Positions 1-64,000 of a stretch of DNA of 64,000 nt are shown here, piece after piece. A program made the position numbers and the translations under genes. The stretch's first letter is position 1. The number at the start of each line of letters is the position of its first letter. The stretch lies in IMG/VR virus record IMGVR_UViG_3300046692_000091, positions 186,001 through 250,000 of that record. The stretch is one strand, 5' to 3'. The notes below the pieces were generated by a model, which was given only the letters and a program-made list of their open reading frames with translations, was not told where the DNA came from and ran no database searches.

Positions 1-159
1 ACGAAGAAAGTCGATCAACAAACGCTGGCGGAGTATTCGATGTTCACCATCGGTGACTTCGTTATCCTGACTAAAGATGAAGTGATCATCGCCATCAATG
101 GTGATGTTACTCGTCGCAATCGTGTTGATGGTTTCGACACAACTCGGGGGCAGGCATAA
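1..159 (+). CDS. hypothetical protein, 3' part (truncated by window edge)
   Basis: Frame 1 open from base 1 to TAA 157-159, which overlaps the next ATG (TAATG). Confidence 0.6.
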   Translation, partial: TKKVDQQTLAEYSMFTIGDFVILTKDEVIIAINGDVTRRNRVDGFDTTRGQA

Positions 160-455
160 TGCACGTTGTTCGCTTAGCAACAGATCGGTTGGGGGCTAAC
201 CCTATTGGCCAAGTCTGTGAAGCGTCTAAAGTGAAGAAATTGATGTGGTGTCCTAAGGGCACCTCCAACACCATCGCTGACACTGCCGACTACCATGTAG
301 GAATGATGATCGCTTCTGGTTTCATTAACGAACCCACAGCGCTCAACAAGTTCCTGCAGAAGCTGAAACAACCTGCCGGTGAGTATTACGTTCTGTTGTG
401 GAACGTCACGCGCGGTAACTCCGATGCTGTCTTCGAGTTTGACTTTGCTGGGTAA
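159..455 (+). CDS. hypothetical protein
   Basis: 98-aa ORF coupled to the upstream gene and followed by a terminator hairpin. Confidence 0.75.
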   Translation: MHVVRLATDRLGANPIGQVCEASKVKKLMWCPKGTSNTIADTADYHVGMMIASGFINEPTALNKFLQKLKQPAGEYYVLLWNVTRGNSDAVFEFDFAG

Positions 456-478
456 GCCTTCGGGCTTACCTTTATGCC
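451..478 (+). terminator. hairpin terminator-like element
   Basis: GGTAAGCC-TTCG-GGCTTACC followed by TTTATGCC. Confidence 0.8.
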
Positions 479-491
479 ATATTAAGGAAAT

Positions 492-1031
492 ATGATGCCT
501 TTTGTACTGTACATCTGCTGGATGCTTTTGTCTGCTTGGGGTTGCACCCGTATTGCGACCGCGTCATTTGGACCAGGTGATGGGGTAGAACGATTACTAC
601 TCTGGATGTTCCTCTGGCTGGTTTGCCTGGTACTGGTTGGGTACCTGCTGCTTAAAGCTTATCCTGATAAACCCCGTGGTAAGTTCAGCCTGGATCATGT
701 ATCGCTCCGTTATTGGGATGGTATTGGCCAGTACACCGAAGTATTGGATATAGCTCTAACACACAAGGTTTTCGAAGTAGGGGCTTGCGTCAATACCTTC
801 TATGCAATCCTGGAAGATACCGATTATCCAACTCCTACCCGCCGTGGCAGTGTAATGGCTTGCCGACCAGTATGGATTCGTTCTCTGAAAGAAGTAGAGA
901 TCAATAGCCAAACTGATCTGTTGAAGATAACGATCGATAAGGATGGCATGACCAAGGTTAAATACATCGGTCCTGCCACCTGTGTTACAGCTGATTGCAA
1001 ATGGCAATTTACCCCAGGGGAAAAGAAATGA
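492..1031 (+). CDS. hypothetical membrane protein (two N-terminal TM segments)
   Basis: SD AAGGA; two hydrophobic stretches in the first 55 aa. Confidence 0.8.
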   Translation: MMPFVLYICWMLLSAWGCTRIATASFGPGDGVERLLLWMFLWLVCLVLVGYLLLKAYPDKPRGKFSLDHVSLRYWDGIGQYTEVLDIALTHKVFEVGACVNTFYAILEDTDYPTPTRRGSVMACRPVWIRSLKEVEINSQTDLLKITIDKDGMTKVKYIGPATCVTADCKWQFTPGEKK

Positions 1032-1447
1032 ATAACGAAACGTTCTATGTTGTCGAAGTAATTCGCAAAGCCGACAACATGGCGTTTATGTTGTTCGGTA
1101 ATCATTCGAGTGATGCGGATGATAGCTGGTATTTCGATCAGCGACGTATCAGTGATCTGCGTGATTGGGCGCGGTTGGGTTCCATTATCCGTATCGGCGA
1201 CCATATCGACCACAATCAGTGGCTCGTTGATTTTGTTATCCCGCAGATGCGTATGTTGCAAGAGCGTTATCCTCTTAGTGACGACCATCACGGAGAGGGT
1301 GTAAAACATGTTACGCATAAACTTTGTATATACAAGGTCGATATGCGAGCTAGTTTAAATTTACGTTTTAAACCAATGGTGTGTCAGACCTTCCATCTGG
1401 TAGGTGAAGCATTTATTGGCGCAATCAAGCAAGGATATACTACATGA
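1028..1447 (+). CDS. hypothetical protein
   Basis: ATG 1028 overlaps the upstream stop; ORF track 995..1447. Confidence 0.75.
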   Translation: MNNETFYVVEVIRKADNMAFMLFGNHSSDADDSWYFDQRRISDLRDWARLGSIIRIGDHIDHNQWLVDFVIPQMRMLQERYPLSDDHHGEGVKHVTHKLCIYKVDMRASLNLRFKPMVCQTFHLVGEAFIGAIKQGYTT

Positions 1448-1800
1448 GTAACCAAACAATCCAATCGGTAGCAGTTGAAACCAAAACAGACAAACTCGCC
1501 CGTTTGCGGAAAGAGTACATCATCGATCAGTGGCCTACGTTCCTGAAACTTTTCCCTGGGATGTCCGAGTATCGCGGTGAAGGCCCTTTGGAACAAAAGG
1601 CTTTGGAGATGCTGGAGCTGAGCTATACCGCACAAGTATCTATCATCGGTGTGAAAGTACCCGATGAAGATCTACCTGCGCTACAAGCTCGGCCCACCAA
1701 AGACTTCATCAAGCATTTGAAGTCAAGTTACAACCGTTCTAATTTGGCCGATCAATGGCGTCTGGTACGCGATCAGTTCCTGATGGATCTCGAAGAATAA
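1444..1800 (+). CDS. hypothetical protein
   Basis: ATGA-coupled 118-aa ORF ending at a hairpin. Confidence 0.75.
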   Translation: MSNQTIQSVAVETKTDKLARLRKEYIIDQWPTFLKLFPGMSEYRGEGPLEQKALEMLELSYTAQVSIIGVKVPDEDLPALQARPTKDFIKHLKSSYNRSNLADQWRLVRDQFLMDLEE

Positions 1801-1803
1801 GAA

Positions 1804-1830
1804 GAGTCCCTTCGGGGACTCCTTTATTAC
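1804..1830 (+). terminator. hairpin terminator
   Basis: GAGTCCC-TTCG-GGGACTC then CTTTATTAC. Confidence 0.8.
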
Positions 1831-1847
1831 GTTAAGTGGAGTTACAC

Positions 1848-2300
1848 ATGGCAATGTCGAAAGCTGAAATTGCAATGAACGCTAAGTTTCCAACTAGTGG
1901 ACCTAAGTACGTCCCTTGGTATAAAGCACCAAGTAATACTCATGTTCGTACTGACGATATGTTCGATGTTGATCGTCAGGGCAATGGGTTCATTGTAACG
2001 GTATACGAATACCTGAACAAGAAGAAAGAAACCTGTCGTGAAGTGATCCGTGTCAAGCACATGGGTAAGGTTACCATACGTGATCTCGCTACTTGTTATG
2101 GTTGCCACCAAGTGCATAAGCGCGCTATGGAATCACATGACTTTCTTACCGTGTACAATCGCCTGTGTCTGGAAGCACCACTCAGTCGTGTGTATCGCTT
2201 CGATCACAATGGTCTTGCTATTAAGTGTTCTGGTAAAGCCAGTGACTTTGCCGATATGACCGATCTGAGACAAGTCTGGCCGCCGGTGGAATCTGAATGA
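1848..2300 (+). CDS. hypothetical protein
   Basis: ATG 1848 after GGAG; ORF track 1836..2300. Confidence 0.75.
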   Translation: MAMSKAEIAMNAKFPTSGPKYVPWYKAPSNTHVRTDDMFDVDRQGNGFIVTVYEYLNKKKETCREVIRVKHMGKVTIRDLATCYGCHQVHKRAMESHDFLTVYNRLCLEAPLSRVYRFDHNGLAIKCSGKASDFADMTDLRQVWPPVESE

Positions 2301-2710
2301 CATACGAAAGATTTATGACTCAAGTCTATCCCAAGCTTCAGTCGTATTTGCCTGGTGGTGTCAATTACGATTGGCACATGCCTATTCGTACACGGGTGGT
2401 GCTTCTTGAGCAAGCAGCTAAAGAACTTTTGCTTGCCGCTACGGAACTTGGTTGTGACCATGTCGGTCGTCTCAATACCCCACATAAGTACGATAGCTTA
2501 ATCTTTATTGCCCGGTTTGTTAATAAAGGTTGTAATCGTAACGATAAGCATGCTTGGCGTAAGCTCTGTGCAGACTCAGGGTTTGAGGTGCGCAACGAAG
2601 ATTGGTGGGCACCTGTGTTCTGGGGACCAATGAAAGGTTGGGCGGAATTCCGTAAAGCGATACAGGAATACGTTAAGCTTCAACAAAAAATGACTGGTTG
2701 TTATCATTAG
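2297..2710 (+). CDS. hypothetical protein
   Basis: ATGA-coupled 137-aa ORF. Confidence 0.75.
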   Translation: MTYERFMTQVYPKLQSYLPGGVNYDWHMPIRTRVVLLEQAAKELLLAATELGCDHVGRLNTPHKYDSLIFIARFVNKGCNRNDKHAWRKLCADSGFEVRNEDWWAPVFWGPMKGWAEFRKAIQEYVKLQQKMTGCYH

Positions 2711-2741
2711 ATGATCATCAATCCGTCAATAGGTATTACCA

Positions 2742-2948
2742 ATGCTTCAAAGAAAACAAGTCGTTAACCTAGTTAAAGCTGTCGCCGTAAAAGCCCTTAA
2801 AGGTCGGACGCACATTTTGCTGGGTAATGCAGGTGATGAGTTCCGCGTAGTTGCGGAGCATGAGACGATGCCAGGTTATTACTACATGCGTGGTAAGAAT
2901 CCGGAATGTCCGCCAATGTCTCTGCTGCACTTTACTGAAGTTGCATAA
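2742..2948 (+). CDS. hypothetical protein
   Basis: 68-aa ORF followed by a hairpin. Confidence 0.65.
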   Translation: MLQRKQVVNLVKAVAVKALKGRTHILLGNAGDEFRVVAEHETMPGYYYMRGKNPECPPMSLLHFTEVA

Positions 2949-2950
2949 GC

Positions 2951-2978
2951 GCAGCCCTCTGGGGCTGCATTTATTTCG
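2951..2978 (+). terminator. hairpin terminator
   Basis: GCAGCCC-TCTG-GGGCTGC then ATTTATTTCG. Confidence 0.7.
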
Positions 2979-2990
2979 TTAGGAGTTAAC

Positions 2991-3410
2991 ATGCGTTACA
3001 ATAGCCCGTCAAAGCAGAAGTTTACTTTACTCGGTTGGACCATGGGTTGGATCGAATGGCTCATCTTGTTCGGTGTGTTGGCGTACGGAGTTTATGATCA
3101 CTTCGATAAAAAGCCCCCACCACTCACAACTGTTCAAGAAGTCGAATCCGTCTTCTTAGGTAGTGATGATGATAATACAAAGTCTGTTGACGTCTGGTTG
3201 ATGAAATACCAACTGGATTTCGATCGAGCTGATAAGGAATACCAGGATGGCCGGGATCTGCGATTCTTTAAGCATTCCTTTCTGAAGAAGTGTCTTACGG
3301 AAGTGGCGGAGAAGAATGGACCACGTCTATCAGATGCCTGGGTAAGAGAGTGTCTGGAAAAAGCAGACCGTGAAGCATTCGCTGCTCAAGAATACTGGAA
3401 GAAGAAATGA
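2991..3410 (+). CDS. hypothetical membrane-anchored protein
   Basis: SD AGGAG; N-terminal TM segment. Confidence 0.75.
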   Translation: MRYNSPSKQKFTLLGWTMGWIEWLILFGVLAYGVYDHFDKKPPPLTTVQEVESVFLGSDDDNTKSVDVWLMKYQLDFDRADKEYQDGRDLRFFKHSFLKKCLTEVAEKNGPRLSDAWVRECLEKADREAFAAQEYWKKK

Positions 3411-3727
3411 AGAAGCTAAGATGGATACAGCTTGGTATGATCGTAGGCGTGGTATTAATCGCCGCCGGTGTATTTGGCCTTGTGCAGCAAAAGAAAGACA
3501 AGGCCGAGGAGCTCCAAGAATGGATAGCTGAAAATGTCTATCCTGTACTGAAGATTCGTAATCTGCTTACTACCCAATGTACCCTGCAATGGGAACTAGG
3601 TCACTTACGTGAAGTGGGTGGACGTTGGGAACCTGGTGTAGCTCCTGATGATGTCAAAGCCCGTTGTGCAAGCGATGCTGCCAAGGCCGCCCCTCTTCCT
3701 GTTTATACGGACAGCAATAATGAATGA
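3407..3727 (+). CDS. hypothetical membrane-anchored protein
   Basis: ATGA-coupled; N-terminal TM segment. Confidence 0.75.
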   Translation: MKKLRWIQLGMIVGVVLIAAGVFGLVQQKKDKAEELQEWIAENVYPVLKIRNLLTTQCTLQWELGHLREVGGRWEPGVAPDDVKARCASDAAKAAPLPVYTDSNNE

Positions 3728-4001
3728 TAAGGCTACTACTTCTTTCTTCGGCGCTTGCTTTGTCATTGGCTTAGCAGCGTTGAGTGTGGTACTCTGGAAC
3801 AAATACAATCCACCTCAGTTAGACCCAGGTTATCTGGCGTTCCAAGCTGATACGGATAATCGTCTGGCCATTCGTAAGAAGCGTTTGGCCTATGAAGCTG
3901 CATGTATCCACGACGAGCGTCTGTTGGATATTCAATTTGGGAAAGTAGTCTATGACTGTGGTAAGATCTCAAAGCAGGTCTACCCAATGCCAGATGTTTA
4001 A
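3720..4001 (+). CDS. hypothetical membrane-anchored protein
   Basis: ATG 3720 overlaps the upstream gene end; N-terminal TM segment. Confidence 0.7.
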   Translation: MNDKATTSFFGACFVIGLAALSVVLWNKYNPPQLDPGYLAFQADTDNRLAIRKKRLAYEAACIHDERLLDIQFGKVVYDCGKISKQVYPMPDV

Positions 4002-4014
4002 AACCATCTGAAGA

Positions 4015-4023
4015 CTACATTAC
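4015..4023 (+). promoter_or_regulatory. phiKZ-type early promoter-like motif (variant)
   Basis: CTACATTAC, intergenic, 30 nt upstream of an ATG; variant of the CTATATTAC motif repeated in this window. Confidence 0.5.
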
Positions 4024-4052
4024 AATAGTGATAAGAACCTAAGGAGTTGTAA

Positions 4053-4730
4053 ATGGACCAAGTTAAGAGTAACTTTGAAATCGCACGTGGTATCGTTCGT
4101 CGCTACATGGCAAACTTCACTGATTCAACTACTCCACCAAAACTGGTGAAAGGTGGTTTCTTTGCTATGATCGCCTCGGATACTGGGGAGGTCTGGCTTG
4201 GGGAAGCTCAGTCCTTCGCAGCAACTATCACGCGTTTCAGAGCTACTACTGGAAAGCAGATTGCTGATTGCATGGCGCAAGCTAAGCTGCGTGGGGCTAA
4301 GTTAGAACTGTGGCTGTTGACACAACCAACTCGCTTCTCTGCACAGGAGTTGGAAAATGAGCTGTATGAGTGTGACCTGTTGGCTGGACGGAAACGTCCT
4401 AACCGTGAAGGCGCAGGTGAGTTGCTGGTGGTTCGCCATCGTCGCTCGCTGAACTACTTCGTGGTATCCAATCGTCAGGAATCGACGCACGAGTCTGTGC
4501 TATCGCGTTTCCTGTACCGGTTGAATCAAACTGGTGGTGATGTGCACAACAAACGGTTGTCTGATTTCATTACCGAGAACGTTGAGGATGTATTGAATCA
4601 ACGCGGTTTTGATATTACGTTTGTTGCACACTTTGTGGACAATGAAGATCTTTGGTTGAAGCGGCAGGTTTATATCGACGAGTGTCAATCAGGCGAATGC
4701 TTGAACCACCGTAATGTTGACCTGGTTTAA
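4053..4730 (+). CDS. hypothetical protein, possible degenerate GIY-YIG-like fold
   Basis: SD AAGGAG; GGFFAMIASDTGEVWLGE resembles a GIY...GKVYIG pattern; catalytic residues not clear. Confidence 0.5.
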   Translation: MDQVKSNFEIARGIVRRYMANFTDSTTPPKLVKGGFFAMIASDTGEVWLGEAQSFAATITRFRATTGKQIADCMAQAKLRGAKLELWLLTQPTRFSAQELENELYECDLLAGRKRPNREGAGELLVVRHRRSLNYFVVSNRQESTHESVLSRFLYRLNQTGGDVHNKRLSDFITENVEDVLNQRGFDITFVAHFVDNEDLWLKRQVYIDECQSGECLNHRNVDLV

Positions 4731-4806
4731 TTATACTCTCCTTTATTATCTGGTGAGCAAATGCTTCCACAAAAGAAATCCCAAATGTCCAAAAGGTTCA
4801 ATCATC

Positions 4807-5457
4807 ATGAGTGCACACATTGTAGAGATCCATGACCATATCAAAATCCTATTAAAGCGTATTGAAAATTATACGTCAAACCGGCAGTATGGTGAGGGGA
4901 ACATTCCTCACCTGTGCATTAAAGTAAAACACAACAATGGCTTTGCCTGGTTTGGTGTTCACATCCTGGAAGCACCAACCATCAACTGGCCTGTAGAAAT
5001 ACGGGACCAGATTGAGAAAGAAATTCGTGATGGTCTTGATAAGATCTGCGATGTCCAGGAACTGGTTACTGATATGCCTCGTCTGATGGATTCCATCTCT
5101 GACGTGGTAAGTTCACGCAAGCGCCCAACTATCTTTGGTGGGCAAGGCAACGATCTACTGCAACTCCACATGGACGGTAATGTTCAACTCGATATGTATC
5201 GGGATCATCGGAATGGCGATACGCTTTCCTATGGTGGGTTTGAAGGAGAGATTCTGTTGAATGGTCGTTGGTATCCATTCTTCATGTATCACCGTGGGGT
5301 CATCCTGTATAACTACATCGATGCTACTGTAGCTACGGCTATGATCACTCGTGCACTGACTCGTCAGTTCCCTGAGATCTTCGATGAAGACGAACCAGAC
5401 TTCGTACAAGTTGATCACAGTATCGATCGTACTCGGAATAAACGTAAGGAGCTCTGA
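4807..5457 (+). CDS. hypothetical protein
   Basis: Long ORF (track 4714..5457); likely ATG 4807. Confidence 0.75.
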   Translation: MSAHIVEIHDHIKILLKRIENYTSNRQYGEGNIPHLCIKVKHNNGFAWFGVHILEAPTINWPVEIRDQIEKEIRDGLDKICDVQELVTDMPRLMDSISDVVSSRKRPTIFGGQGNDLLQLHMDGNVQLDMYRDHRNGDTLSYGGFEGEILLNGRWYPFFMYHRGVILYNYIDATVATAMITRALTRQFPEIFDEDEPDFVQVDHSIDRTRNKRKEL

Positions 5458-5891
5458 TGTCTCATCTGGTGCTGGTTGAAATCGCACCTGTAGAAACGTC
5501 TCTAGGCTTCTCCCGTTTATCAGGGGAGCCATTGACGTGCCTAGAGTCCTACGCAGACAAGATCACTGATCTATTTACAATTCGTCAATACGGGTATCAC
5601 CCTGAATACGGTGCAACACTCTTTGAGATCATCATCGACTGGGGCGACTCTTATATCAATCCTGGTCCCCTACCTGGGTACCTCGGTGAGATACTAGAAC
5701 CATTGCCGCTCAGGGCAGCTCTTGCTAAACTGCAAAGACAGTATGAGGTAATCTTAGAAGCGAACTGTCAGGTCGTGCGCCACGAGGGCCGGATAACTAG
5801 GTGTTCGTTCAAACCGAAAGGTGAATATCTAGATGCCCCGACCAATTTAGACTGGACGCTCGAAGATCCTCCCAAGCGAGAACTCATTTGA
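5457..5891 (+). CDS. hypothetical protein
   Basis: TGATG-coupled 144-aa ORF with SD AAGGAG. Confidence 0.75.
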   Translation: MSHLVLVEIAPVETSLGFSRLSGEPLTCLESYADKITDLFTIRQYGYHPEYGATLFEIIIDWGDSYINPGPLPGYLGEILEPLPLRAALAKLQRQYEVILEANCQVVRHEGRITRCSFKPKGEYLDAPTNLDWTLEDPPKRELI

Positions 5892-6064
5892 CCGAGAATA
5901 GTGTACAACTATATATGTGGTGATACTGCATGTGTTGTTTCCTTTCTCTTGATCGCTCTTTAACAACTTGTGTGTAACGACTAGCGGGGTTAGATTCCCT
6001 TGCACCTCCTCAGGCGTCTTTCATCGACTGATGCCGTGTCTTGGATTGCCAAGCGCAATAAATT

Positions 6065-6093
6065 GCCTATCCTTCGGGATAGGCTTTATGTTG
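6065..6093 (+). terminator. hairpin terminator-like element
   Basis: GCCTATCC-TTCG-GGATAGGC then TTTATGTTG. Confidence 0.8.
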
Positions 6094-6126
6094 TTTAAGA
6101 CTAACTGACTTAATTGGGGCCACATT

Positions 6127-6582
6127 ATGTATTACAACTTCAGTCACAAAGAACTACCGTTCCAACTGAATACACTGCTGCGCTTTCTCTGCAAGGCTAC
6201 AGTAATGCGTCGTCAGTTTGATGAAGACGAACACGTTTCGTTCACACCTCAAACTTCCGTAACAATGGTTGTGCCGTCACCTGGTAGCTGTGACATCGAA
6301 CCGTATATCATCGCTACTTGTCCAGTAACTGGTTGCAGTCTGCGTTTGACTGTTAAGCTGGTACCTGAGCGCTCACTGGGGACACGTAATGATGCTGTGG
6401 CATACTTACGTCGCACTCTGTGCCGTGAAGCTATCATGGTGTCTGAGCGCGATATCCACAATGTCGAGAAGTATGGTGAGCGTAAGCATTACACCAAGAA
6501 CTTCTTCAAAGAGCTGATCGCGAAATATCAGTATCGCATTGATACCTTCGCATCCTACAACTTCCATGCACGTTACGATTAA
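6127..6582 (+). CDS. hypothetical protein
   Basis: 151-aa ORF. Confidence 0.75.
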   Translation: MYYNFSHKELPFQLNTLLRFLCKATVMRRQFDEDEHVSFTPQTSVTMVVPSPGSCDIEPYIIATCPVTGCSLRLTVKLVPERSLGTRNDAVAYLRRTLCREAIMVSERDIHNVEKYGERKHYTKNFFKELIAKYQYRIDTFASYNFHARYD

Positions 6583-6620
6583 GGCTTTATATGTACGGAC
6601 AATCATTTCAAGGTAACACC

Positions 6621-6842
6621 ATGAGCTTTAAAGCACGACTGAAGTACGAAGCAATAACCATCAGTGTAAGTGTAATCAGTGCACTCTGTTATATGGCCAC
6701 GGTTTTCTGCGTGGTTATGGTGTTTGGTGCAGCTGCTACAAACACGTTGTGGATGGCACCTGTTGCGTTAGCACTGGCTGTTGTCTGTGCGCGTATCGGT
6801 GTTGTTACTCATGGTTATGCTAAACCACGATGGAAACGTTAA
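6621..6842 (+). CDS. small membrane protein (2 TM)
   Basis: Hydrophobic ORF; ATG 6621 after AAGGT (track start 6591). Confidence 0.65.
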   Translation: MSFKARLKYEAITISVSVISALCYMATVFCVVMVFGAAATNTLWMAPVALALAVVCARIGVVTHGYAKPRWKR

Positions 6843-7141
6843 TGGAAATCCCAACAAGGCAAGATCGCATTCAAAGCCTGTATGGTGAGGCTATCGAGAC
6901 GTACTCGGTAGTCTTAAACAAAGCTATCCTGGAGGACAGTGAGGAAACGGATGGTAAGGGTTGTTCTTATATCACTACCCGCTTGAATGCTGACGGAGAT
7001 TATGTGGACTCACGTGTTATCAAATATCTCGATGAGCATTATCGTAAAGCTGGTTGGATCATTGAGCAGCATTCCGATGCAGATAGTGATAAGCAACACA
7101 TCCGTATCTATTTTCTGCAGCAATCCGTTAAGGGTGATTAG
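6842..7141 (+). CDS. hypothetical protein
   Basis: TAATG-coupled ORF. Confidence 0.7.
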   Translation: MEIPTRQDRIQSLYGEAIETYSVVLNKAILEDSEETDGKGCSYITTRLNADGDYVDSRVIKYLDEHYRKAGWIIEQHSDADSDKQHIRIYFLQQSVKGD

Positions 7142-7162
7142 TACTCTGTATGCAATAGTATA
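7141..7162 (+). promoter_or_regulatory. putative ncRNA-associated promoter motif
   Basis: GTACT-ctgtat-GCAATAGTATA matches the ATACT-N6-GTAATAGTATA consensus. Confidence 0.55.
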
Positions 7163-7279
7163 TAGACGAACTGGAATTCCGTAGAACATCTCCCAACTTA
7201 TCACCTACCCGTCGGTGTGTTGGTGCTACGTGAATTCCACCTATTTAATACTGTCCACCTGCGGGTGGGCTTTATGCCG
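7163..7279 (+). ncRNA. putative small RNA (rod-like hairpin plus terminator)
   Basis: Nested helices GGAATTC/GAATTCC, CGTAG/CTACG, CCAAC/GTTGG, CACC/GGTG (7173-7238) between the promoter motif and the terminator GTCCACC-TGCG-GGTGGGC-TTTATGCCG. Confidence 0.55.
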
Positions 7280-7292
7280 CTTTAGGGAACAT

Positions 7293-7469
7293 ATGACTTT
7301 CTTGAAATATTTGGCTCTATTTGGAGTCGTCCTGCTTTTTCAGGGTGGTATGGAATTACGCTATGGTTTACACCATGCTGCGTTTGATACCTGGCAATAC
7401 TGGGTTGGTTCTAGTCTTCTCTGGTTAGTTGTTACGATTGTATTCGATTGGGTGGAGTCAAAGAAATGA
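7293..7469 (+). CDS. small membrane protein
   Basis: ATG 7293 after AGGGA; two hydrophobic segments. Confidence 0.65.
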   Translation: MTFLKYLALFGVVLLFQGGMELRYGLHHAAFDTWQYWVGSSLLWLVVTIVFDWVESKK

Positions 7470-8161
7470 CTTACATTGTTTACGATGGTAAAGCGCTCAT
7501 CTCTGATCGATTAATGCAACAAACCGTAGGGCAGGATGCAATAGGTCGTCAGCCTGTCCATAAATCCGGCTACGTCAATTTGTCCCGCCTAGGTAAAGGG
7601 GTGGACATTTTCTTTGATGATTGTTCCAAGATGATCTTCCCGGAGAAGGGCACGTATAAGGGTCAACGTATCCTGGTATTTGCCGCCTCTGGTTCAGTCA
7701 ACAATCTAGGTGAACTGGCGAATGCTTTAGCTGCAGGTGTAGACTTCGATGCTTATTTAGGGGTTGAAGTAAACATATCTAAGGAGAGTCGTCGTATTTT
7801 CAATGGACGTACATCAGTACTGTTGATTACCGAAGATGGTACGGGACATGCTTTTACTGCGGGTGATAATGGCGTCATTGATGTCACTACAGAATTACCT
7901 CTACATCTTGGTGCGGGCATTGACCCAGTCGGCGGTGTCTATCAGATGGTCGTAGGGCCTATGACAGCGCTGGAATGTTACGTGGTGGCTTCAAACCATA
8001 GTGATCTGGTGAGTCGTAACTTCGACTACTATATCCCTGCCACGCAGACGTACGTGAAAGATCAACGGTTAACACCTCGTCAAGCTACACAGATTCTGGA
8101 GAAGGTTCAGAAACGAATTAACCTGCTTGCCACGGTGAAGTCTAAACCTTACGTCAATTAA
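7466..8161 (+). CDS. putative Ntn-hydrolase (HslV/proteasome beta-like) protein
   Basis: ATGA-coupled start gives MTYIVYDGKALISDR, like phage MTTIxxDGxxxxxD proteins; later SGS and LHLGAG segments. Confidence 0.45.
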   Translation: MTYIVYDGKALISDRLMQQTVGQDAIGRQPVHKSGYVNLSRLGKGVDIFFDDCSKMIFPEKGTYKGQRILVFAASGSVNNLGELANALAAGVDFDAYLGVEVNISKESRRIFNGRTSVLLITEDGTGHAFTAGDNGVIDVTTELPLHLGAGIDPVGGVYQMVVGPMTALECYVVASNHSDLVSRNFDYYIPATQTYVKDQRLTPRQATQILEKVQKRINLLATVKSKPYVN

Positions 8162-8173
8162 CAAGGAAGTAAC

Positions 8174-8305
8174 ATGCTTAACCCAGTACAAGATAGGATA
8201 AAGCGTCGTCAGAATGCAATGCGGCTTGACACCGTCCAACGCTACACAATGAAAGCATTCATTACTATCGTGGTGATAATAGGACTAGTGGAACTGATGA
8301 CATGA
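8174..8305 (+). CDS. 43-aa membrane-tailed microprotein (not in ORF track)
   Basis: SD AAGGAAG; MLNPVQDRIKRRQNAMRLDTVQRYTMKAFITIVVIIGLVELMT; stop overlaps the next ATG. Confidence 0.6.
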   Translation: MLNPVQDRIKRRQNAMRLDTVQRYTMKAFITIVVIIGLVELMT

Positions 8306-8574
8306 ATACGGCAATACCTGGTTGGACAACAATAGGTTTATTCCTAGCTTGGTTCATAAGTCACAGCTTGGTGATCTGGATAGCCTACAGACGAAACATG
8401 GCGATCGACATCAAGAATTGGCAAGGTCCCGATCTAGCGGAATTCGAGAAGAAGATGTTCTTTGCTCAGACTGATCACATCTTGGAGATCTGGTGGTTCA
8501 AAGCACTGCGCGCTGTATTCATTTACGGTAGCATCGCATTCTTCTTTATCTGGCTACACTTCGCTTCACTATAA
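8302..8574 (+). CDS. membrane protein (2 TM)
   Basis: ATGA-coupled; two hydrophobic helices. Confidence 0.7.
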   Translation: MNTAIPGWTTIGLFLAWFISHSLVIWIAYRRNMAIDIKNWQGPDLAEFEKKMFFAQTDHILEIWWFKALRAVFIYGSIAFFFIWLHFASL

Positions 8575-8586
8575 ACAATCTCAGAT

Positions 8587-8595
8587 CTATATTAC
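8587..8595 (+). promoter_or_regulatory. phiKZ-type early promoter-like motif
   Basis: TCAGAT-CTATATTAC; same context as 49531 and near-identical to 52099. Confidence 0.65.
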
Positions 8596-8635
8596 TCTTG
8601 GGCACATACCCCCAATCGAGAACAAGGTAAAAGTA

Positions 8636-8806
8636 ATGTTGAATAACGCTGATATGTACACCCTCGAAATTAAAGACCTGAGCGGCACTGAAGTAACTAC
8701 GGTTACTAAAGCCGGTTGGGAACTGAATGGCGAATACGACTTCTTGATCGTAGGCCAAACCGTGCGCGATTGGCGCATGTACATTGTAACTCCATTCGGA
8801 GCGTAA
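8636..8806 (+). CDS. hypothetical protein (56 aa)
   Basis: ATG 8636 after AAGGT and downstream of the promoter motif. Confidence 0.65.
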   Translation: MLNNADMYTLEIKDLSGTEVTTVTKAGWELNGEYDFLIVGQTVRDWRMYIVTPFGA

Positions 8807-8807
8807 T

Positions 8808-9323
8808 ATGTCGAAGCTAAAGCAGTTGGCAGTGCTGTATGCGAATGAAGACAAATCCATCCCTGTTGAATACTACTCGCACACTGGCACTCTGTTACGA
8901 GGCTCAATCCAGCGCCTCGATGATGATGTTGCTATTGTTGTAACCCGTGATGCGTCAGCGCCTATCCGTGTGAAGATTAATGTCACCGGTATGGCCGGGG
9001 TAGCAAACCCTCAAGAGTGGTGTCTTACTCGTGAGGGGCGAGATCGTTACTGTACCATTGATACTAATGGTGGTGATGAACTACGGCAGCAACGACTGGT
9101 AATGATAACGAATGCGTTTGAGAAAATCAAACGTCATGCTGATGATGTACATTACCATTACGTAGACCAATGGACTGGGTTGTTTGCATCTGACATTGCT
9201 GGCTTCGTATCGTTCAACCTGAATACTCCAGATGTCCCAATCACGGGCTTCTTGGTATTCCTGGATGGACGTATACGCTTCGTTCATGCTGTACCAGTCG
9301 ATGTAAAACTTCGACCGATGTAA
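8808..9323 (+). CDS. hypothetical protein
   Basis: SD GGAG; 171-aa ORF. Confidence 0.75.
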   Translation: MSKLKQLAVLYANEDKSIPVEYYSHTGTLLRGSIQRLDDDVAIVVTRDASAPIRVKINVTGMAGVANPQEWCLTREGRDRYCTIDTNGGDELRQQRLVMITNAFEKIKRHADDVHYHYVDQWTGLFASDIAGFVSFNLNTPDVPITGFLVFLDGRIRFVHAVPVDVKLRPM

Positions 9324-9328
9324 CAACA

Positions 9329-9378
9329 CGGCATAAAGGCTACCCTTCGGGGTAGCCGATATACCTTATTTTTTTTTA
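9329..9378. terminator. bidirectional terminator between convergent genes
   Basis: CGGCATAAA-GGCTACCC-TTCG-GGGTAGCC followed by a T-tract. Confidence 0.85.
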
Positions 9379-11202
9379 CTTCCCGTAGGAACGCAACCAA
9401 CGACCGATGCAAGGATCGAAGTTAGATTTGTATTTCAGGAATTTCAGGAACAGTTCTTCCAAGCGTGGATGTTCACGCAACACCATCGCACTACGAGTTA
9501 CCTTAATGAAGTCTTCAGCTGGGATCACAATAGTTGGATCTTCCAGAACTCTGGCCAGTTCAGGTAGTCGATCGATGTTCTGGAAAGCTTTCCATGCATC
9601 TTCTACATCACCGTAAATCATCTTAGGGATACTATCCTGGGAGATGTTGAACAGTGTGAATGGACCTTCATGTTCACGTAGTGTTACTTCGGTACCATCA
9701 CCGAAACGATTCAACCAACGCTCGTTATTGCAGAACAGATCAACGTAGTGCTCTGTAGCTGTAACATTTCCCACTGCCTCCAGCAAACTACGCATGGCTG
9801 CAATGTTAGGCATGTTTACAATACGAACGCCATTCCCTACGAACAACTCAGGATGGAACTCATCAGCATCTACTTCAACATGTAGAACCATGATTGCTTT
9901 ATCATCACCAGAATCCTTCTCGAATACATAAGCATTCTTACGATACTTAGGATTAGACAGAGTTGGTAGCTCATCAACATTATCCAGGACAGCTTTCTGG
10001 ATAGCACTGATTACCTCTTCTGGGTTTTCAATTTCTTTACCCAGCGTAATATGGATGGTTTTCTTTTCTTCTGCGATTCTAGCCGTCTTGGCAATTTCAT
10101 CAGTAAGGTAATGATCTGGTTTGATATCTACATTCAGATCTGCTTCTGGGTATGCCGAACGGAAGTATCCGATCGTGCACAGTGGCGATGTATCAGTGTC
10201 ATCAACTTTCAGATTGATAGTCATCTTACCTTTAGCTTCACGGACCGTATCGAACGGACCAGCATCGGCACCACAGTCTGGATCTTCACCCTCACCGAAG
10301 ACACCACAGTCATCCAGATCTACACCTTCATCAGCTAAGGCAACTTCGTCATCTTCCAGATCCACGAGACTACTCACACGGTCAGTATGATAACGCGATT
10401 CAACGCCAGTGACAATGATCAATGTATTCGTTTTCTTAGGGAGACCCAATGAACGATCACCTTCTGACAAAGTGGTATCAGCGATGTTAAGTTTGGTGTT
10501 ATATTGCCCTACGCTAGCCAGTAAATCATGGATATAACGGGAGAGCGCTTCTGCACCAGAATTACTATCAAATCCAGTGACAGTAACATGGACGGTATTC
10601 ACATCTGGATCGGCAGCATCCATGTCTTCGATAGGAGCTGGTTCTTTCGATGTCCGAGCAATGATGTCTTTGTACTCAGGCATTTCAGTTACGTCTACTT
10701 GGAACAGGTGCGCTAGAACGCGTGCAGCTGCTATGTTAGCTTTACCATGTTCTATGCCGGAGTCCATGATAGGGCAAGCTGTATTGCAAACCCAGGACCA
10801 CAGATACGATGGGTCAGAAGCCATAGCTACTTTCAATGTATCGAAAGCTTTTGTGATCTCGTTCTGTTCTGGTACCACGGGGAGAGTTTCATCAATAACT
10901 GGGCCGACTACCGAATCTTCCTCGGTCATAGCACGGGCACATTCATGTGGTCCATCCGTGGTATAACTGAAGGTGCTGGTAATAGTCATATCGACGAACC
11001 AATCCATGCCTTTGAATTCATCTACGAATAGACGGAACACACCATCACCCATAGTGCTTACACTGGTGACGTAATTGAACGGGTCGGCTTGCAGATAACG
11101 GGCGACCAGTAGACCGAAATTAACTGATGGTTTGGCTAGAGGACGACTGACTTCTTCAATTGCCCGATGTACTATTTCTAACAGCGTTGTTTGCGATGAC
11201 AT
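9376..11202 (-). CDS. large acidic hypothetical protein
   Basis: Long ORF (track to 11307); likely ATG 11202; D/E-rich centre. Confidence 0.8.
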   Translation of the reverse strand: MSSQTTLLEIVHRAIEEVSRPLAKPSVNFGLLVARYLQADPFNYVTSVSTMGDGVFRLFVDEFKGMDWFVDMTITSTFSYTTDGPHECARAMTEEDSVVGPVIDETLPVVPEQNEITKAFDTLKVAMASDPSYLWSWVCNTACPIMDSGIEHGKANIAAARVLAHLFQVDVTEMPEYKDIIARTSKEPAPIEDMDAADPDVNTVHVTVTGFDSNSGAEALSRYIHDLLASVGQYNTKLNIADTTLSEGDRSLGLPKKTNTLIIVTGVESRYHTDRVSSLVDLEDDEVALADEGVDLDDCGVFGEGEDPDCGADAGPFDTVREAKGKMTINLKVDDTDTSPLCTIGYFRSAYPEADLNVDIKPDHYLTDEIAKTARIAEEKKTIHITLGKEIENPEEVISAIQKAVLDNVDELPTLSNPKYRKNAYVFEKDSGDDKAIMVLHVEVDADEFHPELFVGNGVRIVNMPNIAAMRSLLEAVGNVTATEHYVDLFCNNERWLNRFGDGTEVTLREHEGPFTLFNISQDSIPKMIYGDVEDAWKAFQNIDRLPELARVLEDPTIVIPAEDFIKVTRSAMVLREHPRLEELFLKFLKYKSNFDPCIGRWLRSYGK

Positions 11203-11204
11203 GT

Positions 11205-12122
11205 TTATACCTGTTGTGTTGATTGAGTGGCACGATGTCCACGTAGACGGATTTTGGTAACACCTGGAGCTTCTACCCAAACTGTAGCGACCATGTCCTC
11301 TGTACACTCGGTACGAACGGAATAATCATCAGCAGGGAATTCTTCACCGAGTTGTTTCAGTACGGCAAGCTTAATATTATCTGCGAATTCTACAGCAGTA
11401 CGATCTTGCTCATGTGCTAGGAATGCATCGGTAAATGCACGATTAGCAGCCATGGTTAGAACCAGAGTCTTTTCACTGCGACCACGTTGTGCTTTGGAGA
11501 TCGGCGCAGGATCGATAGATTCTTTCACAGTTGGTTGCATTGGGTGTTCCTGTTCTTCGTAACGTTTGTATTCGATAGAGGCTTCTACTACCATGCCAAC
11601 TCGGACATCTTCTACATTGACACGGAAAGACAAGTCCTTACCGACTCCACCAGTAACATTCACTTCGAAGTCTTCTTCCAGACCATCGTAATGTGCAACT
11701 AGTTCACGGCGGATCTCTTCTTCCGATTTCAGTACCAGTTGATGCAGTGTAAGAGATGCGTCACCAGTCAACTTAGCGAAGACCTTAGACACAATTCCTT
11801 CCAGTACTTCTGCCAGAGTCTGTGATTTACTCTCAGGAGCTGGGCTGAGTTCAGCATAAACAGTTGTGACGTACTTGGCACCATCATGTTCGATAACAGC
11901 ATTCACCTCGAACGTGGACTGTACCCCCTTCCAGTGAATGCAGGTACTGATACCCACACTCTTGCCTGGATATTCTTTGCGCATCATGGCTTGTATGCCA
12001 TCGGCTACTTTCTCACGGAGGATATGATTATCCGATGTAACATCATCACGTACACTTGCAACTACTTCGTTCGTGAAGTCTTGTAGGTTCGTATCGAACA
12101 AAGCTTTTTCTAATCCACCCAT
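11205..12122 (-). CDS. hypothetical protein
   Basis: 305-aa ORF directly downstream of rtcB. Confidence 0.8.
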   Translation of the reverse strand: MGGLEKALFDTNLQDFTNEVVASVRDDVTSDNHILREKVADGIQAMMRKEYPGKSVGISTCIHWKGVQSTFEVNAVIEHDGAKYVTTVYAELSPAPESKSQTLAEVLEGIVSKVFAKLTGDASLTLHQLVLKSEEEIRRELVAHYDGLEEDFEVNVTGGVGKDLSFRVNVEDVRVGMVVEASIEYKRYEEQEHPMQPTVKESIDPAPISKAQRGRSEKTLVLTMAANRAFTDAFLAHEQDRTAVEFADNIKLAVLKQLGEEFPADDYSVRTECTEDMVATVWVEAPGVTKIRLRGHRATQSTQQV

Positions 12123-12125
12123 GAC

Positions 12126-13385
12126 TTAACCTTTTACGCAGAGAATTTGTTTGAGAGTATGGACGATGTCCACGAGTTGTTCTTGTGCAGACATTACGTC
12201 TTCGATGTTCTTGTAAGCTTTTGGTGTTTCATCGATGACAGAGATATCCTTACGACATTCTACACCAGCTGTATCACGGACATGATCTTCCAGGGTGAAT
12301 GTCTTAGCAGCCTGAGTACGGGACATGACTCGGCCAGCTCCGTGTGAACACGAGCAGAAAGAATCACGGTTACCTTTACCACGGACGATGAAAGACTTAG
12401 CGCCCATCGAACCAGGGATAATCCCGAGTGTACCTTTATCTGCGTTCACTGCACCCTTACGAGTTACCAGAACGTTGTTACCGAAGTGGCGTTCTTCTGA
12501 TACGTAGTTGTGGTGGCAGTTGATGGCCGACATATCGGAATCGATTGGCAGACCTAGAGTACGGTGGATAGCACCAAGAGTAGCATGCATCATGATCGAA
12601 CGGTTAAGTGCAGCGAAGCGTTGTGCCCAGGACACGGCTTCGATGTAGTCGTTGTAATATTGCGAACCTTCGGGGAGGTAAGCGAGATCACCATCTGGCA
12701 GATGAATGAAGAAACGTTTCATTTCTTCTTTTGCTTTCGAGATAAAGTAAGTACCGATTGCGTTACCGATACCACGAGAACCAGAGTGCAGCATCACCCA
12801 CACTTGATCGGATTCATCCAGACAGATCTCGATGAAGTGGTTACCTGTACCGAGAGTACCTACATGGTTCCATGCACGAGCTGCAGCTTTCGCCAACTTA
12901 GGATGACGTTCTACAATACGTTCCAGATGCTTACGCAGTTTCTCTGCTTCATCACGGATAGCTTGAGATTGGTGAGTGAACACGGATACCGTACCAAATG
13001 CACCACGATCGTTCTTCCCACCGTTGTCAGTACGGCCATGAGGCACTGAGGCTTCGATAGCGGCACGCAAATGGCCAAGAGAGGTCGGTAGTGCTGTGGA
13101 CTTAAAAGTAAGGCGCTGCGCAGCCATACCACAACCGATATCAACACCTACTGCGGCTGGAATGATTGCGCCTTTAGTAGCAACCACAGAACCCACTGTT
13201 GCACCTTTACCCAAGTGTACGTCGGGCATCACAGCAATGTGCGAATAGATGAATGGGAGGGCAGCAATGTTCTTGAGTTGAGAAATTGCTTCTTTCTCTA
13301 CTGGTACGCCAACGGTCCAGCCTTTGATTGGTTTAGAACCTGGTTCTACTGTATCACCAATCAGTTCAAATGTTTTCTGTTTCAT
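12126..13385 (-). CDS. rtcB: RtcB family 3'-phosphate RNA ligase
   Basis: Motifs MPDVHLGKGATVGSV, VGVDIGCG, GTLGTGNHFIE, MLHSGSRG, CHHNY, IPGSMG, SCSHGAGR, DETPKAYK. Confidence 0.97.
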   Translation of the reverse strand: MKQKTFELIGDTVEPGSKPIKGWTVGVPVEKEAISQLKNIAALPFIYSHIAVMPDVHLGKGATVGSVVATKGAIIPAAVGVDIGCGMAAQRLTFKSTALPTSLGHLRAAIEASVPHGRTDNGGKNDRGAFGTVSVFTHQSQAIRDEAEKLRKHLERIVERHPKLAKAAARAWNHVGTLGTGNHFIEICLDESDQVWVMLHSGSRGIGNAIGTYFISKAKEEMKRFFIHLPDGDLAYLPEGSQYYNDYIEAVSWAQRFAALNRSIMMHATLGAIHRTLGLPIDSDMSAINCHHNYVSEERHFGNNVLVTRKGAVNADKGTLGIIPGSMGAKSFIVRGKGNRDSFCSCSHGAGRVMSRTQAAKTFTLEDHVRDTAGVECRKDISVIDETPKAYKNIEDVMSAQEQLVDIVHTLKQILCVKG

Positions 13386-13449
13386 ATAAAGCCTCACGCG
13401 GATGGAAAGAGGAATTGTTACATACACTGACTTTGCCAGTATTATTAAA

Positions 13450-13477
13450 CGGCATAAGGGTTCCCCGGAGGGAACCC
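13450..13477 (-). terminator. hairpin terminator-like element
   Basis: Minus strand GGGTTCCC-TCCG-GGGAACCC-TTATGCCG. Confidence 0.75.
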
Positions 13478-13491
13478 GAATACTTACAGGA

Positions 13492-13809
13492 CTACTTGTT
13501 ACTCAGATGGCATTGAAGATCTGCCATGACGTCGTCCGCAACCTTACGTCGCCCTAACATTCCTGTTAGTTCTTCAAGGGTGCATTCTTCAGGGTCCCAT
13601 TGACCTTCTAGTCCCATACAGGAGCAGTGTGATCCATGGACTTCATAGTACTTACCATTCTGTTCGTAGAGCACGTAGGCGGACCCACTGTAATCTTCGT
13701 AAGTATAGTCAGCGTGTATGATAGTTACCCCTTCAAGCTCAGACATCCGTACATCAAAACTCAATGCTACGTCTTCAATATCACCTTCGGACCAATCGTT
13801 GTAAAACAT
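13492..13809 (-). CDS. acidic hypothetical phage protein
   Basis: 105-aa ORF with YSGSAYV and GSHCSCMGLEGQW motifs. Confidence 0.8.
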   Translation of the reverse strand: MFYNDWSEGDIEDVALSFDVRMSELEGVTIIHADYTYEDYSGSAYVLYEQNGKYYEVHGSHCSCMGLEGQWDPEECTLEELTGMLGRRKVADDVMADLQCHLSNK

Positions 13810-13924
13810 GTTCTATACCTTTAAGCGTGATTACGATGCTCGTAATCTTCATTTGCTTATTGCGTATAGTCCTGTATAATGTATCTCTACCAGTATTTCT
13901 TTATCTGGATGAGACAGCATAATG

Positions 13925-14222
13925 AGAACCCTAAGGCCCCCTATGCTTAAGTAATCTACAATACCAATGGCCGGCCTGCTCTATCGCCCACCTATAGGGA
14001 GCGATCATTGGTAAATGTAGCGCCACGAGTTGGCAGTATCTTTCCAGTCACGGACACCACTCATCGGGTGCCTCTATGGACCATCAAGATAGTTGAACTT
14101 ATGACTCGGCATCAGAGAGACTGTCACATCTCTAAGCACCATTCGGGTTGAAGCTTGACAGGCTTCGTTTTGTAGGTCTTCCTCCTTGTGTGTAGTAACC
14201 GCGCAACGCTACACTCTGGTCG
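13925..14222 (-). ncRNA. putative ~300-nt structured ncRNA
   Basis: ORF-free; promoter motif at 14223-14244; helices GTGTAG/CTACAC, AGAGA/TCTCT, GGCACC/GGTGTC, TACCAATG/CATTGGTA. 3' boundary approximate. Confidence 0.6.
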
Positions 14223-14244
14223 TATACTATTACGTTCTCAGTAT
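14223..14244 (-). promoter_or_regulatory. putative ncRNA-associated promoter motif
   Basis: ATACT-gagaac-GTAATAGTATA on the minus strand. Confidence 0.7.
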
Positions 14245-14245
14245 T

Positions 14246-15130
14246 TTATTTCAGGAAAGTACCACAACTTGCTTGTACATCAGTACCAACGCGAGGAATT
14301 AGTTTTACACGTGCATTGGGTAATCGGCGTTTGATGTAACGATGTAAGTAATCGATATGGCCTTCTACTGGTTCACGAGAGTAATGCCCTTCTGGTGGAT
14401 TGTACCGAACGATGTTCCAATTAACCTCTAACTGATATCCATCGATCACATCCAGGATAGCTTTAACATCAGCAAGGTTATCATTTTCATGTTCAATGAA
14501 AGCGTAGTGGATCTTCGGAACTTTGCCTGTGTGCAGCTGCCAGTCTTTGAGGATTGCGAATGCATCTCGTGGGTAACCCGCTTTAGGTAACCAACGTTTA
14601 CGAAACCGATCATTCAATGAGTAGACCGAATAATAAATCTCGGGGTATACCTCTGGATCAGTGAACACCGATTCAAGTGACCGGCGACTAAACTCTTCTG
14701 GCATGATAGTAGATATCAGGAACTTTGATTCAAGTCCATATCTGGCTGCACGTTTCTTTAAGCCACGCAAGATCTCATCGGCATTACTTAGAAAGATCTT
14801 ATTAGCTAAAGGTTCGCCTCGTGCCATGAAGTTGAAATGGACCATCTTAGCTGGATGCTTGTCGGCATAGTATCGTAGGACTTCATCTGCTTGCTGCCAG
14901 AATTCTTCAATCGTGGTATCACGTAGTTTATTCTGACCTGTTGCAGTTAACCAGCACATCCGGCAAGCTTGCTTACAACCTGTCTGAGACGACAAGTAAA
15001 CAATGAAGTAGTCATCAACCCGACGTACATATCGTGCCTCTAGCATCCCTGGGTGATCTTCAAAGCGGTGTTCGAAGTTTACTGATTGATCGAGTTGGGA
15101 TACATGTTGTTTAAAGATTAGATTATCCAT
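14246..15130 (-). CDS. RlmN/Cfr-like radical SAM protein
   Basis: SSQTGCKQACRMC (CxxxCxxC), FMARGEPLAN (MGMGEP-like), C-terminal ASCG. Confidence 0.85.
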   Translation of the reverse strand: MDNLIFKQHVSQLDQSVNFEHRFEDHPGMLEARYVRRVDDYFIVYLSSQTGCKQACRMCWLTATGQNKLRDTTIEEFWQQADEVLRYYADKHPAKMVHFNFMARGEPLANKIFLSNADEILRGLKKRAARYGLESKFLISTIMPEEFSRRSLESVFTDPEVYPEIYYSVYSLNDRFRKRWLPKAGYPRDAFAILKDWQLHTGKVPKIHYAFIEHENDNLADVKAILDVIDGYQLEVNWNIVRYNPPEGHYSREPVEGHIDYLHRYIKRRLPNARVKLIPRVGTDVQASCGTFLK

Positions 15131-15516
15131 TAGCTAATAGTCCCTATTTGCCATCCATCCAGACGTAGTGAGATATAACCTTTTCGACCTTCTTCTACAT
15201 ACACTGCAGTTGGTTCATATGCCCGGTAAGCTTTTTGTCGATCGGTAAACCCATTACGAATATCATGCATTGCCATTTCTAATTTGGAACACATTTGTAG
15301 CGTGCTATATGCGCTGTCTCCACGCATGTCATTGAAATATGGCTGTAGTGCTGATCCATAAGCAACTACGGCTTCATTGATTGGTTGTGGACCTTTGTAC
15401 CGGGTTAGCTCAGCTTCATAGGCATCGAACGCTGCTGTCTGTTTACGTCTAGCTATGCCTTGGTTAAGTCGTTCAACCACTGCTCGTTCGCGTGGCCGAA
15501 ATCTGTTTGGGCGCAT
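15130..15516 (-). CDS. hypothetical protein
   Basis: SD AAAGGA; TAATG-coupled to the radical SAM gene. Confidence 0.7.
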   Translation of the reverse strand: MRPNRFRPRERAVVERLNQGIARRKQTAAFDAYEAELTRYKGPQPINEAVVAYGSALQPYFNDMRGDSAYSTLQMCSKLEMAMHDIRNGFTDRQKAYRAYEPTAVYVEEGRKGYISLRLDGWQIGTIS

Positions 15517-15540
15517 TGTATATTCCTTTTGTATGATTGC

Positions 15541-15570
15541 GGGCATAAAGGCTATCCCGAAGGATAACCC
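15541..15570 (-). terminator. hairpin terminator-like element after tRNA cluster
   Basis: Minus strand GGTTATCC-TTCG-GGATAGCC-TTTATGCCC; the G-U pair forms only on the minus strand. Confidence 0.75.
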
Positions 15571-15595
15571 AATGCGAGGGGCTCTAAGGCCAATA

Positions 15596-15671
<76 letters not shown>

Positions 15672-15676
15672 TAATT

Positions 15677-15765
15677 TGGCGGAAGCATAGAGATTCGAAC
15701 TCTAGGGGCTGTTACACCCGACGGTTTTCAAGACCGTTGCCTTAAGCCATCTCGGCCATGCTTCC
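15677..15765 (-). tRNA. tRNA-Ser(TGA)
   Basis: Class II cloverleaf with long variable arm; loop CT-TGA-AA; CCA. Confidence 0.95.
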
Positions 15766-15780
15766 TGTGTTGCTTTTGTA

Positions 15781-15866
15781 TGGTGCGGACAGAGAGACTC
15801 GAACTCTCACGCCCTAAGGGCGCTGGAACCTAAATCCAGTGCGTCTACCAATTCCGCCATGTCCGC
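15781..15866 (-). tRNA. tRNA-Leu(TAG)
   Basis: Class II cloverleaf; CTGGA-TTTAGGT-TCCAG; CCA. Confidence 0.95.
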
Positions 15867-15868
15867 TG

Positions 15869-15890
15869 TATATTATTACACACCAAGTAT
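15869..15890 (-). promoter_or_regulatory. putative ncRNA-associated promoter motif
   Basis: ATACT-tggtgt-GTAATAATATA ends 2 nt before tRNA-Leu position 1. Confidence 0.7.
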
Positions 15891-15897
15891 TTTTTTA

Positions 15898-16629
15898 TTA
15901 GACTACGCTGGGGGTGTAATTATTGGTGTAACGCACGTAGTTACTAATTCTTACATTACCTAGGTAACGAGGAACGTTATTAGCGTTGCTGTTTAGAGCA
16001 CCTAGGTATAACGTAGACAAGTTAGCGAAGTTACTAGCTGGTCCACTCTGGAAGAAACCAGATAATGTTCCACCTGAAACTCCAGGCTGCATGTCTTGTA
16101 GTACGCCGTTAATATAGAATCTTAGGCGGCGATTAGTATCGCAGGTCATTGCGTATTTAGTGACTATATTCGTAAAGGTGTTGAAGGTAACTGCCGGGTA
16201 ACGACACTCTGACTTCGCTCCACTGTTGCTGTTATCAGAGAACATCAATAGATTACCATAACCGGCATCACCAAAGCGCATGGTGAAACCTTTGAGTAAT
16301 GACGAATCTGTCATATAGAATTCGTTTGTCCAAGCCGTAGCATTACCTGGGCGAAGTTCTGACCACTCGATTGTCCAATTGGTACTAGACAAATCCAAGA
16401 GTGGGTTGAAAGCCATGAATAAACGCGAACCACTACCACCAGCTGTAGGCATAGATAGGGTTGGTTTATTATCAATTAGTGTTGTGTTACTCACCACTGC
16501 GCCAGCGGATATTGTGATGGGTCTATTACTAACAGTCTCGGTCACTGTGGCCATGTCAATATACAGGATCACATCACCTGTTTCTGGCGGGACCGAGCTC
16601 GAACTTGGTGATAGTAGTAATTCATACAT
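15898..16629 (-). CDS. LamG/concanavalin A-like lectin-fold protein, probably virion-associated
   Basis: LDLSSTNWTIEW and GNVRISNYVRYTNNYTP signatures; paralog of 18676..19395. Confidence 0.7.
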   Translation of the reverse strand: MYELLLSPSSSSVPPETGDVILYIDMATVTETVSNRPITISAGAVVSNTTLIDNKPTLSMPTAGGSGSRLFMAFNPLLDLSSTNWTIEWSELRPGNATAWTNEFYMTDSSLLKGFTMRFGDAGYGNLLMFSDNSNSGAKSECRYPAVTFNTFTNIVTKYAMTCDTNRRLRFYINGVLQDMQPGVSGGTLSGFFQSGPASNFANLSTLYLGALNSNANNVPRYLGNVRISNYVRYTNNYTPSVV

Positions 16630-16692
16630 GTTGATTATCCTGGTTATATAAACATATAATTAGGTGATAGTCAAAATCCCCTTTGCATAATA

Positions 16693-16725
16693 CAGCATAA
16701 AGCTTCCCCAAAGGGAAGCACTATG
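16693..16725 (-). terminator. hairpin terminator-like element
   Basis: GCATAAA-GCTTCCC-CAAA-GGGAAGC-ACTATG on + strand, just downstream of tRNA-Leu(TAA). Confidence 0.75.
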
Positions 16726-16727
16726 TT

Positions 16728-16814
16728 TGGTGCGGGGAGCGGGATTCGAACCCAGCGAGCCTGTACAGGCGGCGGCTTTTAAGGCCGCTATGTATTCCGC
16801 TCCATCATCCCCGC
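16728..16814 (-). tRNA. tRNA-Leu(TAA)
   Basis: GCGGC-CTTAAAA-GCCGC anticodon arm; variable arm; TTCGAAT T-loop; CCA. Confidence 0.92.
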
Positions 16815-16827
16815 GTGTAACTAAATT

Positions 16828-17668
16828 CGGTCCCAGCATCCAGGATTCAAGCCCTGGTTATCAACGAACACGGGGTCGTTGGTAGATCGCCGCTGGGCGA
16901 GCTTTTCATCCCAATGTACAGCTTGAGCTGGTCGCGGCATTCCGCTAGAGGTCAAACCGTTCCGAAGGGTCTATCTACTTACTCGCCTTACAACGCTTCA
17001 GAGTGATGGAGGGCAAGTAAAAGAATCGGGGTAACCCACTATTCCCTTGGCAGCGGTCATGGTTTAAGATGACTTGCGGAATAGCTCGTTACATGGGTGC
17101 ACTATAGCGTACACGTCGCTGCCTTTCGGCCTTCTCATCGATTACCAGCCGCAGCTAGTTCTCTGTGTATGGCCCAGTAGCCTCTTTACGGGAGTCATCT
17201 ACTGGGAAGGTTACCACTACAGGACTATCACCTTCTATGGCCTGGTATTCCAACCAGTTCATGTAACCAAGACGGACATCTGATCCGTTGCAGCCGAGTC
17301 GTAACGCTTCTTCGGTATGGCGCCTTAGTAGTCAGGACTATCTGACCTTTGGGGTATCATGAGTACGGGCTTCGAGTTTCCCTGATATTCCACTATTCTA
17401 GTCTTTTGTGGAACGTCATTGGGTATCATTCGTAGATCTATACAAGTGTAACTCTGTGCCCTAGTCTGAGGATTAATCAGACACCTGTATTGATCCGAGC
17501 CTATCCCTTCCAGGCTAGGTCTTCACACTCCCACTTCTGGGGGAATGCGTATGTAAAAGTTTGATGGAACGATCCTCTACCTTCATCTATTCGGACTTAG
17601 GCGACCTTTTCAGCACAGTGGGGTGGAGTGCACTTACCCAACATCCTACCATGTCTTTCACATGCTCT
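16828..17668 (-). ncRNA. putative ~850-nt highly structured ncRNA
   Basis: No credible ORF; more than 10 visible helices, a GAAA tetraloop, a repeated loop motif; G-U pairs favour the minus strand. Boundaries approximate. Confidence 0.7.
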
Positions 17669-18343
17669 TTATTCGTGCGTAGTAGACAGCTCAGAGATAA
17701 TGCAGATCGAACCATCTTCAACCGGAGTGGTATCGGAGTAATCAACCTGATTGTAAACACCACCATGGAACTGGAAGGTTTCATATTTCCACGAACTATC
17801 TAGCTTCAGCACTGGGCAGACTGACTTACGACCTTGGCAAAGCACTGACGCCGATACGGAACCAGCAGCTGTGACATGTAAGCTAATCTTGAATGGTACA
17901 CCCAATGGAACGTCTTCTATTAGTGTAAAGTTGTTTATTAGTGCGTCATCGAAGTTAGCTCGGAAACCAGCTGTGATCTTCCCTTTATTCCAGAAGACTT
18001 TCAGTGGCGGAGTTGTAGCATCTTTGACATGGACTTGTGCAATTACCACTTTCTTAGCCGAGTTGACTTTAGTAACAGTCATCTCTTGGCGAGACCAGTG
18101 ATGTGCTGCGCTAGTAAGAGACCAATAAGCTGGTTCTTTCCATTCACAGCGTGTGCGATGTGTACTTTTGCTGGACGCCCCTAATGTGGGCGCAGAGAGT
18201 TGAATAGAACCGTCTTCCAATTGACTGACCACTTCTGGACATCTTACCAAGGCTTCCGAACCGAGGAGCTCCAATGCAACCGGATTCTCATCAGAGACCG
18301 GTAATGGAGTAGCAATCAAATAGTTACTGATATCAACGAACAT
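17669..18343 (-). CDS. polysaccharide lyase family 7 (alginate lyase-like)
   Basis: RTRCEWKE (RxExR-like), IAQVH (QIH-like) and FHGGVYNQ (YFKAGxYxQ-like) in the PL7 order. Confidence 0.85.
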   Translation of the reverse strand: MFVDISNYLIATPLPVSDENPVALELLGSEALVRCPEVVSQLEDGSIQLSAPTLGASSKSTHRTRCEWKEPAYWSLTSAAHHWSRQEMTVTKVNSAKKVVIAQVHVKDATTPPLKVFWNKGKITAGFRANFDDALINNFTLIEDVPLGVPFKISLHVTAAGSVSASVLCQGRKSVCPVLKLDSSWKYETFQFHGGVYNQVDYSDTTPVEDGSICIISELSTTHE

Positions 18344-18361
18344 TTTAACTCTCTTTTGAAA

Positions 18362-18437
18362 TGGCGGGCATCCAGGGAGTCGAACCCCGAACCGACGGAT
18401 TTGGAATCCGTTACTCTGCCAATTGAGCTAGACACCC
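18362..18437 (-). tRNA. tRNA-Trp(CCA)
   Basis: ACGGA-TTCCAAA-TCCGT anticodon arm; G73; CCA. Confidence 0.93.
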
Positions 18438-18444
18438 GAATGAA

Positions 18445-18528
18445 GAAAGGGAACAGGAATCGAACCTGCGTTTCCGGCTTGGTACTTATGGTGGCCACCG
18501 GTGTCCTAGGCCGCTAGACGACCCCTCT
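18445..18528 (-). ncRNA. tRNA-like RNA (Glu-type body) with 18-nt anticodon loop
   Basis: AGAGGGG-TC-GTCT-AGCGGCCT-AGGAC-A-CCGGT-[18 nt]-GCCGG-AAAC-GCAGG-TTCGATT-CCTGT-TCCCTTT-C; no CCA. Confidence 0.7.
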
Positions 18529-18646
18529 CACAAACTTGGTCGGGTTTTTGTTAAACCAGGCTAACCGATATCCCTGGTCCCTATCGAGTAAGCTCTAGGG
18601 GAGTCTTACTCTTACGCTCGTTTGGAGACTTAACGACAGTCTCTCG

Positions 18647-18668
18647 TATACTATTACACTGCCAGTAT
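18647..18668 (-). promoter_or_regulatory. putative ncRNA-associated promoter motif
   Basis: ATACT-ggcagt-GTAATAGTATA. Confidence 0.7.
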
Positions 18669-18675
18669 TTTGTTA

Positions 18676-19395
18676 TTACAACTCTAGTGGGCCAGGAGTA
18701 TAGTTACGTGTATATCTAGCGAAGTTACTAAGTCGAACTCTACCGTGATGCCCAGGAACAGCACGTACCGAACTACCGTTCGAATCACCAAATATAAGCG
18801 AGGTGATATTGATCAGTGCTGTTGGTGTAATCGTTTGCATAATGTAGGTTCCATTAGCTGCACCCTTAGCCAATGGGAGTCTCTGTCCATTACGGTAAAT
18901 AAAGATCTGACCATTCTTACATACAAATGCCCATCTACTCAAATTACTAACTAAGGCAGCTTTAGTGAATTGGGTATTATAACAATCGGCTGGTGCAGAG
19001 GCTGTGTTATCCCCCAAATGGAGTCTGTCTAAGAAACCAGAGTCACCATACCTGAAGAATAGTCCACGGCCAGCTGTTGAACTAGTCATTGAAAATTCAA
19101 GGGCATAGGCAGTAGGGGCGGTGTCGTTTATAGATGACCATTCTAATGTCCAGTTTATTGCACTTAAGTTGAGAGGGGCTGCAAATGTCATCACCTGTTT
19201 AGCTGCAACCGTTGGGTATTGCATACTGCCTTGCCCATCGATTAAATACCCAGCGTCAGCTATTGCTCCACCGGTATTGTTGGTGACGGTACCTAACCCA
19301 GATAGATCGGTGGCGGTAACTGGATCATACAAGAATAACACATCCCCTGTGTCCTCCACTGGTAAACTACCCCCAGCTAATAATGCCTCATACAT
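18676..19395 (-). CDS. LamG/concanavalin A-like lectin-fold protein, probably virion-associated
   Basis: LNLSAINWTLEW and GRVRLSNFARYTRNYTP; paralog of 15898..16629. Confidence 0.7.
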   Translation of the reverse strand: MYEALLAGGSLPVEDTGDVLFLYDPVTATDLSGLGTVTNNTGGAIADAGYLIDGQGSMQYPTVAAKQVMTFAAPLNLSAINWTLEWSSINDTAPTAYALEFSMTSSTAGRGLFFRYGDSGFLDRLHLGDNTASAPADCYNTQFTKAALVSNLSRWAFVCKNGQIFIYRNGQRLPLAKGAANGTYIMQTITPTALINITSLIFGDSNGSSVRAVPGHHGRVRLSNFARYTRNYTPGPLEL

Positions 19396-19434
19396 GACGG
19401 TGTGTCCTTTGGTTTATCAATTCAAACTATTGGG

Positions 19435-19460
19435 CGACATAAGAGTAGCCGAAGCTACTC
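19435..19460 (-). terminator. hairpin terminator-like element
   Basis: Minus strand GAGTAGC-TTCG-GCTACTC-TTATGTCG. Confidence 0.75.
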
Positions 19461-19653
19461 ATCCATAAAGAGTTCCCCAGTTAACAACTTTATTCAGTTG
19501 TTCTTGAGTAGGGATTTTATCTCTGACTCGTTGCTCGCATTCTTTATCGAATTGTTCCATTCTGATACGTGCTTCTTTGAGCCTTTCTTTTTGTTCATCT
19601 GTCAGTGGTTCTAATGCGTTACGTGAGAGTGCTATTAAAGTAGCCAGGCTCAT
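19459..19653 (-). CDS. microprotein paralog 5 (64 aa)
   Basis: ATGA-coupled; MSLATLI...PTQEQLNKVV. Confidence 0.75.
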   Translation of the reverse strand: MSLATLIALSRNALEPLTDEQKERLKEARIRMEQFDKECEQRVRDKIPTQEQLNKVVNWGTLYG

Positions 19654-19832
19654 ATCGTGATCAGCCTATTCAAGAGTTCTTGTGAAGGAGCCGTACGCGC
19701 GTGGCGCTCGTCAATCTCTTTGTTATATCCCCGCATTCTTTCATAGAACGCTATATTCCTTTTCTCACGCTCTTCGGCAGATATTGGTTCAGCTCTTTTA
19801 TTAGCCAGATCTATTAAAGCTTTCAGGCTCAT
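19650..19832 (-). CDS. microprotein paralog 4 (60 aa)
   Basis: ATGA-coupled; MSLKALI...PSQELLNRLITI. Confidence 0.75.
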   Translation of the reverse strand: MSLKALIDLANKRAEPISAEEREKRNIAFYERMRGYNKEIDERHARTAPSQELLNRLITI

Positions 19833-19996
19833 AATGAGATTACTCTGTTTAAGAGTTCTTCTGTAACTACTGAGGCTTTCCATTCCTTGGATAACCGGAT
19901 GTTAGTCTGTCTCATTCTTTCTTGGGCAACGGAAAGGCTTTCTTCATGTGTACCATTGCGCGTACGAGCATCTTCGATGAGTTGTTCAAGTGTCAT
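19829..19996 (-). CDS. microprotein paralog 3 (55 aa; not in ORF track)
   Basis: MTLEQLIEDARTRNGTHEESLSVAQERMRQTNIRLSKEWKASVVTEELLNRVISL; ATGA-coupled on both sides. Confidence 0.75.
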   Translation of the reverse strand: MTLEQLIEDARTRNGTHEESLSVAQERMRQTNIRLSKEWKASVVTEELLNRVISL

Positions 19997-20160
19997 AACG
20001 TACATCTCTTAGCTAAAAGTTCAGGGGTAACTTTCTGCTTCTCGAAGTCTTCAGCACACCGCTTATTAAAAGCAGCCGAACGTTTAGCATGGGCTGCCAT
20101 GCGTTCTTCTTTAGTGCCCATGCTATCTCTTACAGCTTTACACAGTGCCTCTAGACTCAT
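19993..20160 (-). CDS. microprotein paralog 2 (55 aa; not in ORF track)
   Basis: MSLEALCKAVRDSMGTKEERMAAHAKRSAAFNKRCAEDFEKQKVTPELLAKRCTL; ATGA-coupled. Confidence 0.75.
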   Translation of the reverse strand: MSLEALCKAVRDSMGTKEERMAAHAKRSAAFNKRCAEDFEKQKVTPELLAKRCTL

Positions 20161-20342
20161 AACGTACACCTTTTGTTCAAGATCTCAGGAGTCATTTGTT
20201 GATTTTTCAACTGTTGCTCCAGCCTCTGGTCCAGTTCAGACATATATTTCTTTTGATACTCTTGAAACTCTACCTGTGTCATACCCATAGCCGATGCAAT
20301 CCGATCTGCCATTCGTTCAATTAATCCCGGTGTCATTGCCAT
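20157..20342 (-). CDS. microprotein paralog 1 (61 aa)
   Basis: Ends MTPEILNKRCTL; TAATG-coupled to the upstream gene. Confidence 0.75.
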   Translation of the reverse strand: MAMTPGLIERMADRIASAMGMTQVEFQEYQKKYMSELDQRLEQQLKNQQMTPEILNKRCTL

Positions 20343-20605
20343 TAATCCACCTGTATCTGTACATAGACTCTTGTCACACCATGCACGAAGTCATAGTTGC
20401 TTACGTACTGTGCTTCATTCAAAGGCTTAGCACTGATCCATACTTGGATGATATCCTGTCCACACTTACGTAGGATCTTAGATACACGGTTCTGGATACG
20501 TCTACGACCTACTGCAGATATCTTAGGGAACTCACGCTTTAACATGAGTACCATGCGTTCATGGCATTCTTTGCCACGCTGTACTTCTGATGGGGTTCTA
20601 TGCAT
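20342..20605 (-). CDS. small basic hypothetical protein
   Basis: Likely ATG 20605 (TAATG overlap); track ORF 20342..20650. Confidence 0.65.
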   Translation of the reverse strand: MHRTPSEVQRGKECHERMVLMLKREFPKISAVGRRRIQNRVSKILRKCGQDIIQVWISAKPLNEAQYVSNYDFVHGVTRVYVQIQVD

Positions 20606-20859
20606 TAGTGCATCACCATTGAACCTTCGAGATGGCAAGCGCAACGACACAGTTGTGTTTCTGTATCGCCATCAACCACAATCAACAGACTAGGATAGAA
20701 TTGACGTTTAGCAAAAACTAGCTTACCCCATTCTGATTCTGTATCATCTCGTTCAATAGCTACAGCCGTTTCACTAAAGTTCTTTTTTAGGAAAGCTTCA
20801 CTCAGTGTGTGATCTTTATTGAGGTATTGACGTTCACTTCTTGCGCAACAAGGTACCAT
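20605..20859 (-). CDS. hypothetical protein
   Basis: SD AGAGGA; ATG 20859. Confidence 0.6.
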   Translation of the reverse strand: MVPCCARSERQYLNKDHTLSEAFLKKNFSETAVAIERDDTESEWGKLVFAKRQFYPSLLIVVDGDTETQLCRCACHLEGSMVMH

Positions 20860-20883
20860 TGGATATTCCTCTTTTGGATTAGA

Positions 20884-20916
20884 CAGCATAAAGGAGATCC
20901 GAAGATCTCCTTTATT
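20884..20916 (-). terminator. hairpin terminator after tRNA operon
   Basis: AAAGGAGATC-CGAA-GATCTCCTTT on + strand; minus strand reads TTCG loop then TTTATGCTG. Confidence 0.8.
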
Positions 20917-20920
20917 GAAT

Positions 20921-20996
20921 TGGCTCCGAGACTAGGATTCGAACCTAGGACCAACGCATTAACAGTGCGCGGCTCTACCAACTGAGCTATCTCGAA
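20921..20996 (-). tRNA. tRNA-Asn(GTT)
   Basis: GCGCA-CTGTTAA-TGCGT; G73; CCA. Confidence 0.93.
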
Positions 20997-20997
20997 A

Positions 20998-21074
20998 TGG
21001 CTCCATGACCTGGACTCGAACCAGGGACACCTTGATTAACAGTCAAGTGCTACTACCAACTGAGCTATCATGGA
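20998..21074 (-). tRNA. tRNA-Asn(GTT)
   Basis: CTTGA-CTGTTAA-TCAAG; G73; CCA. Confidence 0.93.
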
Positions 21075-21231
21075 ATGTACTGGGATGCCGGGCTTTACCG
21101 GATGATCGTTTTATCTAGACTCCCTCTCATGTCTAGCGATGCTTGTATCCCCAAGGATAGCCTAGGCTTGCAGCGAGCTAACGGTTACCCGTTTGGTGCA
21201 AGAGCTGATCTAGTCTACCGATGGAAATTCT

Positions 21232-21315
21232 TTATCTATCAGCGGGTCTTGAAGCCGCACACGGTCGATGGTATTTAGCCAACGATTGTCCTACCGATTG
21301 GACGATGATAGATAA
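21232..21315 (-). ncRNA. degenerate tRNA-like RNA with extended anticodon arm
   Basis: TTATCTATCA/TGATAGATAA closing stem; D-arm GTCC-AATCGGTA-GGAC; 7-bp arm TCGTTGG/CCATCGA; T-like arm GCGG-CTTCAAGAC-CCGC. Confidence 0.55.
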
Positions 21316-21439
21316 TGAAACGTTTACCTAGACAGTTCCCTAATAACTGATTACCCTGCGCGTCAGGTCGTTCGTTTATTAGGTAGGCGTGTATGCGACG
21401 CCTCGTTTTAGTTCTGCTCCTAAGAGCCTTCTGTCTAGC

Positions 21440-21519
21440 ACGCCCCTACCGGATTTGAACCGATGACCGATCAACGTATGGTTACCGTCGATTGCTCTAC
21501 CTAGCTGAGCTAAGGGGCG
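21440..21519 (-). ncRNA. tRNA-like RNA (Ile2/Met-type body) with 7-bp anticodon stem and 9-nt loop
   Basis: CGCCCCT-TA-GCTC-AGCTAGGTA-GAGC-A-ATCGACG-GTAACCATA-CGTTGAT-CGGTC-ATCGG-TTCAAAT-CCGGT-AGGGGCG-T; no CCA. Confidence 0.75.
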
Positions 21520-21523
21520 ACAA

Positions 21524-21608
21524 TGGTGGGTGCAGAAGGATTCGAACCTTCGAAGTCAGCGACGGGAGATTTACAATCTCCTGGGTTTGGCCACTCCCCA
21601 ACACACCC
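21524..21608 (-). tRNA. tRNA-Tyr(GTA)
   Basis: GGAGA-TTGTAAA-TCTCC; long variable arm; CCA. Confidence 0.93.
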
Positions 21609-21853
21609 GTATCAGCAGCAGCCGGTCCACCCGGTCATGAGGTTTTAACTCTTCTGTGCTGATAGTAAAACATTTGAAATTAGCTATGGAGAAAGGCGAC
21701 TCGTTTTATCTCCTGACTTGTACCCATGCACCCATTATTGATCCACTGGGCGACTCCTTTAGTGTGGATCGGGCTGTACCTTACCGTCGTTGTAAGCTAA
21801 TTTCAAAACTAACGAGGCAGTAGAAGTCCGAAGGACCAATACCACCTCTAAGA

Positions 21854-21930
21854 TGGCGCAACCAGCGGGACTCGAACCCGCGACCTCTTGCGTGACAGGC
21901 AAGCATTCTAACCAACTGAACTATGGCTGC
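21854..21930 (-). tRNA. tRNA-Asp(GTC)
   Basis: CTTGC-CTGTCAC-GCAAG; G73; CCA. Confidence 0.95.
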
Positions 21931-21933
21931 AAT

Positions 21934-22026
21934 AAACTAGTCGCGCTTTAACCCGCGTAAGCTAATAGCCCTGTTATGGCGGGCCGTCCAAATCAAGGGA
22001 GTTGAACCCGAGTTCTCGACTAGTTT
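21934..22026 (-). ncRNA. four-way-junction RNA with T-like and D-like arms in permuted order
   Basis: 10-bp closing stem AAACTAGTCG/CGACTAGTTT; arms GGG-TTCAACT-CCC, GCCC-9nt-GGGC, CGC-GGGTTAAA-GCG. Confidence 0.55.
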
Positions 22027-22033
22027 AAAAAAA

Positions 22034-22111
22034 TGGGGTGAGCTACGGGTCTCGAACCCGTGACCTCCAGGGTCACATCCTGGCACTCTAACCAACTGAG
22101 CTAAGCCCAAC
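22034..22111 (-). tRNA. tRNA-His(GTG)
   Basis: CCAGG-ATGTGAC-CCTGG; G-1:C73; CCA; atypical A32 and U1.C72. Confidence 0.85.
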
Positions 22112-22175
22112 ACTAAACACTGAGACCAATTGTCTTCCGATGCAATCAAGCTTCGTACTACGCCAATCAGTCTCG

Positions 22176-22197
22176 TATACTATTACACAACAAGTAT
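22176..22197 (-). promoter_or_regulatory. putative ncRNA-associated promoter motif
   Basis: ATACT-tgttgt-GTAATAGTATA upstream of the His-Asp-Tyr-Asn-Asn operon. Confidence 0.7.
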
Positions 22198-22283
22198 TAT
22201 TTTACTTTTGGGCAAAGACAACTGTGATTGGGCTGCACTGTTGCGCTGACCCAACCACATATAGTTGTATATAAATCAATTAC

Positions 22284-22766
22284 TTAGTCGAAGAACTTAC
22301 CGGTATGGATATCGTAATGTGACTCAGCAATCCATTTCCAATCAGGCCAACGTTCACGGAAGGCTGCACGAGCTACTACCATCTCTTCTGGAGTCAGTAC
22401 GATGTCATGTTGGATATCTTTGTTCCATGGGAGCTGACTGAATCTACCGGACGATTTGTGGTAGAATAGATATTCCCCACTATCAACAGGCATTGCTACG
22501 GTATTGTTAGGACCCGGCTTAACTGGCTTCTCTACCTTCGGTTTCGGTTTGCCACCCGGTACCTCCACCAACATGAAGACTGTTTGTTTTCGAACGTACG
22601 GCGTGTTGGAAATGAAGTCACTTAGGTTTGGTATGAATCCTGAGCCCGAGAGGCCGTCCAGTTCACTGCTGCTGCAAGCTGAGGTAAGTCCTCGAAGATT
22701 AACGCGTTGTACTTGGACAGCAATTTCTTGATCTGTGCGTTCGACTTGAGTTGATGCTCGTTCCAT
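22284..22766 (-). CDS. hypothetical protein with tail-tube-like N-terminal fragment (start uncertain)
   Basis: Open frame; the 5' part overlaps the upstream gene by about 145 nt. Confidence 0.55.
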   Translation of the reverse strand: MERASTQVERTDQEIAVQVQRVNLRGLTSACSSSELDGLSGSGFIPNLSDFISNTPYVRKQTVFMLVEVPGGKPKPKVEKPVKPGPNNTVAMPVDSGEYLFYHKSSGRFSQLPWNKDIQHDIVLTPEEMVVARAAFRERWPDWKWIAESHYDIHTGKFFD

Positions 22767-23041
22767 GTAAATCCCTCTACTTCCATAAACATGACAAACA
22801 AAGGCTTTTCGGATTCGATAGCCAGTTCTGTAAGTTCTGCTACCGAATACATCCCGATAGCAGCAGGTGTAATAACGAAGACGTTAGCTGAAGCTTCTTC
22901 TTTAGCTCGATCTTCACGAGCCGCATCTTCTGGTTTCCAGTCTGCAACTACTGGATTGAAGTAAGGGACAGTCAGCAAAGGAATCAATTGACTCCGATAG
23001 TCAGGACCAGCGCAGGTACCACCTAGAAATACTTCACTCAT
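22622..23041 (-). CDS. nucleoside 2-deoxyribosyltransferase-like protein
   Basis: VFLGGTC...YFNPVVADW...VITP..IGMYSVAE pattern of the NDT-like family. Confidence 0.7.
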   Translation of the reverse strand: MSEVFLGGTCAGPDYRSQLIPLLTVPYFNPVVADWKPEDAAREDRAKEEASANVFVITPAAIGMYSVAELTELAIESEKPLFVMFMEVEGFTWNEHQLKSNAQIKKLLSKYNALIFEDLPQLAAAVNWTASRAQDSYQT

Positions 23042-23161
23042 CGCTTAGTCACTCGAAAGCCTTTAGCCCATAAATCGACTCGGAAGAAACCACGGTGCTT
23101 ATTAAGGCCACCGCCTACTCGAATCATTTCATTGCCGGCTTCATTGGTTAGGGGGAAGACT

Positions 23162-23677
23162 TCAAGATGTTCGTTGAAGAGATCCCGGATTGGATTGATT
23201 AATAGGTCCACGTTCTAGCTCCGCTTTCTTTGGTTTGACAACCGGTTTAGTCGGTCGTTTAAAGACACGGTAAGCATCGACACCAACTTGGATAACATTA
23301 CGTCTCCAAGCAGCGACTTCCAGAACGCGCATCGCTTCGTATAGAATGCGATCAATTTCTGCTCTGTCGATCTTTACCTGTGTAGGTACACCATTGATGA
23401 CCTGGGTAATTTCGTATCGTTCGCAGAGGAAGTCGTGTAACGTAGTAGCCTGAGAGTATTCCCCTAGCACTGGAATCAGTAGTTGGAATAGGAATGGAAC
23501 AGAAGCACCATCCGTCAGAAAGCCAGTAGGGATATCGACGTACTTATCGGAATCTTCATGTCCGATGTAATAACGAAAACCAGGAACAGCACGGTAATAG
23601 GGCTTACCTAAGATACGGCTGGCTTCTGGATCGAATGTTAATTGTTCTTTCGCTGTGAATCGAGTAAATGTACTCAT
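23162..23677 (-). CDS. DUF1353 family phage protein
   Basis: PTGFLTDGASVP...ATTLHDFLC...DRILYEAM. Confidence 0.85.
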   Translation of the reverse strand: MSTFTRFTAKEQLTFDPEASRILGKPYYRAVPGFRYYIGHEDSDKYVDIPTGFLTDGASVPFLFQLLIPVLGEYSQATTLHDFLCERYEITQVINGVPTQVKIDRAEIDRILYEAMRVLEVAAWRRNVIQVGVDAYRVFKRPTKPVVKPKKAELERGPINQSNPGSLQRTS

Positions 23678-23686
23678 TGTAATTCC

Positions 23687-24619
23687 TTAGAGACTGAATT
23701 CCCAAGCATCTGTTTGACCAGTGCCAGTTTTAATACCGCCGAAATAGAACATGCGATTACCCATGAATCCTGACCCGCCCATACCACGAGCTGCACCGGC
23801 ATTGGCTGCTAAAGCCGTCCATGTGTTAGTTCCAGGAGTGTAGTAATTAGTTCCGGCATAAGGGCCACCACCACTGATAATACCCCACAGTGAGATCAGA
23901 CGATTGTCAAAGGAATGGAAGCAACGACGGCAGCCATAAGCTGCAGGCATATCTGCTAGAGGGGACATTACTCCATTCGTGGTATCGTAAACGTACATCT
24001 TGTTAATGTATACGCTATTGTTACGCCCACCGATGAAATAGATCTTAGTACCAATTGCTGCAACACCTAAGTCTAGACGAGGCGTCTGGCCTGTAATAGT
24101 TAGCTCTGACCAAGTATCATCCAGTGTGTTGTATTTGTATTGGATGAACTTAGATGGGAGCTCTGGAGAAGCAGTGGTCGATGTCATGCCACCGAAGATG
24201 TAAATGTCAGTACCTACAGCACAACCATCCCCGAAAGCATTCGCGCCAGGCATAGATGCTTTAGTTGACCATGTACCAGCAACGAAGTCATAACACTGGT
24301 TTAGTCCAGTTGCTGCTGAACCAGCAGCATTGTGGCCACCGATCACATACATCTTATCTCCAACTACAACTGACGTATGACCGGATCTTGCAGTAGGTAG
24401 AGCAGGCAAGGCTGTCCATGCTGACCCATTCCAACGAGCGAATAATGTTTGTGGTACACTGGAGAAACCACCAATCCAATACAGTTGGCCACCCCATTGA
24501 ACAACATCATGGTGAAAACCAAAACGAGAACCACCCAGCTGTTTCCAAACAAATGCTTCTAAGTTTAATGGTGCCGCTGGCCCCGGTGTAGTCACCTGGC
24601 TTAATAATTGTTCCCACAT
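23687..24619 (-). CDS. Kelch-repeat beta-propeller protein
   Basis: Repeats LYWIGG, MYVIGG, IYIFGG, IYFIGG, MFYFGG with W near the repeat ends; SD AGGAAG before MWEQLL. Confidence 0.9.
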   Translation of the reverse strand: MWEQLLSQVTTPGPAAPLNLEAFVWKQLGGSRFGFHHDVVQWGGQLYWIGGFSSVPQTLFARWNGSAWTALPALPTARSGHTSVVVGDKMYVIGGHNAAGSAATGLNQCYDFVAGTWSTKASMPGANAFGDGCAVGTDIYIFGGMTSTTASPELPSKFIQYKYNTLDDTWSELTITGQTPRLDLGVAAIGTKIYFIGGRNNSVYINKMYVYDTTNGVMSPLADMPAAYGCRRCFHSFDNRLISLWGIISGGGPYAGTNYYTPGTNTWTALAANAGAARGMGGSGFMGNRMFYFGGIKTGTGQTDAWEFSL

Positions 24620-24652
24620 GTCGAATCTTCCTGATTTATAAAACATACGATA

Positions 24653-24682
24653 GCGGCATAAAGGCCATCCCGAGGGACAGCC
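24653..24682 (-). terminator. hairpin terminator-like element
   Basis: Minus strand GGCTGTCC-CTCG-GGATGGCC-TTTATGCCG; pairs fully only on the minus strand (two G-U pairs). Confidence 0.75.
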
Positions 24683-24781
24683 TCTAAGATGTGACAGCTA
24701 CAGAAGGATCGCTTCTAGAGGACTCTGTATCAGAGTACCCGGCGTGTAACTGGTTGGTGTTAAGGCGCGTACGTCCTCAAC
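24683..24781 (-). ncRNA. putative ~100-nt small RNA
   Basis: ORF-free stretch between the promoter motif (24782-24803) and the terminator; hairpins TTGAGG/CCTTAA and ACTCTG/CAGAGT. Confidence 0.55.
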
Positions 24782-24803
24782 TATACTATTACCCAGCCAG
24801 TAT
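24782..24803 (-). promoter_or_regulatory. putative ncRNA-associated promoter motif
   Basis: ATACT-ggctgg-GTAATAGTATA. Confidence 0.7.
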
Positions 24804-24807
24804 ATTC

Positions 24808-25566
24808 TTATTCAGCTTTGAACTCAGTCAATGAATGAGTCAACCATTTCAACAAACCATCTGCGGTAGGTTGCAGGATGTGAGTGAAGGCTTGGTTGTA
24901 ATCATAGAAAGCTGCTTCGAAGTCTTCACCGTATTTGTGGAGCTTCTTGAACATCTGATAAACTTCTGGTGGTGCATTAGTAGCTTCTGCTTCACGATAA
25001 CGTTTACCGCCTTCGTTATAATGCTTACCTTCAACTCCGAATGTTTTCCAGATGCGCATCAAGTGCTCATCCCAAAGTTCTTTCTTAAGCTCTACCAGAT
25101 CTAGGAACGTTTGAGCAATCTTCTTGATCGACCGCTTATCTAAAGGTGGTAGTGTTTGGTTAACACTAGGCTTAGCTATCTCTACTTTAGGAGTAGGGAC
25201 ATGGAAACTGAAATCCACTTCTTTATTGAAGCGAACAGCATGCTCAGGATCTTTCTCCCAACCATGAGCGAAGAGATAACCAATAACCTCGTTGACTGGC
25301 TTAAAGCCTTCTTCGAGGAACTGTTTCCCTTTTGCCTTATGCTCCTGGGCGTCACTACGGATAGTATCGATGATCGAATGATCAAACTTTGTTAGGTTAC
25401 CAGGGAAGGCAACCTTAACGGGTTTGTCAGAAAACGTTTGTTGCTTTAACCAACTATCATTCATGAATGTAGAACTGATAAGCTTCTTGGCATTCTGATA
25501 GTTGTGGTCTCCTACAACAGTAAGGTCTTTAGGCTTACCTCGGAAGAGACCACTTAATGCTTTCCC
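24808..25566 (-). CDS. third module of internal-head-type protein, probably reached by -1 frameshift
   Basis: GKALSGLFRGKPK...FMNDSWLKQQTF aligns with AIKALFKSKPK...LLNDSWLKQQTL; the track start (25623) is a TTG with a non-homologous leader. Confidence 0.75.
   Translation of the reverse strand, partial: GKALSGLFRGKPKDLTVVGDHNYQNAKKLISSTFMNDSWLKQQTFSDKPVKVAFPGNLTKFDHSIIDTIRSDAQEHKAKGKQFLEEGFKPVNEVIGYLFAHGWEKDPEHAVRFNKEVDFSFHVPTPKVEIAKPSVNQTLPPLDKRSIKKIAQTFLDLVELKKELWDEHLMRIWKTFGVEGKHYNEGGKRYREAEATNAPPEVYQMFKKLHKYGEDFEAAFYDYNQAFTHILQPTADGLLKWLTHSLTEFKAE
25504..25566 (-). other. candidate programmed -1 ribosomal frameshift signal
   Basis: In-frame G GGA AAG (25566-25560), spacer CATTAA, stem GTGGTCTC/GAGACCAC enclosing GGTAAG/CTTACT. 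Confidence 0.75.
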
Positions 25567-27407
25567 AACGAACCAAAGTCCTCGTTCGATACTTTCACAC
25601 CAGAGATCGATTTCTGAATCCAATGTAGCAGTGGCTCAGCTAATCCCTCTACTAGATCGTAGTAAGAAAACTGGTCAGTATAGAAGTGTTCGTCGAAGTA
25701 ATCCAGAATGGACTCTACTTCGCTGTGGAGTTGCTTCAGTTCTGATTGCAGTTCACCACGTGTATCCAGGATCAAATGCATGCGTGAACCATCCGGCCAC
25801 TTAGCCCCAGGACCAAGGGACTTCTTACCGTAATCCCAGCGGGCTTGCACTAGTTCGATGATCGCATTGGTTGCATCTTTGATCCCGGCAATATCCAACG
25901 CTGGTAACTCAACTTCAGCATTGTCTTCAGTAAAGTACTGTGGCTCAGAGTAGGCAACATCAAAGTCTAGATTGTCGTAAACTACGGTTTCATTAAAGGA
26001 CTGCACTTGTTCAAGGTTTGCTCCTTTGATGTTGCCACTGACAATCAGATCAACCCCTTGACGAATTGGATTAAACCATTTCTCTGACAACTTAGCATTG
26101 GTTTGAGCAACCTTGTCCAGTTCTTGGAGGATGCGTTTAACGAGCGGTTTATAATCACCCTTCATAGCTGCATCTGGGAACCGTACGGTTACATTACCTT
26201 CAGTAAGGGTTTGCTGTTTAAGCCAGCTGTCGTTCAACAGTGTCTTTTCAAGTTCCTTAAAGTGCTCTTTATCAATGCCGTGTTTAAGATCAAGTTCTTT
26301 AGGCTTGGATTTAAACAGTGCTTTAATAGCATCCACGAAACCTTCGTTAGATACGGTGATCTCTTCATTAGAGACTTTTTTGCCCCCTTTGAAAGAACGT
26401 TCCATGTAAACTACAGCAGCGACACACGCATTTTCGAATTGACGGAAGGCGGCCATCGATTCTGGAATTCTTGCCGGCATTTTACGAACTAACGCTTCCA
26501 ACAAAGTATTCCAAGCTTCGGAATTGTAGGATTCACTGTGACGGTCTTGACGTTGGACTTGGTATTGCGTTTCGTAAAAGTTATCCAGGAGATCATGGAT
26601 TTCATTATTCGTAGAAACGATGCGACTATGGTCTGCTTTCATCGCAGTGATGATAATGGTGGCTAGTTCCGTGGTTTCATCTGGAGACAATGCCGGACGA
26701 GCTTCATCAGTAGCTTTACCAGTAATCAGGTTCGTCTTGGCACGGGTAGGTTTCTTAGCGAGCTCCATCATTGGTTTGATATTAGCCACGGCTGCTTTGG
26801 CATCATCATACATCTTGTCGGTCAGCTTGGTTGGAGTCCAACTAGAAACTAATTTCGAGATCTGTTTAACGACGACCATCTGAGCTGCAATAATAGCTTC
26901 TTGGAAGGAATCGTTAATAGCTGCAGTTTCTTTAATCGAACCTGACAAGTTATCTAGTCCAATACGGTCTGCCAGATCGCCTACTTTAATATTGCCTTTA
27001 ATTGAGGTCTGTTTATTGACCCACTCTTTATTGGCAAAGGTGTTCTCGATGCTTTTGAAGATATGGCTGGCGTTGGCTTTAGCATTACCATCCAATTCCT
27101 CGAAGTCCTTACCGCGGTTATGGAACTTGAAAAACTTACGAACGTCTTCGATGATGCTCTCGTTTGATACTGAGATATCTTCGAACATGTGAGGATCTTG
27201 GATGGTATGCTCGGTACAATGCATCTCATCGTCGTCATTAGTAGAACGACCCCCGCCTGCTGGGGAGTCATCGCCGTGGTGTTGACGGTTGGTATCATCA
27301 CCATCTTCCGTAGGGACTTGTGGACGGTGGCCAGGGTCTTCCCGAGAATCATCTTCATGTAGTGGTGGTTCGCTCTCGGCGGCGCCCATCCATTCGTATA
27401 CGTTCAT
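25554..27407 (-). CDS. phiKZ-like internal head (ejection-type) protein with SNE sites
   Basis: SD GAAAGGAC; acidic leader; four VSNE sites; two homologous modules (TFANKEWVNKQ / TLLNDSWLKQQ). Confidence 0.75.
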   Translation of the reverse strand: MNVYEWMGAAESEPPLHEDDSREDPGHRPQVPTEDGDDTNRQHHGDDSPAGGGRSTNDDDEMHCTEHTIQDPHMFEDISVSNESIIEDVRKFFKFHNRGKDFEELDGNAKANASHIFKSIENTFANKEWVNKQTSIKGNIKVGDLADRIGLDNLSGSIKETAAINDSFQEAIIAAQMVVVKQISKLVSSWTPTKLTDKMYDDAKAAVANIKPMMELAKKPTRAKTNLITGKATDEARPALSPDETTELATIIITAMKADHSRIVSTNNEIHDLLDNFYETQYQVQRQDRHSESYNSEAWNTLLEALVRKMPARIPESMAAFRQFENACVAAVVYMERSFKGGKKVSNEEITVSNEGFVDAIKALFKSKPKELDLKHGIDKEHFKELEKTLLNDSWLKQQTLTEGNVTVRFPDAAMKGDYKPLVKRILQELDKVAQTNAKLSEKWFNPIRQGVDLIVSGNIKGANLEQVQSFNETVVYDNLDFDVAYSEPQYFTEDNAEVELPALDIAGIKDATNAIIELVQARWDYGKKSLGPGAKWPDGSRMHLILDTRGELQSELKQLHSEVESILDYFDEHFYTDQFSYYDLVEGLAEPLLHWIQKSISGVKVSNEDFGSLGKH

Positions 27408-27449
27408 TGTAAGTCCTTTCGGTGTGTGTTGTGATGTATAGGATTGCAA

Positions 27450-27487
27450 CAACATAAGGCTTCCCCGAAGGGAAGCCAATATGCCGT
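27450..27487 (-). terminator. hairpin terminator-like element after nrdB
   Basis: CAACATAA-GGCTTCCC-CGAA-GGGAAGCC-AATATGCCG on + strand. Confidence 0.8.
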
Positions 27488-27494
27488 TAGTTCA

Positions 27495-28718
27495 CTACAT
27501 TGAGACTTGTTCTTTCGGCTGGTAATTATCCAACTTACTCATATCAAAACCTGGGATAGTGAACTCGAATACTGCATGTTCATTACGACGTGTTAACAGG
27601 TTCGTCATGTAGTCGCCTTTCTTCTCTTCCTGTGCAGAAGACTGAGTAGCTGACAACTGAATGTACTTGGTCATGTAAGGCAGTGGATTCTTCTCAGGCC
27701 ACTCAAATGGGAAACCAGCAATCTGTTCGAAGTCCCAGTCAAAGCGGAAGAAAATATCATCTTTAACATTCAAGAATTCTGCTGCGGCTTTAGCGTTGAA
27801 CAGAACCCATTGGATCAGAGACTTAGCAGTAACACCAGTCAGTTCACGACCTTCGGAGAATAGGTACAATGCCCATTCAACTTCAGTGCGGATGATTTCC
27901 CACAGCAGACGAACGATCTTGTCTTTGCATTGTTCGTAAGCAGTACGCCCACGTTCCGTTGCAAGCTCAGCGCGCAATACATGCTGACCGAACTGTGCAT
28001 GGATCTCGAATTCGTCTACAGCGATCTTCTGGACGGCTTTGGTGATCTGTTGGAACATACCGGTACGACCGATAGCGAAAGTTACAGCAAACGATGCCAT
28101 GAACTGAATACGCTCCAGGAAATAGAGTGCAATCAAGAACATGAAAATGTCGTTGTAAGTTTCTTGACAGTTCTCTACTTGACCCAGGCCATACTTGAGC
28201 GAGGTCTCATGAGCCTTAGCCATCACCTCACCGACGATCTTCATTCGGCTATGTGCTTCTTCTACCTTGAGGATCTCTTCACGGATTTCATCAGGGTCAT
28301 CGAACGAGCCACGAACGATCTCTGAATAAGTCAGTGCGTGTACACATTCGTTTTCGGAGATACGATTGTAACCAGTCCAGATCCGTCCATCGGTGATAAC
28401 GTTACCCAGTACGGTCACGATCGAACGAGAAGCTACGGAATCCGCTTCCCATTGCCATGCCAGGGTTTTGATCATCATGTCGTAGACAGACTTCTCGGCA
28501 TTCTTGAATTCGGCGTTACAAGTAAAGAAGTCGAACTCTAGTTCGTCCCAGTCCAAGTTACGTAGTCGTTTGTACAGTGCCCATGCTTCAGGGTGGTTGT
28601 GTGTGATCGAATCCAATAGACCCGGATCTTCACCCAAGATGATGTTGTAGGAACCGTAGTCCCCTTTATTCAGGTTAAAGATTTTTGGTGCGATATCAGC
28701 TACAGTGGCTACAGTCAT
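27495..28718 (-). CDS. nrdB: ribonucleotide reductase class Ia beta subunit
   Basis: WEADSVA, ENECVHALTY, YFLERIQFMASF, DEFEIH di-iron motifs; C-terminal AQEE..GDY. Confidence 0.93.
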   Translation of the reverse strand: MTVATVADIAPKIFNLNKGDYGSYNIILGEDPGLLDSITHNHPEAWALYKRLRNLDWDELEFDFFTCNAEFKNAEKSVYDMMIKTLAWQWEADSVASRSIVTVLGNVITDGRIWTGYNRISENECVHALTYSEIVRGSFDDPDEIREEILKVEEAHSRMKIVGEVMAKAHETSLKYGLGQVENCQETYNDIFMFLIALYFLERIQFMASFAVTFAIGRTGMFQQITKAVQKIAVDEFEIHAQFGQHVLRAELATERGRTAYEQCKDKIVRLLWEIIRTEVEWALYLFSEGRELTGVTAKSLIQWVLFNAKAAAEFLNVKDDIFFRFDWDFEQIAGFPFEWPEKNPLPYMTKYIQLSATQSSAQEEKKGDYMTNLLTRRNEHAVFEFTIPGFDMSKLDNYQPKEQVSM

Positions 28719-28767
28719 TTGTTTCTTCCAATTGGGGATTGAGGGTGGCCGAAGTCACCCGTTCTAT

Positions 28768-31053
28768 TTAGAGGGAGCATGCGCCACTAGCGCAACCAGC
28801 ATCTTCGGTTGTGTTGGAGAATGCAGATACGCCACCATTCAGGTTTGCACTGGCCACAATTTCAACGTTGTGGTAGTAGCGTGTCTTTTGACCACGGTAG
28901 TTCATGTACAACCAATCATCGATCAGTTCGTTCGAGTAGATGTGTTCTTGGCCTGGGAGAATACGACGGAACAGATCTGCAGACAAACCGCCATCCGTCC
29001 ATTTCTGGAAGACACAGTAACCATCGATCTGACGACGTGTTGGGATTTCCCAAGCCAGCTCATATTCGTACTCAGGGTTGTCGCCGTAAGGAGCAGCCCA
29101 TTGAATAGAGATAGCGTTATCGGTCTTGATGATGGTCAGAGCACGAACAGCGTAGAGGGAGTTTGCGCCACCCAGTGCTTTCGACGATGCTTCACCAGGC
29201 ATGAATGCAGCCAGTACCGAGTGAGCAATACCACCTTTAGCGATGATACGTGCACGCAGTGGTTCCCAGTCTTGCAGGTTCTTGAAGCCACCTTCAACGA
29301 TCGTATCAACGTTACGGTTGTAGGTATCCAGTGGGAGCCAGCCTTGTGGCCACTTGGTCTTGTGAATCCATGGAGCAACACCACGTTCATCTGCAATACG
29401 CAGAGAAGCATTGATGAGGCAATACATGTGCATTTCTGCAATGCGGTGCATCTCATGCAAACCTTCTTCGGACGAGTACTTCAGTTTCTTCTTGGCCATA
29501 TGGGTAGCCAGACCCATGATACCGACACCAGCAGAACGACGAGCCTTAGCAGTCATCTCCAGGTGAGGGAAAGCGTACTCGGAGTTGTCGATGCAATAGT
29601 CGATCATCTTCAACGCGTAGTACGTTACTTCTTGATAACGTTCTTGTGTGTGAATGTTGTTCACCACAATTGCAGCCAACGAGCAAGTAGCAATCTCACC
29701 ACGGCCATGGTCTTCTGCGGAGTGCAGGTCTTGCATCGAGTAGTATGGTGCAGTCGGTTGACAGATTTCCAGACACAGGTTCGAAGACAGGATCGGATCG
29801 AGAAACGGGGTGTGACGGTTGATCTCCGTCATGTTTGCCCAGTAGGCCGTACCGGTCTCGATACCTTCATTCAATGCAGTCAGAACGATCTTACGGGCAT
29901 TGACGTAGACTTTCTTGAAGGCTGGGTCTTTCTCATATTTCAGATACAGGTCGATGAACTTACCAACGTCACCACTGTAGAATGCTTCATGCAGATCCGG
30001 AGCGGTGAAAACGTTCCAGGTCATCATCTCTTTGTCGTTTGCTACCAACCACGCAGTAAAGGTGTTGGTCATCAACGCGTAGTGCAGGTCACGGTTCTTC
30101 TTGTCGTCTGTCGACTTAGGGTTACGTAGACGAGAGATGGTTTCTACTTCTGGATCGTACACGTTGTAGTACAACGAGATTGCGCCACCACGACCGTTCT
30201 GAGTGTTAGCACGAACAGCTTTACCCTGAGCAGCGATGTAAGGCAGTTTACCTTGGTGCTTGATCAGACCACCACGAACTGGGTCATTGATCGAACGAGT
30301 GATCAAGTTAACACCGATACCAGCAGCTTTCTGAGTCATCACGTTGGCGATGAAGTCACCTACGGCCAACGATACGCCGTTATCACCCGATGCGAACAAG
30401 CAGCACGAAGCAAAGCCACGGAGTACTGTACCCAGGTTTACATAATTCGGAGTTGGAGCAGACAGTTCACGTTGAGAGAACATCTCGTAGAAGTTACGGA
30501 CGTGTGTCATGCGGGATTCAACCGGCTCTTTCTCGGAGAGGGCCATAGCCATACGCATGTATGTGAACTGTGGAGTTTCGTATTCTTTTTTGGTTACCCG
30601 ATTCATCAGGGAATACTTCTGACGAATGTGGTGTAGTGCAAAGTGTGGCGAATCCATATCCAGATCATGTTTGAGCATCTTCTCAATCTGGGCGTATTCA
30701 CGAGTTGAGTAATCTAACTTCACCATGACTTTGTCTTTACGCATGCGAGTGTGCAACGTCTTCAGCGTTGGAACACCTTCAGTGCCATAGATCTTCTTAC
30801 GAATCAATACAGCATACAGTCGACCTGCTGCAACATAGGCGGACCAGGTACCAATATCCAACAGCTTATTGATCAGTGCTTGTTGGAAATCTTGAGATTG
30901 TACTTTCTCGGGCATTTCTGCTACTACGTCCATTACGACGCCAGCCCAATCGATGTCGATCAGGTTCTTCGAGAACCACTCACCCCAGCCGTTTGCTTTG
31001 TGTGGCATGTACGGTTCTTCGGTACCGTCCATCTTGATAAAAGTCTTGATCAT
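28768..31053 (-). CDS. nrdA: ribonucleotide reductase class Ia alpha subunit
   Basis: APTPNYVN, FASCCL, SSNLCLEI, TCSLAA, C-terminal CASGACSL. Confidence 0.96.
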   Translation of the reverse strand: MIKTFIKMDGTEEPYMPHKANGWGEWFSKNLIDIDWAGVVMDVVAEMPEKVQSQDFQQALINKLLDIGTWSAYVAAGRLYAVLIRKKIYGTEGVPTLKTLHTRMRKDKVMVKLDYSTREYAQIEKMLKHDLDMDSPHFALHHIRQKYSLMNRVTKKEYETPQFTYMRMAMALSEKEPVESRMTHVRNFYEMFSQRELSAPTPNYVNLGTVLRGFASCCLFASGDNGVSLAVGDFIANVMTQKAAGIGVNLITRSINDPVRGGLIKHQGKLPYIAAQGKAVRANTQNGRGGAISLYYNVYDPEVETISRLRNPKSTDDKKNRDLHYALMTNTFTAWLVANDKEMMTWNVFTAPDLHEAFYSGDVGKFIDLYLKYEKDPAFKKVYVNARKIVLTALNEGIETGTAYWANMTEINRHTPFLDPILSSNLCLEICQPTAPYYSMQDLHSAEDHGRGEIATCSLAAIVVNNIHTQERYQEVTYYALKMIDYCIDNSEYAFPHLEMTAKARRSAGVGIMGLATHMAKKKLKYSSEEGLHEMHRIAEMHMYCLINASLRIADERGVAPWIHKTKWPQGWLPLDTYNRNVDTIVEGGFKNLQDWEPLRARIIAKGGIAHSVLAAFMPGEASSKALGGANSLYAVRALTIIKTDNAISIQWAAPYGDNPEYEYELAWEIPTRRQIDGYCVFQKWTDGGLSADLFRRILPGQEHIYSNELIDDWLYMNYRGQKTRYYHNVEIVASANLNGGVSAFSNTTEDAGCASGACSL

Positions 31054-31370
31054 TGCAGTGCCTTGTCAGTCTGTTTGTGGAATTGAGAAGTCAGATACTT
31101 AAACATAGTTTTAGGCTGTCCAGTAATTCTCAATTTGTCCTTTCTGGGAAGATTTTACCTCCCCTACGCATAGTATGTTAACAGCACTGCTAAGAGCAAA
31201 GGAGGGAGGCTTTTATTCTGCTTTATACATCCTTAGAGGCTCTTAGAAACAAACCCCGGTATACCCTTCGCTCTCTTCCTTATTCTTCTTTTAAACCCCT
31301 TCCAAGGGCTTAGGAGTTTAATTACTCTTACACCGTAAGTTATGTATTCAATATATCAACAGGAGCCATA

Positions 31371-31751
31371 ATGGCAATCTACATACCCAAGCCAGAACCC
31401 ATTGAAGTATATCAATGGTTAAAGAATGGTGACATGCCAGGTGATGGTGTGATCAACAACATTAATAGTGGGGCAGTCGTAGGACGACATGTGACTTATG
31501 GTTCATTCACAGGTGGGCAACTCTGTCACACTTGCAGTAAACCAATGAGCACGCATGGTGTCATTGCAAAACGTAGAGGTGATCTGGAGTTCGTTGTCTG
31601 TCCAGGAGATTGGGTAGAATTCCATCGGGACAACAAGAAAAGAATTCTGGGTTATTCTGTTATGCGCGCTAAGGTACTGCATGAACGTTATGTTGACCTA
31701 GCAACTATCCCAATGCCACTTATACCTCAACCAAAAGGAACTGTGAAATGA
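31371..31751 (+). CDS. hypothetical protein
   Basis: SD AGGAG; CHTC and VCPGDW motifs. Confidence 0.75.
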   Translation: MAIYIPKPEPIEVYQWLKNGDMPGDGVINNINSGAVVGRHVTYGSFTGGQLCHTCSKPMSTHGVIAKRRGDLEFVVCPGDWVEFHRDNKKRILGYSVMRAKVLHERYVDLATIPMPLIPQPKGTVK

Positions 31752-32269
31752 ACCAAGACAAACTAATGGCTGACATGCGTGAACTGTTTGACTTCTTAGC
31801 TGAGCCAGGAAAAGAATTTGATCAGAATCTCACCGTAGTGCGTAACGGTAAAGAACTGTCTACTAGCATAGATGCTTTCCGTAACCTCACTACTCTTATC
31901 ATGGGACGTATGTGGGATAAGTTCTCAGGTAAAGCACGTTACCAAACCATGTATGACATCATCATGGGTGAACGTTATTCTGCAGTAGACGGGGAGTGGC
32001 GTCAAGTTGAACATACGTACGCTGTTAATCCAGAATCGCATGTCATTGCTTTGTCTATCCGTCATGTAAATCTGGAGACCCGAGAGGAGCACACCGAAAT
32101 CATTAAGAAACAATATGATCGTGGTGCATATCTCCATATCGTGACATTGCTATTAAGTCTTGATCCATCGCAAGGTACACTGCAACATTTACATCGTGCA
32201 TTTACCATGGATGTTGCCCACACTTATAATCCAAAAACAACCATCGCCTTTTTAGGAAAGAACAAATGA
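31748..32269 (+). CDS. hypothetical protein
   Basis: ATGA-coupled 173-aa ORF. Confidence 0.8.
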   Translation: MNQDKLMADMRELFDFLAEPGKEFDQNLTVVRNGKELSTSIDAFRNLTTLIMGRMWDKFSGKARYQTMYDIIMGERYSAVDGEWRQVEHTYAVNPESHVIALSIRHVNLETREEHTEIIKKQYDRGAYLHIVTLLLSLDPSQGTLQHLHRAFTMDVAHTYNPKTTIAFLGKNK

Positions 32270-33081
32270 ATCCTGTTTATGACATCTTCAATGACATTGC
32301 ACGCCGTATGCTTACTACCGAAGGCGGTGAAGAGTTCATTTCCAATGTAGTTACTCTCCGTGGAGCAACTGGAACAGACTACGAACTGTCTATCAATCAA
32401 GCACAGTTACTGCTGGGTGTATTGAATGGCGACCATGATTTTCTCACTGCATACAACCCACTTGAATTCTTGATCTTCTCTTATCAGTTCCAAGATAAGG
32501 TCAAAGCTAAGTATCTGGCAGTGCAATACCAGATCATCTATGATCATGAAGACGATACTATTTTCGTCTCTGGTGTTATGCGCCACCCAATGACAGTTAA
32601 GACTCATCCGGATTATATTGAAGGTGCACATATTCCAATCGAAACATTCCAGACCACCATCCCTAATGTTGGGTTGTATGGTAGCCTGGCATTGATTAAC
32701 TGTATCGCTGCACAGAACGAGAAGTTCGCTCCAATCAAAGGTAGCTTCGGTGCTTCGTTTGTTTATGAACTGAAAGATGGTCAACAATCCATCAAGAAGT
32801 ATGTGCCTTCAGAACTGGAAGAAGTCGGTATCGATGAATCAGAAATCCAGCAAGCCATTGGTGATGTTGTTAAGAAGCTAGCACCACAGAACTTTAACGC
32901 TGTTCCTAAAACTACCTTCAACGGTATCAAGAATACGTGTTCTCGGGCGGCAGAACCACTGATTGGTGAAGAACTGGAACGTTATGCAGATGAGTTCCGA
33001 CAAGATGTTGGGAGTGATGATTCAGATCCTGGTTTGTACGTAGGTGCCGATGGTCAACCAACACCATTCATTCATCCTTAG
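32266..33081 (+). CDS. hypothetical protein
   Basis: ATGA-coupled 271-aa ORF. Confidence 0.8.
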   Translation: MNPVYDIFNDIARRMLTTEGGEEFISNVVTLRGATGTDYELSINQAQLLLGVLNGDHDFLTAYNPLEFLIFSYQFQDKVKAKYLAVQYQIIYDHEDDTIFVSGVMRHPMTVKTHPDYIEGAHIPIETFQTTIPNVGLYGSLALINCIAAQNEKFAPIKGSFGASFVYELKDGQQSIKKYVPSELEEVGIDESEIQQAIGDVVKKLAPQNFNAVPKTTFNGIKNTCSRAAEPLIGEELERYADEFRQDVGSDDSDPGLYVGADGQPTPFIHP

Positions 33082-33092
33082 AGGCATTAATA

Positions 33093-33575
33093 ATGAAGAT
33101 AGTATTAATTGCTGCATTCAGTAATGATGGAGGGATTGGCCGTAACAATAAGCTCCCATGGAAATGTGCTAATGACATGGCTTACTTCCGTAAGATCACA
33201 GTCGGTGATACACATGCCTGTGTGATGGGGCGTAAGACTTGGGAATCATTACCTCCTAAGAAACTCCCAGGTCGTCTGTGTATCGTCTTGAGTTCACAAC
33301 CAATTGATGATCCACGATGCATTGTTGTTAAGTCTTTTGATGAGGCTAAGGCTACAGCCAAAACACTCGGGTTGAAGAAGCTGATTATTATTGGTGGTAG
33401 TACTCTATTCAATGAATACTACGACAAATGTGATGAACTCCATCTGACCCACATTCATGAAGAAGTAACTGATTGTGATACGTTCTTCAATCCAGTATTG
33501 AAGCCACAACGGTGGCGACTGGTGGAATCCGTGCTACACCCAGATTGTACCATCAATCGGTGGTTGCGTCGATAA
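33093..33575 (+). CDS. folA: dihydrofolate reductase
   Basis: IAAFSNDGGIGRNNKLPW, DMAYFR, VMGRKTWESLP, LPGRLCIVLS, IIGGS, CDTFF. Confidence 0.96.
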   Translation: MKIVLIAAFSNDGGIGRNNKLPWKCANDMAYFRKITVGDTHACVMGRKTWESLPPKKLPGRLCIVLSSQPIDDPRCIVVKSFDEAKATAKTLGLKKLIIIGGSTLFNEYYDKCDELHLTHIHEEVTDCDTFFNPVLKPQRWRLVESVLHPDCTINRWLRR

Positions 33576-33582
33576 CTATTTA

Positions 33583-33611
33583 GCCTACCTTTCGGGGTAG
33601 GCTTTATGTCG
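33583..33611 (+). terminator. hairpin terminator-like element
   Basis: GCCTACCT-TTCG-GGGTAGGC-TTTATGTCG. Confidence 0.8.
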
Positions 33612-33631
33612 CATTTAAACTATTTTAAGGG

Positions 33632-33640
33632 CTATATTAC
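33632..33640 (+). promoter_or_regulatory. phiKZ-type early promoter-like motif
   Basis: CTATATTAC preceded by TTTAAA, as at 45708. Confidence 0.65.
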
Positions 33641-33725
33641 TTTCGTGGATATGCTTGACAAGTATCCTAAATAACGGCATAATGAATGGGTAAACAAGAA
33701 GTTTACTCAACCTAAGGAGTGGTAC

Positions 33726-34307
33726 ATGAAACATCTTCAAAAGTTTTTGGGTTTGGTCCAGGACTTCATCGTAACTGGTGAACGTTATGTGACAGGCATT
33801 TCTACCGTAGGTGGCGTCTACACCTATACTTACGATGATGAGACTCGTGAGTTCCAAGCAGAAGAAGATACCGTTGTCAAGTTCTACTACAACGATTTCA
33901 CCAAGAAGTTAGTTAATAACATGGAAGGTGAAGATATTGAATGTGCCATCGAAGCCATGGCCGATGTACTGGCCGAACTGTCTGGCAAGAATTTCCGTGA
34001 CTTCTTGGGCGGCTATGAACAAAAGCAATCATACGTTCGCCCAAAGAAAGTGAAAGTGAATTATGGTGAGCAGCTTGAAGAACAAATCAAGCGGCTGATC
34101 AACACTGCACCAAAAGGCTTTAACATCGTGATCGATGAATACCGCCTTTGCTTCACTCCGATGAAAGGTTGGTTTACAGTCATCGTTGACAACAAGTACA
34201 TCGCGGGTTATAATGCCATCAGTCTTCAGGGATATCACAATGTCCCAGATGAAGATTACGTGAAGGTAACATCGGTTCTCGACAAAGCAATGAAACTCGT
34301 TGCTTAA
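33726..34307 (+). CDS. hypothetical protein
   Basis: SD AAGGAG; 193 aa. Confidence 0.8.
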   Translation: MKHLQKFLGLVQDFIVTGERYVTGISTVGGVYTYTYDDETREFQAEEDTVVKFYYNDFTKKLVNNMEGEDIECAIEAMADVLAELSGKNFRDFLGGYEQKQSYVRPKKVKVNYGEQLEEQIKRLINTAPKGFNIVIDEYRLCFTPMKGWFTVIVDNKYIAGYNAISLQGYHNVPDEDYVKVTSVLDKAMKLVA

Positions 34308-34358
34308 CTAAGAAAAGGCTCCTCGAAAGGGGAGCCACTTTGGACAAGGAGCTTTTAC

Positions 34359-34610
34359 ATGAATGCAGCTATCGCTCAAGTTAAAGACGGCATCGATACT
34401 CTCGTCGAAGTATTGACCAGTGACCTCAGCACCACACACGACGATTACACAATCGAATACAGCGTTGTGGATCAACGATTCAAGGTCCATAGCTACAAAG
34501 GCATGTTCGTGAGCAATCTGGAAAATGGGTCGGGCTTCTCGACTTATCCAGATGAAGAACTGGTGCATGTACACGCAGCTATTGAAGCTGTGCGTGCAAC
34601 ACGGGTTTAA
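34359..34610 (+). CDS. hypothetical protein
   Basis: SD AAGGAG; 83 aa. Confidence 0.75.
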   Translation: MNAAIAQVKDGIDTLVEVLTSDLSTTHDDYTIEYSVVDQRFKVHSYKGMFVSNLENGSGFSTYPDEELVHVHAAIEAVRATRV

Positions 34611-34662
34611 CGACATAAAGGCTACCCTTCGGGGTAGCCACTATGCCTTATTTTTTTTTTTG
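34611..34662. terminator. bidirectional terminator
   Basis: CGACATAAA-GGCTACCC-TTCG-GGGTAGCC-ACTATGCC plus T-tract; 26 nt identical to the 9329 element. Confidence 0.85.
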
Positions 34663-34667
34663 TTTCG

Positions 34668-36824
34668 TTACATGCTAATCGTTGGGCTGTACCTGTTTGT
34701 ACGTACCTTACGGGAACGTTCATCCTTAACCTGACGGATCATTGCATCGATACCAACACCAGCAGCTTCGTCCATGTTGATGTAACGGGACAATGCACGG
34801 AGCTTCAGTTCGATCTTAGCCGAGACCATCGGGTTCTTCTCCCCTTTCATCTCTTCAATCAATGCATCGAATTCTTTCTTCGCTTTGGATTCGTTATCAT
34901 TGCGATACACTTCAACCTTAGTCAGTTCACGATCAGACAGTTGCGCCTTCGAGAAGATGATGTTAGAATTGATTCCATAGTAAGAAAGGTTCTGGCCTTG
35001 GATACATACCCAGTGCGCCAGCAACATCGAGATTACCAAGTCATCGTGATTACCACGACTGTGGTCAATACGACCATTACGGATAGTCAGCGCCAAGATC
35101 TCTGTAATCAGCAAGTTACAGTGCATACGGCGGGAACCATAATCCATAGAACTCGGAAGAGAAACCATGTACAATGAGTCACGCGAATAACGACCACTAC
35201 CAGCGGTGTTGAAACCGAAGTAACGTTTGAAGCGATCGTAGAACGTAGGTGAACGAGAAGAGATCGGTGTTTGGATATCACGGAACTCTGTTTCCAGAAT
35301 AGTAGCGTCATCCACAATCCGGTTAAAGATACGTTTGAACGGATCGATACCGGCACGGTGCAATGCAATAACCACGTAATCGATAATCGCCATACCCATT
35401 GACTTACGTTCTGGAACGAATGTAATATTAGGATACTTGATCAGGATAGCTGCCAAGAATGCAGAGAGCTGTGGAATGTTAGTTTCATTGTATCGTCCAG
35501 TTGCAACAACATCGTGCGTCTCAACATCAATGATAACCATACCTGTGGAGTCGTTGTCTTTACCTAAGAGTTCAGATGGATCGATACCCATTAGGTAACG
35601 ACTAGCATTCATCCGGGTTTCCATATGCTCACGGGAAATGAACCAACGGATAGTGTAGCCTTCCGAAGTGATCTCTGTCCATACGGGTTCTTTCTCGGAT
35701 TCCTTGATTCGTTTCTTCTGCTCTTGGGTAATAGGAGAACCTTCACCACCAACCGTCCAGATGTTGAAATAATCTCGGTCAGCGATCTCACCGTACTGAG
35801 CAGATTCCCGCAGAGTCTTGAACAGCCATTCATCGGAACGACCTAGTTGACGGTGGTTGAATGCACCGTAGATCAGGGGCTTCAAACCTGACGATGTTTT
35901 CTCAACGACTTTGTGTAGAGTCCTTTGGTCAGCCAAGTCAAACCAAGCTTCTGTCCAAGGTGCACCACCTGTTAAGAACTTGTGTGCGAACTCGCCATCT
36001 CGTGTGGTAATGTTACCAGCAGTTGTAGTGAACACGTTGCCGTATGGTTGACCTTGAGCAGCAGCTTCCTCACGTGCAGCAGAACCAGATGCCAGTGCTA
36101 CTGGCAGAGAGTATTCGATTAAGTTGATGTACGCTAATTCGTCGAAGTGCATGATAGGTACGGTCAAACCTCGACCGAGTTTATCCGCAGCGATCTTATC
36201 GTTACGACCCACCGAAGACTTGTACTTATTACCCAGACGGATACAGGTCATCATGTCTTGGTTGTCAACGTCAGCGAAGTCTTTGGAATGAACATAGCCT
36301 GGCAGCAAGTCCATCATAACTTTCAGACGTTCAATGTTAGCATTCTTCAGTTTCGTATCTTTCGTAATCAGGTTGATTACGGTGTTCTCACCCCAGATGT
36401 ACATCATACCTGTCATCAGTACGTCAGTAGATACGGACTTACCTGTTTGTCGAGGCTGGAGTAGTCCGAAGTCTACGTGGTTAAAGAAAGACCAGAACAG
36501 TGCAATGTTACCTCGGTTAGCCCGGAAAGGAATTGGATTGTTACCAGAGGTAGGAGGGATACGTGCGATCTCTCGGAAGTAGTACCATGGATTATACTTA
36601 GCCTCAAGCATAATCTTCATTTTAGTTGCGTCATCCAAATCCGGTGAATATGGATCGACACCTTGGAGTTCAGGCTGGAACAAAGCCAAACAGAAGTCCG
36701 AGTTCTTGATGCCCATCTTCTTATAGAGGGCGACTAGTTTCAAGAAAGACTCATTCTTAGTTTTAGTATCAGCAATAGCTGAAGGAAACTTTTCCCAGTC
36801 TTCGATAAAGAGAATTACGTTCAT
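34668..36824 (-). CDS. terL: terminase large subunit (phiKZ gp25-like)
   Basis: Walker A LLQPRQTGKS, Walker B MHFDE, nuclease motifs MGIDPS and HDDLVIS; ATG 36824 lies below a terminator at 36916. Confidence 0.92.
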   Translation of the reverse strand: MNVILFIEDWEKFPSAIADTKTKNESFLKLVALYKKMGIKNSDFCLALFQPELQGVDPYSPDLDDATKMKIMLEAKYNPWYYFREIARIPPTSGNNPIPFRANRGNIALFWSFFNHVDFGLLQPRQTGKSVSTDVLMTGMMYIWGENTVINLITKDTKLKNANIERLKVMMDLLPGYVHSKDFADVDNQDMMTCIRLGNKYKSSVGRNDKIAADKLGRGLTVPIMHFDELAYINLIEYSLPVALASGSAAREEAAAQGQPYGNVFTTTAGNITTRDGEFAHKFLTGGAPWTEAWFDLADQRTLHKVVEKTSSGLKPLIYGAFNHRQLGRSDEWLFKTLRESAQYGEIADRDYFNIWTVGGEGSPITQEQKKRIKESEKEPVWTEITSEGYTIRWFISREHMETRMNASRYLMGIDPSELLGKDNDSTGMVIIDVETHDVVATGRYNETNIPQLSAFLAAILIKYPNITFVPERKSMGMAIIDYVVIALHRAGIDPFKRIFNRIVDDATILETEFRDIQTPISSRSPTFYDRFKRYFGFNTAGSGRYSRDSLYMVSLPSSMDYGSRRMHCNLLITEILALTIRNGRIDHSRGNHDDLVISMLLAHWVCIQGQNLSYYGINSNIIFSKAQLSDRELTKVEVYRNDNESKAKKEFDALIEEMKGEKNPMVSAKIELKLRALSRYINMDEAAGVGIDAMIRQVKDERSRKVRTNRYSPTISM

Positions 36825-36915
36825 TCGTAAAGTCCTTGTAGGTATGTTGGGGCCGAACGGTATAAAAGATTTCGACCCCGTCCTTGCCCGGAAACGTATA
36901 GAAGTCATAGAATTA

Positions 36916-36944
36916 CGGCATAAACGGCCACCTAATGGTAGCCG
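36916..36944 (-). terminator. hairpin terminator-like element
   Basis: Minus strand CGGCTACC-ATTA-GGTGGCCG-TTTATGCCG. Confidence 0.75.
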
Positions 36945-36955
36945 AGTATGTTTTA

Positions 36956-38635
36956 TCAGATCAGTTGTTTCAACGGCACGGCAGTCATTGCGAGTTGCAA
37001 ATCGGTACCGACAGTACGACGAATCCATTGAATATAAACCAGTTCGCCATCGTTAGACAGATCATTGTTTACCTTCAGAACATCGTTCCATTGGGACACC
37101 GCGTACTCGTAAACGTTGTGCAGGAAATGCACACGGAAGTGAGTAGGCAGTGGAGCCACAACTTCAGACTCTGGATTGATCAGTGGTTCAGCAGCGTAGT
37201 ACATCTTCTGCAACCACAGTTCCTTAGTCTGCAGGCCTTGGCCTAACCGCAGGTTCCATTGGTTAGTTTCGATGAACTCTACGTTCGCTTTCAGGCCACG
37301 ACCATAAGGAGCGGCTTGATCAGGACGGAACAGGATTTCCCAATCAGCGCCATTCATACCAGCTTGCAACAGCGATACTTGAACGGTCGATACAAAGCGG
37401 ACAGGTTTAAACACGCCATCTACTTCGTTGAGGTTCAATGCGTACGTCAGGTCTTGGATAAAGCCATAGCCTTTCGGATCGAATGGCCGTGAAGTCATAC
37501 CCAGTTGAACCTGAGGAGTAACGTTCCAGTACCGTTCCCGATCTTGGTTGTACAGCCAGAACTCTAAGCGGTAACCCACAGCTTCGTTGACCCAGACTGG
37601 ATACACGAATAGACGACATTCGTAAGCACCTTCAGCCGGAGTAGTCCGAGCAATATAGTTCATAGTGATCTTACGATCAGTGGTTGGGTTAAGACCATAA
37701 GAGATCTCATCCTGCGCCAGTTGATACGTTAGAGTCATGCCGAACTCTTGACCTACTTCGGTTGCTACGTAGTTACGCAGACCCAGTAGTTCCATCGCAC
37801 TACCATTAACGGCCTTACGATCTTTCTTACCATCGCGGTAATGAACCAGACCAGTCATTGGTAGAGATTCAACAGCAACGTTCAGAGGGAACTCAACGAT
37901 CTTAGGATCAGATGCACTGATCCACGAGGAATCAATGGAAATACCTTTAACGTAACGTTTCGATGTATCCGGTTGACGAATAGCTTGCGAGTTCACAACA
38001 ATGAGTTGTGCTACGGACAGTTGTTTACCATTGGCAGCGTAAGCCACCAAAGTAACCCGTTCGCCATCTGGTAGGTCTACCGAAGTATAACCGGCCATAG
38101 GTACGGTGACGCCATGTTCATAAGAAGTGCCAGGCAACATACCTGGGAGCACAGCAACTTCCACAGGAACCTTAGGCCCCAGGTAGTTACCAGAACCATC
38201 GTAGTACTCGGAGATTACTTTACCATAAGTCTCTGAGATATCGCTACCTTTAAAGACTTGGTAAGACTGAACTTCTGTACCATAGAAATGGCAACGGAGA
38301 TCAGGAGTAAAAGTGTGAGGTGTAACAGTTTGATCAAGGAAGATACGGAAAGATTCCGAACTGTAACCTGGACCTGTTGCAATCAATACGTTCTCAGGGC
38401 CATCTGGATCTGGAGCAACTGGATCATGCCAGAGCTCCAAGATCGACATGCCTGTAGATTCGTCTACTTCGATTACACGGAATACGCCTTGATCCCAATC
38501 GCGAACAGCATCATTCACGTTAGGGATAAACTTATTAGTTTCACCAGGGAAACTAACGATCTCCGATCTGTGCCAAGTCCAGAACCCCCGTTGAGGGTCC
38601 AGGAAGGCAGATCGGGTAAATGGGGTGAAGGCCAT
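36956..38635 (-). CDS. virion structural protein (phiKZ gp26-like by synteny)
   Basis: 559 aa between terL and the sheath-proximal genes in phiKZ-like order. Confidence 0.75.
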   Translation of the reverse strand: MAFTPFTRSAFLDPQRGFWTWHRSEIVSFPGETNKFIPNVNDAVRDWDQGVFRVIEVDESTGMSILELWHDPVAPDPDGPENVLIATGPGYSSESFRIFLDQTVTPHTFTPDLRCHFYGTEVQSYQVFKGSDISETYGKVISEYYDGSGNYLGPKVPVEVAVLPGMLPGTSYEHGVTVPMAGYTSVDLPDGERVTLVAYAANGKQLSVAQLIVVNSQAIRQPDTSKRYVKGISIDSSWISASDPKIVEFPLNVAVESLPMTGLVHYRDGKKDRKAVNGSAMELLGLRNYVATEVGQEFGMTLTYQLAQDEISYGLNPTTDRKITMNYIARTTPAEGAYECRLFVYPVWVNEAVGYRLEFWLYNQDRERYWNVTPQVQLGMTSRPFDPKGYGFIQDLTYALNLNEVDGVFKPVRFVSTVQVSLLQAGMNGADWEILFRPDQAAPYGRGLKANVEFIETNQWNLRLGQGLQTKELWLQKMYYAAEPLINPESEVVAPLPTHFRVHFLHNVYEYAVSQWNDVLKVNNDLSNDGELVYIQWIRRTVGTDLQLAMTAVPLKQLI

Positions 38636-38637
38636 CG

Positions 38638-41358
38638 TTAAGTCCTCGTGATATAGATGGAATGTGAAAGATCAGGCATCTCACGGAGACCCAGCTTCAG
38701 TACTCTCACAAAGAAGTCATACTGTTGGATGTCTAATCCTTGCGCCGTCGGATACCAGTGTGGATAGACCATGACATGGTTCTTGTTGTAATCGCGGTTC
38801 AGGATGTCGAAAGGTTTTAGCCATTCGTACTTCTTCACAGCGTTAGCAATATCCATGTCGGTATAGAAGCCATTCACAAGTGGTGGTTTCAGTCTACCAT
38901 TAATCAGGTCGGTAAGAATCTTACAAGTGTAAGCACTGTAGACAAAGTAATGTGTAGTGATCTTATCCGATTCAGGACGTGGGCGACCAGGGAAGTATTC
39001 AGTCATGTAATCACTGACTTGCTTATCCTTAACATCATCAACAGCACGGGCTACACCATCAGGATCATAGACATCCCGGAAAGTAACTTGAGGTGTTTGG
39101 ATCTGATAAGGTGCGCCATTACGCTCATCACCGATTACCATATCGGCAAAGTCTTCATCAAACTGCACATCAGCAAAGTCACGGTAGTGACCATCTACAA
39201 CAATCCGTTGCATCTTGTGCGTGTGGATATCGTAAACATTGTTAGCTGATAGAACTCCGTATTCAACAAAGCCAAACTCGGTAGGTTTATACAGCGTAAA
39301 GTTTGCTGAACAGAATCCAGTACCCCGTGTGATAACTGTGTTGATATCATTCAGGTATTCCAAGTTGTTTAATACGACTTGCGTCTCTTGGAAAGTAGGA
39401 CCTGGGATAATGACGTAGTCAAGGTCTTCAACTAGTGTCCGACCATTACGGCCATCTTCATCTGCTAGGATGATATCTAGTTGCCCGAAAGGAATATCCA
39501 TCAGTTCTTCTGTGAGTTGACCAGACGACATGGATTCATGACGGAAGCTATACTTAATGATACCATCATTCTTATTGAATCGACGGGTATCTAAGAAGAA
39601 GCGATTCGAACGACGGATCAAACCTTGCCATGCCGTATCCTGAACAGTCCAACGGAAAGTCGGAATATCCCCAGTCTCATCTAAGAAGCCCCACTCGTGA
39701 CGATTTGGCAAATCAGTAATATCTTGCCAATCACCAGTAGGTACACCACCCCAGATACGGTTCACATAGACTCTGAACTCATAGCCCCCAGGAAGCTCGA
39801 CAGGATTGACCCCATACACACCTTCCAAATTGTTGCTACCAACGCCTGTGATGGCTTCTACGTATGCACAGGTGCTATTGCGCACGTAGTAACGTGACCC
39901 ACCTGTGTGATAGAACCATTCTAACAACAAACCTTGTGCATCGTACTCAAATACCGTAGTATTCTCCCAGTAGCAATAAGCCAGATCTGCAACGCGGTTA
40001 GTTTGATCTAGGTAGACCTTAGATGGGTTGTTCGCTAACAGATGGGCAGACTCGTGATAACCGAATACGTCACCTGCAAAGTTCTGAGCGTCTTGTTTAG
40101 ACTGATTCGTTTTCGATGGGTCTTGAAATGCAATCGGGTAGACTACATCCGGACTAGCCGACATGAAACGAACGTAAGCTGCTTTCTCCAAATTAGCTGC
40201 ATGCCACAAAGGCATAGAGTCAGCACCAGTCATGGCACGAATAATGTCGGTATCTTTCAAACGGTACAGTTCTTGGATACGGGACGAGTCAGCGATAATA
40301 GGACGTTCATTACCAGACCGACGATAATACATGCGAATGTACATCGGATCATGGGTTGTCCATTTATCTGAAGGCCATCTCGGATCAGTACCTACCCGTG
40401 GATCTTCTGGATGGCTTGCAATCATCGACTGCACACGACCAACTGGAATAGACCAATCACGGTGAGTCAGTTGACGCATCCACTTACCATCGTTGTGATG
40501 ATAATGAATCCCCGAATAACGATTCAAAGCGTTATTGTTTTTACACAAGAACACAGCGATGTCATCATGGAACTCGATCGTGGTAGCCGCTTGTGCTTTA
40601 GGCATGTGGATCAAGTATTTATTCGACGCATCTAATGTCGAAGTGAACGTAGGGTTATTCAGTAGTGGGTATTCAATCATCCGATAGATAGAACTATCGA
40701 GAACCCATTCGCAGTAATCCCCTACACCTGCCGTTACTAAAGAAATCTCTTGCACTAGTCGACCGTTAACCCAGCATAGAGGGAAGCCCCCTTTCTCAGC
40801 TAACAGATCCTGCATCTGTACTTGGAACTGACGGAGTTCGGCAGTTGTATTAGGACGGATGGAATGTGCTTCAATGAAATTACGAGTCGATTGGTCGGAG
40901 CGCTTACTTTGGAAGAAAGCGTTTTGGTAGAAGTGTAGGTATGGTTGTTGCTCATCCAAATCCGGAAATAAAGGAAGGATCTTTACAGCAACCAGTAAGT
41001 TTTGATTGGTGGTCAGCAATACCCAGGTTTGTGCCCGAGAGTACTGAATACCACTGTCAACGTAGACTTCGCCAAGCATCTTGTGATGGATAGCTAATTT
41101 CTCTAGTGACATCCATTGGTTGTAAACCTTTGGGAGAGCCAAGTGGGATGGAACCACCTGACCGATTTGATACACATGGAACCAATCCCGTTCAGACTCG
41201 TAAGGCAGTACATACCGCTCACCATCAACTACGTAGTTACGACGTGTGCCATAACGCGGAGTAAGTTGACGGAGCTTGTATTGAAACTGCCGATCTTGCC
41301 CGAGGTTACACCAAACGTTATCAATCGCGTAGCGCAACAGATAGTCGTTCATTGTCAT
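38638..41358 (-). CDS. virion structural protein (phiKZ gp27-like)
   Basis: 906 aa; N-terminal DYLLRYAIDNVWC..QDRQF typical of this family; synteny. Confidence 0.78.
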   Translation of the reverse strand: MTMNDYLLRYAIDNVWCNLGQDRQFQYKLRQLTPRYGTRRNYVVDGERYVLPYESERDWFHVYQIGQVVPSHLALPKVYNQWMSLEKLAIHHKMLGEVYVDSGIQYSRAQTWVLLTTNQNLLVAVKILPLFPDLDEQQPYLHFYQNAFFQSKRSDQSTRNFIEAHSIRPNTTAELRQFQVQMQDLLAEKGGFPLCWVNGRLVQEISLVTAGVGDYCEWVLDSSIYRMIEYPLLNNPTFTSTLDASNKYLIHMPKAQAATTIEFHDDIAVFLCKNNNALNRYSGIHYHHNDGKWMRQLTHRDWSIPVGRVQSMIASHPEDPRVGTDPRWPSDKWTTHDPMYIRMYYRRSGNERPIIADSSRIQELYRLKDTDIIRAMTGADSMPLWHAANLEKAAYVRFMSASPDVVYPIAFQDPSKTNQSKQDAQNFAGDVFGYHESAHLLANNPSKVYLDQTNRVADLAYCYWENTTVFEYDAQGLLLEWFYHTGGSRYYVRNSTCAYVEAITGVGSNNLEGVYGVNPVELPGGYEFRVYVNRIWGGVPTGDWQDITDLPNRHEWGFLDETGDIPTFRWTVQDTAWQGLIRRSNRFFLDTRRFNKNDGIIKYSFRHESMSSGQLTEELMDIPFGQLDIILADEDGRNGRTLVEDLDYVIIPGPTFQETQVVLNNLEYLNDINTVITRGTGFCSANFTLYKPTEFGFVEYGVLSANNVYDIHTHKMQRIVVDGHYRDFADVQFDEDFADMVIGDERNGAPYQIQTPQVTFRDVYDPDGVARAVDDVKDKQVSDYMTEYFPGRPRPESDKITTHYFVYSAYTCKILTDLINGRLKPPLVNGFYTDMDIANAVKKYEWLKPFDILNRDYNKNHVMVYPHWYPTAQGLDIQQYDFFVRVLKLGLREMPDLSHSIYITRT

Positions 41359-41364
41359 CCCCTG

Positions 41365-42300
41365 TTAAACAAATTGTTCTTTCACTGAGTGACCAACGAG
41401 GTCAATAAAGTTACGAATGTCATTCGCACGACCGACCTTTTCAGCTCGCTCAGTAATTTTGGACTTACGGTATGAGCGATCTGACACTGCCGTATACAAA
41501 ATGGCAATCCAGGTCGGCAGATGTTCTAGTGACATACCGACGTTGTCGGAAGCATTAGTACCATACCACGATGCTTTTAATAGAACGTGGAGATCCGCAA
41601 ATTTCAACTTACCCATGCTCAGCGTACGAGCTTTCGTACTGAGTTCATTTGCCAGTTGTTCAGCATTTTCCAGGTCACCAATAGTGTCCTGCATGTCTGG
41701 ATCAACTAGGTTCAAAACGAAGTCAAGCGGAACTGCAGTGATACGAGAAATGATTGGTGCAAAGCGCACACGATCATGACCTGGTTTACGTAGTTCTGGT
41801 GAGAGCATGGCTTGGTAGTAAAGTGCAGCAATAACTCGCAGCACCATTTCAGATTCTGGACGAAGGGTGTATTTCTGTACGAGAGTACCAGAGATCCAGT
41901 CCATGAAAACTTTGGCAGGGAAATCAGTCATTCGTGCGAAACCACTAGCGCCTTGCATCATTAACTTGTGAGTCAATGCTACTCGTACGCATTGCAGTTG
42001 CCAATCGTTTGCAGCAATCAGCCGTGTTACGCCTGTGCGTTCATCGTAACGCATATACTGACGACCATCCACTACCAATCGTGGTTGGCGTTCGTCGCCG
42101 AGATTTACGATGTGTGCGAAGTTCGGAATGTCGTCGTGTTCTTCACGCGGGGTCACATAGCCAGTGTCGATCAGAGTTTCATTTAATACAGTTTGCATTG
42201 GCGGAAGCGACAAGGTGATTTCAGCCTTGTGGATTGCACGTACATATTCTTCGGGTTTGTTCAGACGACCTAGAGTCGTTTGGTATGGCAGAATGACCAT
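41365..42300 (-). CDS. virion structural protein (phiKZ gp28-like)
   Basis: SD AAGGAG; divergent from the tail sheath gene; ALEH-like SLEHLPTWIAILY motif. Confidence 0.72.
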   Translation of the reverse strand: MVILPYQTTLGRLNKPEEYVRAIHKAEITLSLPPMQTVLNETLIDTGYVTPREEHDDIPNFAHIVNLGDERQPRLVVDGRQYMRYDERTGVTRLIAANDWQLQCVRVALTHKLMMQGASGFARMTDFPAKVFMDWISGTLVQKYTLRPESEMVLRVIAALYYQAMLSPELRKPGHDRVRFAPIISRITAVPLDFVLNLVDPDMQDTIGDLENAEQLANELSTKARTLSMGKLKFADLHVLLKASWYGTNASDNVGMSLEHLPTWIAILYTAVSDRSYRKSKITERAEKVGRANDIRNFIDLVGHSVKEQFV

Positions 42301-42426
42301 TCCGTATCTCCTTTTTAGGGGGTAAAAAATAACTTCGATGGTCAATTATAATTAATATCTATGATTGACCGTTAGTTTACACTCATAACATCGAGTTCAA
42401 AGCTCCATACTTGGGAGAAACAAAAG

Positions 42427-44523
42427 ATGTCTTATACCAACGCTGTCCCTAAGGTAACCTTCAACGGTATCCGGGACTTGAGTCGTCGGGCGTTCCAACG
42501 GCCACCGGTCACGTTCGCTCAACATACTCCACTGCTGCGTCTCTTCACCGAGACCGGCCCAACAGATACCACTTATGTCGGCAACGATGAAGGTGGCTTC
42601 GCAACTATCTACGGTGAAAGCTCGCTCGCTCCGCGCAGCAAGTTTTTCAACCAGCAGTCTCTTCTGGCTCTCCAGTTCCTCAGCGAAGGTAACGGCTTCT
42701 ATGTGAAGCGTCTGTCTCCGGAAGATGCGGGTAACTCTGCACGTATTATCGTAGCACTAGAAATGGTCCACGACTACGTTGATCAGACGATTACGCAGCT
42801 TGGCGGCTTCAACTACCCGAATGCGGTTGGTGATCTGTCGGCAAGTCCTTTAGCTGCTGGTGATAACCAAGTTGAAGGCTACCGTGCACGTATCATTCTG
42901 ATTCGTGATAATGATTCCGAAGTTGGTACTCAACGTATCCTGCCTGGCGAAATGGTTTCGACCATCGACAACTCGCAGTCGACTGTATACCCGCTGTTCG
43001 AATTGCCTGCTGCATTCTTCGGTTCCCAAGGTAATAACCTGGGTATGCGAATCTGGTGTACATCTACCGATGATCCAGATGGCTTCGATGAAGTGACTGC
43101 AGAGCGCTTCAAGACTCGTATGTACCGCGTTCAATTCGTGGAACTGCCAGTCGTAGGCAACACCCCAGTTATCGTGAAAACCGCAATGGACGAAGATTTC
43201 GTTAACGTATCTTTCGATCCGGGTGTTTATTCCGATACCTACAACATGGACTACACTATCGATGACGTACTGATCGATAAGTATTCTGATGACGGTTTTG
43301 AATCCGGTTTGTCCGTTCTCTACTCGCCATTCAGTCAGTGCCATGTTTACCGTGACAACGTTAAGCTGGTTCAGGAATTGATTCTGGCAGCTGAGCAAGC
43401 TGTTAACCCAGCAATCGCCGGTACTGTTACCAGTGCCTCGCAGATCGACTTCCTGACTATGATCGGTGAAGACGGTGATGCTTACCAGTCCATTCAATTG
43501 GAAGGTGCGATGGGTGGTGGTGTTACTCTCGGTAAGAACGCAACCATCTACGCTTCTGGCGGTGATGATGGTACCACTTCTCTCGACGAATACAACAAGC
43601 TTGTTGACATCGAGAACACCAACTTCGGTAAGCTGGGTAATGACCAGTATGAAAACATTGCACACTACCAGTTCGGCGTTCTGTACGATACCGGTCTGCC
43701 AATGGAATCGAAGTTCCGTGCTATCCAGGTTTTGGCTGCTCGTAAAGACGTTCAATACTTCTTCACTACGTTCGTTGATGGTGAGACTCGTCTCCTGTCT
43801 GCATCGGAAGAAGCATCACGTTGCCAAGCACTGATCACTCGTTTGCAAGCTTATCCGGAATCGACTCTGTTCGGTACACCTGTCTGCCGTGCGATGATCT
43901 CGCTGCAAACTGGTAAGCTGATCGGTGGTGGTAATGGTCTGCCTAAGTATGTTCCTCAACTGCTGGACATCGGTGTCAAGTGGGCTCGGTACGCTGGTAT
44001 GGGTACTGGTATCCTGCGTGAAGGTTTCGAGATGGACGTATCTCCGAACAACCGCGTAACACTGGTTAAAGATCAGAACGTTAAGTTCTTCGGCGAACGT
44101 ACACGTGCACAGCTGTGGGCAAACGGTGCAACCTGGTCGCAATCCTACGATCAACGTTCACAGTACTACCCTTGCCTGCGTTCGGTTTACAAAGACGATA
44201 CTTCGGTACTGCTCTCGCCGATCACAGTTAACATCTGCTGCGACCTGATCCGTTTGATCCACAAGGTTCACGCGGACTTCTCTGGTAACGCCTTCCTGTC
44301 GAAAGAACAGTTGGTTGAGCGTACAGATGAGCGAATCCTGGAACTGACCCGTGAGCGCTACGGCGATCGCGTTGACGTTATCCCACGTTCGTACATCTCT
44401 GCCATGGACGATAACAACGGTACCAGCTGGAGCTGTGAAGTGACTGTTGCGGCTAACAACCCGCACACCACTCTGAACTTCAACCTGACTACTATCCGTC
44501 GGGAAGCCAATACCCAGGCGTAA
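42427..44523 (+). CDS. tail sheath protein (phiKZ gp29-like)
   Basis: 698 aa; [39 protein letters not shown]; followed by the tube gene. Confidence 0.9.
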
Positions 44524-44559
44524 GCCTGGGATTGTCCCCATTAGCAAGAGGTCCATAAA

Positions 44560-45429
44560 ATGGCAAAGCGCTATTCAAACCCGTACGCTCCGCGCTCGGG
44601 CTACGGTGCCAACGCTTCTGAGAACATGATGAACTTGGCTCAGGCCGGTACGTTCGTCTTGGCTCCGGACTTGGCTAACCTGGCTGCGAACACACCGTAC
44701 GTGTCTCGTAACCTAATCGCTATTCTGTTAGAAGCACCACGCTTCTTCCGGTATGCGGCTAACCAAAACCAACTGATCGCTTCCCTGAAAGCACTGATCG
44801 AGAAACACTGTCGTACCATCGATGGTCTGAACCGTACAGTTACTGCTGAATTTGCTGACGCTCCTGTTGGCGGTGCTGGTGAAGTTATCTCTGCGGTATC
44901 GAACGTTACTCGTGCTACCTCTCGTCCTTCGTTGGGCGCTTGGGAACTACAAGGTCGTACTATCCAGCACTTCCTGGAATGGTGGATTCTGTATGGCTTG
45001 GGTGATCCGAACACCAAAGTTCCATTGATCGTTTCTGATGGCATGGTCCGTCCTGAACACTACAACCAAACCTTCGCGGGTTGCACTGTACTGTTCATCG
45101 AACCAGATCCTACTATGCAAGACGTTGTGTCTGCTTACCTGTGCACTAACATGCAGCCAACCACTACTGGTGATTGGTCGAACCGTAAAGACGTTTCGCA
45201 GATTGGCCAGAACCTGGAACTGACTATCGAATTCACCGCACTGACCGATACCTCTGCAGGCGTTAAGATGTATGCCCGCGAGATTCTTCAGTCGATGGAT
45301 CTCAGTGGTCTGAACCCTAACGACATGCAGATGTGGACTGAGAAGATCAGTGCCGATGTTGTCAACCAGCGTAACGGTATCACCGATCAGCTTGCTGAAG
45401 GTGCTAACAACCGTCTCGGCATTGCCTAA
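44560..45429 (+). CDS. tail tube protein (phiKZ gp30-like)
   Basis: [41 protein letters not shown]; directly after the sheath gene. Confidence 0.88.
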
Positions 45430-45439
45430 GGAATAAGCG

Positions 45440-45616
45440 ATGGCTACTACGTCACCAGTGCCTAGTACCCCAACGGGTCAAAGGGCACAAGCTGAAAAGA
45501 AACCCTTCTCAGAGTTTCTGGGAGTGGATGTAGCAAATGCTGGTTTCGGCTTTAATGATGACCTAGCAGCCGTTGCTGCCCAGCGCCGTCAAGTTAAGAG
45601 TCAACCACCGAAGTAA
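45440..45616 (+). CDS. 58-aa microprotein after tail tube (not in ORF track)
   Basis: SD AAGGAA; MATTSPVPSTPTGQRAQAEKKPFSEFLGVDVANAGFGFNDDLAAVAAQRRQVKSQPPK; upstream of the operon terminator. Confidence 0.65.
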   Translation: MATTSPVPSTPTGQRAQAEKKPFSEFLGVDVANAGFGFNDDLAAVAAQRRQVKSQPPK

Positions 45617-45657
45617 ATGCTGTAACCACCAATCCCAAGGTGTGAGCCTAGTATTCA

Positions 45658-45686
45658 GCTGTTCCTTCGGGAACGGCTTTATGCTG
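45658..45686 (+). terminator. hairpin terminator-like element
   Basis: GCTGTTCC-TTCG-GGAACGGC-TTTATGCTG; G-U pair on + strand. Confidence 0.8.
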
Positions 45687-45707
45687 CATTTTAAAATTAT
45701 TAAAAGC

Positions 45708-45716
45708 CTATATTAC
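45708..45716 (+). promoter_or_regulatory. phiKZ-type early promoter-like motif
   Basis: CTATATTAC with upstream TTTTAAA. Confidence 0.65.
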
Positions 45717-45747
45717 TTCTGTGCAATCCACCTTAGGAATATAGCTA

Positions 45748-46170
45748 ATGTCTTTTACTCGCAATGAACTAATCGAACAGTACCACAAAAGCCAATTCGA
45801 ATCAAACATCCCGGCACAGTTATTCATACTCTCGGCTGGTTCTGCTTTGGTTATGTATCGCATCCGTGATGTTACGGATGATCTGGATGTTGATACCGAT
45901 GAGGAGAATTACCAGAAGTTGGTAGCTGCGGGTTATCCTGTCATTGATGATGGGTTCCCTCGTGTGCATTTGAATGATTGCACGGATGTGCATCTAATAC
46001 CAACTCCATGGGTAGAAACAATGCCTGTCGATGGCGTGTGGTGTTACACGCTGGAAGATCTGCTTGTGCAATACGTCAAACTGGCTGGGCATCCGGACCG
46101 TAATCCTGGAAAGATAATGCGGGATCTGGAAACTGTAGATAAACTGAAAAAGCTGATCGCAATGCGCTAA
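45748..46170 (+). CDS. putative minimal nucleotidyltransferase (Pol beta superfamily)
   Basis: LSAGSALVMYRIRDVTDDLDV matches the GGxA...R.T.D.D signature. Confidence 0.6.
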   Translation: MSFTRNELIEQYHKSQFESNIPAQLFILSAGSALVMYRIRDVTDDLDVDTDEENYQKLVAAGYPVIDDGFPRVHLNDCTDVHLIPTPWVETMPVDGVWCYTLEDLLVQYVKLAGHPDRNPGKIMRDLETVDKLKKLIAMR

Positions 46171-46229
46171 AGCTAAAAAGACTGGGTTGCCTAATTAGGT
46201 GACCCAATCAATCCACTAAAAGGTTCGTT

Positions 46230-47405
46230 ATGCAAATCAACCAAAGTGTCATGGAAATCCCAGGTGTTATCTCGCGTGATGAGTTGTTCAATCTCCGCAT
46301 GAATTTGCTGCAGTTGTATAAGTCTCGTATTTATGCAATGCAAGAAGTGCCTACGTCGGTATACGGTCTGCAATGTCATTTCCGTGATGATAATGAATTC
46401 CCATTGCACCTGATGTACAACAACGAACTGGTGTTCAGTTTCCATCCTGCCAGTAAGATCATCGACTTCGATCCAGAGCAGATCAATTCGATCATTGGTT
46501 CAGAAGCTCGTTGTGGTAATACAATCGGTTGGACATTGGCTGTATTGTTCGAACAGATCTATCGTGAACAAGCTGGTTTCGATCAACATGCTTATGCCAC
46601 CATGACGACTCATGAAACGCGCCGTAATGCGAGAACATTCTTCGGCCTGTTGGAAAGCGTAGCGCGACTGAGCGCACAAAACCTAGAGGGTGGTCGAGGC
46701 GAAAGACTGGTGCGGCGTGATAATGGTTACGCTATTATCGATGCTGCAGGTATGTTGGTTTTCCACATCACCAAAAGAACTTTCAGTTTTGGTATGGGTT
46801 ATCTCAGTGATACCGATATCGATACTAACATCAACCACATGGTCATGCAGTATCGTCCTTGGGTAATTGATGTTCGTCGTAAGTACTGTGGTGTGTTGGA
46901 TCAATTGGCTGATCTGCTCCGCACTACCTGGCGCGCCAAAGAAGAAATCAATCAGGTGACATCTCGGGCTTTGTGTGGTGCCGATATGCGAGGCATTGAA
47001 CTTAAGCGTGAGTATGCCCATCAGCTCCAAACCGGTAGTGTAATTTGCATTTATGATCATGCCATTACTTTGCAGTATAGCCGTGGGGGTATGCAGATCG
47101 GTACGGCGACATACTACCCGAAGAAGCGTTACCCAATTGTTGATACTACTGTTCTGGATTATCTCCGTGGCATTACCATGACCACGAACCCATTGAAAGA
47201 TGATTTCCAGGCAGCACTGGTCAGCTATTCCAAAATGATTACTGATCAAGTCGTTGGCCAAGTAGAACAAGCCACTCTAACTAAACTGGGCTTGACAATA
47301 GAAACAGGTCGACCTTATTATCAAGCCTTCATGAATGCTCGTGCATCGGGCTATCGTGAAAACTTCGAAGCATTCGCACTTCTCATTAAAAACGTACAGG
47401 GATAA
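46230..47405 (+). CDS. hypothetical protein
   Basis: 391-aa ORF. Confidence 0.8.
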   Translation: MQINQSVMEIPGVISRDELFNLRMNLLQLYKSRIYAMQEVPTSVYGLQCHFRDDNEFPLHLMYNNELVFSFHPASKIIDFDPEQINSIIGSEARCGNTIGWTLAVLFEQIYREQAGFDQHAYATMTTHETRRNARTFFGLLESVARLSAQNLEGGRGERLVRRDNGYAIIDAAGMLVFHITKRTFSFGMGYLSDTDIDTNINHMVMQYRPWVIDVRRKYCGVLDQLADLLRTTWRAKEEINQVTSRALCGADMRGIELKREYAHQLQTGSVICIYDHAITLQYSRGGMQIGTATYYPKKRYPIVDTTVLDYLRGITMTTNPLKDDFQAALVSYSKMITDQVVGQVEQATLTKLGLTIETGRPYYQAFMNARASGYRENFEAFALLIKNVQG

Positions 47406-47410
47406 GACAA

Positions 47411-47752
47411 ATGAAATTCGCTAGCATTGCACTGATCGTAGCTATGGCATTCTCCGCAGCAGCGCAAGCAGAAGTTGTTCAGCAACCAGATATCAATCCT
47501 GATACTTTGGCTGAACTCTTCATGACTTCCACACTGGTTCAGTGTGATGCTAACGCGTGTTGGGATGCCGTAACCAATGTCGACCATGAGATCATCATGG
47601 ATGGCGCAGGCTACGCCGTTGTTTATAGTGATCCAGCTCTGGCCAGGTTGAAACTAACTGTCGACGAGTTTGATCGTTATAAGCCGTATGTACTGAGCCT
47701 CATGATTGGCGTTGCTGCCGAACTTGGTGCACCGGTACAGAAAGACATCTAA
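47411..47752 (+). CDS. secreted or periplasmic hypothetical protein
   Basis: Signal peptide MKFASIALIVAMAFSAAAQA. Confidence 0.75.
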   Translation: MKFASIALIVAMAFSAAAQAEVVQQPDINPDTLAELFMTSTLVQCDANACWDAVTNVDHEIIMDGAGYAVVYSDPALARLKLTVDEFDRYKPYVLSLMIGVAAELGAPVQKDI

Positions 47753-47778
47753 CAAAAAACCCCACCAGGAGTAACACC

Positions 47779-48186
47779 ATGATTGTTGCCGAAAATGTGA
47801 AGATCGTTCTCAACGGTCAAAGCGTGGCCCGTGTAGCACAAATGGCTGAAGAGCTCGGATTCTCCGTGACCTCGGAAGACACCATGCTGGAGTTCATTGC
47901 TGATGCAGTGAACAAAACCAAGGGACTGGTAAACCAACCGAAAACGATAGAGTTATCTGATATCGTAGAGCACGTTATCTACGAGATCACTTACTACTGG
48001 TTCCGTATGAGCAGTCCAAAGAAAGAACGGACCGCCATGATGGATCAGTTATATGCAGACGCCAAGTTTGAATTTCGTTTCCGTCCGAAAGGATCGGCTC
48101 TTTCGTTAGTAGGTGATGACATCACTTTCCCGATTGGGATGTTCAAAGCGATCATGGCTTCTGACGAAGTCCTGGAAAGCAAGTAA
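47779..48186 (+). CDS. hypothetical protein
   Basis: SD AGGAG; 135 aa. Confidence 0.8.
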   Translation: MIVAENVKIVLNGQSVARVAQMAEELGFSVTSEDTMLEFIADAVNKTKGLVNQPKTIELSDIVEHVIYEITYYWFRMSSPKKERTAMMDQLYADAKFEFRFRPKGSALSLVGDDITFPIGMFKAIMASDEVLESK

Positions 48187-48237
48187 CGGCATAAGCCCTC
48201 TCCCGAAGGAGAGGGCACTATGTTGTATTTTTTTTTA
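48187..48237. terminator. bidirectional terminator
   Basis: CGGCATAA-GCCCTCTCC-CGAA-GGAGAGGGC-ACTATGTTG plus T-tract. Confidence 0.85.
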
Positions 48238-49482
48238 TCGAGCGTAGTGGTTCTTAGTCAGCGTTCGAAGAGTAATGTAAAGCATCACACCCGTACGAGT
48301 TGCAGCCAATACAGCTTTGTTACGAATACCAGTAGCATCAGCAACAATCTTCTCCCCTACTTCACGCAGATACAATACCCGTGGATCAGAACTACGTGAT
48401 GCCATTAACTTAGAACGGACTTTCAGAATCAATCCTTCTAAATCATTCGATCGTTGGATTTGTGTACGCTCAGCTTGCATTTGGTCAAACACATACAGCA
48501 GGCATTCTTCAACCATCTTATCGATGTGACCATGCCTTGGTTGTGTGACATTACGACAGATGTACCGTAATGTATCTTCGAATGGCTGAGGTGGCATTGA
48601 GTCAACCATAGCTCGTTCGATAACACCTAGCAGTTCTGGTCGGATAAAGTTAGCTTCGTTAATAACGATTTCCTTACCGTAACGCAGATAAGTTGCAAAG
48701 CCTGTAGTCTTGTCTCTTAGGAACTCATCACCATCAGTAGACATCCCCATCTCAGAAGTAGTGATAACACGACCACCTTCTTTGAGTACCTGGATGTAAA
48801 CCGAATAGATCTTGTTGATCACTTCACGAATACGCGATTGTGTATCTGTCACAATTCGAGATGACCAGTAATCCGTTAACGAGTTCTTCGCCCCGAAAAT
48901 ATGATCACTGTAGTTTGTATCAGAACCGATGATGGATAAGCATCGATCTCGGATCAAGGCATGCCATGAACCTAGGCGACGAATGTCCCACTTGTAGTTG
49001 AGGGACATGAACGTAGCTTCAGCAACTTCCCGCTTAGCGGGATATTGGAAACGACGACTCAGCAACGAGGTAAGGTATTTGATGTGCAAGAGAGTAAACA
49101 ATGCAATCATTGTTTCATCACGTAAGTTACCTGGGAGTTGTGTGTTCTCCATTAACTTACGGCAAAGGAAAGCGGGGATGTGGTTAAACGAATCCGAGTT
49201 CACGTTGTGTGAAGGATCGATAACGTCTAACTTGAGGAAGTCATATTGCAGCAGATCATCGTTAACATGCAGAACTTCATCGTACCACTGCTCACGATCA
49301 GCTGGATGCCAGCGGATAGGGTTAACCCCCAGTAGTGCGCCACCAAAGAAAGCAGAGTGGTCAGCATTCTTATTCATGAAGCGAGTAACGAAGTTGATCA
49401 CACGCATACAAAACGTACGATCTAGTTTAACGTCAGCGAAATGCTTTTCCAGCAATTCGACGATAGTGGTTGTTTCGTGCAT
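48235..49482 (-). CDS. conserved virion protein (phiKZ gp32-like)
   Basis: KNADHSAFFGGALLGV, SLNYKWDIRRLGSW, TRTGVMLYITLR; SD AGGAG. Confidence 0.75.
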   Translation of the reverse strand: MHETTTIVELLEKHFADVKLDRTFCMRVINFVTRFMNKNADHSAFFGGALLGVNPIRWHPADREQWYDEVLHVNDDLLQYDFLKLDVIDPSHNVNSDSFNHIPAFLCRKLMENTQLPGNLRDETMIALFTLLHIKYLTSLLSRRFQYPAKREVAEATFMSLNYKWDIRRLGSWHALIRDRCLSIIGSDTNYSDHIFGAKNSLTDYWSSRIVTDTQSRIREVINKIYSVYIQVLKEGGRVITTSEMGMSTDGDEFLRDKTTGFATYLRYGKEIVINEANFIRPELLGVIERAMVDSMPPQPFEDTLRYICRNVTQPRHGHIDKMVEECLLYVFDQMQAERTQIQRSNDLEGLILKVRSKLMASRSSDPRVLYLREVGEKIVADATGIRNKAVLAATRTGVMLYITLRTLTKNHYAR

Positions 49483-49530
49483 TGGGAGGTCTCCTAAATT
49501 CAAATGATTGGACTGCAATCAATCTCAGAT

Positions 49531-49539
49531 CTATATTAC
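49531..49539 (+). promoter_or_regulatory. phiKZ-type early promoter-like motif
   Basis: TCTCAGAT-CTATATTAC. Confidence 0.65.
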
Positions 49540-49567
49540 TATTGGGATATTCATTGAGGGATTTGTT

Positions 49568-49816
49568 ATGAAACCGATTACGGTTGCTGTTGTTGGTGAT
49601 GACCCACATGCTTTGCGTGTGCTTGCTAAACTCCATGAACTCGATCCCACCAAGATCATTGTCGTAGGTCATGCGCCACAGATCTACGAACGTCCATTTC
49701 AATCTGACCCATTCGAATTCATGTCCCATCATGAAGTTCAGCCTTTGATCTATCCGAAGAAGGAAGTCTTGGCAGTCAGTGAGAAAATGTTGGCTCTACT
49801 AAAACGAGCTGCTTGA
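49568..49816 (+). CDS. hypothetical protein
   Basis: SD GAGGGA; ATG 49568. Confidence 0.7.
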   Translation: MKPITVAVVGDDPHALRVLAKLHELDPTKIIVVGHAPQIYERPFQSDPFEFMSHHEVQPLIYPKKEVLAVSEKMLALLKRAA

Positions 49817-49872
49817 AAATACCTGGCATCATCTAGTATGAATGTCTTATTCACAACAACGAGGAATACCCG

Positions 49873-50769
49873 ATGTGCAATAACTTGGAAGCGCTGCAAA
49901 AGCTGATCGATGAATCTTTGGTTTTGGATGGTGTAACTGACCTGACCCTTACCGGTTGGGCGGATGATGAACGTTATGACAGTCGTGGTACCGTAATCAA
50001 TCGTATCACTACGCCATTTGGTATTGCGGTTGGTGGTGTTTCGATCAGCCCAGGTGGTGGTAGTCGTGGGGGCATGGGTTTTGGTTTCCGTGATACCCAC
50101 GAGCAAGACAAGCCAATTACTATTGATCAAGTTCGTGGTGTACTGGTTACGGCTTTGGCTACTTCGCAAACTGATCAGGGCCGCGTTCTGGCTACTTGCC
50201 TGGCATCGATTGCAGAGAAGCTTACCGCTAATTGCTTCCATCCGGTTTCGTATGATCTGGTTGTTGAAGCAGCCAGTGATCCAACCGTAGCTTTGACCAT
50301 GACAAATGGCATGCAAACCATTCAAATCGACACCAAACCAGTTGAAGCTTTTGCACAAACTGTCAAACTCGATCTGGACGTTCCATACATCCTGGGTCAA
50401 GGTTTCGTGAATGTCTTGGCGGGTGAAGCTGATCGCGGTCATTCCCCTACTGGTCTGTCGACTCTGGTAGACGGTAAATGGGTACGTCATACCGGTATCT
50501 CCAGTTACTCTTTGGGTGAAGAGGAGAAACCAAATGTCGATTCTCTAGAGGTCGAAGAAATTATGGCCTTGGTTTCTGCAGAACGTCGTGAACTTACTAC
50601 CAAGATACTTATTGCCATCATCAAGCAATTGAATACCCTGGGTGGTTTCACTAACATCTATCAGGTCAACATGTCCCAAGGCGAATATCGTGGCGGTAAG
50701 CCTACGGTTGTTGTTCGTTTGGTGAATACACATTTGCGCAAAAACTACAGCTTGGAATTCCGGGCGTAA
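49873..50769 (+). CDS. hypothetical protein
   Basis: SD GAGGA; 298 aa. Confidence 0.8.
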   Translation: MCNNLEALQKLIDESLVLDGVTDLTLTGWADDERYDSRGTVINRITTPFGIAVGGVSISPGGGSRGGMGFGFRDTHEQDKPITIDQVRGVLVTALATSQTDQGRVLATCLASIAEKLTANCFHPVSYDLVVEAASDPTVALTMTNGMQTIQIDTKPVEAFAQTVKLDLDVPYILGQGFVNVLAGEADRGHSPTGLSTLVDGKWVRHTGISSYSLGEEEKPNVDSLEVEEIMALVSAERRELTTKILIAIIKQLNTLGGFTNIYQVNMSQGEYRGGKPTVVVRLVNTHLRKNYSLEFRA

Positions 50770-50776
50770 TAAATTG

Positions 50777-50808
50777 GGGACCTTCGGGTCCCCAGCTATG
50801 CCGTTTTT
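50777..50808 (+). terminator. hairpin terminator
   Basis: GGGACC-TTCG-GGTCCC-AGCTATGCCG-TTTTT. Confidence 0.8.
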
Positions 50809-50848
50809 CTTTTATCCTCTGTAGTCCAACTATTACGGAGCTAACACA

Positions 50849-51616
50849 ATGTACAGACGTTGTGAAAAGCCTGCACCCATTACGACCATTGATCTTAGTG
50901 TGTACGGCGACCCATGTGACATTTATCAAAATATGCTGAACCGTATCGATGCGTTGCGTCGGTTACAAAGTCAGTGGCCTCGATGCGATATTACTCGTTT
51001 CGATGTGCAGTTCCAACTTTCTGATGCCATGACCTATTACTTCACTATTTTGGATAAAGCCAACGGTGAACGGTACGAATGGTCTGTCCGGAAAGAGTAT
51101 CCGAAAGAAAGCCCTGAGCATGCATTTGAGCGAGACTATAACGAATCAGCCCTACGGTATAACTCTGGTGTACGACGTGCTCTGGATGATCACCTAGAAG
51201 CCCTGCAAGAACAATCTCCGAGTGCCTTCTACCGAATGGATGAAACCAATTCAGGTTATCGTGTATTTCGTCCGATTATGGGTGGCTTGGGTGTAGTTCC
51301 TTTTGAACTTACCTTTGGTAGTATTTCAGGTCTAATGCCTATCGATGGAGTTATCCATCCAGAAATTTGGGATTACATCGGGAACACTCCTGGTGAAGCT
51401 GGCCGTGCTATTGCTCGAATGGTTACACGGATGATTAAGCTTGGTGTCGTGTTCGATAAAGCCTCCAGAGTAGTCGTTAAGGATTATCGCAGTATTGTGT
51501 TGGAAGGTTATGCTTACCGCAATGCTGAAACTTACACTGTCGTCAAGCTGACTCTACAAGAGCTCGCTGTCCAAGATGGCGAACTTATTAAGTACCACGA
51601 ATATTTCACGGAGTGA
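50849..51616 (+). CDS. hypothetical protein
   Basis: SD GGAG; 255 aa; CTATTAC upstream. Confidence 0.8.
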   Translation: MYRRCEKPAPITTIDLSVYGDPCDIYQNMLNRIDALRRLQSQWPRCDITRFDVQFQLSDAMTYYFTILDKANGERYEWSVRKEYPKESPEHAFERDYNESALRYNSGVRRALDDHLEALQEQSPSAFYRMDETNSGYRVFRPIMGGLGVVPFELTFGSISGLMPIDGVIHPEIWDYIGNTPGEAGRAIARMVTRMIKLGVVFDKASRVVVKDYRSIVLEGYAYRNAETYTVVKLTLQELAVQDGELIKYHEYFTE

Positions 51617-52041
51617 TTATGATCACTATCGATACAACCTTTGTAGAAATTGCAACATCTCTAGATTGTCCGGTCAATGTAGCTAAAGAAGTTATTCGTC
51701 GTTTGTTCTTAACTTCGATTAGTGTGCCTCTACCAGATGCCTTTCGTGTTAATGTAGCGACAGAAGCTGAATACTCTGGCCAAGTTAACCTGTCATCTGT
51801 TCGTCTGACAGTCCAGAAGCGTGGCTGGACAGGTTCTAAGGTAATAAACAAGGCAACGTTGCTTACTCACATTAGCGAGTCTGCAAAGCACCTTGTAGAC
51901 CTTCAGGTATGGCATGCCTTTAATGGACCTAAAGCACCAGTAGCCACCGGGGTAGATCCAGAACCAGTATGGGTACCACATTATCCACCTCAGGGTATCT
52001 ACGCTGTCTACCCACCTTCGATTGCACCAGAAGCACCCTAA
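51613..52041 (+). CDS. hypothetical protein with Pro-rich tail
   Basis: Overlaps the upstream stop; start at 51613 (GTG) or 51619 (ATG). Confidence 0.75.
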   Translation: MIMITIDTTFVEIATSLDCPVNVAKEVIRRLFLTSISVPLPDAFRVNVATEAEYSGQVNLSSVRLTVQKRGWTGSKVINKATLLTHISESAKHLVDLQVWHAFNGPKAPVATGVDPEPVWVPHYPPQGIYAVYPPSIAPEAP

Positions 52042-52048
52042 CATATTA

Positions 52049-52077
52049 GCCTTCCCGATGGGGAAGGCTTTATGCCG
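52049..52077 (+). terminator. hairpin terminator-like element
   Basis: GCCTTCCC-GATG-GGGAAGGC-TTTATGCCG. Confidence 0.8.
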
Positions 52078-52098
52078 TCACTGCAAAATATTTCAAAT

Positions 52099-52107
52099 CT
52101 ATATTAC
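52099..52107 (+). promoter_or_regulatory. phiKZ-type early promoter-like motif
   Basis: TTTCAAAT-CTATATTAC. Confidence 0.65.
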
Positions 52108-52140
52108 TACTGTGCACTTACTCACCTAAAGGAATTTCTC

Positions 52141-52899
52141 ATGGACAAGTATACTCGCGTCAACTTCGATGACTTGATTGTTCGCGGTGTTACTCATGAA
52201 CAGATCAATCGCGTTGGCTACGATTTCCTCGATTACGAGCATCCTACCATTCTGGATAACAAAGTTGTCATGGAATGGTACTACAGCGAAACGCAGCCGG
52301 GCTTGATGTCCACCAAACGGATCGGTATCATGGCCAGCCGTAAGATCTTGCATTGGTTGGTCTGTGGTCCTGATGATTATCCTGAGTCTGCCTGGGTTCA
52401 TGACCAACTGGCCAAGTGGATCATCTCCGAGGCGCATGCTAAAGAGTCGTGTCTGAAAGGACTCAATAAAGTTACCGAGTTGATGTATCGTAAGCTCGGT
52501 GCCGATATCCGTGGCAAAGAAGCAGTGGCCTTGATTGATGGTCCATTAGGTGTTGTGATCTATCGTGCACCCAAGTGGCGTGAATCGAATGATGATTGTG
52601 GTGAGGACCTCGCTCTTAATAAACTGGAACCACTGCTGTCTGAATATGTCCCAGCAAAAGTACTACCGCATGTAGTTAGCCAAATCAATGCGTACGTCAG
52701 TACCTGGAATGAAATCTACGGTGGCCCAGTTGAACTGTCATCTTTCACCAAATCGGTATTGGCTGGTTCTCACCTCTATGTGGTAGTGGGTAATGCGGGT
52801 GGTGCAGTTGATTTCAAATTCAGTTGGTGTGAAGGGATTGACCGCGATACCCTCAAGCCCTCTGCCCACATCCAATCCATTCTCAAGGACTTCAAATGA
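52141..52899 (+). CDS. hypothetical protein
   Basis: SD AAGGA; ATG 52141 lies downstream of the promoter motif. Confidence 0.8.
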   Translation: MDKYTRVNFDDLIVRGVTHEQINRVGYDFLDYEHPTILDNKVVMEWYYSETQPGLMSTKRIGIMASRKILHWLVCGPDDYPESAWVHDQLAKWIISEAHAKESCLKGLNKVTELMYRKLGADIRGKEAVALIDGPLGVVIYRAPKWRESNDDCGEDLALNKLEPLLSEYVPAKVLPHVVSQINAYVSTWNEIYGGPVELSSFTKSVLAGSHLYVVVGNAGGAVDFKFSWCEGIDRDTLKPSAHIQSILKDFK

Positions 52900-53345
52900 G
52901 TAACTCACAGTTCAAACGTGAAGAAGCGAAGTACCATAACGAGCAGTATGCTTTCAAGCGCTATCGGGAACAACACAATCTTCCTGAGTGGCAGGATGTT
53001 TCACACCACCAGAAAATGCATGACCTGTTCCCAACCGAGGGTGTAGAAGGTTGCCCTAATCTTGATGAGATCGATGAAGTCAAGCTTTCCACGCCTACTG
53101 AGTCGAAGATCAGTGAGCAGCAGGCGGTAGGACGAGCTGATCGTAAGCCTGGCGACGTTGTAGTGCTCGGGGCTGGTCAGACTGGCTTTGGTAAAGCTGC
53201 GCGCCGCATACTGGTCGAGACGGCTTTGGGTAATGTAGCTAAGCAAATCGCTTTCGCTACTCCTGAGATGCTCGGTGAAATGGGGCGTGAGCAAGCACGC
53301 GAACACATGCGTAAAGAGAATGGTCGTTATGGCAAAGGTTTCTAA
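52896..53345 (+). CDS. hypothetical protein
   Basis: ATGA-coupled 149-aa ORF. Confidence 0.75.
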   Translation: MSNSQFKREEAKYHNEQYAFKRYREQHNLPEWQDVSHHQKMHDLFPTEGVEGCPNLDEIDEVKLSTPTESKISEQQAVGRADRKPGDVVVLGAGQTGFGKAARRILVETALGNVAKQIAFATPEMLGEMGREQAREHMRKENGRYGKGF

Positions 53346-53508
53346 GGGGTTATTCCGGCACCTCCGATTCCTTTATCCAACCGCTAACGAAAAACGCTGG
53401 CGTAGCTATTTCACTATTCAGCGCGGTAAGCACAGGAACACAGTAATCTCATCGGGTTATTACGATGGGTGTACCCGTATCATCTCTGACGATCTATTTG
53501 GGATATAA
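53329..53508 (+). CDS. small basic protein (KxSKG motif, copy 1)
   Basis: MAKVSKGLFRHLR; overlaps the upstream gene end. Confidence 0.6.
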   Translation: MAKVSKGLFRHLRFLYPTANEKRWRSYFTIQRGKHRNTVISSGYYDGCTRIISDDLFGI

Positions 53509-53509
53509 C

Positions 53510-53761
53510 TTGGCAAAGATCTCTAAAGGTAAGTTCCGCTGGTTGCGGGATGAGTATGCACATTGGGCTTACATGACCCGTCTACAAAAACCTGTCCGTT
53601 TTAAAGTAACACTGGAGAATAAAGAAATGTTGTCATCTATCCTGGATGAAGATGTTATTGTAGGTGAAGCGATTGAAGTTCGTCAGGTACCAATGACGGA
53701 TGAGATGATCGCAGCGTTGGATTGCCCTAGCCGTGCAGAAGAGCGCACCGATGCCCAATAA
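53510..53761 (+). CDS. small protein (KxSKG motif, copy 2)
   Basis: TTG start 1 nt after the upstream stop: (M)AKISKGKFRWLR. Confidence 0.6.
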   Translation: MAKISKGKFRWLRDEYAHWAYMTRLQKPVRFKVTLENKEMLSSILDEDVIVGEAIEVRQVPMTDEMIAALDCPSRAEERTDAQ

Positions 53762-54023
53762 GATCTCGAAAGGTAAACGTCGTTATCTGCTTTCCTTAGT
53801 TGCTCACGCTGCCGAGGTGCAACGTGTAGATGAATCTGTGGCTCGTTACATCGTGGCGGTGACCCATGGCAAGGTTCCCCTATGGGAAGCACGTAAACGA
53901 GTAGCAGATCAAAAACAAGGTCGTCGTGTAGTGCGGGAAATGTCTACGGGTAATCCTGGGTTGAACCGGCTACTCGATGGTGGATTGCGTCGAGGTGTGT
54001 TCCATGTAATGTCGGGACGCTAA
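53751..54023 (+). CDS. small basic protein (KxSKG motif, copy 3)
   Basis: MPNKISKGKRRYLL; C-terminal STGNPGLNRLLDGGLRRG resembles the RecA/KaiC/RadA N-terminal STGxxxLDxxLGGG segment. Confidence 0.65.
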   Translation: MPNKISKGKRRYLLSLVAHAAEVQRVDESVARYIVAVTHGKVPLWEARKRVADQKQGRRVVREMSTGNPGLNRLLDGGLRRGVFHVMSGR

Positions 54024-54191
54024 ATGAAATCTGATACTCGTACAATCGATCTAGTCGCTAAGGTCCATGAGATCGCAGCTTGTCCTGTAAGAACAGCTCA
54101 AGTACGCGCAGCCATTTCTGGTGCAGCTCGTGATTTGATGTTGGACGAAATCGCGCGGCGCCGCATCAGTAATGGGATTAAAAAGAAGTAG
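54024..54191 (+). CDS. 55-aa hypothetical protein (not in ORF track)
   Basis: ATG immediately after the upstream TAA; MKSDTRTIDLVAKVHEIAAC... Confidence 0.55.
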   Translation: MKSDTRTIDLVAKVHEIAACPVRTAQVRAAISGAARDLMLDEIARRRISNGIKKK

Positions 54192-54336
54192 AACTTCGAT
54201 AGAAGTAATTTATCTATTTAAAAGCATTTTCTTAAAAAGAAATGTATATAAATAGTAATAGTATATGGGGGGGACCCTTTGGGGGGGCCCCGTATACTAT
54301 TTCCTTATACTTAGTAATCATAAAACGGAATTCGAA

Positions 54337-54477
54337 ATGAAGTTGAACCCTACAGTACGTGACCTCAATACCAAGCTGCAAGACGGCTTGGATCGTGGTG
54401 ACAAACTTGAACTCGTCATCTGCAATGACGGTGTTATGTATCTCAAGATGGTGAGTACTGCAATTGAATCTGAATGA
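54337..54477 (+). CDS. 46-aa hypothetical protein
   Basis: ATG 54337 after CGGAA; overlaps the next gene start. Confidence 0.55.
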   Translation: MKLNPTVRDLNTKLQDGLDRGDKLELVICNDGVMYLKMVSTAIESE

Positions 54478-55231
54478 CCTCCGTAACCACATCCGATCTA
54501 ATGTCCTGATGGGTATGCAAGAGATCACTTCTATCCATCGTAACCAAATGTTCGGTTATGCGGATAAACGTGAGAGCGTATCCTTCTTCGCAGCAGAGTA
54601 CAATGTCGAGATGTCCACCCGTGGGACATTCGATACCGTAGCACCAGCCCTGATCTTTGATGACTTCAAACAACGTGATGATCTGGAAGGTACACGTTAC
54701 CTAGAACGCAAAGAAATGTGTGTCGCTATCCATGAACTGATTCGTGGTGCTGGCTATGTATTGGCCAATGTGGTATGGCATGCACATTCTGAAGGCGACA
54801 TGGTACGCTGTGAGTATTACAAGGGTAGTGGCGATGGTTGGACCAGTAGTGAGCTCCGCGTAGTTTACTCCCCAACTGATTACATGCCTGAGGGTGCAAT
54901 CATCCTCCGTGATAAACAACAGAAGCCAATGACAGGTGTATATTACACAGTCGGCTATGAAGAAGGTCAACTGACTTACTTGGGTGCCGCTGAACTAGAT
55001 GGTCGTCCTAATCGTTCGATCAGTATCTCAGCAATCGAAGGTAAAGTCTGGCATGGTACGGACATGCCAAAGAACTGGTTGTTGGAACTCACCGGTTTGG
55101 GTTTGTCTCGCGTAACGTCAATGACCAAGTCTGAAACACAGGAAGGTTGGTGCCGTGAGTATACGGGCAATCTTCGTGAGACTGGCGAAGCTGTAGAAAT
55201 CGTTGTAAAGAACTTCCACTGGCGTGGCTAA
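54464..55231 (+). CDS. hypothetical protein
   Basis: 255-aa ORF. Confidence 0.8.
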   Translation: MNLNDLRNHIRSNVLMGMQEITSIHRNQMFGYADKRESVSFFAAEYNVEMSTRGTFDTVAPALIFDDFKQRDDLEGTRYLERKEMCVAIHELIRGAGYVLANVVWHAHSEGDMVRCEYYKGSGDGWTSSELRVVYSPTDYMPEGAIILRDKQQKPMTGVYYTVGYEEGQLTYLGAAELDGRPNRSISISAIEGKVWHGTDMPKNWLLELTGLGLSRVTSMTKSETQEGWCREYTGNLRETGEAVEIVVKNFHWRG

Positions 55232-55294
55232 AAATACTGTCGCTCCTGGTACTATGTAACACTGACGCAATTCATTCTTGATAAGGTAGAAAGC

Positions 55295-56236
55295 ATGTTC
55301 GATATCAAAACTCGCATTTACTTCTGTGGCGGCGGCTCGACTAACGTTGGAGCTATGTACGACGCTACTGGCGAGCATGTATGTTTCCTCGATTCGTCTT
55401 CAGCTAACCTGCTGACCAATCCCGTCCCTGAAGATCGTTTCTACAAGATCCCTGGTACTGATGGCGCTGGTGGTAACCCTGCTTACATGATGCCATTTGC
55501 TCGTAAGCATGCTCCTGAAATGATTGCCCGGTTCCCAGCTGGCGCTTGCAACATCGTTGTCATCACTGGCGGTGGCGGTAGTGGTAACACCATTGGCCCG
55601 AACATCGTAGACCAACTACTGAAAGCTGGGCTGCCAACTATCGTGATCCTGATTGCCGGTACTGACTCTACTCGTCGTATCCGTAACACCACGAACTGCA
55701 TCAAGAACCTGGAACTGGTTTCTCAGAAACATCAGCTGCCCGTAGTAATGGCAACTGTATCGAACTCGAATGGCGAAGCTCAAGCTGACCAAGAAGTTCT
55801 GTTCCTGCTCGATGCCCTGGTTGCTCTGACCGATCAACAAAACGAACGTCTGGATACCATGGACGTTCTGAACTGGCTGCAATACAACAACGTGTGTGCT
55901 GTTGATCCAGAATTGGTATCGCTGCAAGTCGTAGCTACTCGTGCTGAAGCAACCGCAATCCTGGAACCTATCTCAGTAGCTTCCCTGTATGTTGATGCAA
56001 CCAAAGACGTTCCGTTCGGTACTCCGTTCGTACGTACTGTTGGTATCTGCCCTAATGAAGCCAAGCTGCCTTCGGATCAGCTGCACTTCATCATCAACAG
56101 CGTAGGTATCACTTCGGTAATGGATAAGCTGGAAGAAGAACGTGTGAAAGTAAATACCGTTCAAGCTGGCTTCCGTACTCGTCGTGCTATCGTTACTGTC
56201 GATGACATTAGCGAAGATGGCTTCATCGCTGACTGA
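55295..56236 (+). CDS. phuZ: phage tubulin PhuZ
   Basis: YFCGGGSTNVG, FLDSS..N, GTDGAG, TGGGGSG tubulin signature, acidic C-terminal tail DDISEDGFIAD. Confidence 0.93.
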   Translation: MFDIKTRIYFCGGGSTNVGAMYDATGEHVCFLDSSSANLLTNPVPEDRFYKIPGTDGAGGNPAYMMPFARKHAPEMIARFPAGACNIVVITGGGGSGNTIGPNIVDQLLKAGLPTIVILIAGTDSTRRIRNTTNCIKNLELVSQKHQLPVVMATVSNSNGEAQADQEVLFLLDALVALTDQQNERLDTMDVLNWLQYNNVCAVDPELVSLQVVATRAEATAILEPISVASLYVDATKDVPFGTPFVRTVGICPNEAKLPSDQLHFIINSVGITSVMDKLEEERVKVNTVQAGFRTRRAIVTVDDISEDGFIAD

Positions 56237-56241
56237 TAATG

Positions 56242-56272
56242 GGGGAGCTTCGGCTCCCCTGTTTATTTTTTC
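56242..56272 (+). terminator. intrinsic terminator
   Basis: GGGGAGC-TTCG-GCTCCCC-TGTTTATTTTTT. Confidence 0.85.
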
Positions 56273-56290
56273 GTCTCAGGGTTAAAAGTA

Positions 56291-56530
56291 ATGTCTGTAA
56301 CAATGGCTTCTGTAGTTCTCAGTGTTCACTTGTTCGGTATTGTCAGCACGGAAAAGTTTACTAAGCAATATGACAATTGGAATCAATGTGTTAACTCACT
56401 AGAGATTCATGAAGCGAAGTTCCACAACAAACAGAACATGCAAACCACACTCGACCGAGAACTGGGCTATCTAGCTATCAGTGATCACGACGAGAAGGTG
56501 ATACAGAAGCACCAATGCCAGAAGGATTAA
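56291..56530 (+). CDS. small membrane-anchored protein
   Basis: Hydrophobic N-terminus. Confidence 0.65.
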   Translation: MSVTMASVVLSVHLFGIVSTEKFTKQYDNWNQCVNSLEIHEAKFHNKQNMQTTLDRELGYLAISDHDEKVIQKHQCQKD

Positions 56531-56531
56531 C

Positions 56532-56957
56532 ATGAAAACGATAACATGGCTTAGTAAGCTATGGATGGGTACGATCGATAAGCCCTCCGTGGTTATCTCG
56601 ATTGGTGATCCCGGCGAATCCCTACCCGACTTCGCATGTGACATGATTGATGTATTACGTATTGAAGTCGATGATGTAGATCAAGACCTCGGTCCTGAAT
56701 ACCGGATGTTCGATTGGCTTCATGCTAAGAAGATCCTGGACTTCGAAGAACGTTACAAAGACCATGATATCATCGTACATTGTCATGCTGGTATCAGTCG
56801 GTCTGCTGCAGTTGCATTGTTCCTGAGTAAAGCACGTAAACGATTGTTAGATGTGGCCAAACCATGCAGTGGTGACCATCGTCATTACAACCGCTGGATC
56901 TGGCGTCAACTCGAAATCACTTGGTACGACATTAATCGGAGTAAGACAGATGCGTGA
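56532..56957 (+). CDS. CX5R (protein tyrosine/dual-specificity-type) phosphatase
   Basis: IIVHCHAGISRSAAVA P-loop; VISIGDP and FDW...AKKILDF. Confidence 0.88.
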   Translation: MKTITWLSKLWMGTIDKPSVVISIGDPGESLPDFACDMIDVLRIEVDDVDQDLGPEYRMFDWLHAKKILDFEERYKDHDIIVHCHAGISRSAAVALFLSKARKRLLDVAKPCSGDHRHYNRWIWRQLEITWYDINRSKTDA

Positions 56958-57567
56958 AGCAGCTCGTAATTTCATGATTGACCTGGTAGCAATTTCTTCT
57001 CACCTGCGCATTGCTGTATTCAATGGCAAGAAAGCGCACATGTACGACATTGCAAAATCCACCGGCCTAACCGTGGAACGCATCGAACTGGTTTTGGTAA
57101 AAGCACTGACATCGGATTTCCGTGATCAGCAGCTCGAACTGTTGGCTTCGCAGATCGTCTTCAGCGATGGGGCTAAGTATGCCCGCAATAACCAAGAAGC
57201 ATTGTTATTTGAAGTTCCTTACCCACCTCTGTGGATTATTCATGCTCTAACTAACACTGCATACGCCACTCTTGAAAAATGTCATGAAGTACCACAAAGC
57301 CGTTCTATGATTCGCTCATTCATGGATGCCCAATTCACACAAGCTGTATTCGAGTGGGTTGAATCCAATATCGACAATGCCGTCAGTGTTGGTATGGATA
57401 TCCTGGCTGAGCAAGATAGCGTGTTTCATGAGGTCCCAATGCAGGAAGGGGCATTCCCACTAGAATCATCTGGCCGTGGTCTGGGCTTTACTGCCGAGTC
57501 CGTTCGAGCAACGATTGCCAAATACATGGGCATGAAATCAGACGACGTTAACATCCAAGTAATGTAG
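56950..57567 (+). CDS. hypothetical protein
   Basis: SD GGAG; ATG 56950. Confidence 0.75.
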   Translation: MREAARNFMIDLVAISSHLRIAVFNGKKAHMYDIAKSTGLTVERIELVLVKALTSDFRDQQLELLASQIVFSDGAKYARNNQEALLFEVPYPPLWIIHALTNTAYATLEKCHEVPQSRSMIRSFMDAQFTQAVFEWVESNIDNAVSVGMDILAEQDSVFHEVPMQEGAFPLESSGRGLGFTAESVRATIAKYMGMKSDDVNIQVM

Positions 57568-57574
57568 GTGATAT

Positions 57575-58063
57575 ATGTCAAAGCAGATGGAGCGACTAGA
57601 TACATTAGTTGCTGGAGATCTGGGTTTGGCACAAGCACCAATTACCATGATTCTTAAACATGCTACACGGTTCCCAGATGCCATCGATGGATTCGTCTTT
57701 GCTCTTGAGCATAATGGATTAGTCTACTATGACATCGTGGAAGTGTGGCGTTCGGTAAATGGGATGCGAGTGCGAATTCCTCGATTCAGATCGCATCCAG
57801 TGATCGAGGAAAGACTCAGGCTACGGCAATACAAGCGTTGGTATGTAATGGGGAACGGAAGACTCTTTCCGGTGCAGACTGCCAAGGTTGAAGATCTTAA
57901 AGATCAATTCTATTTCTTAACGGATAGCGACCCTACCTATCGAACTAAAACTGTTCTTACCGAGGAGTGCATGTTCTTGCGTAAGAAGTCTTTGATGTTC
58001 CACCGTCTACCAAGACCTGGTTGGGGCAATCCAATATTACTAAAAGGGAAACAACATGCTTGA
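57575..58063 (+). CDS. hypothetical protein
   Basis: SD AGGTG; 162 aa. Confidence 0.75.
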   Translation: MSKQMERLDTLVAGDLGLAQAPITMILKHATRFPDAIDGFVFALEHNGLVYYDIVEVWRSVNGMRVRIPRFRSHPVIEERLRLRQYKRWYVMGNGRLFPVQTAKVEDLKDQFYFLTDSDPTYRTKTVLTEECMFLRKKSLMFHRLPRPGWGNPILLKGKQHA

Positions 58064-58307
58064 CGATACCGATGACATTCTCGCCTGGGCTAAACGACTG
58101 GCTACTGAAGTTCCTAACTGCATGTGGAACACGGGTAATGGCTTTGTAACTTCCACCCCAATGCAGGTTTGTGTGTGGAATGGCGATGGTACCTTGGCGG
58201 CTAACATCAATGTCACTAACGATGTCGTCGTTATCTGGATGGGTGAAGTAATCGACATCGAACATGAACTCGAAGAAGCACTCGACCAAGCAGTAGGTGG
58301 TGTTTAA
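58056..58307 (+). CDS. hypothetical protein (paralog of 58585)
   Basis: SD AAGGGA; TPMQVCVWNGDG motif. Confidence 0.7.
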   Translation: MLDDTDDILAWAKRLATEVPNCMWNTGNGFVTSTPMQVCVWNGDGTLAANINVTNDVVVIWMGEVIDIEHELEEALDQAVGGV

Positions 58308-58581
58308 CATGCTTGTATCGACACGCGTTAATCCACTCCCGTGGTATAAAACAGGGTGGGCTCTTTGTGGAGGCATGATTCTGTTTGCTTCGGTAATGAT
58401 CACTATAGCGGGAGGTATTATTACCAAAGTAGTGGCATCCGCTACAATACAACAAGATGCTCGCCAACAGCTGCGTGAAGAACGTTACCAGAAATGCGTA
58501 GGCGAAGCAACTCGTGGTGAGAAGGTTACCGCAGAGATCATGCTTGCCTGCACTACAACAGTTAAAGAAATCTTTCGGTGA
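58297..58581 (+). CDS. membrane-anchored protein
   Basis: TM segment; C-terminal Cys pair. Confidence 0.7.
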   Translation: MVFNMLVSTRVNPLPWYKTGWALCGGMILFASVMITIAGGIITKVVASATIQQDARQQLREERYQKCVGEATRGEKVTAEIMLACTTTVKEIFR

Positions 58582-58584
58582 TCC

Positions 58585-59052
58585 ATGACACATTGCGACT
58601 ACATCTGGCAGAAGGCTGCGCTGTTAGCATCACAATACCCAGACGGTAAGCTACTTGTTTACAGCAACGACTCAGCTTTATCGATAACACCAGAAAAAAT
58701 TATTCTTTGGAATAGTGATGGTGAGAATGAAGCACATGTAGATATCTTGAAGAAAGAAGTTATCTGCATGCGTTGTGACCCATGTGATATTGAAGATAGC
58801 ATCACGGGTGCTCTTCACTTAACAGCATATGCAAACCTTATCAAGCAGGCGGAGAAAGATGGCAACAGTTATTCTGAGTGGTGCAGCAGTCTCGCAAGTA
58901 AAGTTGCTGCAGCAGGGGGCTTGGCTCTGGGGGACTCATTACGAGTTCAACCACAAGAACGAGACCATGACAGTGATGCTGCAGAACCGCCGGTGCTACA
59001 TATACGGCGAGCAGCGCAAGGCAATGATTTCCATCCCACGCCGAACCATTGA
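58585..59052 (+). CDS. hypothetical protein (paralog of 58056; 3' end overlaps next gene)
   Basis: TPEKIILWNSDG motif. Confidence 0.65.
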   Translation: MTHCDYIWQKAALLASQYPDGKLLVYSNDSALSITPEKIILWNSDGENEAHVDILKKEVICMRCDPCDIEDSITGALHLTAYANLIKQAEKDGNSYSEWCSSLASKVAAAGGLALGDSLRVQPQERDHDSDAAEPPVLHIRRAAQGNDFHPTPNH

Positions 59053-59122
59053 GGGAATCGAAAACCTCACTGAAGAAGATGTAATCGGTATCCTCCGTGC
59101 TGCCCGTGAGAGACAATGCTAA
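58859..59122 (+). CDS. hypothetical protein
   Basis: SD GGCGGAG before ATG 58859; stop overlaps the next gene. Confidence 0.55.
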   Translation: MATVILSGAAVSQVKLLQQGAWLWGTHYEFNHKNETMTVMLQNRRCYIYGEQRKAMISIPRRTIEGIENLTEEDVIGILRAARERQC

Positions 59123-59307
59123 TGAACTGGCTTACTCCTAATCGAGCATTTTGGTTGCTCCTCGTACTAGCTATGGTTTCCATGACAGGTATGTATTACA
59201 CAAGAAACAGTATGGTACCGATGTGTGATAAACCCGAACCAAAGAAAGACTGTGTGGTTAATCCAATTTATCCATACGGCTCACCGATCAAAGAGTTCTG
59301 TTATTAA
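59116..59307 (+). CDS. small membrane-anchored protein
   Basis: N-terminal TM; three Cys. Confidence 0.65.
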   Translation: MLMNWLTPNRAFWLLLVLAMVSMTGMYYTRNSMVPMCDKPEPKKDCVVNPIYPYGSPIKEFCY

Positions 59308-59353
59308 TGGCATAAGCCCTCTCCCGTAGGAGAGGGCAATATGTCGTTTTTTC
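59308..59353 (+). terminator. hairpin terminator
   Basis: GGCATAA-GCCCTCTCC-CGTA-GGAGAGGGC-AATATGTCG-TTTTTT; near-copy of 48187. Confidence 0.85.
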
Positions 59354-59444
59354 TTTTATTCTAATTCTCTACAGGCCTACATTATTTTCGTGAATAGACA
59401 CCAATAATGGTTGCTGTTTAATAATAACCAACTAAGGAGTTACA

Positions 59445-59684
59445 ATGAAACTATCGAACGAAGAAAAACAAGCATTGAAAAACAGAGCAATTGCATTGAT
59501 CCGTAATGGTACCGGTCGATTCTCTTCCCACCCGTACCAGGTGAATGTCAAGCACACCTCAGTAATGATCCATCACAATGGCATACTGATCGCTGACATC
59601 TACCCTAAAGGGAAAGAGTCAGAATTCCATGCTGCTTACAACATCATCGAAAATGCAATGATCGGTGCCCGTAAGCATGTATAG
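59445..59684 (+). CDS. hypothetical protein
   Basis: SD AAGGAG; CTACATTAT early-type motif at 59377. Confidence 0.75.
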   Translation: MKLSNEEKQALKNRAIALIRNGTGRFSSHPYQVNVKHTSVMIHHNGILIADIYPKGKESEFHAAYNIIENAMIGARKHV

Positions 59685-59685
59685 C

Positions 59686-59733
59686 AACATAAAGCCCATC
59701 CCTTCGGGGATGGGCAATACCTATATTTTTTTT
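59686..59733. terminator. bidirectional terminator
   Basis: AACATAAA-GCCCATCCC-TTCG-GGGATGGGC plus T-tract between convergent genes. Confidence 0.85.
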
Positions 59734-59746
59734 TGCTTCAAGGCAG

Positions 59747-60559
59747 TTAAGGAGCGGCCATGATAGTACGGATGTGATGACGGTTACCTTCCGGATCGTT
59801 AAAGTTCCGAGCGATTTTGCGCCACTTCTTCAGTTGCTCATCGTACAGGTCGTTTGCTTCCGACCATTCATAGATCTTGTCTTTGTAGACACCGAGTTCT
59901 TGACCATATCGCAGTTGAGCATCACCCATCTCTACGAACGTGGTGTTGTAGATCCAAGCCTTAACAGCGTACTCCACTAACTTACTAAAAGCAGGGATAG
60001 CTTGTGGCCGGATGTTTAACAGCTCATCATCATTACCCAAACGGCAAGAGAGATAAGCTGATGGAGATGGTACACTTGACCACCGTACCATAACCGTGTT
60101 GTGATTGATCAAGTTGATGTAAGATGTTTGAGCTACAGCAATACGTCTAGCTGCATCTAACACCTTCATGGTTTCATTAGCCATGGTTGATTTATTGTAG
60201 TTCATGGCATAGCCGGCATTCTGATAACCTAAGATACCGAAGTGGATATCGAAGACCTGAACGATTGGGCGTTGTTGGGTGTACTCATCGGGGATGTAGT
60301 AGACGATGGTATATGGATCTACATATTCCTGTTTGACCGGGAAGTCCAGAGGGATGTAAGTTTTAGTGCCACCGATCAGATCAATGTCAGGCATGATGCG
60401 CCCTTCGATCACTTCTTCTCGAATACGTGCTTCCAATGAGAAAGCAGCACCACATGTGGTTTCTGCCATGTAAATATCTTTATGCCTAAATGCATCATTC
60501 AAAATCTGGTGAGGAATTCGAAATTTAAGATCACTCAGGGCTTTAGTGATGGCGTTCAT
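59747..60559 (-). CDS. conserved jumbo-phage protein, probably virion-associated
   Basis: [18 protein letters not shown]; [15 protein letters not shown]; [10 protein letters not shown]; counter-oriented single gene. Confidence 0.75.
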
Positions 60560-60687
60560 TCTCAGACGTCCTATAAAGCGTTTTAAGAGGTTTTCCTCTG
60601 TAAAGGAATACCAGAGGTCGGTATAATATACGGTGAGGCTTACAAACGATTACACCAAATCTCAAATCTATATTATATTTTTGTATA

Positions 60688-61092
60688 ATGAAGAGGGTAC
60701 AGAAATTGTACGAGAAAGAAGGTGACGTCTTATGTTGGGATATAAGCCACATCATGGGATTGCTCAGAGAACATCCGATTACGTCGTTAGTGGTCTCTCG
60801 GGCTATTCGATTCCATCATCACAATACGAGTGTTGCGATCCCTAATCCATATTGGGATTCGATTATAGATGACTTCATTTGTCATGCTATTAATAGCTTC
60901 GAAGAAGTGATGGTGGCCGAGTTCAATCCACAACGAGTTACACCCCAAGAACATACTTGGTTCAATATGAATCAAGCAGCCCGGAAAGAATTGTGGCTCA
61001 TGCTGCGTCCTCTGGCATACCGCTACGCCGGGTCGATGGTCAATTACGCACGAGTAGGCGGAGTGATCTATATATACGCTCAAACCAATTAA
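60688..61092 (+). CDS. hypothetical protein
   Basis: 134 aa; CTCAAATCTATATTAT motif upstream. Confidence 0.7.
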   Translation: MKRVQKLYEKEGDVLCWDISHIMGLLREHPITSLVVSRAIRFHHHNTSVAIPNPYWDSIIDDFICHAINSFEEVMVAEFNPQRVTPQEHTWFNMNQAARKELWLMLRPLAYRYAGSMVNYARVGGVIYIYAQTN

Positions 61093-61103
61093 ACGGAGAT
61101 CTC

Positions 61104-62027
61104 ATGTCTGACAAAAAGTTTGTACTCCTAGACACCCGACATCAAGTCAAGGTGGTTCTGGATTACTTAACCCATATCCAACAGCAACAACCTCTAGTGG
61201 GTTTGGTGCAACCGACAAAAGGGTTGGCTCTCAATATTGTTCAAACGATCGTAGCTGAGAAGATTGAACAACGTGATAAAGGTATCCCAGATGGTTCGGG
61301 TACTGATTGGGATGTTGCACGAGCAGCAGTGTTGTTCGGTACTACACCGGGACAAGTGTTTCACCGTCAAGTAAAATTCGTAGAGCGTGTTCTGGAACAT
61401 CCACTGATCCATACTGTCTACGACGATATGGATCGCCAGATCAATGCCCATGAAAAGTATACGACCTACAATAGTTGGGAAGTAATCAACACCGGTACAA
61501 TGCTGGGGTTGGCTGAACGTGGGGATGCACGAATCCTACATTGGGAAATGTTGGAAGATGCGCAGGAAGATAAATACGTTACATTGGATCTGACTCGGGT
61601 ATTCGAAGCAGTGCAGGAACAGTTCGTTAAGAACTTCGGTCCTTATCCTGATTCGCAGATCGATGCGATGATTATTGAAACGATGTTGGCCGTGTACCCA
61701 CAACTGGTGCGTGTAGACAAACGTCAAGAAGTAGTTAACTACGACATGGCTGCTGCATACGGCGTACCTAACCTGTCTGTATGGATCGAGAGGTACATTC
61801 GTGAAGTGTTGGTGGCATTCCATGTCCCAGCATTCGAACGTTACTTCACACCAGGTGTGAAATACGAATGTAATTACGCAGTACATCGTCTGACCATTCG
61901 TGAGCATAAAGAAGAAACCATCGAAGTTGATTCTGATGCCGATCTGGCTCGACAATTGGTCCGTGGTGATTACCTGCCTCGTGATGAGCGTGAGCGTGCT
62001 GAAAAGTATCTGATGGAAAATCAATAA
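61104..62027 (+). CDS. hypothetical protein (conserved-core region)
   Basis: SD GGAG; ATG 61104. Confidence 0.8.
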   Translation: MSDKKFVLLDTRHQVKVVLDYLTHIQQQQPLVGLVQPTKGLALNIVQTIVAEKIEQRDKGIPDGSGTDWDVARAAVLFGTTPGQVFHRQVKFVERVLEHPLIHTVYDDMDRQINAHEKYTTYNSWEVINTGTMLGLAERGDARILHWEMLEDAQEDKYVTLDLTRVFEAVQEQFVKNFGPYPDSQIDAMIIETMLAVYPQLVRVDKRQEVVNYDMAAAYGVPNLSVWIERYIREVLVAFHVPAFERYFTPGVKYECNYAVHRLTIREHKEETIEVDSDADLARQLVRGDYLPRDERERAEKYLMENQ

Positions 62028-62028
62028 G

Positions 62029-62052
62029 GCCCCCATGTGGGGCTTTATGCCG
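62029..62052 (+). terminator. hairpin terminator-like element
   Basis: GCCCC-CATGT-GGGGC-TTTATGCCG. Confidence 0.7.
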
Positions 62053-62062
62053 TGAGGTGTAA

Positions 62063-62563
62063 ATGGAACAATATGTGGTACCCTTCGAGAATGCCGTAGC
62101 TATGTTCTCGATACCAGACTTCTATGGTTTTAATGAACCGCAGTATCTGGATGTCATCATGGAGTTTAATGATGAACGGGATAAGCTGACTGATCTAATT
62201 GCCAATGCAATCGTACAAAGGAACGTATACGAGCCTGAGCAGTTCCGTGAGATGATTCACATGGGTTTAGGTTACATGGGGATCGATCCAGACGAAGAGA
62301 CGTTCTATGCGACTATGGTTCAGTTTGTTCGAAGTATCTGTCTGAAGTGTTCCCCCTATATTCTCGGTACAGATCTAAAACTCATTGATGCGATTGAAGA
62401 TGCGGATTGGGTTAACATCATCTACCGAGAAACTTCGGAACCACAACTATGCTCTATACAGCAGCCCAACGATTCGACAAGCTTGCCTGGTTCCCTGGCT
62501 ATAGCAAAGCCCGTAAGTTGTATGGCAATCTCCACCGAGGCAAACCCAATCACAATGAGATAG
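62063..62563 (+). CDS. hypothetical protein
   Basis: SD GAGGTG; 166 aa. Confidence 0.75.
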   Translation: MEQYVVPFENAVAMFSIPDFYGFNEPQYLDVIMEFNDERDKLTDLIANAIVQRNVYEPEQFREMIHMGLGYMGIDPDEETFYATMVQFVRSICLKCSPYILGTDLKLIDAIEDADWVNIIYRETSEPQLCSIQQPNDSTSLPGSLAIAKPVSCMAISTEANPITMR

Positions 62564-62940
62564 GGCCAGGTGGTTTCATGGATGATGTGTTTGAGTGGAT
62601 ACTAGAAGCTCACGCACATTTCCTAGAAACTGGAGAGATCTTACAACTACATCACGTACCTCGCTTGACTCGATATAACAAGCAAGCCCTGGCATATGAG
62701 ATCGAGTTCTTAAAGATAGCCGTGGTTTTATGGAAGCGCTTACCGAGAACGATTGGATCGATCTTCCCCGTCAACTTACAGGGGAATGCAATCTACCTGT
62801 TGTTAGGGTATGATCCTAATCATAGAGACTTATCGATGCCTCCAGAGATCGTGAATGTCACTCCCGAGCAATTCCTACGCCCCAGCAAGAAAGTACGTGG
62901 TGGTAAAAAGGATATGAAAACCACCCAAGGTGCCACATGA
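62449..62940 (+). CDS. hypothetical protein
   Basis: 163 aa; overlaps the upstream ORF tail, so the start is uncertain. Confidence 0.7.
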   Translation: MLYTAAQRFDKLAWFPGYSKARKLYGNLHRGKPNHNEIGPGGFMDDVFEWILEAHAHFLETGEILQLHHVPRLTRYNKQALAYEIEFLKIAVVLWKRLPRTIGSIFPVNLQGNAIYLLLGYDPNHRDLSMPPEIVNVTPEQFLRPSKKVRGGKKDMKTTQGAT

Positions 62941-63446
62941 CCCCATTCGTCCCTGATAACATTGCTGTACGTGTATCCTTCAACTCGGTAAGTATTCCGA
63001 TTAACAAGATGGTCAGCATCTTAGAAGGTACATCCAACAACACACCGTATCCGATGGAAGAAGATTCTATTCGTACGATTCTGTATGAGTGCTTGAATGA
63101 ATACCTACAATTCTCTCTGCCGAATGTACCGAATGGACAAAACTGTTCCTTCGAGCATTACTTAGATGATCGATTCAAAGCTCTGTCAGCCACGCTGAAC
63201 CCTCCTGAGCTAGAAGGCTACCCACCGCCAGATAAACGGATGATGATGTTCCTGAATGTCCAGTGGGCGATCGCAGTGGGTGAACTAGGGCGACAACTCT
63301 TACCGGGTATTCGTGATTTGAATGCACACAACCAAGACGTCGAGCAAATCCACATGTTTAAGTTGGATAACTACCAAACGGGCATGTACGTGTTGTCCGG
63401 CATTCTCTACGATACAGTTGATGCCGAATCGGAAGAGGGGCTATGA
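62937..63446 (+). CDS. hypothetical protein
   Basis: ATGA-coupled 169-aa ORF. Confidence 0.8.
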   Translation: MTPFVPDNIAVRVSFNSVSIPINKMVSILEGTSNNTPYPMEEDSIRTILYECLNEYLQFSLPNVPNGQNCSFEHYLDDRFKALSATLNPPELEGYPPPDKRMMMFLNVQWAIAVGELGRQLLPGIRDLNAHNQDVEQIHMFKLDNYQTGMYVLSGILYDTVDAESEEGL

Positions 63447-63793
63447 GCTATAGCCTCCACACATACGACGTAGGTATGTTTGGAAATATCTATATCCCAG
63501 GGTTCCCGTTAGCATCAATCGGCATAAGCCATTGGATCATCTCCGTTGCTCTACAGAACCTTACTGCAGAAGAGGGTAAGGTAAAGTCGGCAGTAGATGA
63601 GATTGGCTATGCAATGGACCACTATTTGTATAAGCACTATAACACATTCACAGCTGAGGCTCTCCATTATTTTGAAGAGCAATGCATCTGTTATTATGTC
63701 ACGGTGGAAAATTACTTCGCCCAATTCCAATTAGCAGAACATGTCGATACTCCCGAAAAGAATAGAGGGGTAGCTATCGTATTCAAGGACTAA
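63443..63793 (+). CDS. hypothetical protein
   Basis: ATGA-coupled 116-aa ORF. Confidence 0.75.
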   Translation: MSYSLHTYDVGMFGNIYIPGFPLASIGISHWIISVALQNLTAEEGKVKSAVDEIGYAMDHYLYKHYNTFTAEALHYFEEQCICYYVTVENYFAQFQLAEHVDTPEKNRGVAIVFKD

Positions 63794-63794
63794 A

Positions 63795-64000
63795 ATGAAA
63801 CTCAACGAACCACAACTGATTTACTCCGTAATGGATTCGGCAGCAGGCATGAAGTTTGCTGCTCGATTCCTAGATGAGTCCACGCACAACCCCGAGAAAG
63901 ATTCCTGGGAAGAAAATGGAGTCCCTCTACGCAGGGCACTGGTGAATAAGTTCCAAAAGCTAGTGATGGATATATTCTGCGATGAATTATTCATGGAGAC
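63795..64000 (+). CDS. hypothetical protein, 5' part (truncated by window edge)
   Basis: SD AAGGA; ATG 63795; open to the window end. Confidence 0.65.
   Translation, partial: MKLNEPQLIYSVMDSAAGMKFAARFLDESTHNPEKDSWEENGVPLRRALVNKFQKLVMDIFCDELFME

What the first reader, a model, noticed from the sequence alone, without database searches (positions are those of the whole stretch)
18445..18528. tRNA-Glu-like RNA with an 11-nt insertion in the anticodon loop
Seen: intact acceptor stem, Glu-type D-arm and T-arm, but the anticodon loop is the 18-nt GGCCACCATAAGTACCAA, and there is no CCA. The intact pairing elsewhere argues against random decay. Inference: an intron-like insert removed and religated (RtcB is encoded nearby), a nuclease decoy, or a non-decoding tRNA mimic.
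Basis: partly seen in the sequence, partly recalled or inferred. Interest (0 to 1): 0.7.

Follow-up and report, generated by a model that had tools for sequence, protein, structure and literature searches.

The report
Conserved non-decoding tRNA-Glu mimic in phage
A jumbo Pseudomonas-type phage carries, next to its tRNA-Trp gene, a conserved tRNA-shaped RNA gene with a glutamate-tRNA body and no usable anticodon, so it is most likely a tRNA mimic and not a broken or intron-containing tRNA; what it binds is unknown.

Summary
Window 18445-18528 (minus strand) is a full cloverleaf (Rfam tRNA 36.1 bits, cut-off 29). It has a tRNA-Glu-type D-arm and a 4-nt variable loop. Its "anticodon loop" is the 18-nt GGCCACCAUAAGUACCAA, and it has no CCA, although all 10 ordinary tRNAs of this phage encode CCA.

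The window lies in a 315-kb jumbo phage related to Pseudomonas phage Psa21. Homologues exist in two related phages. One keeps almost the same loop (15/18). The other replaces the whole arm with an 8-bp hairpin capped by UUCG, so there is no anticodon to restore.

The element is 92% identical between two genomes whose neighbouring gene is only 47% identical at four-fold sites. Five stem pairs show compensatory changes. This indicates purifying selection, not decay.

Three sister phages lack the element. Beside tRNA-Trp they carry a circularly permuted version of the same Glu-type fold (YrlA-like topology), which also shows covariation.

No splicing endonuclease, BHB motif, Ro60 gene or CCA-adding enzyme is present. 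RtcB occurs across the clade and is not specifically linked.

Best reading: a non-decoding tRNA-body mimic. A decoy or scaffold function is inferred only. No expression data exist.

The parts
18445..18529 (-). Element X: a tRNA-Glu-like, non-decoding tRNA-shaped RNA gene (84 nt plus a conserved G at -1 that pairs with discriminator C73).
   Evidence: Rfam tRNA 36.1 bits. RNAalifold on three homologues returns the cloverleaf including G-1:C73. 92% of stem cells are paired and 5 pairs show double changes.
18479..18496 (-). 18-nt loop GGCCACCAUAAGUACCAA in place of a 7-nt anticodon loop. Two G-C pairs plus an AA bulge can extend the stem.
   Evidence: Read directly. Arm fold. 15/18 conserved in L003 (binomial 0.0017 at the neutral rate). 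Replaced by a UUCG-capped 8-bp hairpin in L010.
18503..18521 (-). U8 C9 plus the Glu-type D-arm GUCU-AGCGGCCUA-GGAC (U11:A24, U13.G22, G18 G19). With the 4-nt variable loop AAAC (18470-18473) this forms the tRNA-Glu 'augmented D helix' pattern.
   Evidence: Read directly. It is the only such D-arm in the genome. It is invariant in stem positions in all X and P copies.
18453..18469 (-). T-arm GCAGG-UUCGAUU-CCUGU with a canonical T-loop.
   Evidence: Pair 49:65 is G-U, A-U or G-C in the three homologues.
18362..18437 (-). Canonical tRNA-Trp(CCA), 7 nt downstream of X. Probably the same transcript.
   Evidence: ARAGORN and Rfam 59.8 bits. X or its permuted counterpart lies beside tRNA-Trp in 5 of 6 genomes.
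18643..18658 (-). Promoter-like motif TGTAATAGTATACGAG (preceded by aaaatact-N5), about 115 nt upstream of X.
   Evidence: The same motif lies on the same strand at window 22187 (before tRNA-His, the start of the tRNA cluster) and at 14234. Promoter function is inferred.
18530..18642 (-). Conserved structured leader between the motif and X.
   Evidence: Nearly identical in L002 and L020, where it directly precedes tRNA-Trp. Also present in a metagenome relative.
12126..13427 (-). RtcB RNA ligase gene. Context only; no specific link to X is shown.
   Evidence: Pfam PF01139, E 5.6e-128. Present across the clade whether or not X is there.

Best explanation
X is a functional, non-decoding tRNA mimic derived from a tRNA-Glu-type gene.

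Inferred expression and processing: it is probably transcribed from a phage promoter-like motif about 115 nt upstream, together with tRNA-Trp, and freed by the tRNA-processing enzymes (RNase P at the 5' ends).

Shown structure: it folds into an ordinary L-shaped tRNA body. It has an intact D/T-loop elbow, the Glu-specific augmented D-helix, a 4-nt variable loop, and an 8-bp acceptor helix including G-1:C73. Its 'anticodon arm' is only a closed helix with an 18-nt cap and cannot read a codon.

Shown evolution: selection keeps the body and the helices. The cap is free to be replaced (a UUCG hairpin in one relative). The whole fold can be circularly permuted in sister phages, where the acceptor is capped and the ends lie in the anticodon stem.

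Inferred function: the conserved function therefore lies in the tRNA body, not in decoding and probably not in aminoacylation. The most likely role is to be bound by a protein that recognises tRNA(Glu)-like bodies. It could act as a decoy or sponge for a host tRNA-targeting factor, or as a Y-RNA-like scaffold.
For: - Cloverleaf and tertiary nucleotides are intact.
- Homologues occur in G002 (L003:2467-2550) and G010 (L010:1756-1831). Across the three copies 92% of stem cells are paired, against 38-57% in slid controls. Five pairs changed on both sides, three of them in the anticodon stem.
- X is 77/84 identical between the window and L003, while four-fold sites of the adjacent alginate-lyase gene are 47% identical. 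The functional tRNA-Trp next door is only 62/76 identical. Flanks are not alignable beyond about 10 nt.
- The anticodon arm is an 8-bp UUCG hairpin in L010.
- Each of the six closest genomes has exactly one Glu-type D-arm element. It is X in three and a permuted version (P) in three, always in the tRNA cluster just upstream of the alginate-lyase gene and beside tRNA-Trp in five of the six.
- P is 100% paired, with 4 compensatory pairs.
- X lacks CCA, while 10/10 canonical tRNAs here have it.
- A promoter-like motif is shared with two other places in the cluster.
- At least 25 unrelated IMG/VR contigs carry Glu/Gln-type genes with intact stems and 13-32-nt 'anticodon loops'.
Against: - No expression or processing data exist. 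No RNA run holds the element.
- There are only three X and three P sequences, so covariation counts are small.
- L003 and L010 share two acceptor mismatches (G2.A71, C3.A70), and L010 has one T-stem mismatch.
- The closest relative (G001, 80% at four-fold sites) lacks X altogether, so it is dispensable or replaceable.
- High identity between the window and L003 could partly reflect recombination at a locus that is clearly mosaic.
- L003 and L010 encode C73-CCA, which would fit an aminoacylatable end. This does not fit the idea that the acceptor end is irrelevant.
- No binding partner is identified. The decoy or scaffold role is pure inference.
Confidence: 0.6

Rival explanations
1. X is a decaying pseudogene of a phage tRNA-Glu gene. 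Its anticodon loop was destroyed by an 11-nt insertion or duplication (the loop holds the 10-bp palindrome GGTGGCCACC), and it survives only because it is young.
For: - No CCA in the window copy, unlike all canonical tRNAs here.
- Absent from the closest relative G001 and from 17 of 23 related records.
- Two acceptor mismatches in L003 and L010, and one T-stem mismatch in L010.
- Default ARAGORN does not call it.
- No expression data.
Against: - 92% identity against 47% at neutral sites. X is more conserved than the neighbouring functional tRNA-Trp.
- Five compensatory pairs.
- The L010 arm is a perfect 8-bp UUCG hairpin, which random decay does not produce.
- The permuted counterpart in sister genomes is also under structural selection.
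- All tertiary-interaction nucleotides are retained.
Confidence: 0.17
2. X is a cis-acting processing or stability element. On this view a tRNA-shaped structure recruits RNase P or RNase Z to cut the polycistronic tRNA/mRNA transcript, or protects a neighbouring RNA end, as in tRNA punctuation or the mascRNA/MALAT1 arrangement. The released RNA would have no function of its own.
For: - X and P always sit inside the tRNA cluster within about 450 nt upstream of the alginate-lyase gene. P and the L010 copy lie directly before its ribosome-binding site.
- An own promoter-like motif and a conserved leader lie upstream.
- The anticodon arm and the acceptor end are both dispensable in one or other version.
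Against: - A capped acceptor (P) is not an RNase P substrate in the usual sense.
- Adjacent genuine tRNAs already provide processing sites.
- The Glu-specific D-arm and the 18-nt loop are conserved beyond what a generic processing signal needs.
Confidence: 0.13
3. X is a real tRNA precursor whose 11-nt insert is excised and the halves rejoined (for example by RtcB), giving a decoding tRNA. ARAGORN's reading is tRNA-Gly, anticodon ACC.
For: - ARAGORN in intron mode gives a 75-nt tRNA with loop GUACCAA, which has U33 and A37.
- RtcB is encoded 5 kb away on the same strand.
- Some unrelated phage genes have a canonical 7-nt loop followed by an insert (L118 CUCUGAC + 11 nt; L149 CUUUGAC + 23 nt).
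Against: - No BHB motif and no splicing endonuclease in the phage. Bacteria have none (own knowledge).
- The 'mature' loop is not conserved: L003 gives GCACCAA and L010 has no loop.
- Anticodon ACC on a Glu-type body fits no bacterial isoacceptor (own knowledge).
- RtcB is clade-wide and unlinked.
- The permuted sister form cannot decode at all.
Confidence: 0.04
4. X is an aminoacylatable but non-decoding tRNA-like RNA. Its conserved G-1:C73 pair, the main bacterial HisRS identity element, would let it be charged (His) for a role outside the ribosome's A site.
For: - G at -1 and C at 73 are present in all three homologues and are predicted to pair.
- L003 and L010 encode C73-CCA.
- The phage's own tRNA-His also has G-1:C73.
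- HisRS charges minihelices that carry this pair (own knowledge).
Against: - The window copy has no CCA, and the phage has no CCA-adding enzyme.
- The acceptor has two mismatches in L003 and L010.
- The permuted counterpart has a capped acceptor.
- Three sequences are too few to exclude chance for two positions.
Confidence: 0.06

Closest known systems
Bacterial Y RNA YrlA (Rfam RF02553) and D. radiodurans Yrn1: tRNA-like modules of Ro60/Rsr-bound RNAs (Chen et al. 2014, PMC4201824)
   Same: Non-decoding RNAs that keep the tRNA D-arm, T-arm, elbow contacts and an acceptor-like helix. YrlA has the order V-T-AS-D, as in the permuted sister element P. Yrn1 has the opposite orientation with a non-canonical 'anticodon' loop, as in X. 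They are often encoded near RtcB in bacteria and are found in some phages.
   Different: There is no Ro60/TROVE gene in this phage. The Rsr-binding motif GNCGAA is not seen. The Rfam YrlA model gives no hit on X or P, only sub-threshold hits that span two adjacent tRNAs. X has open 5'/3' acceptor ends like a real tRNA.
Canonical bacterial tRNA-Glu
   Same: U8 C9, D-arm GUCUAG-GGCCUAGGAC, U11:A24, U13.G22, a 4-nt variable loop lacking residue 47, and a standard T-arm.
   Different: No UUC anticodon and no 7-nt loop. Pairs are A1:U72 and G2.U71 in place of G1:C72 and U2:A71. The discriminator is C, not G. An extra G-1 is present. No CCA.
Archaeal/eukaryal intron-containing tRNAs (BHB introns joined by RtcB)
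   Same: Extra nucleotides in the anticodon loop. An RtcB ligase is encoded in the same genome.
   Different: No bulge-helix-bulge motif and no endonuclease. The exon junction is not conserved among homologues. One homologue has a closed hairpin instead.
Non-aminoacylated viral tRNA-like transcripts (murid gammaherpesvirus 68 vtRNAs/TMERs) and the two stable RNAs of unknown function in the phage T4 tRNA cluster (own knowledge)
   Same: Virus-encoded tRNA-shaped or tRNA-cluster RNAs that are processed like tRNAs but do not decode.
   Different: Different viruses and polymerases, with no sequence relation. Their functions are also unclear.
Phage tRNAs that escape host anticodon nucleases through anticodon-loop changes (for example T5 tRNA-Lys against PARIS; own knowledge, cf. 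PMC11455837)
   Same: Phage tRNA-cluster genes whose anticodon loops depart from the host's. The same genomic setting of tRNA supply plus RNA repair.
   Different: Those remain decoding tRNAs with 7-nt loops. X cannot decode.

Membership tests
Canonical tRNA (Rfam RF00005) | Cloverleaf with 7/4/5/5-bp stems and a score above the curated cut-off | tested here: met
   36.1 bits against 29. All four stems pair.
Canonical tRNA (Rfam RF00005) | 7-nt anticodon loop with U33 and a purine at 37 | tested here: not met
   The loop is 18 nt here, 17 nt in L003 and a UUCG-capped hairpin in L010.
Canonical tRNA (Rfam RF00005) | 3' CCA encoded, as in every other tRNA of this phage | tested here: not met
   10/10 canonical tRNAs have CCA. 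X has C-UUC. L003 and L010 do have C-CCA.
tRNA-Glu identity (E. coli set: augmented D helix, anticodon U34 U35 C36 A37, G1:C72, U2:A71; own knowledge) | Augmented D helix: U11:A24, U13.G22, and residue 47 missing | tested here: met
   Read directly from the sequence. Invariant in all X and P copies.
tRNA-Glu identity (E. coli set: augmented D helix, anticodon U34 U35 C36 A37, G1:C72, U2:A71; own knowledge) | Anticodon UUC with A37, and first acceptor pairs G1:C72 and U2:A71 | tested here: not met
   No UUC in loop context. The pairs are A1:U72 and G2.U71. The discriminator is C.
Protein-spliced intron-containing tRNA | Bulge-helix-bulge motif at the exon-intron borders | tested here: not met
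   The fold of the arm shows a 5-bp stem plus 2 G-C pairs, with no 3-nt bulges around a 4-bp helix.
Protein-spliced intron-containing tRNA | A splicing endonuclease is available | tested here: not met
   PF01974 is absent from the 315-kb phage genome, and the control search finds it in 4 archaea. The host enzyme could not be tested.
Protein-spliced intron-containing tRNA | The same mature anticodon loop is restored in homologues | tested here: not met
   GUACCAA (window), GCACCAA (L003) and no loop (L010).
Group I intron-containing tRNA | A self-splicing intron (more than about 200 nt) in the anticodon loop | tested here: not met
   The insert is 11 nt. No intron family matches there.
YrlA / bacterial Y RNA (RF02553) | Match to the family model | tested here: not met
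   No hit on X or P. The 19.7-34.8-bit hits (cut-off 69) only span pairs of neighbouring tRNA or tRNA-like genes (in L003, X's T-arm plus the start of tRNA-Trp).
YrlA / bacterial Y RNA (RF02553) | Ro60/Rsr (TROVE) gene in the genome, usually within 4 kb | tested here: not met
   PF05731 is absent from G000.
YrlA / bacterial Y RNA (RF02553) | Permuted order V-T-acceptor hairpin-D | tested here: not met
   X has the normal tRNA order. The sister element P in G001, G003 and G004 has the permuted order.
tRNA pseudogene | Divergence at about the neutral rate, with stem-breaking changes in relatives | tested here: not met
   77/84 identical against 47% at four-fold sites. Five compensatory pairs. 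Only 5 of 63 stem cells are unpaired.
Expressed, processed small RNA | A stable transcript with defined ends | not testable with these tools
   No RNA run holds the element. Only the source metagenome does.

The most novel reading that the evidence does not exclude
Psa21-like jumbo phages, and by extension many other phages that carry Glu/Gln-type genes with 13-32-nt 'anticodon loops', encode a class of tRNA-body mimics. The fold works in either normal or circularly permuted topology. These RNAs would act as RNA anti-defence or takeover factors by titrating a host protein that recognises the tRNA(Glu) body. Candidates are a tRNA-targeting immune nuclease or transferase, GluRS/HipA-type signalling, or glutamyl-tRNA reductase.
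Probability: 0.2. Interest if true: 0.85.

Novelty: new variant of a known kind. Interest (0 to 1): 0.6.

Why it matters
Phage tRNA clusters are usually read as codon-supply or nuclease-escape devices. This case shows selection on a tRNA-shaped RNA that cannot decode. The same fold appears in sister genomes in a permuted form that cannot be charged.

That points to a function carried by the tRNA body alone. If the partner is a host defence or translation factor, this would be an RNA-based counter-measure of a kind not yet described for phages.

It would also give a reason for the many "odd" or unannotated tRNA-like genes in viral metagenomes. The permuted element is unannotated in the Psa21 GenBank record.

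Psa21 is cultivable, so the question can be tested directly.

Tried and rejected
- **Expression.** Two run searches and one read-laying found only DNA metagenomes. The one "RNA" run holds only tRNA-Trp-like words. So no expression evidence is available.
- **More homologues.**
  - An exact D-arm+stem 26-mer found only L065.
  - A CM over 22 related records found only G002 and G010.
  - A metagenome scan and a genome scan gave other Glu-type oddities but no further X.
- **Loop as a shared motif.** A 14-mer scan of viral contigs gave only chance hits. One call failed on pattern length.
- **Loop as antisense.** The phage genome has no other site complementary to the conserved loop beyond chance.
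- **RtcB association.** RtcB is absent from the flanks of about 100 other loci that match the Glu-type D-arm pattern. It is clade-wide in relatives. A specific link is rejected.
- **Y-RNA membership.** No TROVE gene and no YrlA model hit.
- **Thermodynamic signal.** The single-sequence fold has z = -0.01, which is uninformative. The cloverleaf lies within about 1.3-2.3 kcal/mol of the MFE.
- **Literature.** Seven searches found no description of this class.
- **Streptomyces look-alikes.** The flanking ORFs had no Pfam hits.
- **23S-rRNA-like hit.** The match was not reproduced.

Full report
**Where the window lies.** It is bases 186001-250000 of a 314,814-bp IMG/VR virus record. The nearest isolate is the jumbo Pseudomonas phage Psa21 (Tepukevirus). 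All 12 tRNA-model matches of the genome lie in one minus-strand cluster inside the window.

**The observation.** On the minus strand, 18445-18528 reads AGAGGGG-UC-GUCU-AGCGGCCUA-GGAC-A-CCGGU-[GGCCACCAUAAGUACCAA]-GCCGG-AAAC-GCAGG-UUCGAUU-CCUGU-UCCCUUU-C.
- The Rfam tRNA model matches these exact ends at 36.1 bits (cut-off 29), with 20 nt where the model has 9.
- Default ARAGORN misses it. In intron mode it reports tRNA-Gly(acc) with an 11-nt intron.
- The nucleotides for tertiary contacts are all present: U8, A14, G15/C48, G18 G19, U54 U55 C56 and A58.
- The D-arm, C9 and the 4-nt variable loop are those of bacterial tRNA-Glu.
- The ten canonical tRNAs of the window all encode CCA. This element does not.

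**Homologues.** The neighbouring alginate-lyase-family gene (Pfam PF08787) brought in 63 related loci. A covariance model of the element, run over 22 related jumbo-phage records, found it in only two others: G002 (L003:2467-2550) and G010 (L010:1756-1831).
- The G002 copy has almost the same loop: GGCCACCAUAGCACCAA, 17 nt.
- The G010 copy replaces the whole anticodon arm with CUUGAGGA-UUCG-UCCUCAAG, a perfect 8-bp hairpin with a UUCG tetraloop.
- Across the three copies, 92% of stem cells form pairs, against 38-57% when partners are slid. Five pairs changed on both sides, three of them in the anticodon stem.
- RNAalifold independently returns the cloverleaf plus a G-1:C73 pair.

**Selection.** Four-fold degenerate sites of the adjacent gene are 47% identical between the window and G002. 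They are 31% and 19% identical in the comparisons with G010.
- The element is 77/84 identical between the window and G002, and the loop is 15/18 identical. Binomial probabilities at the neutral rate are 3e-18 and 0.0017.
- The functional tRNA-Trp, 7 nt away, is only 62/76 identical.
- The flanks cannot be aligned beyond about 10 nt.
- The conserved block therefore coincides with the RNA. This argues for purifying selection rather than recent transfer of a DNA segment, although the locus is clearly mosaic.
- Against a clean picture, G002 and G010 share two acceptor mismatches (G2.A71, C3.A70). The window copy has repaired these through three substitutions but has lost the C73-CCA that the other two encode.

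**The permuted sister element.** A search for the Glu-type D-arm finds exactly one X-type or P1-type element in each of the six closest genomes and none in the other seventeen records. Psa21 also has the weaker second copy, P2.
- In G000, G002 and G010 it is the element above.
- In G001, G003 and Psa21 it belongs to a different arrangement placed after tRNA-Trp: GAGGG-AAAC-[T-arm]-ACUGUCC-UUCG-GGGCAGU-UC-[Glu D-arm]-A-CCCUC.
- That is the same tRNA body circularly permuted. The acceptor helix is closed by a tetraloop, and the RNA ends lie in the anticodon stem.
- Its three copies are 100% paired with four compensatory pairs. G003 and Psa21 carry a second, weaker copy in tandem.
- The order V-T-acceptor hairpin-D is the one described for the tRNA-like module of bacterial YrlA Y RNAs (PMC4201824).
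- The phage has no Ro60/TROVE gene, and the YrlA model does not match.
- The region is unannotated in the Psa21 record.

**What this excludes.**
- *An intron.* There is no BHB motif and no splicing endonuclease in the phage. No conserved mature loop can be restored: GUACCAA here, GCACCAA in G002, and none in G010.
- *A specific RtcB link.* RtcB (window 12126-13427) is present in G001, G002, G004 and G005. In G002 it lies 44 kb from the element, and it is not near similar elements in other phages.
- *A decaying pseudogene.* This is hard to reconcile with the conservation, the covariation and the engineered-looking hairpins. Given only three sequences and no expression data, it keeps some weight.

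**Likely mechanism.** The motif aaaatact-N5-YGTAATAGTATACGAS occurs on the gene strand at window 22187 (before tRNA-His, at the head of the cluster), at 18658 (115 nt before the element) and at 14234. Promoter function is inferred.
- The element and tRNA-Trp would be one transcript, cut by the tRNA-processing enzymes.
- What is selected is the L-shaped body with the Glu-type augmented D-helix and closed helices. Neither the anticodon nor, given the capped acceptor of the permuted form, the 3' end is selected.
- The best-supported reading is therefore a non-decoding tRNA-body mimic that works by being bound. The partner is unknown.
- Candidates from general knowledge are tRNA-targeting defence enzymes, or proteins that read the tRNA-Glu core (GluRS, glutamyl-tRNA reductase).
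- The conserved G-1:C73 (the bacterial HisRS identity pair) and the CCA in two copies keep an aminoacylation variant alive at low probability.

**Wider context.** A pattern scan of IMG/VR for Glu-type D-arms with more than 26 nt before the T-arm returned about 100 loci.
- After filtering for intact acceptor, T and anticodon stems, at least 25 distinct genes have 13-32-nt "anticodon loops". Most lack CCA. Some have a canonical 7-nt loop followed by an insert, and some have long capped hairpins.
- Similar cases are rare in bacterial genomes. One example is three Streptomyces genomes with a UUCG-capped arm.
- Seven literature searches found no description of such a class.

**Verdict.** The feature is real and conserved. 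It is most likely a functional tRNA mimic, and a new variant within the known kind "tRNA-like non-coding RNA". Its function remains to be found by experiment.

Noticed in passing
window 21440-21519 (-): A second non-canonical tRNA ('Y'). It is a perfect cloverleaf (Rfam 46.3 bits) with a 13-nt anticodon loop CGGUAACCAUACG and no CCA. Default ARAGORN calls it Thr(ggt); in intron mode it calls Tyr(gta) plus a 6-nt intron. Its orthologue in G001 has an identical body but a wholly different arm with a 7-nt loop CUAAUAA. It shares ACCAUA with the loop of X.
   Followed up: partly
L002:2910-2978; L020:2840-2912 and 2918-2978; L004 (Psa21):2842-2910 and 2917-2977: Circularly permuted Glu-type tRNA-like elements with a capped acceptor and their ends in the anticodon stem. 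They lie between tRNA-Trp (or tRNA-Ser) and the alginate-lyase gene. They show covariation and are unannotated in the Psa21 GenBank record.
   Followed up: yes
window 22187, 18658 and 14234 (minus strand): A repeated motif aaaatact-N5-YGTAATAGTATACGAS ahead of the tRNA-His sub-cluster, the X-Trp unit and a downstream gene. It is a candidate phage promoter.
   Followed up: partly
window 18530-18642 (-); L002:2700-2825; L020:2630-2750: A conserved ~110-nt structured leader with several hairpins between the promoter-like motif and the first tRNA of the unit. It may be another small RNA or a processing signal.
   Followed up: no
G002 contig 49540-49608 (+), 50125-50198 (+); G003 contig 3957-4037 (-): More tRNA-like genes with abnormal anticodon arms in relatives. 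One is 69 nt with a 3-nt loop (CCGGC-UUA-GCCGG, 59.5 bits). One has a 13-nt loop containing a GUAA mini-hairpin. One has a long GC hairpin in place of the arm and a non-pairing acceptor.
   Followed up: partly
L066 (G001), L067 (G002), L001:7507-7596 (Psa21 'tRNA-Asn', 90 nt): Type-II tRNAs (long variable arm) that carry the Asn anticodon GUU. This architecture is not expected for tRNA-Asn.
   Followed up: no
L007:2792-2868, L008:2885-2960, L010 upstream of 1756: Type-I tRNA-like genes with a GCU 'anticodon', G (not U) at position 33 and U at 37. The conserved loop core is GGCUU.
   Followed up: no
window 16840-17660: An ~800-nt stretch without a convincing ORF between tRNA-Leu and the alginate-lyase gene; the equivalent stretch in Psa21 is also unannotated. 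A 40-bit match to bacterial LSU rRNA positions 330-384 at 17211-17265 (-) was not reproduced. That search gave only a weak group-II-intron-domain match.
   Followed up: partly
window 20921-22110 (-): The upstream sub-cluster supplies tRNAs His, Asp, Tyr and Asn (x2). These are the four queuosine-family tRNAs cut by colicin E5-type anticodon nucleases (own knowledge). Together with RtcB, this fits a defence-evasion role for the cluster.
   Followed up: no
L433:3405-3490, L441, L445 (Streptomyces genomes); L436; L437: Bacterial chromosomes also hold rare Glu-type tRNA-like genes with altered anticodon arms. Three Streptomyces copies have a UUCG-capped extended arm and a bulged 8-bp acceptor. The flanking ORFs have no Pfam match.
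   Followed up: partly
run X2 (rhizosphere metagenome), contig of 116,668 bases: A close relative of this phage has 161 other letters in place of the 174-nt Trp+X segment, while the leader and the lyase gene are kept. The locus is therefore a swap-prone cassette.
   Followed up: no

What the first reader, a model, noticed from the sequence alone, without database searches (positions are those of the whole stretch)
19459..20342. Five tandem, ATGA-coupled, diverged microprotein paralogs (two missed by the ORF track)
Seen: 61, 55, 55, 60 and 64 aa. Four start MS/TLxxL. All end with a shared motif: MTPEILNKRCTL, VTPELLAKRCTL, VTEELLNRVISL, PSQELLNRLITI, PTQEQLNKVVNW. The charged helical middles are divergent. 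The array sits just downstream of the Q-tRNA operon. Inference: a diversifying array of inhibitors or binders with a constant docking motif, as in anti-defence gene expansions.
Basis: partly seen in the sequence, partly recalled or inferred. Interest (0 to 1): 0.6.

Follow-up and report, generated by a model that had tools for sequence, protein, structure and literature searches.

The report
Tandem jumbo-phage microprotein gene family
Five neighbouring, overlapping genes in a giant Pseudomonas phage encode old, individually conserved copies of one small three-helix protein family, which phage phiKZ carries as a single copy and whose function is still unknown.

Summary
Five minus-strand ORFs of 61, 55, 55, 60 and 64 aa fill 19459-20342, and every junction is ATGA. 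They are true paralogs: a profile built from any four recovers the fifth among 5,273 ORFs of the genome at E 1e-6 to 2e-9. All five match PHROG 20797, a family of unknown function. The window comes from a 315-kb phage from a rhizosphere metagenome, related to Pseudomonas phage Psa21.

The family is small: about 106 clusters among 1.84 billion representative proteins. Every GenBank phage hit is a Pseudomonas phage. Copy number is 1 in phiKZ (gp295.1), PS119XW and pf16, and 3-6 in Psa21-like phages.

The copies are ancient and under purifying selection (dN/dS 0.07-0.26 against orthologs), so they are not diversifying. The conserved C-terminal motif lies on helix 3 of a predicted three-helix fold, and in copies A-D its codons also carry the next gene's ribosome-binding site and start codon.

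Two phiKZ-type terminators bound a seven-gene operon that follows the queuosine-type tRNA genes. The phiKZ homolog was detected by mass spectrometry but is almost silent in the first 10 minutes of infection.

An accessory, host-directed binder role is plausible but unproven. The anti-defence reading is untested.

The parts
20921..22110 (-). Upstream tRNA cluster: His-GTG, Asp-GTC, Tyr-GTA, Thr-GGT and two Asn-GTT genes. This includes all four queuosine-type GUN tRNAs.
   Evidence: ARAGORN; Rfam tRNA model
20889..20914 (-). phiKZ-type terminator: an 11-bp stem with a TTCG loop, followed by the tail TTATGCTGT. It sits directly after the second tRNA-Asn and marks the 5' limit of the operon. The ATG inside its tail is the spurious 94-aa start of the first gene.
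   Evidence: Sequence; hairpin scan; motif as published for phiKZ (PMC10914365)
20605..20859 (-). p84, a Cys-rich 84-aa protein (starts MVPCC, carries a CxCxCH motif) and the first gene of the operon. It is the ortholog of PSA21_412.
   Evidence: No Pfam, PHROG, NCBIfam or PADLOC hit
20342..20605 (-). p87, an 87-aa protein starting at the ATG in a TAATG overlap with p84. AlphaFold predicts an alpha-alpha-beta-beta-beta arrangement. In one relative it is fused in frame to a family member.
   Evidence: Fusion protein P0084 in L015/L016
20157..20342 (-). Copy A, 61 aa, ends KRCTL. Its start overlaps the p87 stop (TAATG).
19993..20160 (-). Copy B, 55 aa, ends KRCTL. ATGA overlap with A.
19829..19996 (-). 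Copy C, 55 aa, ends RVISL. ATGA overlap with B.
19650..19832 (-). Copy D, 60 aa, ends RLITI. ATGA overlap with C.
19459..19653 (-). Copy E, 64 aa, ends NWGTLYG. ATGA overlap with D. This is the subtype that stands last in most arrays examined, and it is the subtype of the single copy in phiKZ (gp295.1).
19434..19460 (-). phiKZ-type terminator: a 7-bp stem with a TTCG loop, then the tail TTATGTCGC. It overlaps the stop codon of E and marks the 3' limit of the operon.
18676..19395 (-). Next gene downstream: a LamG/concanavalin-like protein of 239 aa, itself a multi-copy family in relatives. It is context, not part of the array.

Best explanation
Shown. The five genes encode paralogs of one small, soluble, three-helix protein family (PHROG 20797; phiKZ gp295.1). 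They sit in a seven-gene, translationally coupled operon (p84, p87, A-E) that is bounded by two phiKZ-type terminators. The operon lies in the tRNA and RNA-repair accessory region of a Psa21-like jumbo phage from the rhizosphere. The duplications are old and every copy is kept under purifying selection.

Inferred. The proteins are accessory, host-directed binders. Helices 1 and 3, together with a conserved Arg and Asn/Asp on helix 2, make a constant scaffold. The variable charged face of the long helix 2 gives each subtype its own partner, probably a Pseudomonas component or a variant of one. Phages of plant-associated pseudomonads carry 3-6 subtypes to cover more targets or hosts, while phiKZ needs only one. 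By analogy with phiKZ they act in the middle or late phase of infection, not at entry.

The confidence given applies to the inferred mechanism. The descriptive part is near certain.
For: Real genes and real paralogs:
- Leave-one-out HMMs recover each copy at E 1e-6 to 2e-9.
- All five hit phrog_20797.
- dN/dS against orthologs is 0.07-0.26.
- The phiKZ homolog PHIKZ_p88 was identified by SEC-DIA-MS, with one SEC peak (Fossati 2023, PMC10449902, Fig. 1F source data).

Fold:
- AlphaFold2 with 59 sequences gives helices at residues 3-13, 19-46 and 50-63, mean pLDDT 86.
- Conservation is concentrated in helices 1 and 3 plus Arg, Phe and Asn/Asp in helix 2.

Accessory and tied to the host genus:
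- Every GenBank phage hit is a Pseudomonas phage (48/48 and 42/42).
- These include the unrelated 158-kb phage pf16, where the gene sits beside a helicase gene and no tRNA genes are annotated in the 6-kb stretch examined.
- Only about 106 clusters match among 1.84 billion representatives, nearly all stand-alone proteins of 54-67 aa.
- Copy number and subtype content vary among close relatives: 6, 6, 5, 5, 5, 4, 4, 3 and 1.
- The locus lies among tRNA genes, homing endonucleases, an alginate lyase and RtcB.

Operon limits: terminators of the published phiKZ type flank it.

Timing: phiKZ gp295.1 reads are 0.4-5.6, against 1,000-7,000 for early genes, at 2-10 min after infection (Gerovac 2024, PMC10914614, Fig. 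3b source data).
Against: - No partner is known.
- No fold, family or PDB match gives a function.
- The monomer model has a low pTM (0.45).
- There are no RNA or protein data for this phage itself.
- Purifying selection and old paralogs fit a conserved phage-internal role just as well.
- The host-genus restriction may partly reflect which phages have been sequenced.
- One member lies on 0.8-1.06 Mb contigs of unknown nature.
- The phiKZ timing may not transfer to this phage.
Confidence: 0.4

Rival explanations
1. The proteins are subunits or assembly factors of a phage-internal complex. The copies, perhaps with p87 and p84, would form homo- or hetero-oligomeric helical bundles that serve a middle or late phage process such as virion assembly, chaperoning the neighbouring LamG-like proteins, or RNA handling. 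They would not target the host.
For: - ATGA coupling throughout the operon is conserved in relatives, which favours fixed-ratio co-expression.
- A natural in-frame fusion of p87 with a member exists in two assemblies.
- All copies are under purifying selection.
- The phiKZ homolog is not early.
- LamG-like 'virion structural protein' paralogs flank the arrays.
Against: - phiKZ, PS119XW and pf16 work with a single copy, and no p87 was found in the stretches examined.
- In Psa21 the p87 homolog lies 5 kb from the array.
- Subtype content varies among close relatives.
- gp295.1 is not annotated as a virion protein in the phiKZ record.
- The family also occurs in a phage of a different lineage (pf16), which is unusual for a structural part.
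Confidence: 0.2
2. The proteins counter tRNA-targeting defence. They would inhibit anticodon nucleases or other tRNA-directed toxins, working alongside the replacement queuosine-type tRNAs encoded just upstream and the RtcB ligase encoded downstream.
For: - In phiKZ, PS119XW, Psa21, D6, Viktualia, L013, L014 and L015 the genes lie within or just after the tRNA cluster.
- The upstream tRNAs here include the complete GUN set. From general knowledge, this is the target set of colicin E5-type nucleases.
- RtcB is encoded on the same strand.
Against: - The link to tRNA genes may be plain inherited synteny.
- The pf16 locus has no tRNA annotated, and ARAGORN finds none in L010.
- There is no similarity to any known inhibitor.
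- The phiKZ homolog is not early.
- No test was done here.
Confidence: 0.08
3. The proteins are small nucleic-acid-binding regulators, helix-turn-helix-like or coiled-coil, that tune phage transcription or translation.
For: - The Atlas shape search places the model near the IS3-type transposase N-terminal HTH plus zipper (TM 0.62-0.63 over 60 residues).
- The family's median pI is 9.0.
Against: - A TM score at this length means little, by the tool's own note.
- Three of the five copies here are acidic or neutral.
- No HTH family hit reaches significance.
- The 28-residue middle helix is not a classical HTH.
Confidence: 0.08
4. The genes encode precursor peptides of a ribosomally made, modified peptide (RiPP) that is matured by the radical SAM enzyme downstream.
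For: - The genes are tandem short ORFs with a shared C-terminal Cys-Thr/Ser motif.
- A radical SAM gene lies at 14249-15130 on the same strand.
- In Psa21 the p87 homolog sits beside that enzyme.
Against: - The Cys is present in only 78 of 151 members.
- Selection acts on the whole length, and a confident helical fold is predicted.
- The enzyme is 4.3 kb away, with tRNA genes and other genes in between.
- In the stretches examined, no radical SAM gene is annotated beside the single-copy homologs of phiKZ, PS119XW and pf16.
Confidence: 0.03
5. This is not a real feature: the ORFs are chance frames or untranslated.
For: There are no expression data for this phage.
Against: - Profile homology is significant.
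- dN/dS is well below 1 in the called frames.
- The family is conserved across many phages.
- The phiKZ homolog was seen by mass spectrometry.
Confidence: 0.02

Closest known systems
PHROG 20797 / phiKZ gp295.1 (PHIKZ_p88, YP_009639947.1)
   Same: Same family by profile match. The size (54-64 aa), N-terminal MSLxxL and C-terminal motif agree, and the gene also lies in the tRNA cluster. Copy E is of the phiKZ subtype.
   Different: phiKZ and its close relatives carry one copy. This phage carries five distinct subtypes in an ATGA-coupled array, together with p84 and p87. The family has no known function, and I found no paper that discusses it.
Arrays in Psa21-like Pseudomonas phages (Psa21, D6, RVTF4, Viktualia)
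   Same: The arrays are syntenic, lying between the tRNA-Asn genes and the LamG-like genes, and share overlapping starts and subtypes.
   Different: Subtype content differs: subtype X (starts MT..P.CW.IMGY) is present in Psa21, D6, Viktualia, L013 and L014 but absent here. Copy number ranges from 4 to 6 in these phages. The GenBank records leave one copy unannotated in Psa21 and one in D6.
Clusters of small anti-defence genes in phages, such as anti-CRISPR loci (compared from general knowledge)
   Same: Small soluble proteins in a variable accessory region, with copy and content turnover among close relatives and a distribution that follows the host genus.
   Different: Anti-CRISPR loci usually hold unrelated proteins, not paralogs, and are usually expressed early. 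Here all the proteins belong to one family, are under purifying selection, and the phiKZ homolog is not early. No inhibition has been shown.
T4-type internal protein (ip) genes (compared from general knowledge)
   Same: A variable set of small paralog-like genes that share a short constant terminal motif on otherwise different bodies.
   Different: The T4 motif is an N-terminal capsid-targeting sequence that the prohead protease removes. Here the constant part is C-terminal and is predicted to be a helix of the fold. There is no evidence of packaging or cleavage.

Membership tests
PHROG 20797 (uncharacterised phage microprotein family that includes phiKZ gp295.1) | Significant match to the family profile over most of its 54 positions | tested here: met
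   A 6e-6, B 5e-4, C 9e-5 and E 1.5e-5. D alone is weak (0.12), but the leave-one-out profile recovers D at 2e-8 and the wider family profile at 5e-19.
PHROG 20797 (uncharacterised phage microprotein family that includes phiKZ gp295.1) | Stand-alone protein of about 54-67 aa ending in T/S-x-E-x-L-N/A-K/R-x-[C/I/V]-x-[L/I], with or without the extension W-G-x-x-x-G | tested here: met
   The alignment of 151 members has an invariant Leu and near-invariant Glu, Thr/Ser and Lys/Arg. The C-terminal tripeptides were tallied. All five copies fit.
Diversifying (positively selected) gene array | dN/dS near or above 1 between orthologs, or recent duplicates that diverge fast | tested here: not met
   dN/dS is 0.07-0.26 where dS is unsaturated. 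Paralogs share 14-33% amino-acid identity and low DNA identity. This is a whole-gene average; site-wise tests were not run.
Phage anti-defence protein | Shown inhibition of, or binding to, a defence system component | not testable with these tools
   This needs expression against panels of defence systems or pull-downs.
Phage anti-defence protein | Expression at the very start of infection (usual, not obligatory) | tested here: not met
   Tested only for the phiKZ homolog, from published data: 0.4-5.6 normalised reads at 2-10 min, against thousands for early genes. Nothing is known for this phage.
RiPP precursor peptides | The residue to be modified is conserved in the core peptide, and a maturase gene is adjacent | tested here: not met
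   Cys is present in 52% of members. The radical SAM gene is 4.3 kb away, behind tRNA genes. The single-copy homologs have no such gene annotated in the stretches examined.
Translationally coupled operon | Overlapping stop and start codons on one strand, between shared transcription signals | tested here: met
   Two TAATG and four ATGA junctions. phiKZ-type terminators stand at both ends. Coupling itself was not measured.

The most novel reading that the evidence does not exclude
The microproteins are a set of inhibitors of tRNA-directed nucleases. Together with the replacement queuosine-type tRNAs encoded just upstream and the RtcB ligase encoded downstream, they would form a three-layer 'block, replace, repair' module. 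The subtype repertoire (1 copy in phiKZ, 3-6 in phages of plant pseudomonads) would track the range of nucleases met in the hosts.
Probability: 0.07. Interest if true: 0.75.

Novelty: new member of a known kind. Interest (0 to 1): 0.35.

Why it matters
Jumbo phages of the phiKZ group carry hundreds of genes of unknown function. This family is short, conserved, apparently restricted to Pseudomonas phages and made as protein in phiKZ, yet it has never been studied. Its copy number runs from one in phiKZ to 3-6 subtypes in phages of plant-associated pseudomonads. That gives a natural series for asking what the copies add, whether host range, protection from a defence, or a dosage need. Cultured phages are available for the work (phiKZ, Psa21, D6, Viktualia). 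If the proteins prove to be host-directed binders, they are small enough to serve as tools or leads against Pseudomonas targets. If they are phage-internal, they add a part to the phiKZ-type infection cycle. As it stands, this is an ordinary though tidy case of a phage microprotein family, and its function remains open.

Tried and rejected
Family scans. Pfam, NCBIfam and PADLOC gave nothing significant for the five copies, p84 or p87. Weak hits such as TIGR02574 (E 0.09) and SspC (E 0.004) lie far below their cut-offs and were set aside.

Structure of copy E. Foldseek against the PDB and BFVD found no match at E <= 0.001. VIA-align against 48,161 chains gave only generic coiled coils (Z < 5, rmsd about 10 Å). 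The profile found nothing in PDB sequences at E <= 10. The ESM Atlas feature and structure searches gave no usable hit. The Atlas shape search gave TM 0.6 to HTH transposase N-termini and to chorismate mutase, which is not decisive at this length.

Homodimer. The complex-prediction job on two copies of E returned no verdict. I do not use it either way.

p87. Only 8 close homologs were found. The AlphaFold2 model is moderate (pLDDT 79; the other four models 54-64). Foldseek against the PDB gave only weak resemblance to dynein light chains (TM about 0.35, E > 0.3), so p87 gave no functional lead.

Expression. Two public runs hold any of this DNA (one fully, rhizosphere; one a 0.09 share, root) and neither is RNA.

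Wider searches.
- The search for related loci with the five-copy alignment failed because it has no conserved 7-10-column stretch.
- A scan of 185,579 species genomes with P0048 found no close relative.
- megablast against GenBank phages found nothing, and blastn found only a 77-bp match to Psa21.

Literature. No paper names PHIKZ295.1, PHIKZ_p88 or phrog_20797 in its text. The supplements of the phiKZ ONT-cappable-seq paper are not held.

Readings considered and rejected. RiPP precursors and chance ORFs (see the rival explanations). A PDZ-type or degron-type reading of the free C-terminus, because the proteins are predicted to be cytoplasmic and helical and nothing supports it. A prohead-protease site at T/S-x-E, because there is no evidence that the proteins are packaged.

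Full report
**What is there**

The window is bases 186001-250000 of a 314,814-bp virus record that CheckV estimates to be complete. The DNA is held by a rhizosphere metagenome run. The window encodes a terminase, a tail sheath, ribonucleotide reductase and virion proteins of a jumbo myophage. Its nearest GenBank relative is Pseudomonas phage Psa21 (Tepukevirus, 305 kb). The PL7 alginate lyase is 75% identical at the amino-acid level, but the DNA is too diverged for megablast.

Five ORFs lie head to tail on the minus strand:

| Copy | Coordinates (with stop) | Length |
|---|---|---|
| A | 20157-20342 | 61 aa |
| B | 19993-20160 | 55 aa |
| C | 19829-19996 | 55 aa |
| D | 19650-19832 | 60 aa |
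| E | 19459-19653 | 64 aa |

Every junction is ATGA. B and C appear as 58-aa ORFs from upstream starts, so they would be lost at a 60-aa cut-off.

**More than chance**

For each copy I built an HMM from the other four and searched all 5,273 stop-to-stop ORFs of the genome. The left-out copy was always the best non-training hit (E 1.3e-6 to 2.1e-9), and the next ORF had E of 0.05 or worse. All five also match PHROG 20797, a 54-position family of unknown function. The genome holds no further copy.

**The operon**

Two more small genes precede A with one-base TAATG overlaps:
- p84 (20605-20859) is Cys-rich and is the ortholog of PSA21_412.
- p87 (20342-20605).

The seven genes lie between two hairpins with TTCG loops followed by TTATGYYGT, at 20914-20889 and 19460-19443. 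Nine such elements occur in the window. The pattern matches the conserved intrinsic terminator motif published for phiKZ (PMC10914365).

Upstream on the same strand are tRNA-His(GTG), Asp(GTC), Tyr(GTA), Thr(GGT) and two Asn(GTT) genes. Downstream on the same strand follow:
- a LamG-like protein;
- tRNA genes, including one that ARAGORN missed (18445-18528);
- the PL7 lyase;
- a second LamG-like protein;
- a radical SAM enzyme;
- RtcB.

**Relatives and copy number**

A word-seeded search found 60 proteins of 55-65 aa, almost none with a meaningful name. An exhaustive profile search of 1.84 billion representatives found only 106 clusters at E <= 1e-3, nearly all stand-alone proteins of 54-67 aa. 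Every GenBank phage hit is a Pseudomonas phage (48/48 and 42/42 records).

| Copies | Phage or contig |
|---|---|
| 6 | Viktualia; contig L013 |
| 5 | this phage; D6; contig L014 |
| 4 | Psa21; RVTF4 |
| 3 | contig L015 |
| 1 | phiKZ and its genus (gp295.1 = PHIKZ_p88); PS119XW; the 158-kb phage pf16 |

Counts come from the family HMM.

In the phiKZ-related phages the genes lie in or just after the tRNA cluster. In pf16 the gene sits beside a helicase gene and no tRNA gene is annotated in the stretch examined.

Subtypes can be told apart: A, X, B, C, C', D and E. E is the phiKZ subtype and stands last in most arrays examined. Subtype X is present in Psa21, D6, Viktualia, L013 and L014 but absent here.

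**Selection**

Codon alignments against orthologs in L013, L014 and D6 give dN/dS of 0.07-0.26 wherever dS is not saturated. Examples are B (dN 0.052, dS 0.47), C (0.106, 1.20) and D (0.19, 1.76). Paralogs within the array share 14-33% amino-acid identity and little DNA identity. The copies are therefore old, translated and individually conserved. The array changes by gain and loss of subtypes, not by rapid sequence diversification.

**Fold and the C-terminal motif**

AlphaFold2 with 59 homologs predicts three helices for copy E, at residues 3-13, 19-46 and 50-63. Mean pLDDT is 86 and pTM is 0.45.

In an alignment of 151 members the most conserved columns are:
- a Leu in helix 1;
- Arg, Phe/Leu/Tyr and Asn/Asp in helix 2;
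- the run T/S-x-E-x-L-N-K-x-[C/I/V]-x-[L/I] in helix 3.

I read T-P-E as a helix N-cap. In A-D the last codons also carry the Shine-Dalgarno sequence and the ATGA start of the next gene. The motif is equally conserved in E-type and single-copy members, so the overlap cannot be the only constraint. The motif is thus at least a fold element. Whether it also docks on a partner is open.

No structural or sequence match gives a function. Family pI values are mixed.

**Evidence from phiKZ**

No paper discusses gp295.1, but two data sets include it.
- In the SEC-DIA-MS source data of Fossati et al. 2023 (PMC10449902, Fig. 1F), PHIKZ_p88 is listed with one SEC peak. It was therefore detected as protein.
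- In the RNA-seq time course of Gerovac et al. 2024 (PMC10914614, Fig. 3b source data), its values at 2-10 min are 0.9-5.6, against 1,000-7,000 for early genes. It is not an early gene.
- Middle-type promoters are reported for neighbouring genes of the phiKZ tRNA region (PMC8244752).

**Partners in the operon**

A 143-aa protein (P0084) is an in-frame fusion of a p87 homolog with a family member. It is present in two assemblies. This hints at a shared function. However, in Psa21 the p87 homolog lies 5 kb from the array, and phiKZ shows none in the stretch examined. The p87 model (alpha-alpha-beta-beta-beta, pLDDT 79) found no convincing structural neighbour.

**Interpretation**

The firm result is descriptive: a conserved, translated microprotein family that has expanded into a coupled array.

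For mechanism I favour accessory, host-directed binders built on a constant three-helix scaffold with subtype-specific surfaces (confidence about 0.4). Three observations support this:
- the family follows the host genus across unrelated phage lineages;
- it sits in a variable accessory region;
- its subtype content varies among close relatives.

A phage-internal complex or assembly role is the main rival (0.2). The more specific idea that the proteins block tRNA-directed nucleases, beside the Q-type tRNAs and RtcB, is attractive but rests only on gene position (about 0.08). RiPP precursors and chance ORFs are unlikely.

**Limits**

- There are no expression data for this phage.
- Timing is taken from phiKZ.
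- dN/dS values are whole-gene pairwise estimates.
- The structure is predicted.

Noticed in passing
window 18445-18528 (-): The Rfam tRNA model matches here at 36.1 bits (gathering score 29), directly upstream of tRNA-Trp. ARAGORN did not report it. Psa21 has a tRNA-Ser at the equivalent place.
   Followed up: partly
window 13458-13477, 19443-19460, 20889-20914, 27458-27477, 33582-33603, 48195-48216, 52048-52069, 59316-59337: A recurrent terminator-like element: a perfect GC-rich hairpin, mostly with a TTCG loop, followed by TTATGYYGT. This is the motif published for phiKZ intrinsic terminators and supports kinship with phiKZ-type transcription.
   Followed up: partly
window 18676-19395 and 15898-16629 (-): Two LamG/concanavalin-like paralogs (phrog_3545, Laminin_G_3) are interleaved with tRNA genes. 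Phage D6 has three in tandem and RVTF4 has two after its array. This is a second multi-copy family in the same region.
   Followed up: partly
window 17669-18343 (-): A PL7 alginate lyase gene (Pfam E 6.5e-39) lies inside the tRNA cluster and is 75% identical to that of Psa21. It is probably a depolymerase aimed at Pseudomonas alginate.
   Followed up: no
window 12126-13427 and 14246-15130 (-): An RtcB RNA ligase and a radical SAM enzyme (annotated as RlmN-like in Psa21) lie downstream on the same strand. Together with the tRNA genes they make up an RNA supply and repair region.
   Followed up: no
L001 5161-5334 (Psa21) and L008 2610-2837 (D6): Each GenBank record leaves one family copy unannotated, so published copy counts for these phages are one too low.
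   Followed up: yes
L015 4001-4432 and L016 3012-3443: A natural in-frame fusion of the p87 family with a microprotein family member (143 aa, P0084) is present in an NCBI assembly and in a Logan assembly.
   Followed up: partly
L010 6001-6174 (JGI contigs of 0.8-1.06 Mb), also L011 and L012: A single family member (P0048) sits between two short DUF262/GmrSD_N-like genes on very long metagenomic contigs. Local GC is 49.5% and there are no tRNA genes nearby. The nature of these contigs (bacterium, island or very large phage) is unknown, and no close relative occurs in 185,579 species genomes.
   Followed up: partly
window 20889 versus 20859 and 20650 versus 20605 (-): The longest-ORF starts of p84 (94 aa) and p87 (102 aa, GTG) are probably wrong. 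The p84 ATG at 20889 lies in the terminator tail. Orthologs and the TAATG overlap point to the 84-aa and 87-aa forms.
   Followed up: yes

What the first reader, a model, noticed from the sequence alone, without database searches (positions are those of the whole stretch)
20921..22197. One operon holds exactly the queuosine-family (GUN) tRNAs: His, Asp, Tyr, Asn, Asn
Seen: between the promoter motif (22176) and the terminator (20884), all canonical tRNAs have GUN anticodons. The other units carry Leu(UAG), Ser(UGA), Thr(UGU), Leu(UAA) and Trp(CCA). Known: His, Asp, Tyr and Asn tRNAs are the Q34-modified set and the targets of colicin E5-type anticodon nucleases. Inference: selection to replace a tRNA class destroyed or modified during infection, rather than codon bias alone.
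Basis: partly seen in the sequence, partly recalled or inferred. Interest (0 to 1): 0.6.

Follow-up and report, generated by a model that had tools for sequence, protein, structure and literature searches.

The report
Jumbo-phage GUN tRNA and ncRNA operon
A giant Pseudomonas-type phage has one transcription unit holding its tRNAs for His, Asp, Tyr and Asn (twice), interleaved with conserved structured RNAs of unknown function. The tRNA set is real, but relatives show it is not exclusive, and about half of it fits ordinary codon supply.

Summary
Window 20886-22203 (- strand) is one unit, bounded by a phage promoter motif and a hairpin-TTTATGC terminator. Its five canonical tRNAs are His-GUG, Asp-GUC, Tyr-GUA and Asn-GUU twice. 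The genome's other five tRNAs lie in two further units. "Exactly GUN" is specific to this genome, however. The orthologous unit carries Pro-UGG in D6, Psa21, RVTF4 and one metagenomic relative, and Ser-GCU in an Erwinia phage. The conserved core is Asp...Asn.

The unit also holds a tRNA-like gene with a non-decoding anticodon arm and no CCA. It holds two structured RNA families, E2b and E3a, that are better conserved than the tRNAs, show strong covariation and are absent from Rfam.

Against a P. syringae-group host proxy, codon demand explains the non-GUN tRNAs very well and Tyr and Asn well. It does not explain Asp or His. The phage has no Tgt or QueC. All GUN tRNAs keep U33-G34-U35, so none shows evasion of an E5-type nuclease. 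An RtcB ligase and an RlmN/Cfr-like enzyme lie just downstream and are syntenic in relatives, which points to tRNA damage as a real pressure.

Verdict: a tRNA supply operon within an RNA-maintenance module. Class-specific counter-defence is possible but unproven.

The parts
22172..22203 (-). Phage promoter motif (AAAATAATACT-N6-GTAATAGTATACGAG) heading unit A
   Evidence: the motif is found at about five sites in the genome, including one in front of each tRNA unit (window 15880, 18658, 22187); it is identical in D6 and Psa21 upstream of their tRNA-His.
22034..22111 (-). tRNA-His (GUG), with encoded G-1 and CCA
   Evidence: 51.9 bits; 76% identical to the host-proxy tRNA-His, with A32 where the host has U32. 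A U1-C72 mismatch is read from the sequence.
21933..22027 (-). E1: structured element with a 10-11-bp closing stem, a T-loop-like motif, a closed hairpin ending GCCA and a D-arm-like hairpin (a mimic of the tRNA elbow)
Evidence: fold z = -2.9; conserved in Psa21 and absent in D6.
21854..21930 (-). tRNA-Asp (GUC), CCA encoded
   Evidence: 71.4 bits; 83% identical to host tRNA-Asp, with an identical anticodon loop.
21660..21816 (-). E2b: conserved structured ncRNA of about 135 nt (match to covariance model R1), with a 13-bp closing stem
   Evidence: nine phage copies at 127-186 bits; 96% of cells paired, 14 of 37 pairs with compensatory change, 0 of 500 shuffles as good. No Rfam hit. Not found in 151 Pseudomonas genomes.
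21610..21664 (-). E2c: closed hairpin element shared with D6
   Evidence: fold; near-identical in D6.
21524..21608 (-). tRNA-Tyr (GUA), class II, CCA encoded
   Evidence: 48.5 bits; 74% identical to host tRNA-Tyr, with U32 where the host has C32.
21440..21519 (-). tRNA-like RNA with a non-decoding anticodon arm (7-bp stem, 9-nt loop) and no encoded CCA
   Evidence: (46.3 bits); the ortholog in L168 has identical acceptor, D and T arms but a different anticodon arm. The D6, Psa21 and L173 orthologs have 8-12-bp stems with unrelated loops.
21323..21442 (-). E3a: conserved structured ncRNA of about 115 nt (match to model R2), a three-way junction that starts directly after the tRNA-like gene
   Evidence: six strong copies at 117-141 bits, including phage TPWB-08 next to tRNA-Asp; 18 of 30 pairs compensatory, 0 of 500 shuffles as good. 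No Rfam hit.
21150..21322 (-). Insertion specific to this lineage. It contains E3b (21232-21318), a degenerate tRNA-shaped element.
   Evidence: absent in D6 and Psa21; absent in the relative in run X3, present in the one in X2; cloverleaf-like fold, z = -2.2.
21085..21149 (-). E3c: conserved hairpin followed by AUAAAACGA and a second hairpin
   Evidence: (conserved in all three phages).
20998..21074 (-). tRNA-Asn (GUU) copy 2, CCA encoded, U1-A72
   Evidence: 60.8 bits; 88% identical to host and phiKZ tRNA-Asn, with one extra base in the D arm.
20921..20996 (-). tRNA-Asn (GUU) copy 1, CCA encoded, U1-A72
   Evidence: 65.6 bits; 92% identical to D6 AsnA, 91% to RVTF4 Asn, 71% to copy 2.
20886..20913 (-). 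Terminator-type hairpin abutting TTTATGC
   Evidence: the same signal ends units B (16701) and C (15549) and recurs about 27-30 times in the genome.
14246..15130 (-). Context: distant RlmN/Cfr-like radical-SAM RNA methyltransferase
   Evidence: TIGR00048 E = 5e-15, far below the curated cut-off; Cfr 9p0p E = 4e-9; phrog_27142.
12126..13427 (-). Context: RtcB RNA ligase (joins 2',3'-cyclic-P or 3'-P ends to 5'-OH ends)
   Evidence: PF01139, 428 bits; orthologs lie 2.5-3 kb from the tRNA region in Psa21, D6 and RVTF4.

Best explanation
Unit A is a polycistronic tRNA-plus-ncRNA operon. It belongs to a roughly 10-kb translation and RNA-maintenance module of a Psa21/D6-like, phiKZ-related jumbo phage (46% GC) from a rhizosphere metagenome.

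A phage-specific promoter drives a precursor of about 1.3 kb that stops at a hairpin-UUUAUGC signal. Host RNase P and 3'-end or RNase E-type processing then release (this step is inferred):
- five CCA-encoding tRNAs (His, Asp, Tyr, Asn, Asn);
- a tRNA-shaped RNA that cannot decode;
- at least two stable structured RNAs, E2b and E3a.

Host synthetases charge the tRNAs. They raise the supply of the only decoders of the NAY codon boxes. Demand for Tyr and Asn, and the share of NAU codons, are higher in the phage than in a roughly 59%-GC Pseudomonas host. Units B and C supply decoders for A-ending codons that are rare in the host.

That all four GUN families sit in one unit is inherited from an older cassette, (His)-Asp-[E2b]-...-[E3a]-Asn, which in most relatives also carries Pro-UGG. 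The pure GUN state here arose by loss of Pro. The adjacent RtcB and RlmN/Cfr-like genes suggest the module also keeps tRNAs working when they are cut or undermodified.
For: Shown:
- tRNA identities and unit boundaries.
- All ten canonical tRNAs encode CCA, and the GUN tRNAs keep canonical loops.
- Orthologous units: D6 His-Asp-Tyr-Pro-odd-Asn-Asn; Psa21 His-Asp-Pro-odd-Asn; L173 His-Asp-Pro-...-Asn-Asn; RVTF4 Asp-Pro-Asn; L168 His-Asp-odd-Asn; phiKZ Asp-Asn; Erwinia pEa_SNUABM_9 His-Asp-Ser(GCU)-E2b-Asn.
- Codon test against 486 kb of P. avellanae. GC3 is 0.45 in the phage and 0.70 in the host proxy. Tyr (1.62x) and Asn (1.43x) are the two most enriched amino acids.
- Demand ranks among 40 decoding units: Leu-UAG 1, Leu-UAA 2, Thr-UGU 3, Pro-UGG 4, Ser-UGA 6, Tyr 8, Asn 9, Trp 11.
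- Mann-Whitney p = 5e-4 for all nine phage species.
- The NAU share rises in all four boxes (Asp 0.40 to 0.65, His 0.38 to 0.55).
- Host GUN tRNA genes are dispersed, so the cluster was not copied from a host operon.
- RtcB and the RlmN/Cfr-like gene are syntenic with the tRNA region in relatives.
- E2b and E3a are real structured RNAs.
Against: - Asp (demand ratio 1.09, rank 18) and His (0.92, rank 25) are not predicted by codon demand. Yet Asp is the most conserved member of the cassette.
- The GUN set alone is not significantly high-ranked (p = 0.065).
- The higher-ranked Gln-UUG and Lys-UUU have no phage tRNA, and Pro-UGG (rank 4) was lost here.
- The host is inferred from relatives, not known.
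- Genes were called crudely (longest ATG ORFs), and host tRNA copy numbers could not be used because the assembly is a draft.
- Processing and expression are inferred. No RNA data exist for this phage.
Confidence: 0.5

Rival explanations
1. One reading: class-specific counter-defence. The unit exists to replace, by mass action and with RtcB resealing, the His/Asp/Tyr/Asn tRNAs that a GUN-directed (colicin E5-type) anticodon nuclease cleaves during infection.
For: - The set equals the E5 substrate set, and E5 products are RtcB substrates. RtcB lies about 2.2 kb downstream of the tRNA region and is syntenic in relatives.
- Codon demand does not explain Asp or His.
- Precedents exist: T5 tRNA-Tyr against retron-Eco7, and the proposal for E5 targets.
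- E5 domains do occur in the host genus.
- His and Tyr differ from the host at loop position 32.
Against: - Relatives carry Pro-UGG or Ser-GCU in the same unit.
- U33-G34-U35 is kept in all five tRNAs, and the Asp and Asn loops equal the host's, so the phage tRNAs would be cut too.
- E5 domains are rare (8 of 301 genomes). They sit at the ends of 2,248-3,193-aa polymorphic toxins, which are interbacterial weapons and not known phage defences. None is found in the host proxy.
- RtcB is not specific to any tRNA class and is common in phages (555 records).
Confidence: 0.2
2. Historical cassette. The tRNAs travel with the ncRNAs E2b and E3a as one inherited or transferred block. Membership reflects descent and local gene gain and loss, and the GUN purity in this genome is a chance result of losing Pro.
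For: - The same order, (His)-Asp-E2b-...-Asn, appears in Pseudomonas and Erwinia jumbo phages of different genera.
- tRNA-Asp lies directly upstream of E2b, or one tRNA gene further upstream, in 8 of 9 copies; in the ninth, HPP-Temi, it lies directly downstream.
- The ncRNAs are 84-93% identical, while orthologous tRNAs are 71-79% identical.
- Indels in the unit are frequent.
Against: - Retention of Asp and Asn in every relative, including phiKZ which lacks E2b, argues for selection on those tRNAs themselves.
- 1/252 is low for pure chance, even after allowing for post hoc choice of the class.
Confidence: 0.2
3. Shared-enzyme logic. The tRNAs are grouped because they use common host enzymes. 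These are Tgt for all four, and non-discriminating AspRS plus GatCAB for Asp and Asn. Co-expression would then balance substrates of one pathway.
For: - The host proxy has no AsnRS above the curated cut-off; its best hits are AspRS and LysRS. This fits the known indirect Asn-tRNA pathway of Pseudomonas (stated from general knowledge).
- Both phage tRNA-Asn copies have U1-A72 and tRNA-Asp has G1-C72.
- Asp plus Asn is the universal core of the cassette.
Against: - It gives no reason why co-transcription would be needed.
- His and Tyr are not covered by the AspRS argument.
- The phage has no Tgt or QueC.
- The absence of AsnRS rests on a draft assembly.
Confidence: 0.05

Closest known systems
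Orthologous tRNA regions of Pseudomonas phages D6 (OQ363659) and Psa21 (MK552327)
   Same: Same promoter motif, gene order, terminator, E2b, E3a, odd tRNA-like gene, and downstream RlmN-like and RtcB genes.
   Different: Both carry Pro-UGG in the unit, and Psa21 lacks Tyr. Published accounts list the tRNAs only as evidence of codon preference (PMC11139720) and do not describe the ncRNAs.
Phage T4 tRNA gene cluster with its small stable RNAs (species 1 and 2; from general knowledge)
   Same: Polycistronic phage tRNA transcript with non-tRNA stable RNAs excised by host processing.
   Different: No sequence relation. The T4 set contains no GUN tRNA. T4 repair uses Pnkp plus Rnl1, whereas this phage has RtcB and no Rnl1.
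Counter-defence tRNAs: T5/SP15 tRNA-Tyr against retron-Eco7 PtuAB, and T5 tRNA-Lys against PARIS and PrrC (PMC11555353, PMC11464382)
   Same: Phage tRNA expressed from a strong phage promoter could replenish a depleted isoacceptor. Tyr is one of the set here.
   Different: Those cases involve single tRNAs with a demonstrated nuclease. Here no nuclease is known, and four families are involved.
Colicin E5 / queuosine (GUN) tRNA class (PMC1635277, PMC10264068)
   Same: Exactly the four amino-acid families, all with U33-G34-U35-N36.
   Different: E5 does not need Q. The phage tRNAs show no change that would block recognition, and the phage has no Q-pathway genes.
Salmonella rsr-yrlBA-rtcBA RNA-repair operon (PMC7790460; tRNA-like Y RNAs with RtcB)
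   Same: tRNA-mimicking ncRNAs encoded near an RtcB ligase. E1 and the odd tRNA-like gene mimic tRNA parts.
   Different: There is no Ro/TROVE protein in the phage. The only Rfam YrlA matches are sub-threshold and fall on adjacent true tRNAs.

Membership tests
Canonical elongator tRNA genes | Cloverleaf with a 7-nt anticodon loop, U33, and a score above the Rfam tRNA gathering threshold | tested here: met
   The five GUN genes score 48-71 bits with canonical loops. The sixth gene (21440-21519) passes the score but fails the loop test.
Queuosine / colicin E5 substrate class | Anticodon G34-U35-N36 preceded by a pyrimidine at position 33 | tested here: met
   All five have U33-G34-U35. The determinant is taken from PMC1635277.
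Queuosine / colicin E5 substrate class | Q actually present at position 34 of the phage tRNAs | not testable with these tools
   Needs APB gels or mass spectrometry. The phage itself has no TGT or QueC.
GUN-only operon as a conserved design | The orthologous unit in relatives contains only GUN tRNAs | tested here: not met
   Pro-UGG is present in D6, Psa21, RVTF4 and L173, and Ser-GCU in pEa_SNUABM_9. The unit is GUN-only in L168, L170, L172 and the phiKZ pair.
Codon-compensation tRNAs | The tRNA decodes codons used more by the phage than by the host | tested here: inconclusive
   Met for Tyr (1.62x), Asn (1.43x) and all non-GUN tRNAs. Not met for Asp (1.09x) or His (0.92x). The GUN set alone gives p = 0.065. 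A host proxy was used, not the true host.
Nuclease-evading phage tRNAs (van den Berg et al. 2023) | Anticodon-loop substitutions relative to the host tRNA at nuclease recognition sites | tested here: not met
   The Asp and Asn loops are identical to the host's. His and Tyr differ only at position 32, outside E5's YGUN determinant.
Counter-defence by tRNA replenishment | A host nuclease that depletes the same tRNAs, and rescue by the phage tRNA | not testable with these tools
   Only the presence of E5 domains in 8 of 301 genomes of the host genus could be shown. None is in the phage.
RtcB-type RNA repair | Full-length RtcB domain encoded by the phage | tested here: met
   PF01139 at 428 bits over profile positions 1-426. 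Activity and substrates were not tested.
Any described RNA family, for E2b, E3a and E1 | A match to an Rfam 15 covariance model | tested here: not met
   Across window 14000-24000 at E <= 1, only tRNA, weak YrlA hits lying on tRNA pairs, and one LSU-like segment were found. The same held for relatives.

The most novel reading that the evidence does not exclude
The (His)-Asp-[E2b]-...-[E3a]-Asn cassette is a dedicated RNA counter-defence and repair module. In this reading, two undescribed structured RNA families and a tRNA-shaped RNA with a free-varying anticodon arm act as decoys, guides or cofactors. Together with RtcB and the RlmN/Cfr-like enzyme, they would keep the NAY-decoding (GUN) tRNA class functional when a host nuclease attacks it.
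Probability: 0.12. Interest if true: 0.75.

Novelty: new variant of a known kind. Interest (0 to 1): 0.45.

Why it matters
Phage tRNA clusters are usually read as codon supplements, and more recently as countermeasures to tRNA-cutting defences. This locus lets the two ideas be separated tRNA by tRNA. Tyr and Asn fit supply. Asp and His do not, and a ligase suited to resealing cut tRNAs sits beside them.

Independently of that question, most of the operon is not tRNA. Two structured RNAs are shared by Pseudomonas and Erwinia jumbo phages. They are better conserved than the tRNAs around them and are missing from Rfam, so they are new candidates for phage RNA biology. Culturable relatives (D6, Psa21) make all of this testable.

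Tried and rejected
- Origin by duplication and anticodon switching. Pairwise identities among the GUN tRNAs (about 70%) are at the background level for class I tRNAs. Each is as close or closer to its host isoacceptor. Not supported.
- Copy of a host tRNA operon. The host GUN genes are dispersed. Rejected.
- Phage Q or 7-deazaguanine pathway. No TGT or QueC.
- T4-type repair. No Rnl1. No CCA-adding enzyme.
- Y RNA system. No TROVE protein.
- Phage-encoded E5 nuclease. None.
- Small ORFs in the spacers. None is conserved, and the substitutions are compensatory in stems.
- E2b or E3a as captured host RNAs. E2b was not found in 151 Pseudomonas genomes. The two weak E3a hits lie inside a selenoprotein gene next to a SECIS element and are spurious.
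- Wider E2b family. A 17-mer scan of metagenome contigs gave 78 loci, but only 2 are true copies and the rest are chance matches.
- Expression. No RNA run holds the locus.
- E1 as a circularly permuted tRNA gene. The acceptor-like and D-arm-like parts fit, but the T arm does not abut the acceptor strand. Left as a tRNA-elbow mimic.
- Not used: the large protein searches, structure prediction and alternative genetic codes.
Full report
**What the window is.** The window is bases 186001-250000 of a 314,814-bp, 46.2% GC virus record.
- Its nearest named relatives are the Pseudomonas syringae jumbo phages Psa21 and D6, at about 82% nucleotide identity over structural genes. RVTF4 is next at about 77%.
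- PhiKZ-type phages are more distant kin.
- The DNA comes from a rhizosphere metagenome. Close variants occur in sediment and soil metagenomes, and no RNA run holds the locus.

**Check of the observation.**
- ARAGORN finds 11 tRNA-type genes in the whole genome. All lie on the - strand at window 15596-22110, and Rfam confirms them.
- Between 22203 and 20886 lie, in order: His-GUG, Asp-GUC, Tyr-GUA, an aberrant tRNA-like gene, Asn-GUU and Asn-GUU.
ATACT-N6-GTAATAGTATAC occurs at about five sites in the genome, all between window 14234 and 24793, and one precedes each of the three tRNA units.
- Each unit ends with a GC-rich hairpin abutting TTTATGC. The genome uses this signal about 27-30 times.
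- The operon, its limits and its GUN content are therefore confirmed.
- The chance of all five GUN genes filling the five-slot unit is 1/252. The class was chosen after looking, however, and the layout is inherited, so it is a single event.

**What else is in the unit.** Canonical tRNAs make up only about 30% of the 1.3 kb.
- *The sixth tRNA-family gene (21440-21519).* It scores 46 bits but has a 7-bp anticodon stem and a 9-nt loop, and unlike all ten canonical tRNAs it has no encoded CCA.
  - Its ortholog in a 317-kb metagenomic relative (L168) has identical acceptor, D and T arms but a different anticodon arm.
  - The D6, Psa21 and L173 versions have 8-12-bp stems with unrelated loops.
  - The tRNA "top half" is thus conserved while the decoding end is free to vary. 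It is a tRNA-shaped RNA, not a decoder.
- *The spacers.* An alignment of the unit with D6 and Psa21 shows that the spacers are better conserved than the tRNAs.
- *E2b (21660-21816).* It is 90-93% identical in the three phages and about 84% identical in P. aeruginosa phage HPP-Temi and Erwinia phage pEa_SNUABM_9.
  - A covariance model finds nine phage copies and two metagenomic ones.
  - 96% of cells are paired, 14 of 37 pairs show compensatory change, and no shuffle of 500 does as well.
- *E3a (21323-21442).* It starts directly after the tRNA-like gene and has six strong copies, one in an unrelated 47-kb phage next to tRNA-Asp.
  - 18 of 30 pairs are compensatory.
- *Status of E2b and E3a.* Neither matches Rfam 15. 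Neither has a credible copy in 151 Pseudomonas genomes.
- *Other elements.* E2b, E3a and a third conserved element, E3c, share the single-stranded motif UAAAACGA.
  - E1 (21933-22027, shared with Psa21) looks like a mimic of the tRNA elbow.
  - A 173-nt insertion specific to this lineage contains a degenerate cloverleaf.

**Is "exactly GUN" a design?** In relatives the orthologous unit reads:

| Phage | Unit content |
|---|---|
| D6 | His-Asp-Tyr-Pro(UGG)-odd-Asn-Asn |
| Psa21 | His-Asp-Pro-odd-Asn |
| L173 | His-Asp-Pro-...-Asn-Asn |
| RVTF4 | Asp-Pro-Asn |
| L168 | His-Asp-odd-Asn |
| L170, L172 | Asp-...-Asn |
| phiKZ | Asp-Asn |
| Erwinia pEa_SNUABM_9 | His-Asp-Ser(GCU)-E2b-...-Asn |

- The stable core is Asp...Asn with E2b after Asp. 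His is frequent and Tyr occasional. Pro-UGG is the usual non-GUN member.
- Where D6 has Tyr, 115 nt, Pro, then the odd gene, this genome has Tyr, 4 nt, then the odd gene. The pure state here therefore reflects loss of Pro.
- Host GUN tRNA genes are dispersed (Tyr-Gly-Thr-Trp, Val-Asp, Leu-His-Arg, Asn alone). The cluster is not a copied host operon.
- Identities among the GUN tRNAs are at background level, so there is no sign of birth by duplication and anticodon switching.

**Codon supply test.** I used 486 kb of P. avellanae BPIC 631, a member of the P. syringae group, as host proxy.
- GC3 is 0.45 in the phage and 0.70 in the host proxy.
- Tyr (1.62x) and Asn (1.43x) are the two amino acids most enriched in the phage. 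Trp is 1.30x, Asp 1.09x and His 0.92x.
- I ranked 40 decoding units by phage-to-host demand:

| Decoding unit | Rank |
|---|---|
| Leu-UAG | 1 |
| Leu-UAA | 2 |
| Thr-UGU | 3 |
| Pro-UGG | 4 |
| Ser-UGA | 6 |
| Tyr | 8 |
| Asn | 9 |
| Trp | 11 |
| Asp | 18 |
| His | 25 |

- Mann-Whitney p is 5e-4 for all nine phage species, 8e-5 for the non-GUN ones and 0.065 for the GUN ones.
- The share of NAU codons rises in all four boxes, most for Asp (0.40 to 0.65) and His (0.38 to 0.55).
- Codon and amino-acid supply therefore explains units B and C, Tyr and the doubled Asn. It leaves Asp and His open, and Asp is the most conserved member of the cassette.

**Evidence bearing on the nuclease idea.**
- Colicin E5 recognises Y33-G34-U35-N36, does not need Q, and leaves 2',3'-cyclic-P and 5'-OH ends.
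- All five phage tRNAs keep U33-G34-U35. The Asp and Asn loops equal the host's, and His and Tyr differ only at position 32. There is no evasion signature, so any benefit would come from amount.
- The phage has no TGT, QueC, Rnl1, CCA-adding enzyme, Ro/TROVE protein or E5 domain.
- It does encode a full RtcB ligase at 12126-13427 (428 bits) and a distant RlmN/Cfr-like radical-SAM enzyme at 14246-15130. Both lie just downstream of the tRNA units.
- RtcB keeps this position in Psa21, D6 and RVTF4. RtcB seals exactly the ends that anticodon nucleases make.
- RNA ligases alongside tRNAs have been noted in jumbo phages (PMC7824862). This supports tRNA damage as a selective pressure, but not one aimed at GUN tRNAs.
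- E5 domains occur in 8 of 301 genomes of the host genus, mostly at the ends of very long polymorphic toxins, and not in the proxy.

**A further link.** The host proxy has no AsnRS above the curated cut-off.
- This fits the known indirect Asn-tRNA route of Pseudomonas, which I state from general knowledge.
- Both phage tRNA-Asn copies have U1-A72 and tRNA-Asp has G1-C72.
- Asp and Asn tRNAs thus share one synthetase in this host group. That may contribute to their universal pairing.

**Conclusion.**
- The locus is a tRNA-plus-ncRNA operon inside an RNA-maintenance module.
- The most likely role of its tRNAs is supply of the NAY decoders for an AT-richer phage (confidence about 0.5).
- The GUN grouping is inherited from an older cassette. 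Its purity is an accident of Pro loss.
Asp and His are unexplained by demand, and RtcB is adjacent.
- The idea itself is not new (PMC10264068).
- The clearly new material is the pair of conserved structured RNAs and the tRNA-shaped RNA with a variable anticodon arm. Their function is unknown. I infer that they are excised with the tRNAs and act in tRNA or RNA maintenance or in host takeover.

Noticed in passing
window 16815-17668 (- strand), between the alginate-lyase ORF and tRNA-Leu(UAA): A stretch of about 850 nt with no sizeable ORF on the transcribed (-) strand is conserved in blocks in D6, Psa21, RVTF4 and L168 at the same position (alignment A7). A 55-nt segment (17211-17265) matches bacterial 23S rRNA positions 330-384 at E = 1.7e-9, and the same match recurs in L168. 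It is a candidate large structured phage RNA next to tRNAs, with no GOLLD or ROOL hit.
   Followed up: partly
window 18445-18528 (- strand): A second aberrant tRNA-like gene lies directly upstream of tRNA-Trp in unit B. Rfam tRNA scores it at 36 bits and ARAGORN does not call it. Its anticodon region is irregular.
   Followed up: partly
window 12126-15546 (- strand): RtcB ligase, a 105-aa protein (phrog_8792), an RlmN/Cfr-like radical-SAM protein and a 138-aa unknown protein form a block right after tRNA unit C. It is preceded by another copy of the tRNA-type promoter motif at 14234.
   Followed up: partly
L007:6463-6550 (Psa21), L005:8251-8337 (phiKZ), L168:9812-9896: These relatives carry an 85-88-nt tRNA with a GUU (Asn) anticodon but a long variable arm, which is class II architecture and unusual for Asn.
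   Followed up: no
whole genome; window sites 471, 7271, 9337, 15549, 16701, 20892, 24662, 36924, 45678, 52069, 62044: A GC-rich hairpin abutting TTTATGC recurs about 27-30 times. It is a phage-wide terminator, possibly combined with a TATG-type late promoter known in phiKZ-like phages (that last point is from memory).
   Followed up: partly
window 17669-18343 and 23687-24646 (- strand): An alginate-lyase family protein (PF08787, E = 6.5e-39) sits inside tRNA unit B, between Trp and the long noncoding stretch. A Kelch-repeat protein lies upstream of unit A.
   Followed up: no
window 22034-22111 and 20998-21074: tRNA-His has a U1-C72 mismatch under a G-1:C73 pair, whereas the D6 and Psa21 orthologs have G1-C72 and A73. 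tRNA-Asn copy 2 has one extra base in the D arm. Orthologous tRNAs differ mostly by compensatory changes in the acceptor and T stems.
   Followed up: partly
E2b, E3a and E3c (window 21085-21816): The layout 'hairpin followed by (C/A)UAAAACGA' recalls the hairpin-plus-handle layout of CRISPR repeats and the solitary-repeat RNA anti-CRISPRs (PMC10651486). The resemblance is from memory and was not tested, and Rfam CRISPR-DR models gave no hit.
   Followed up: no
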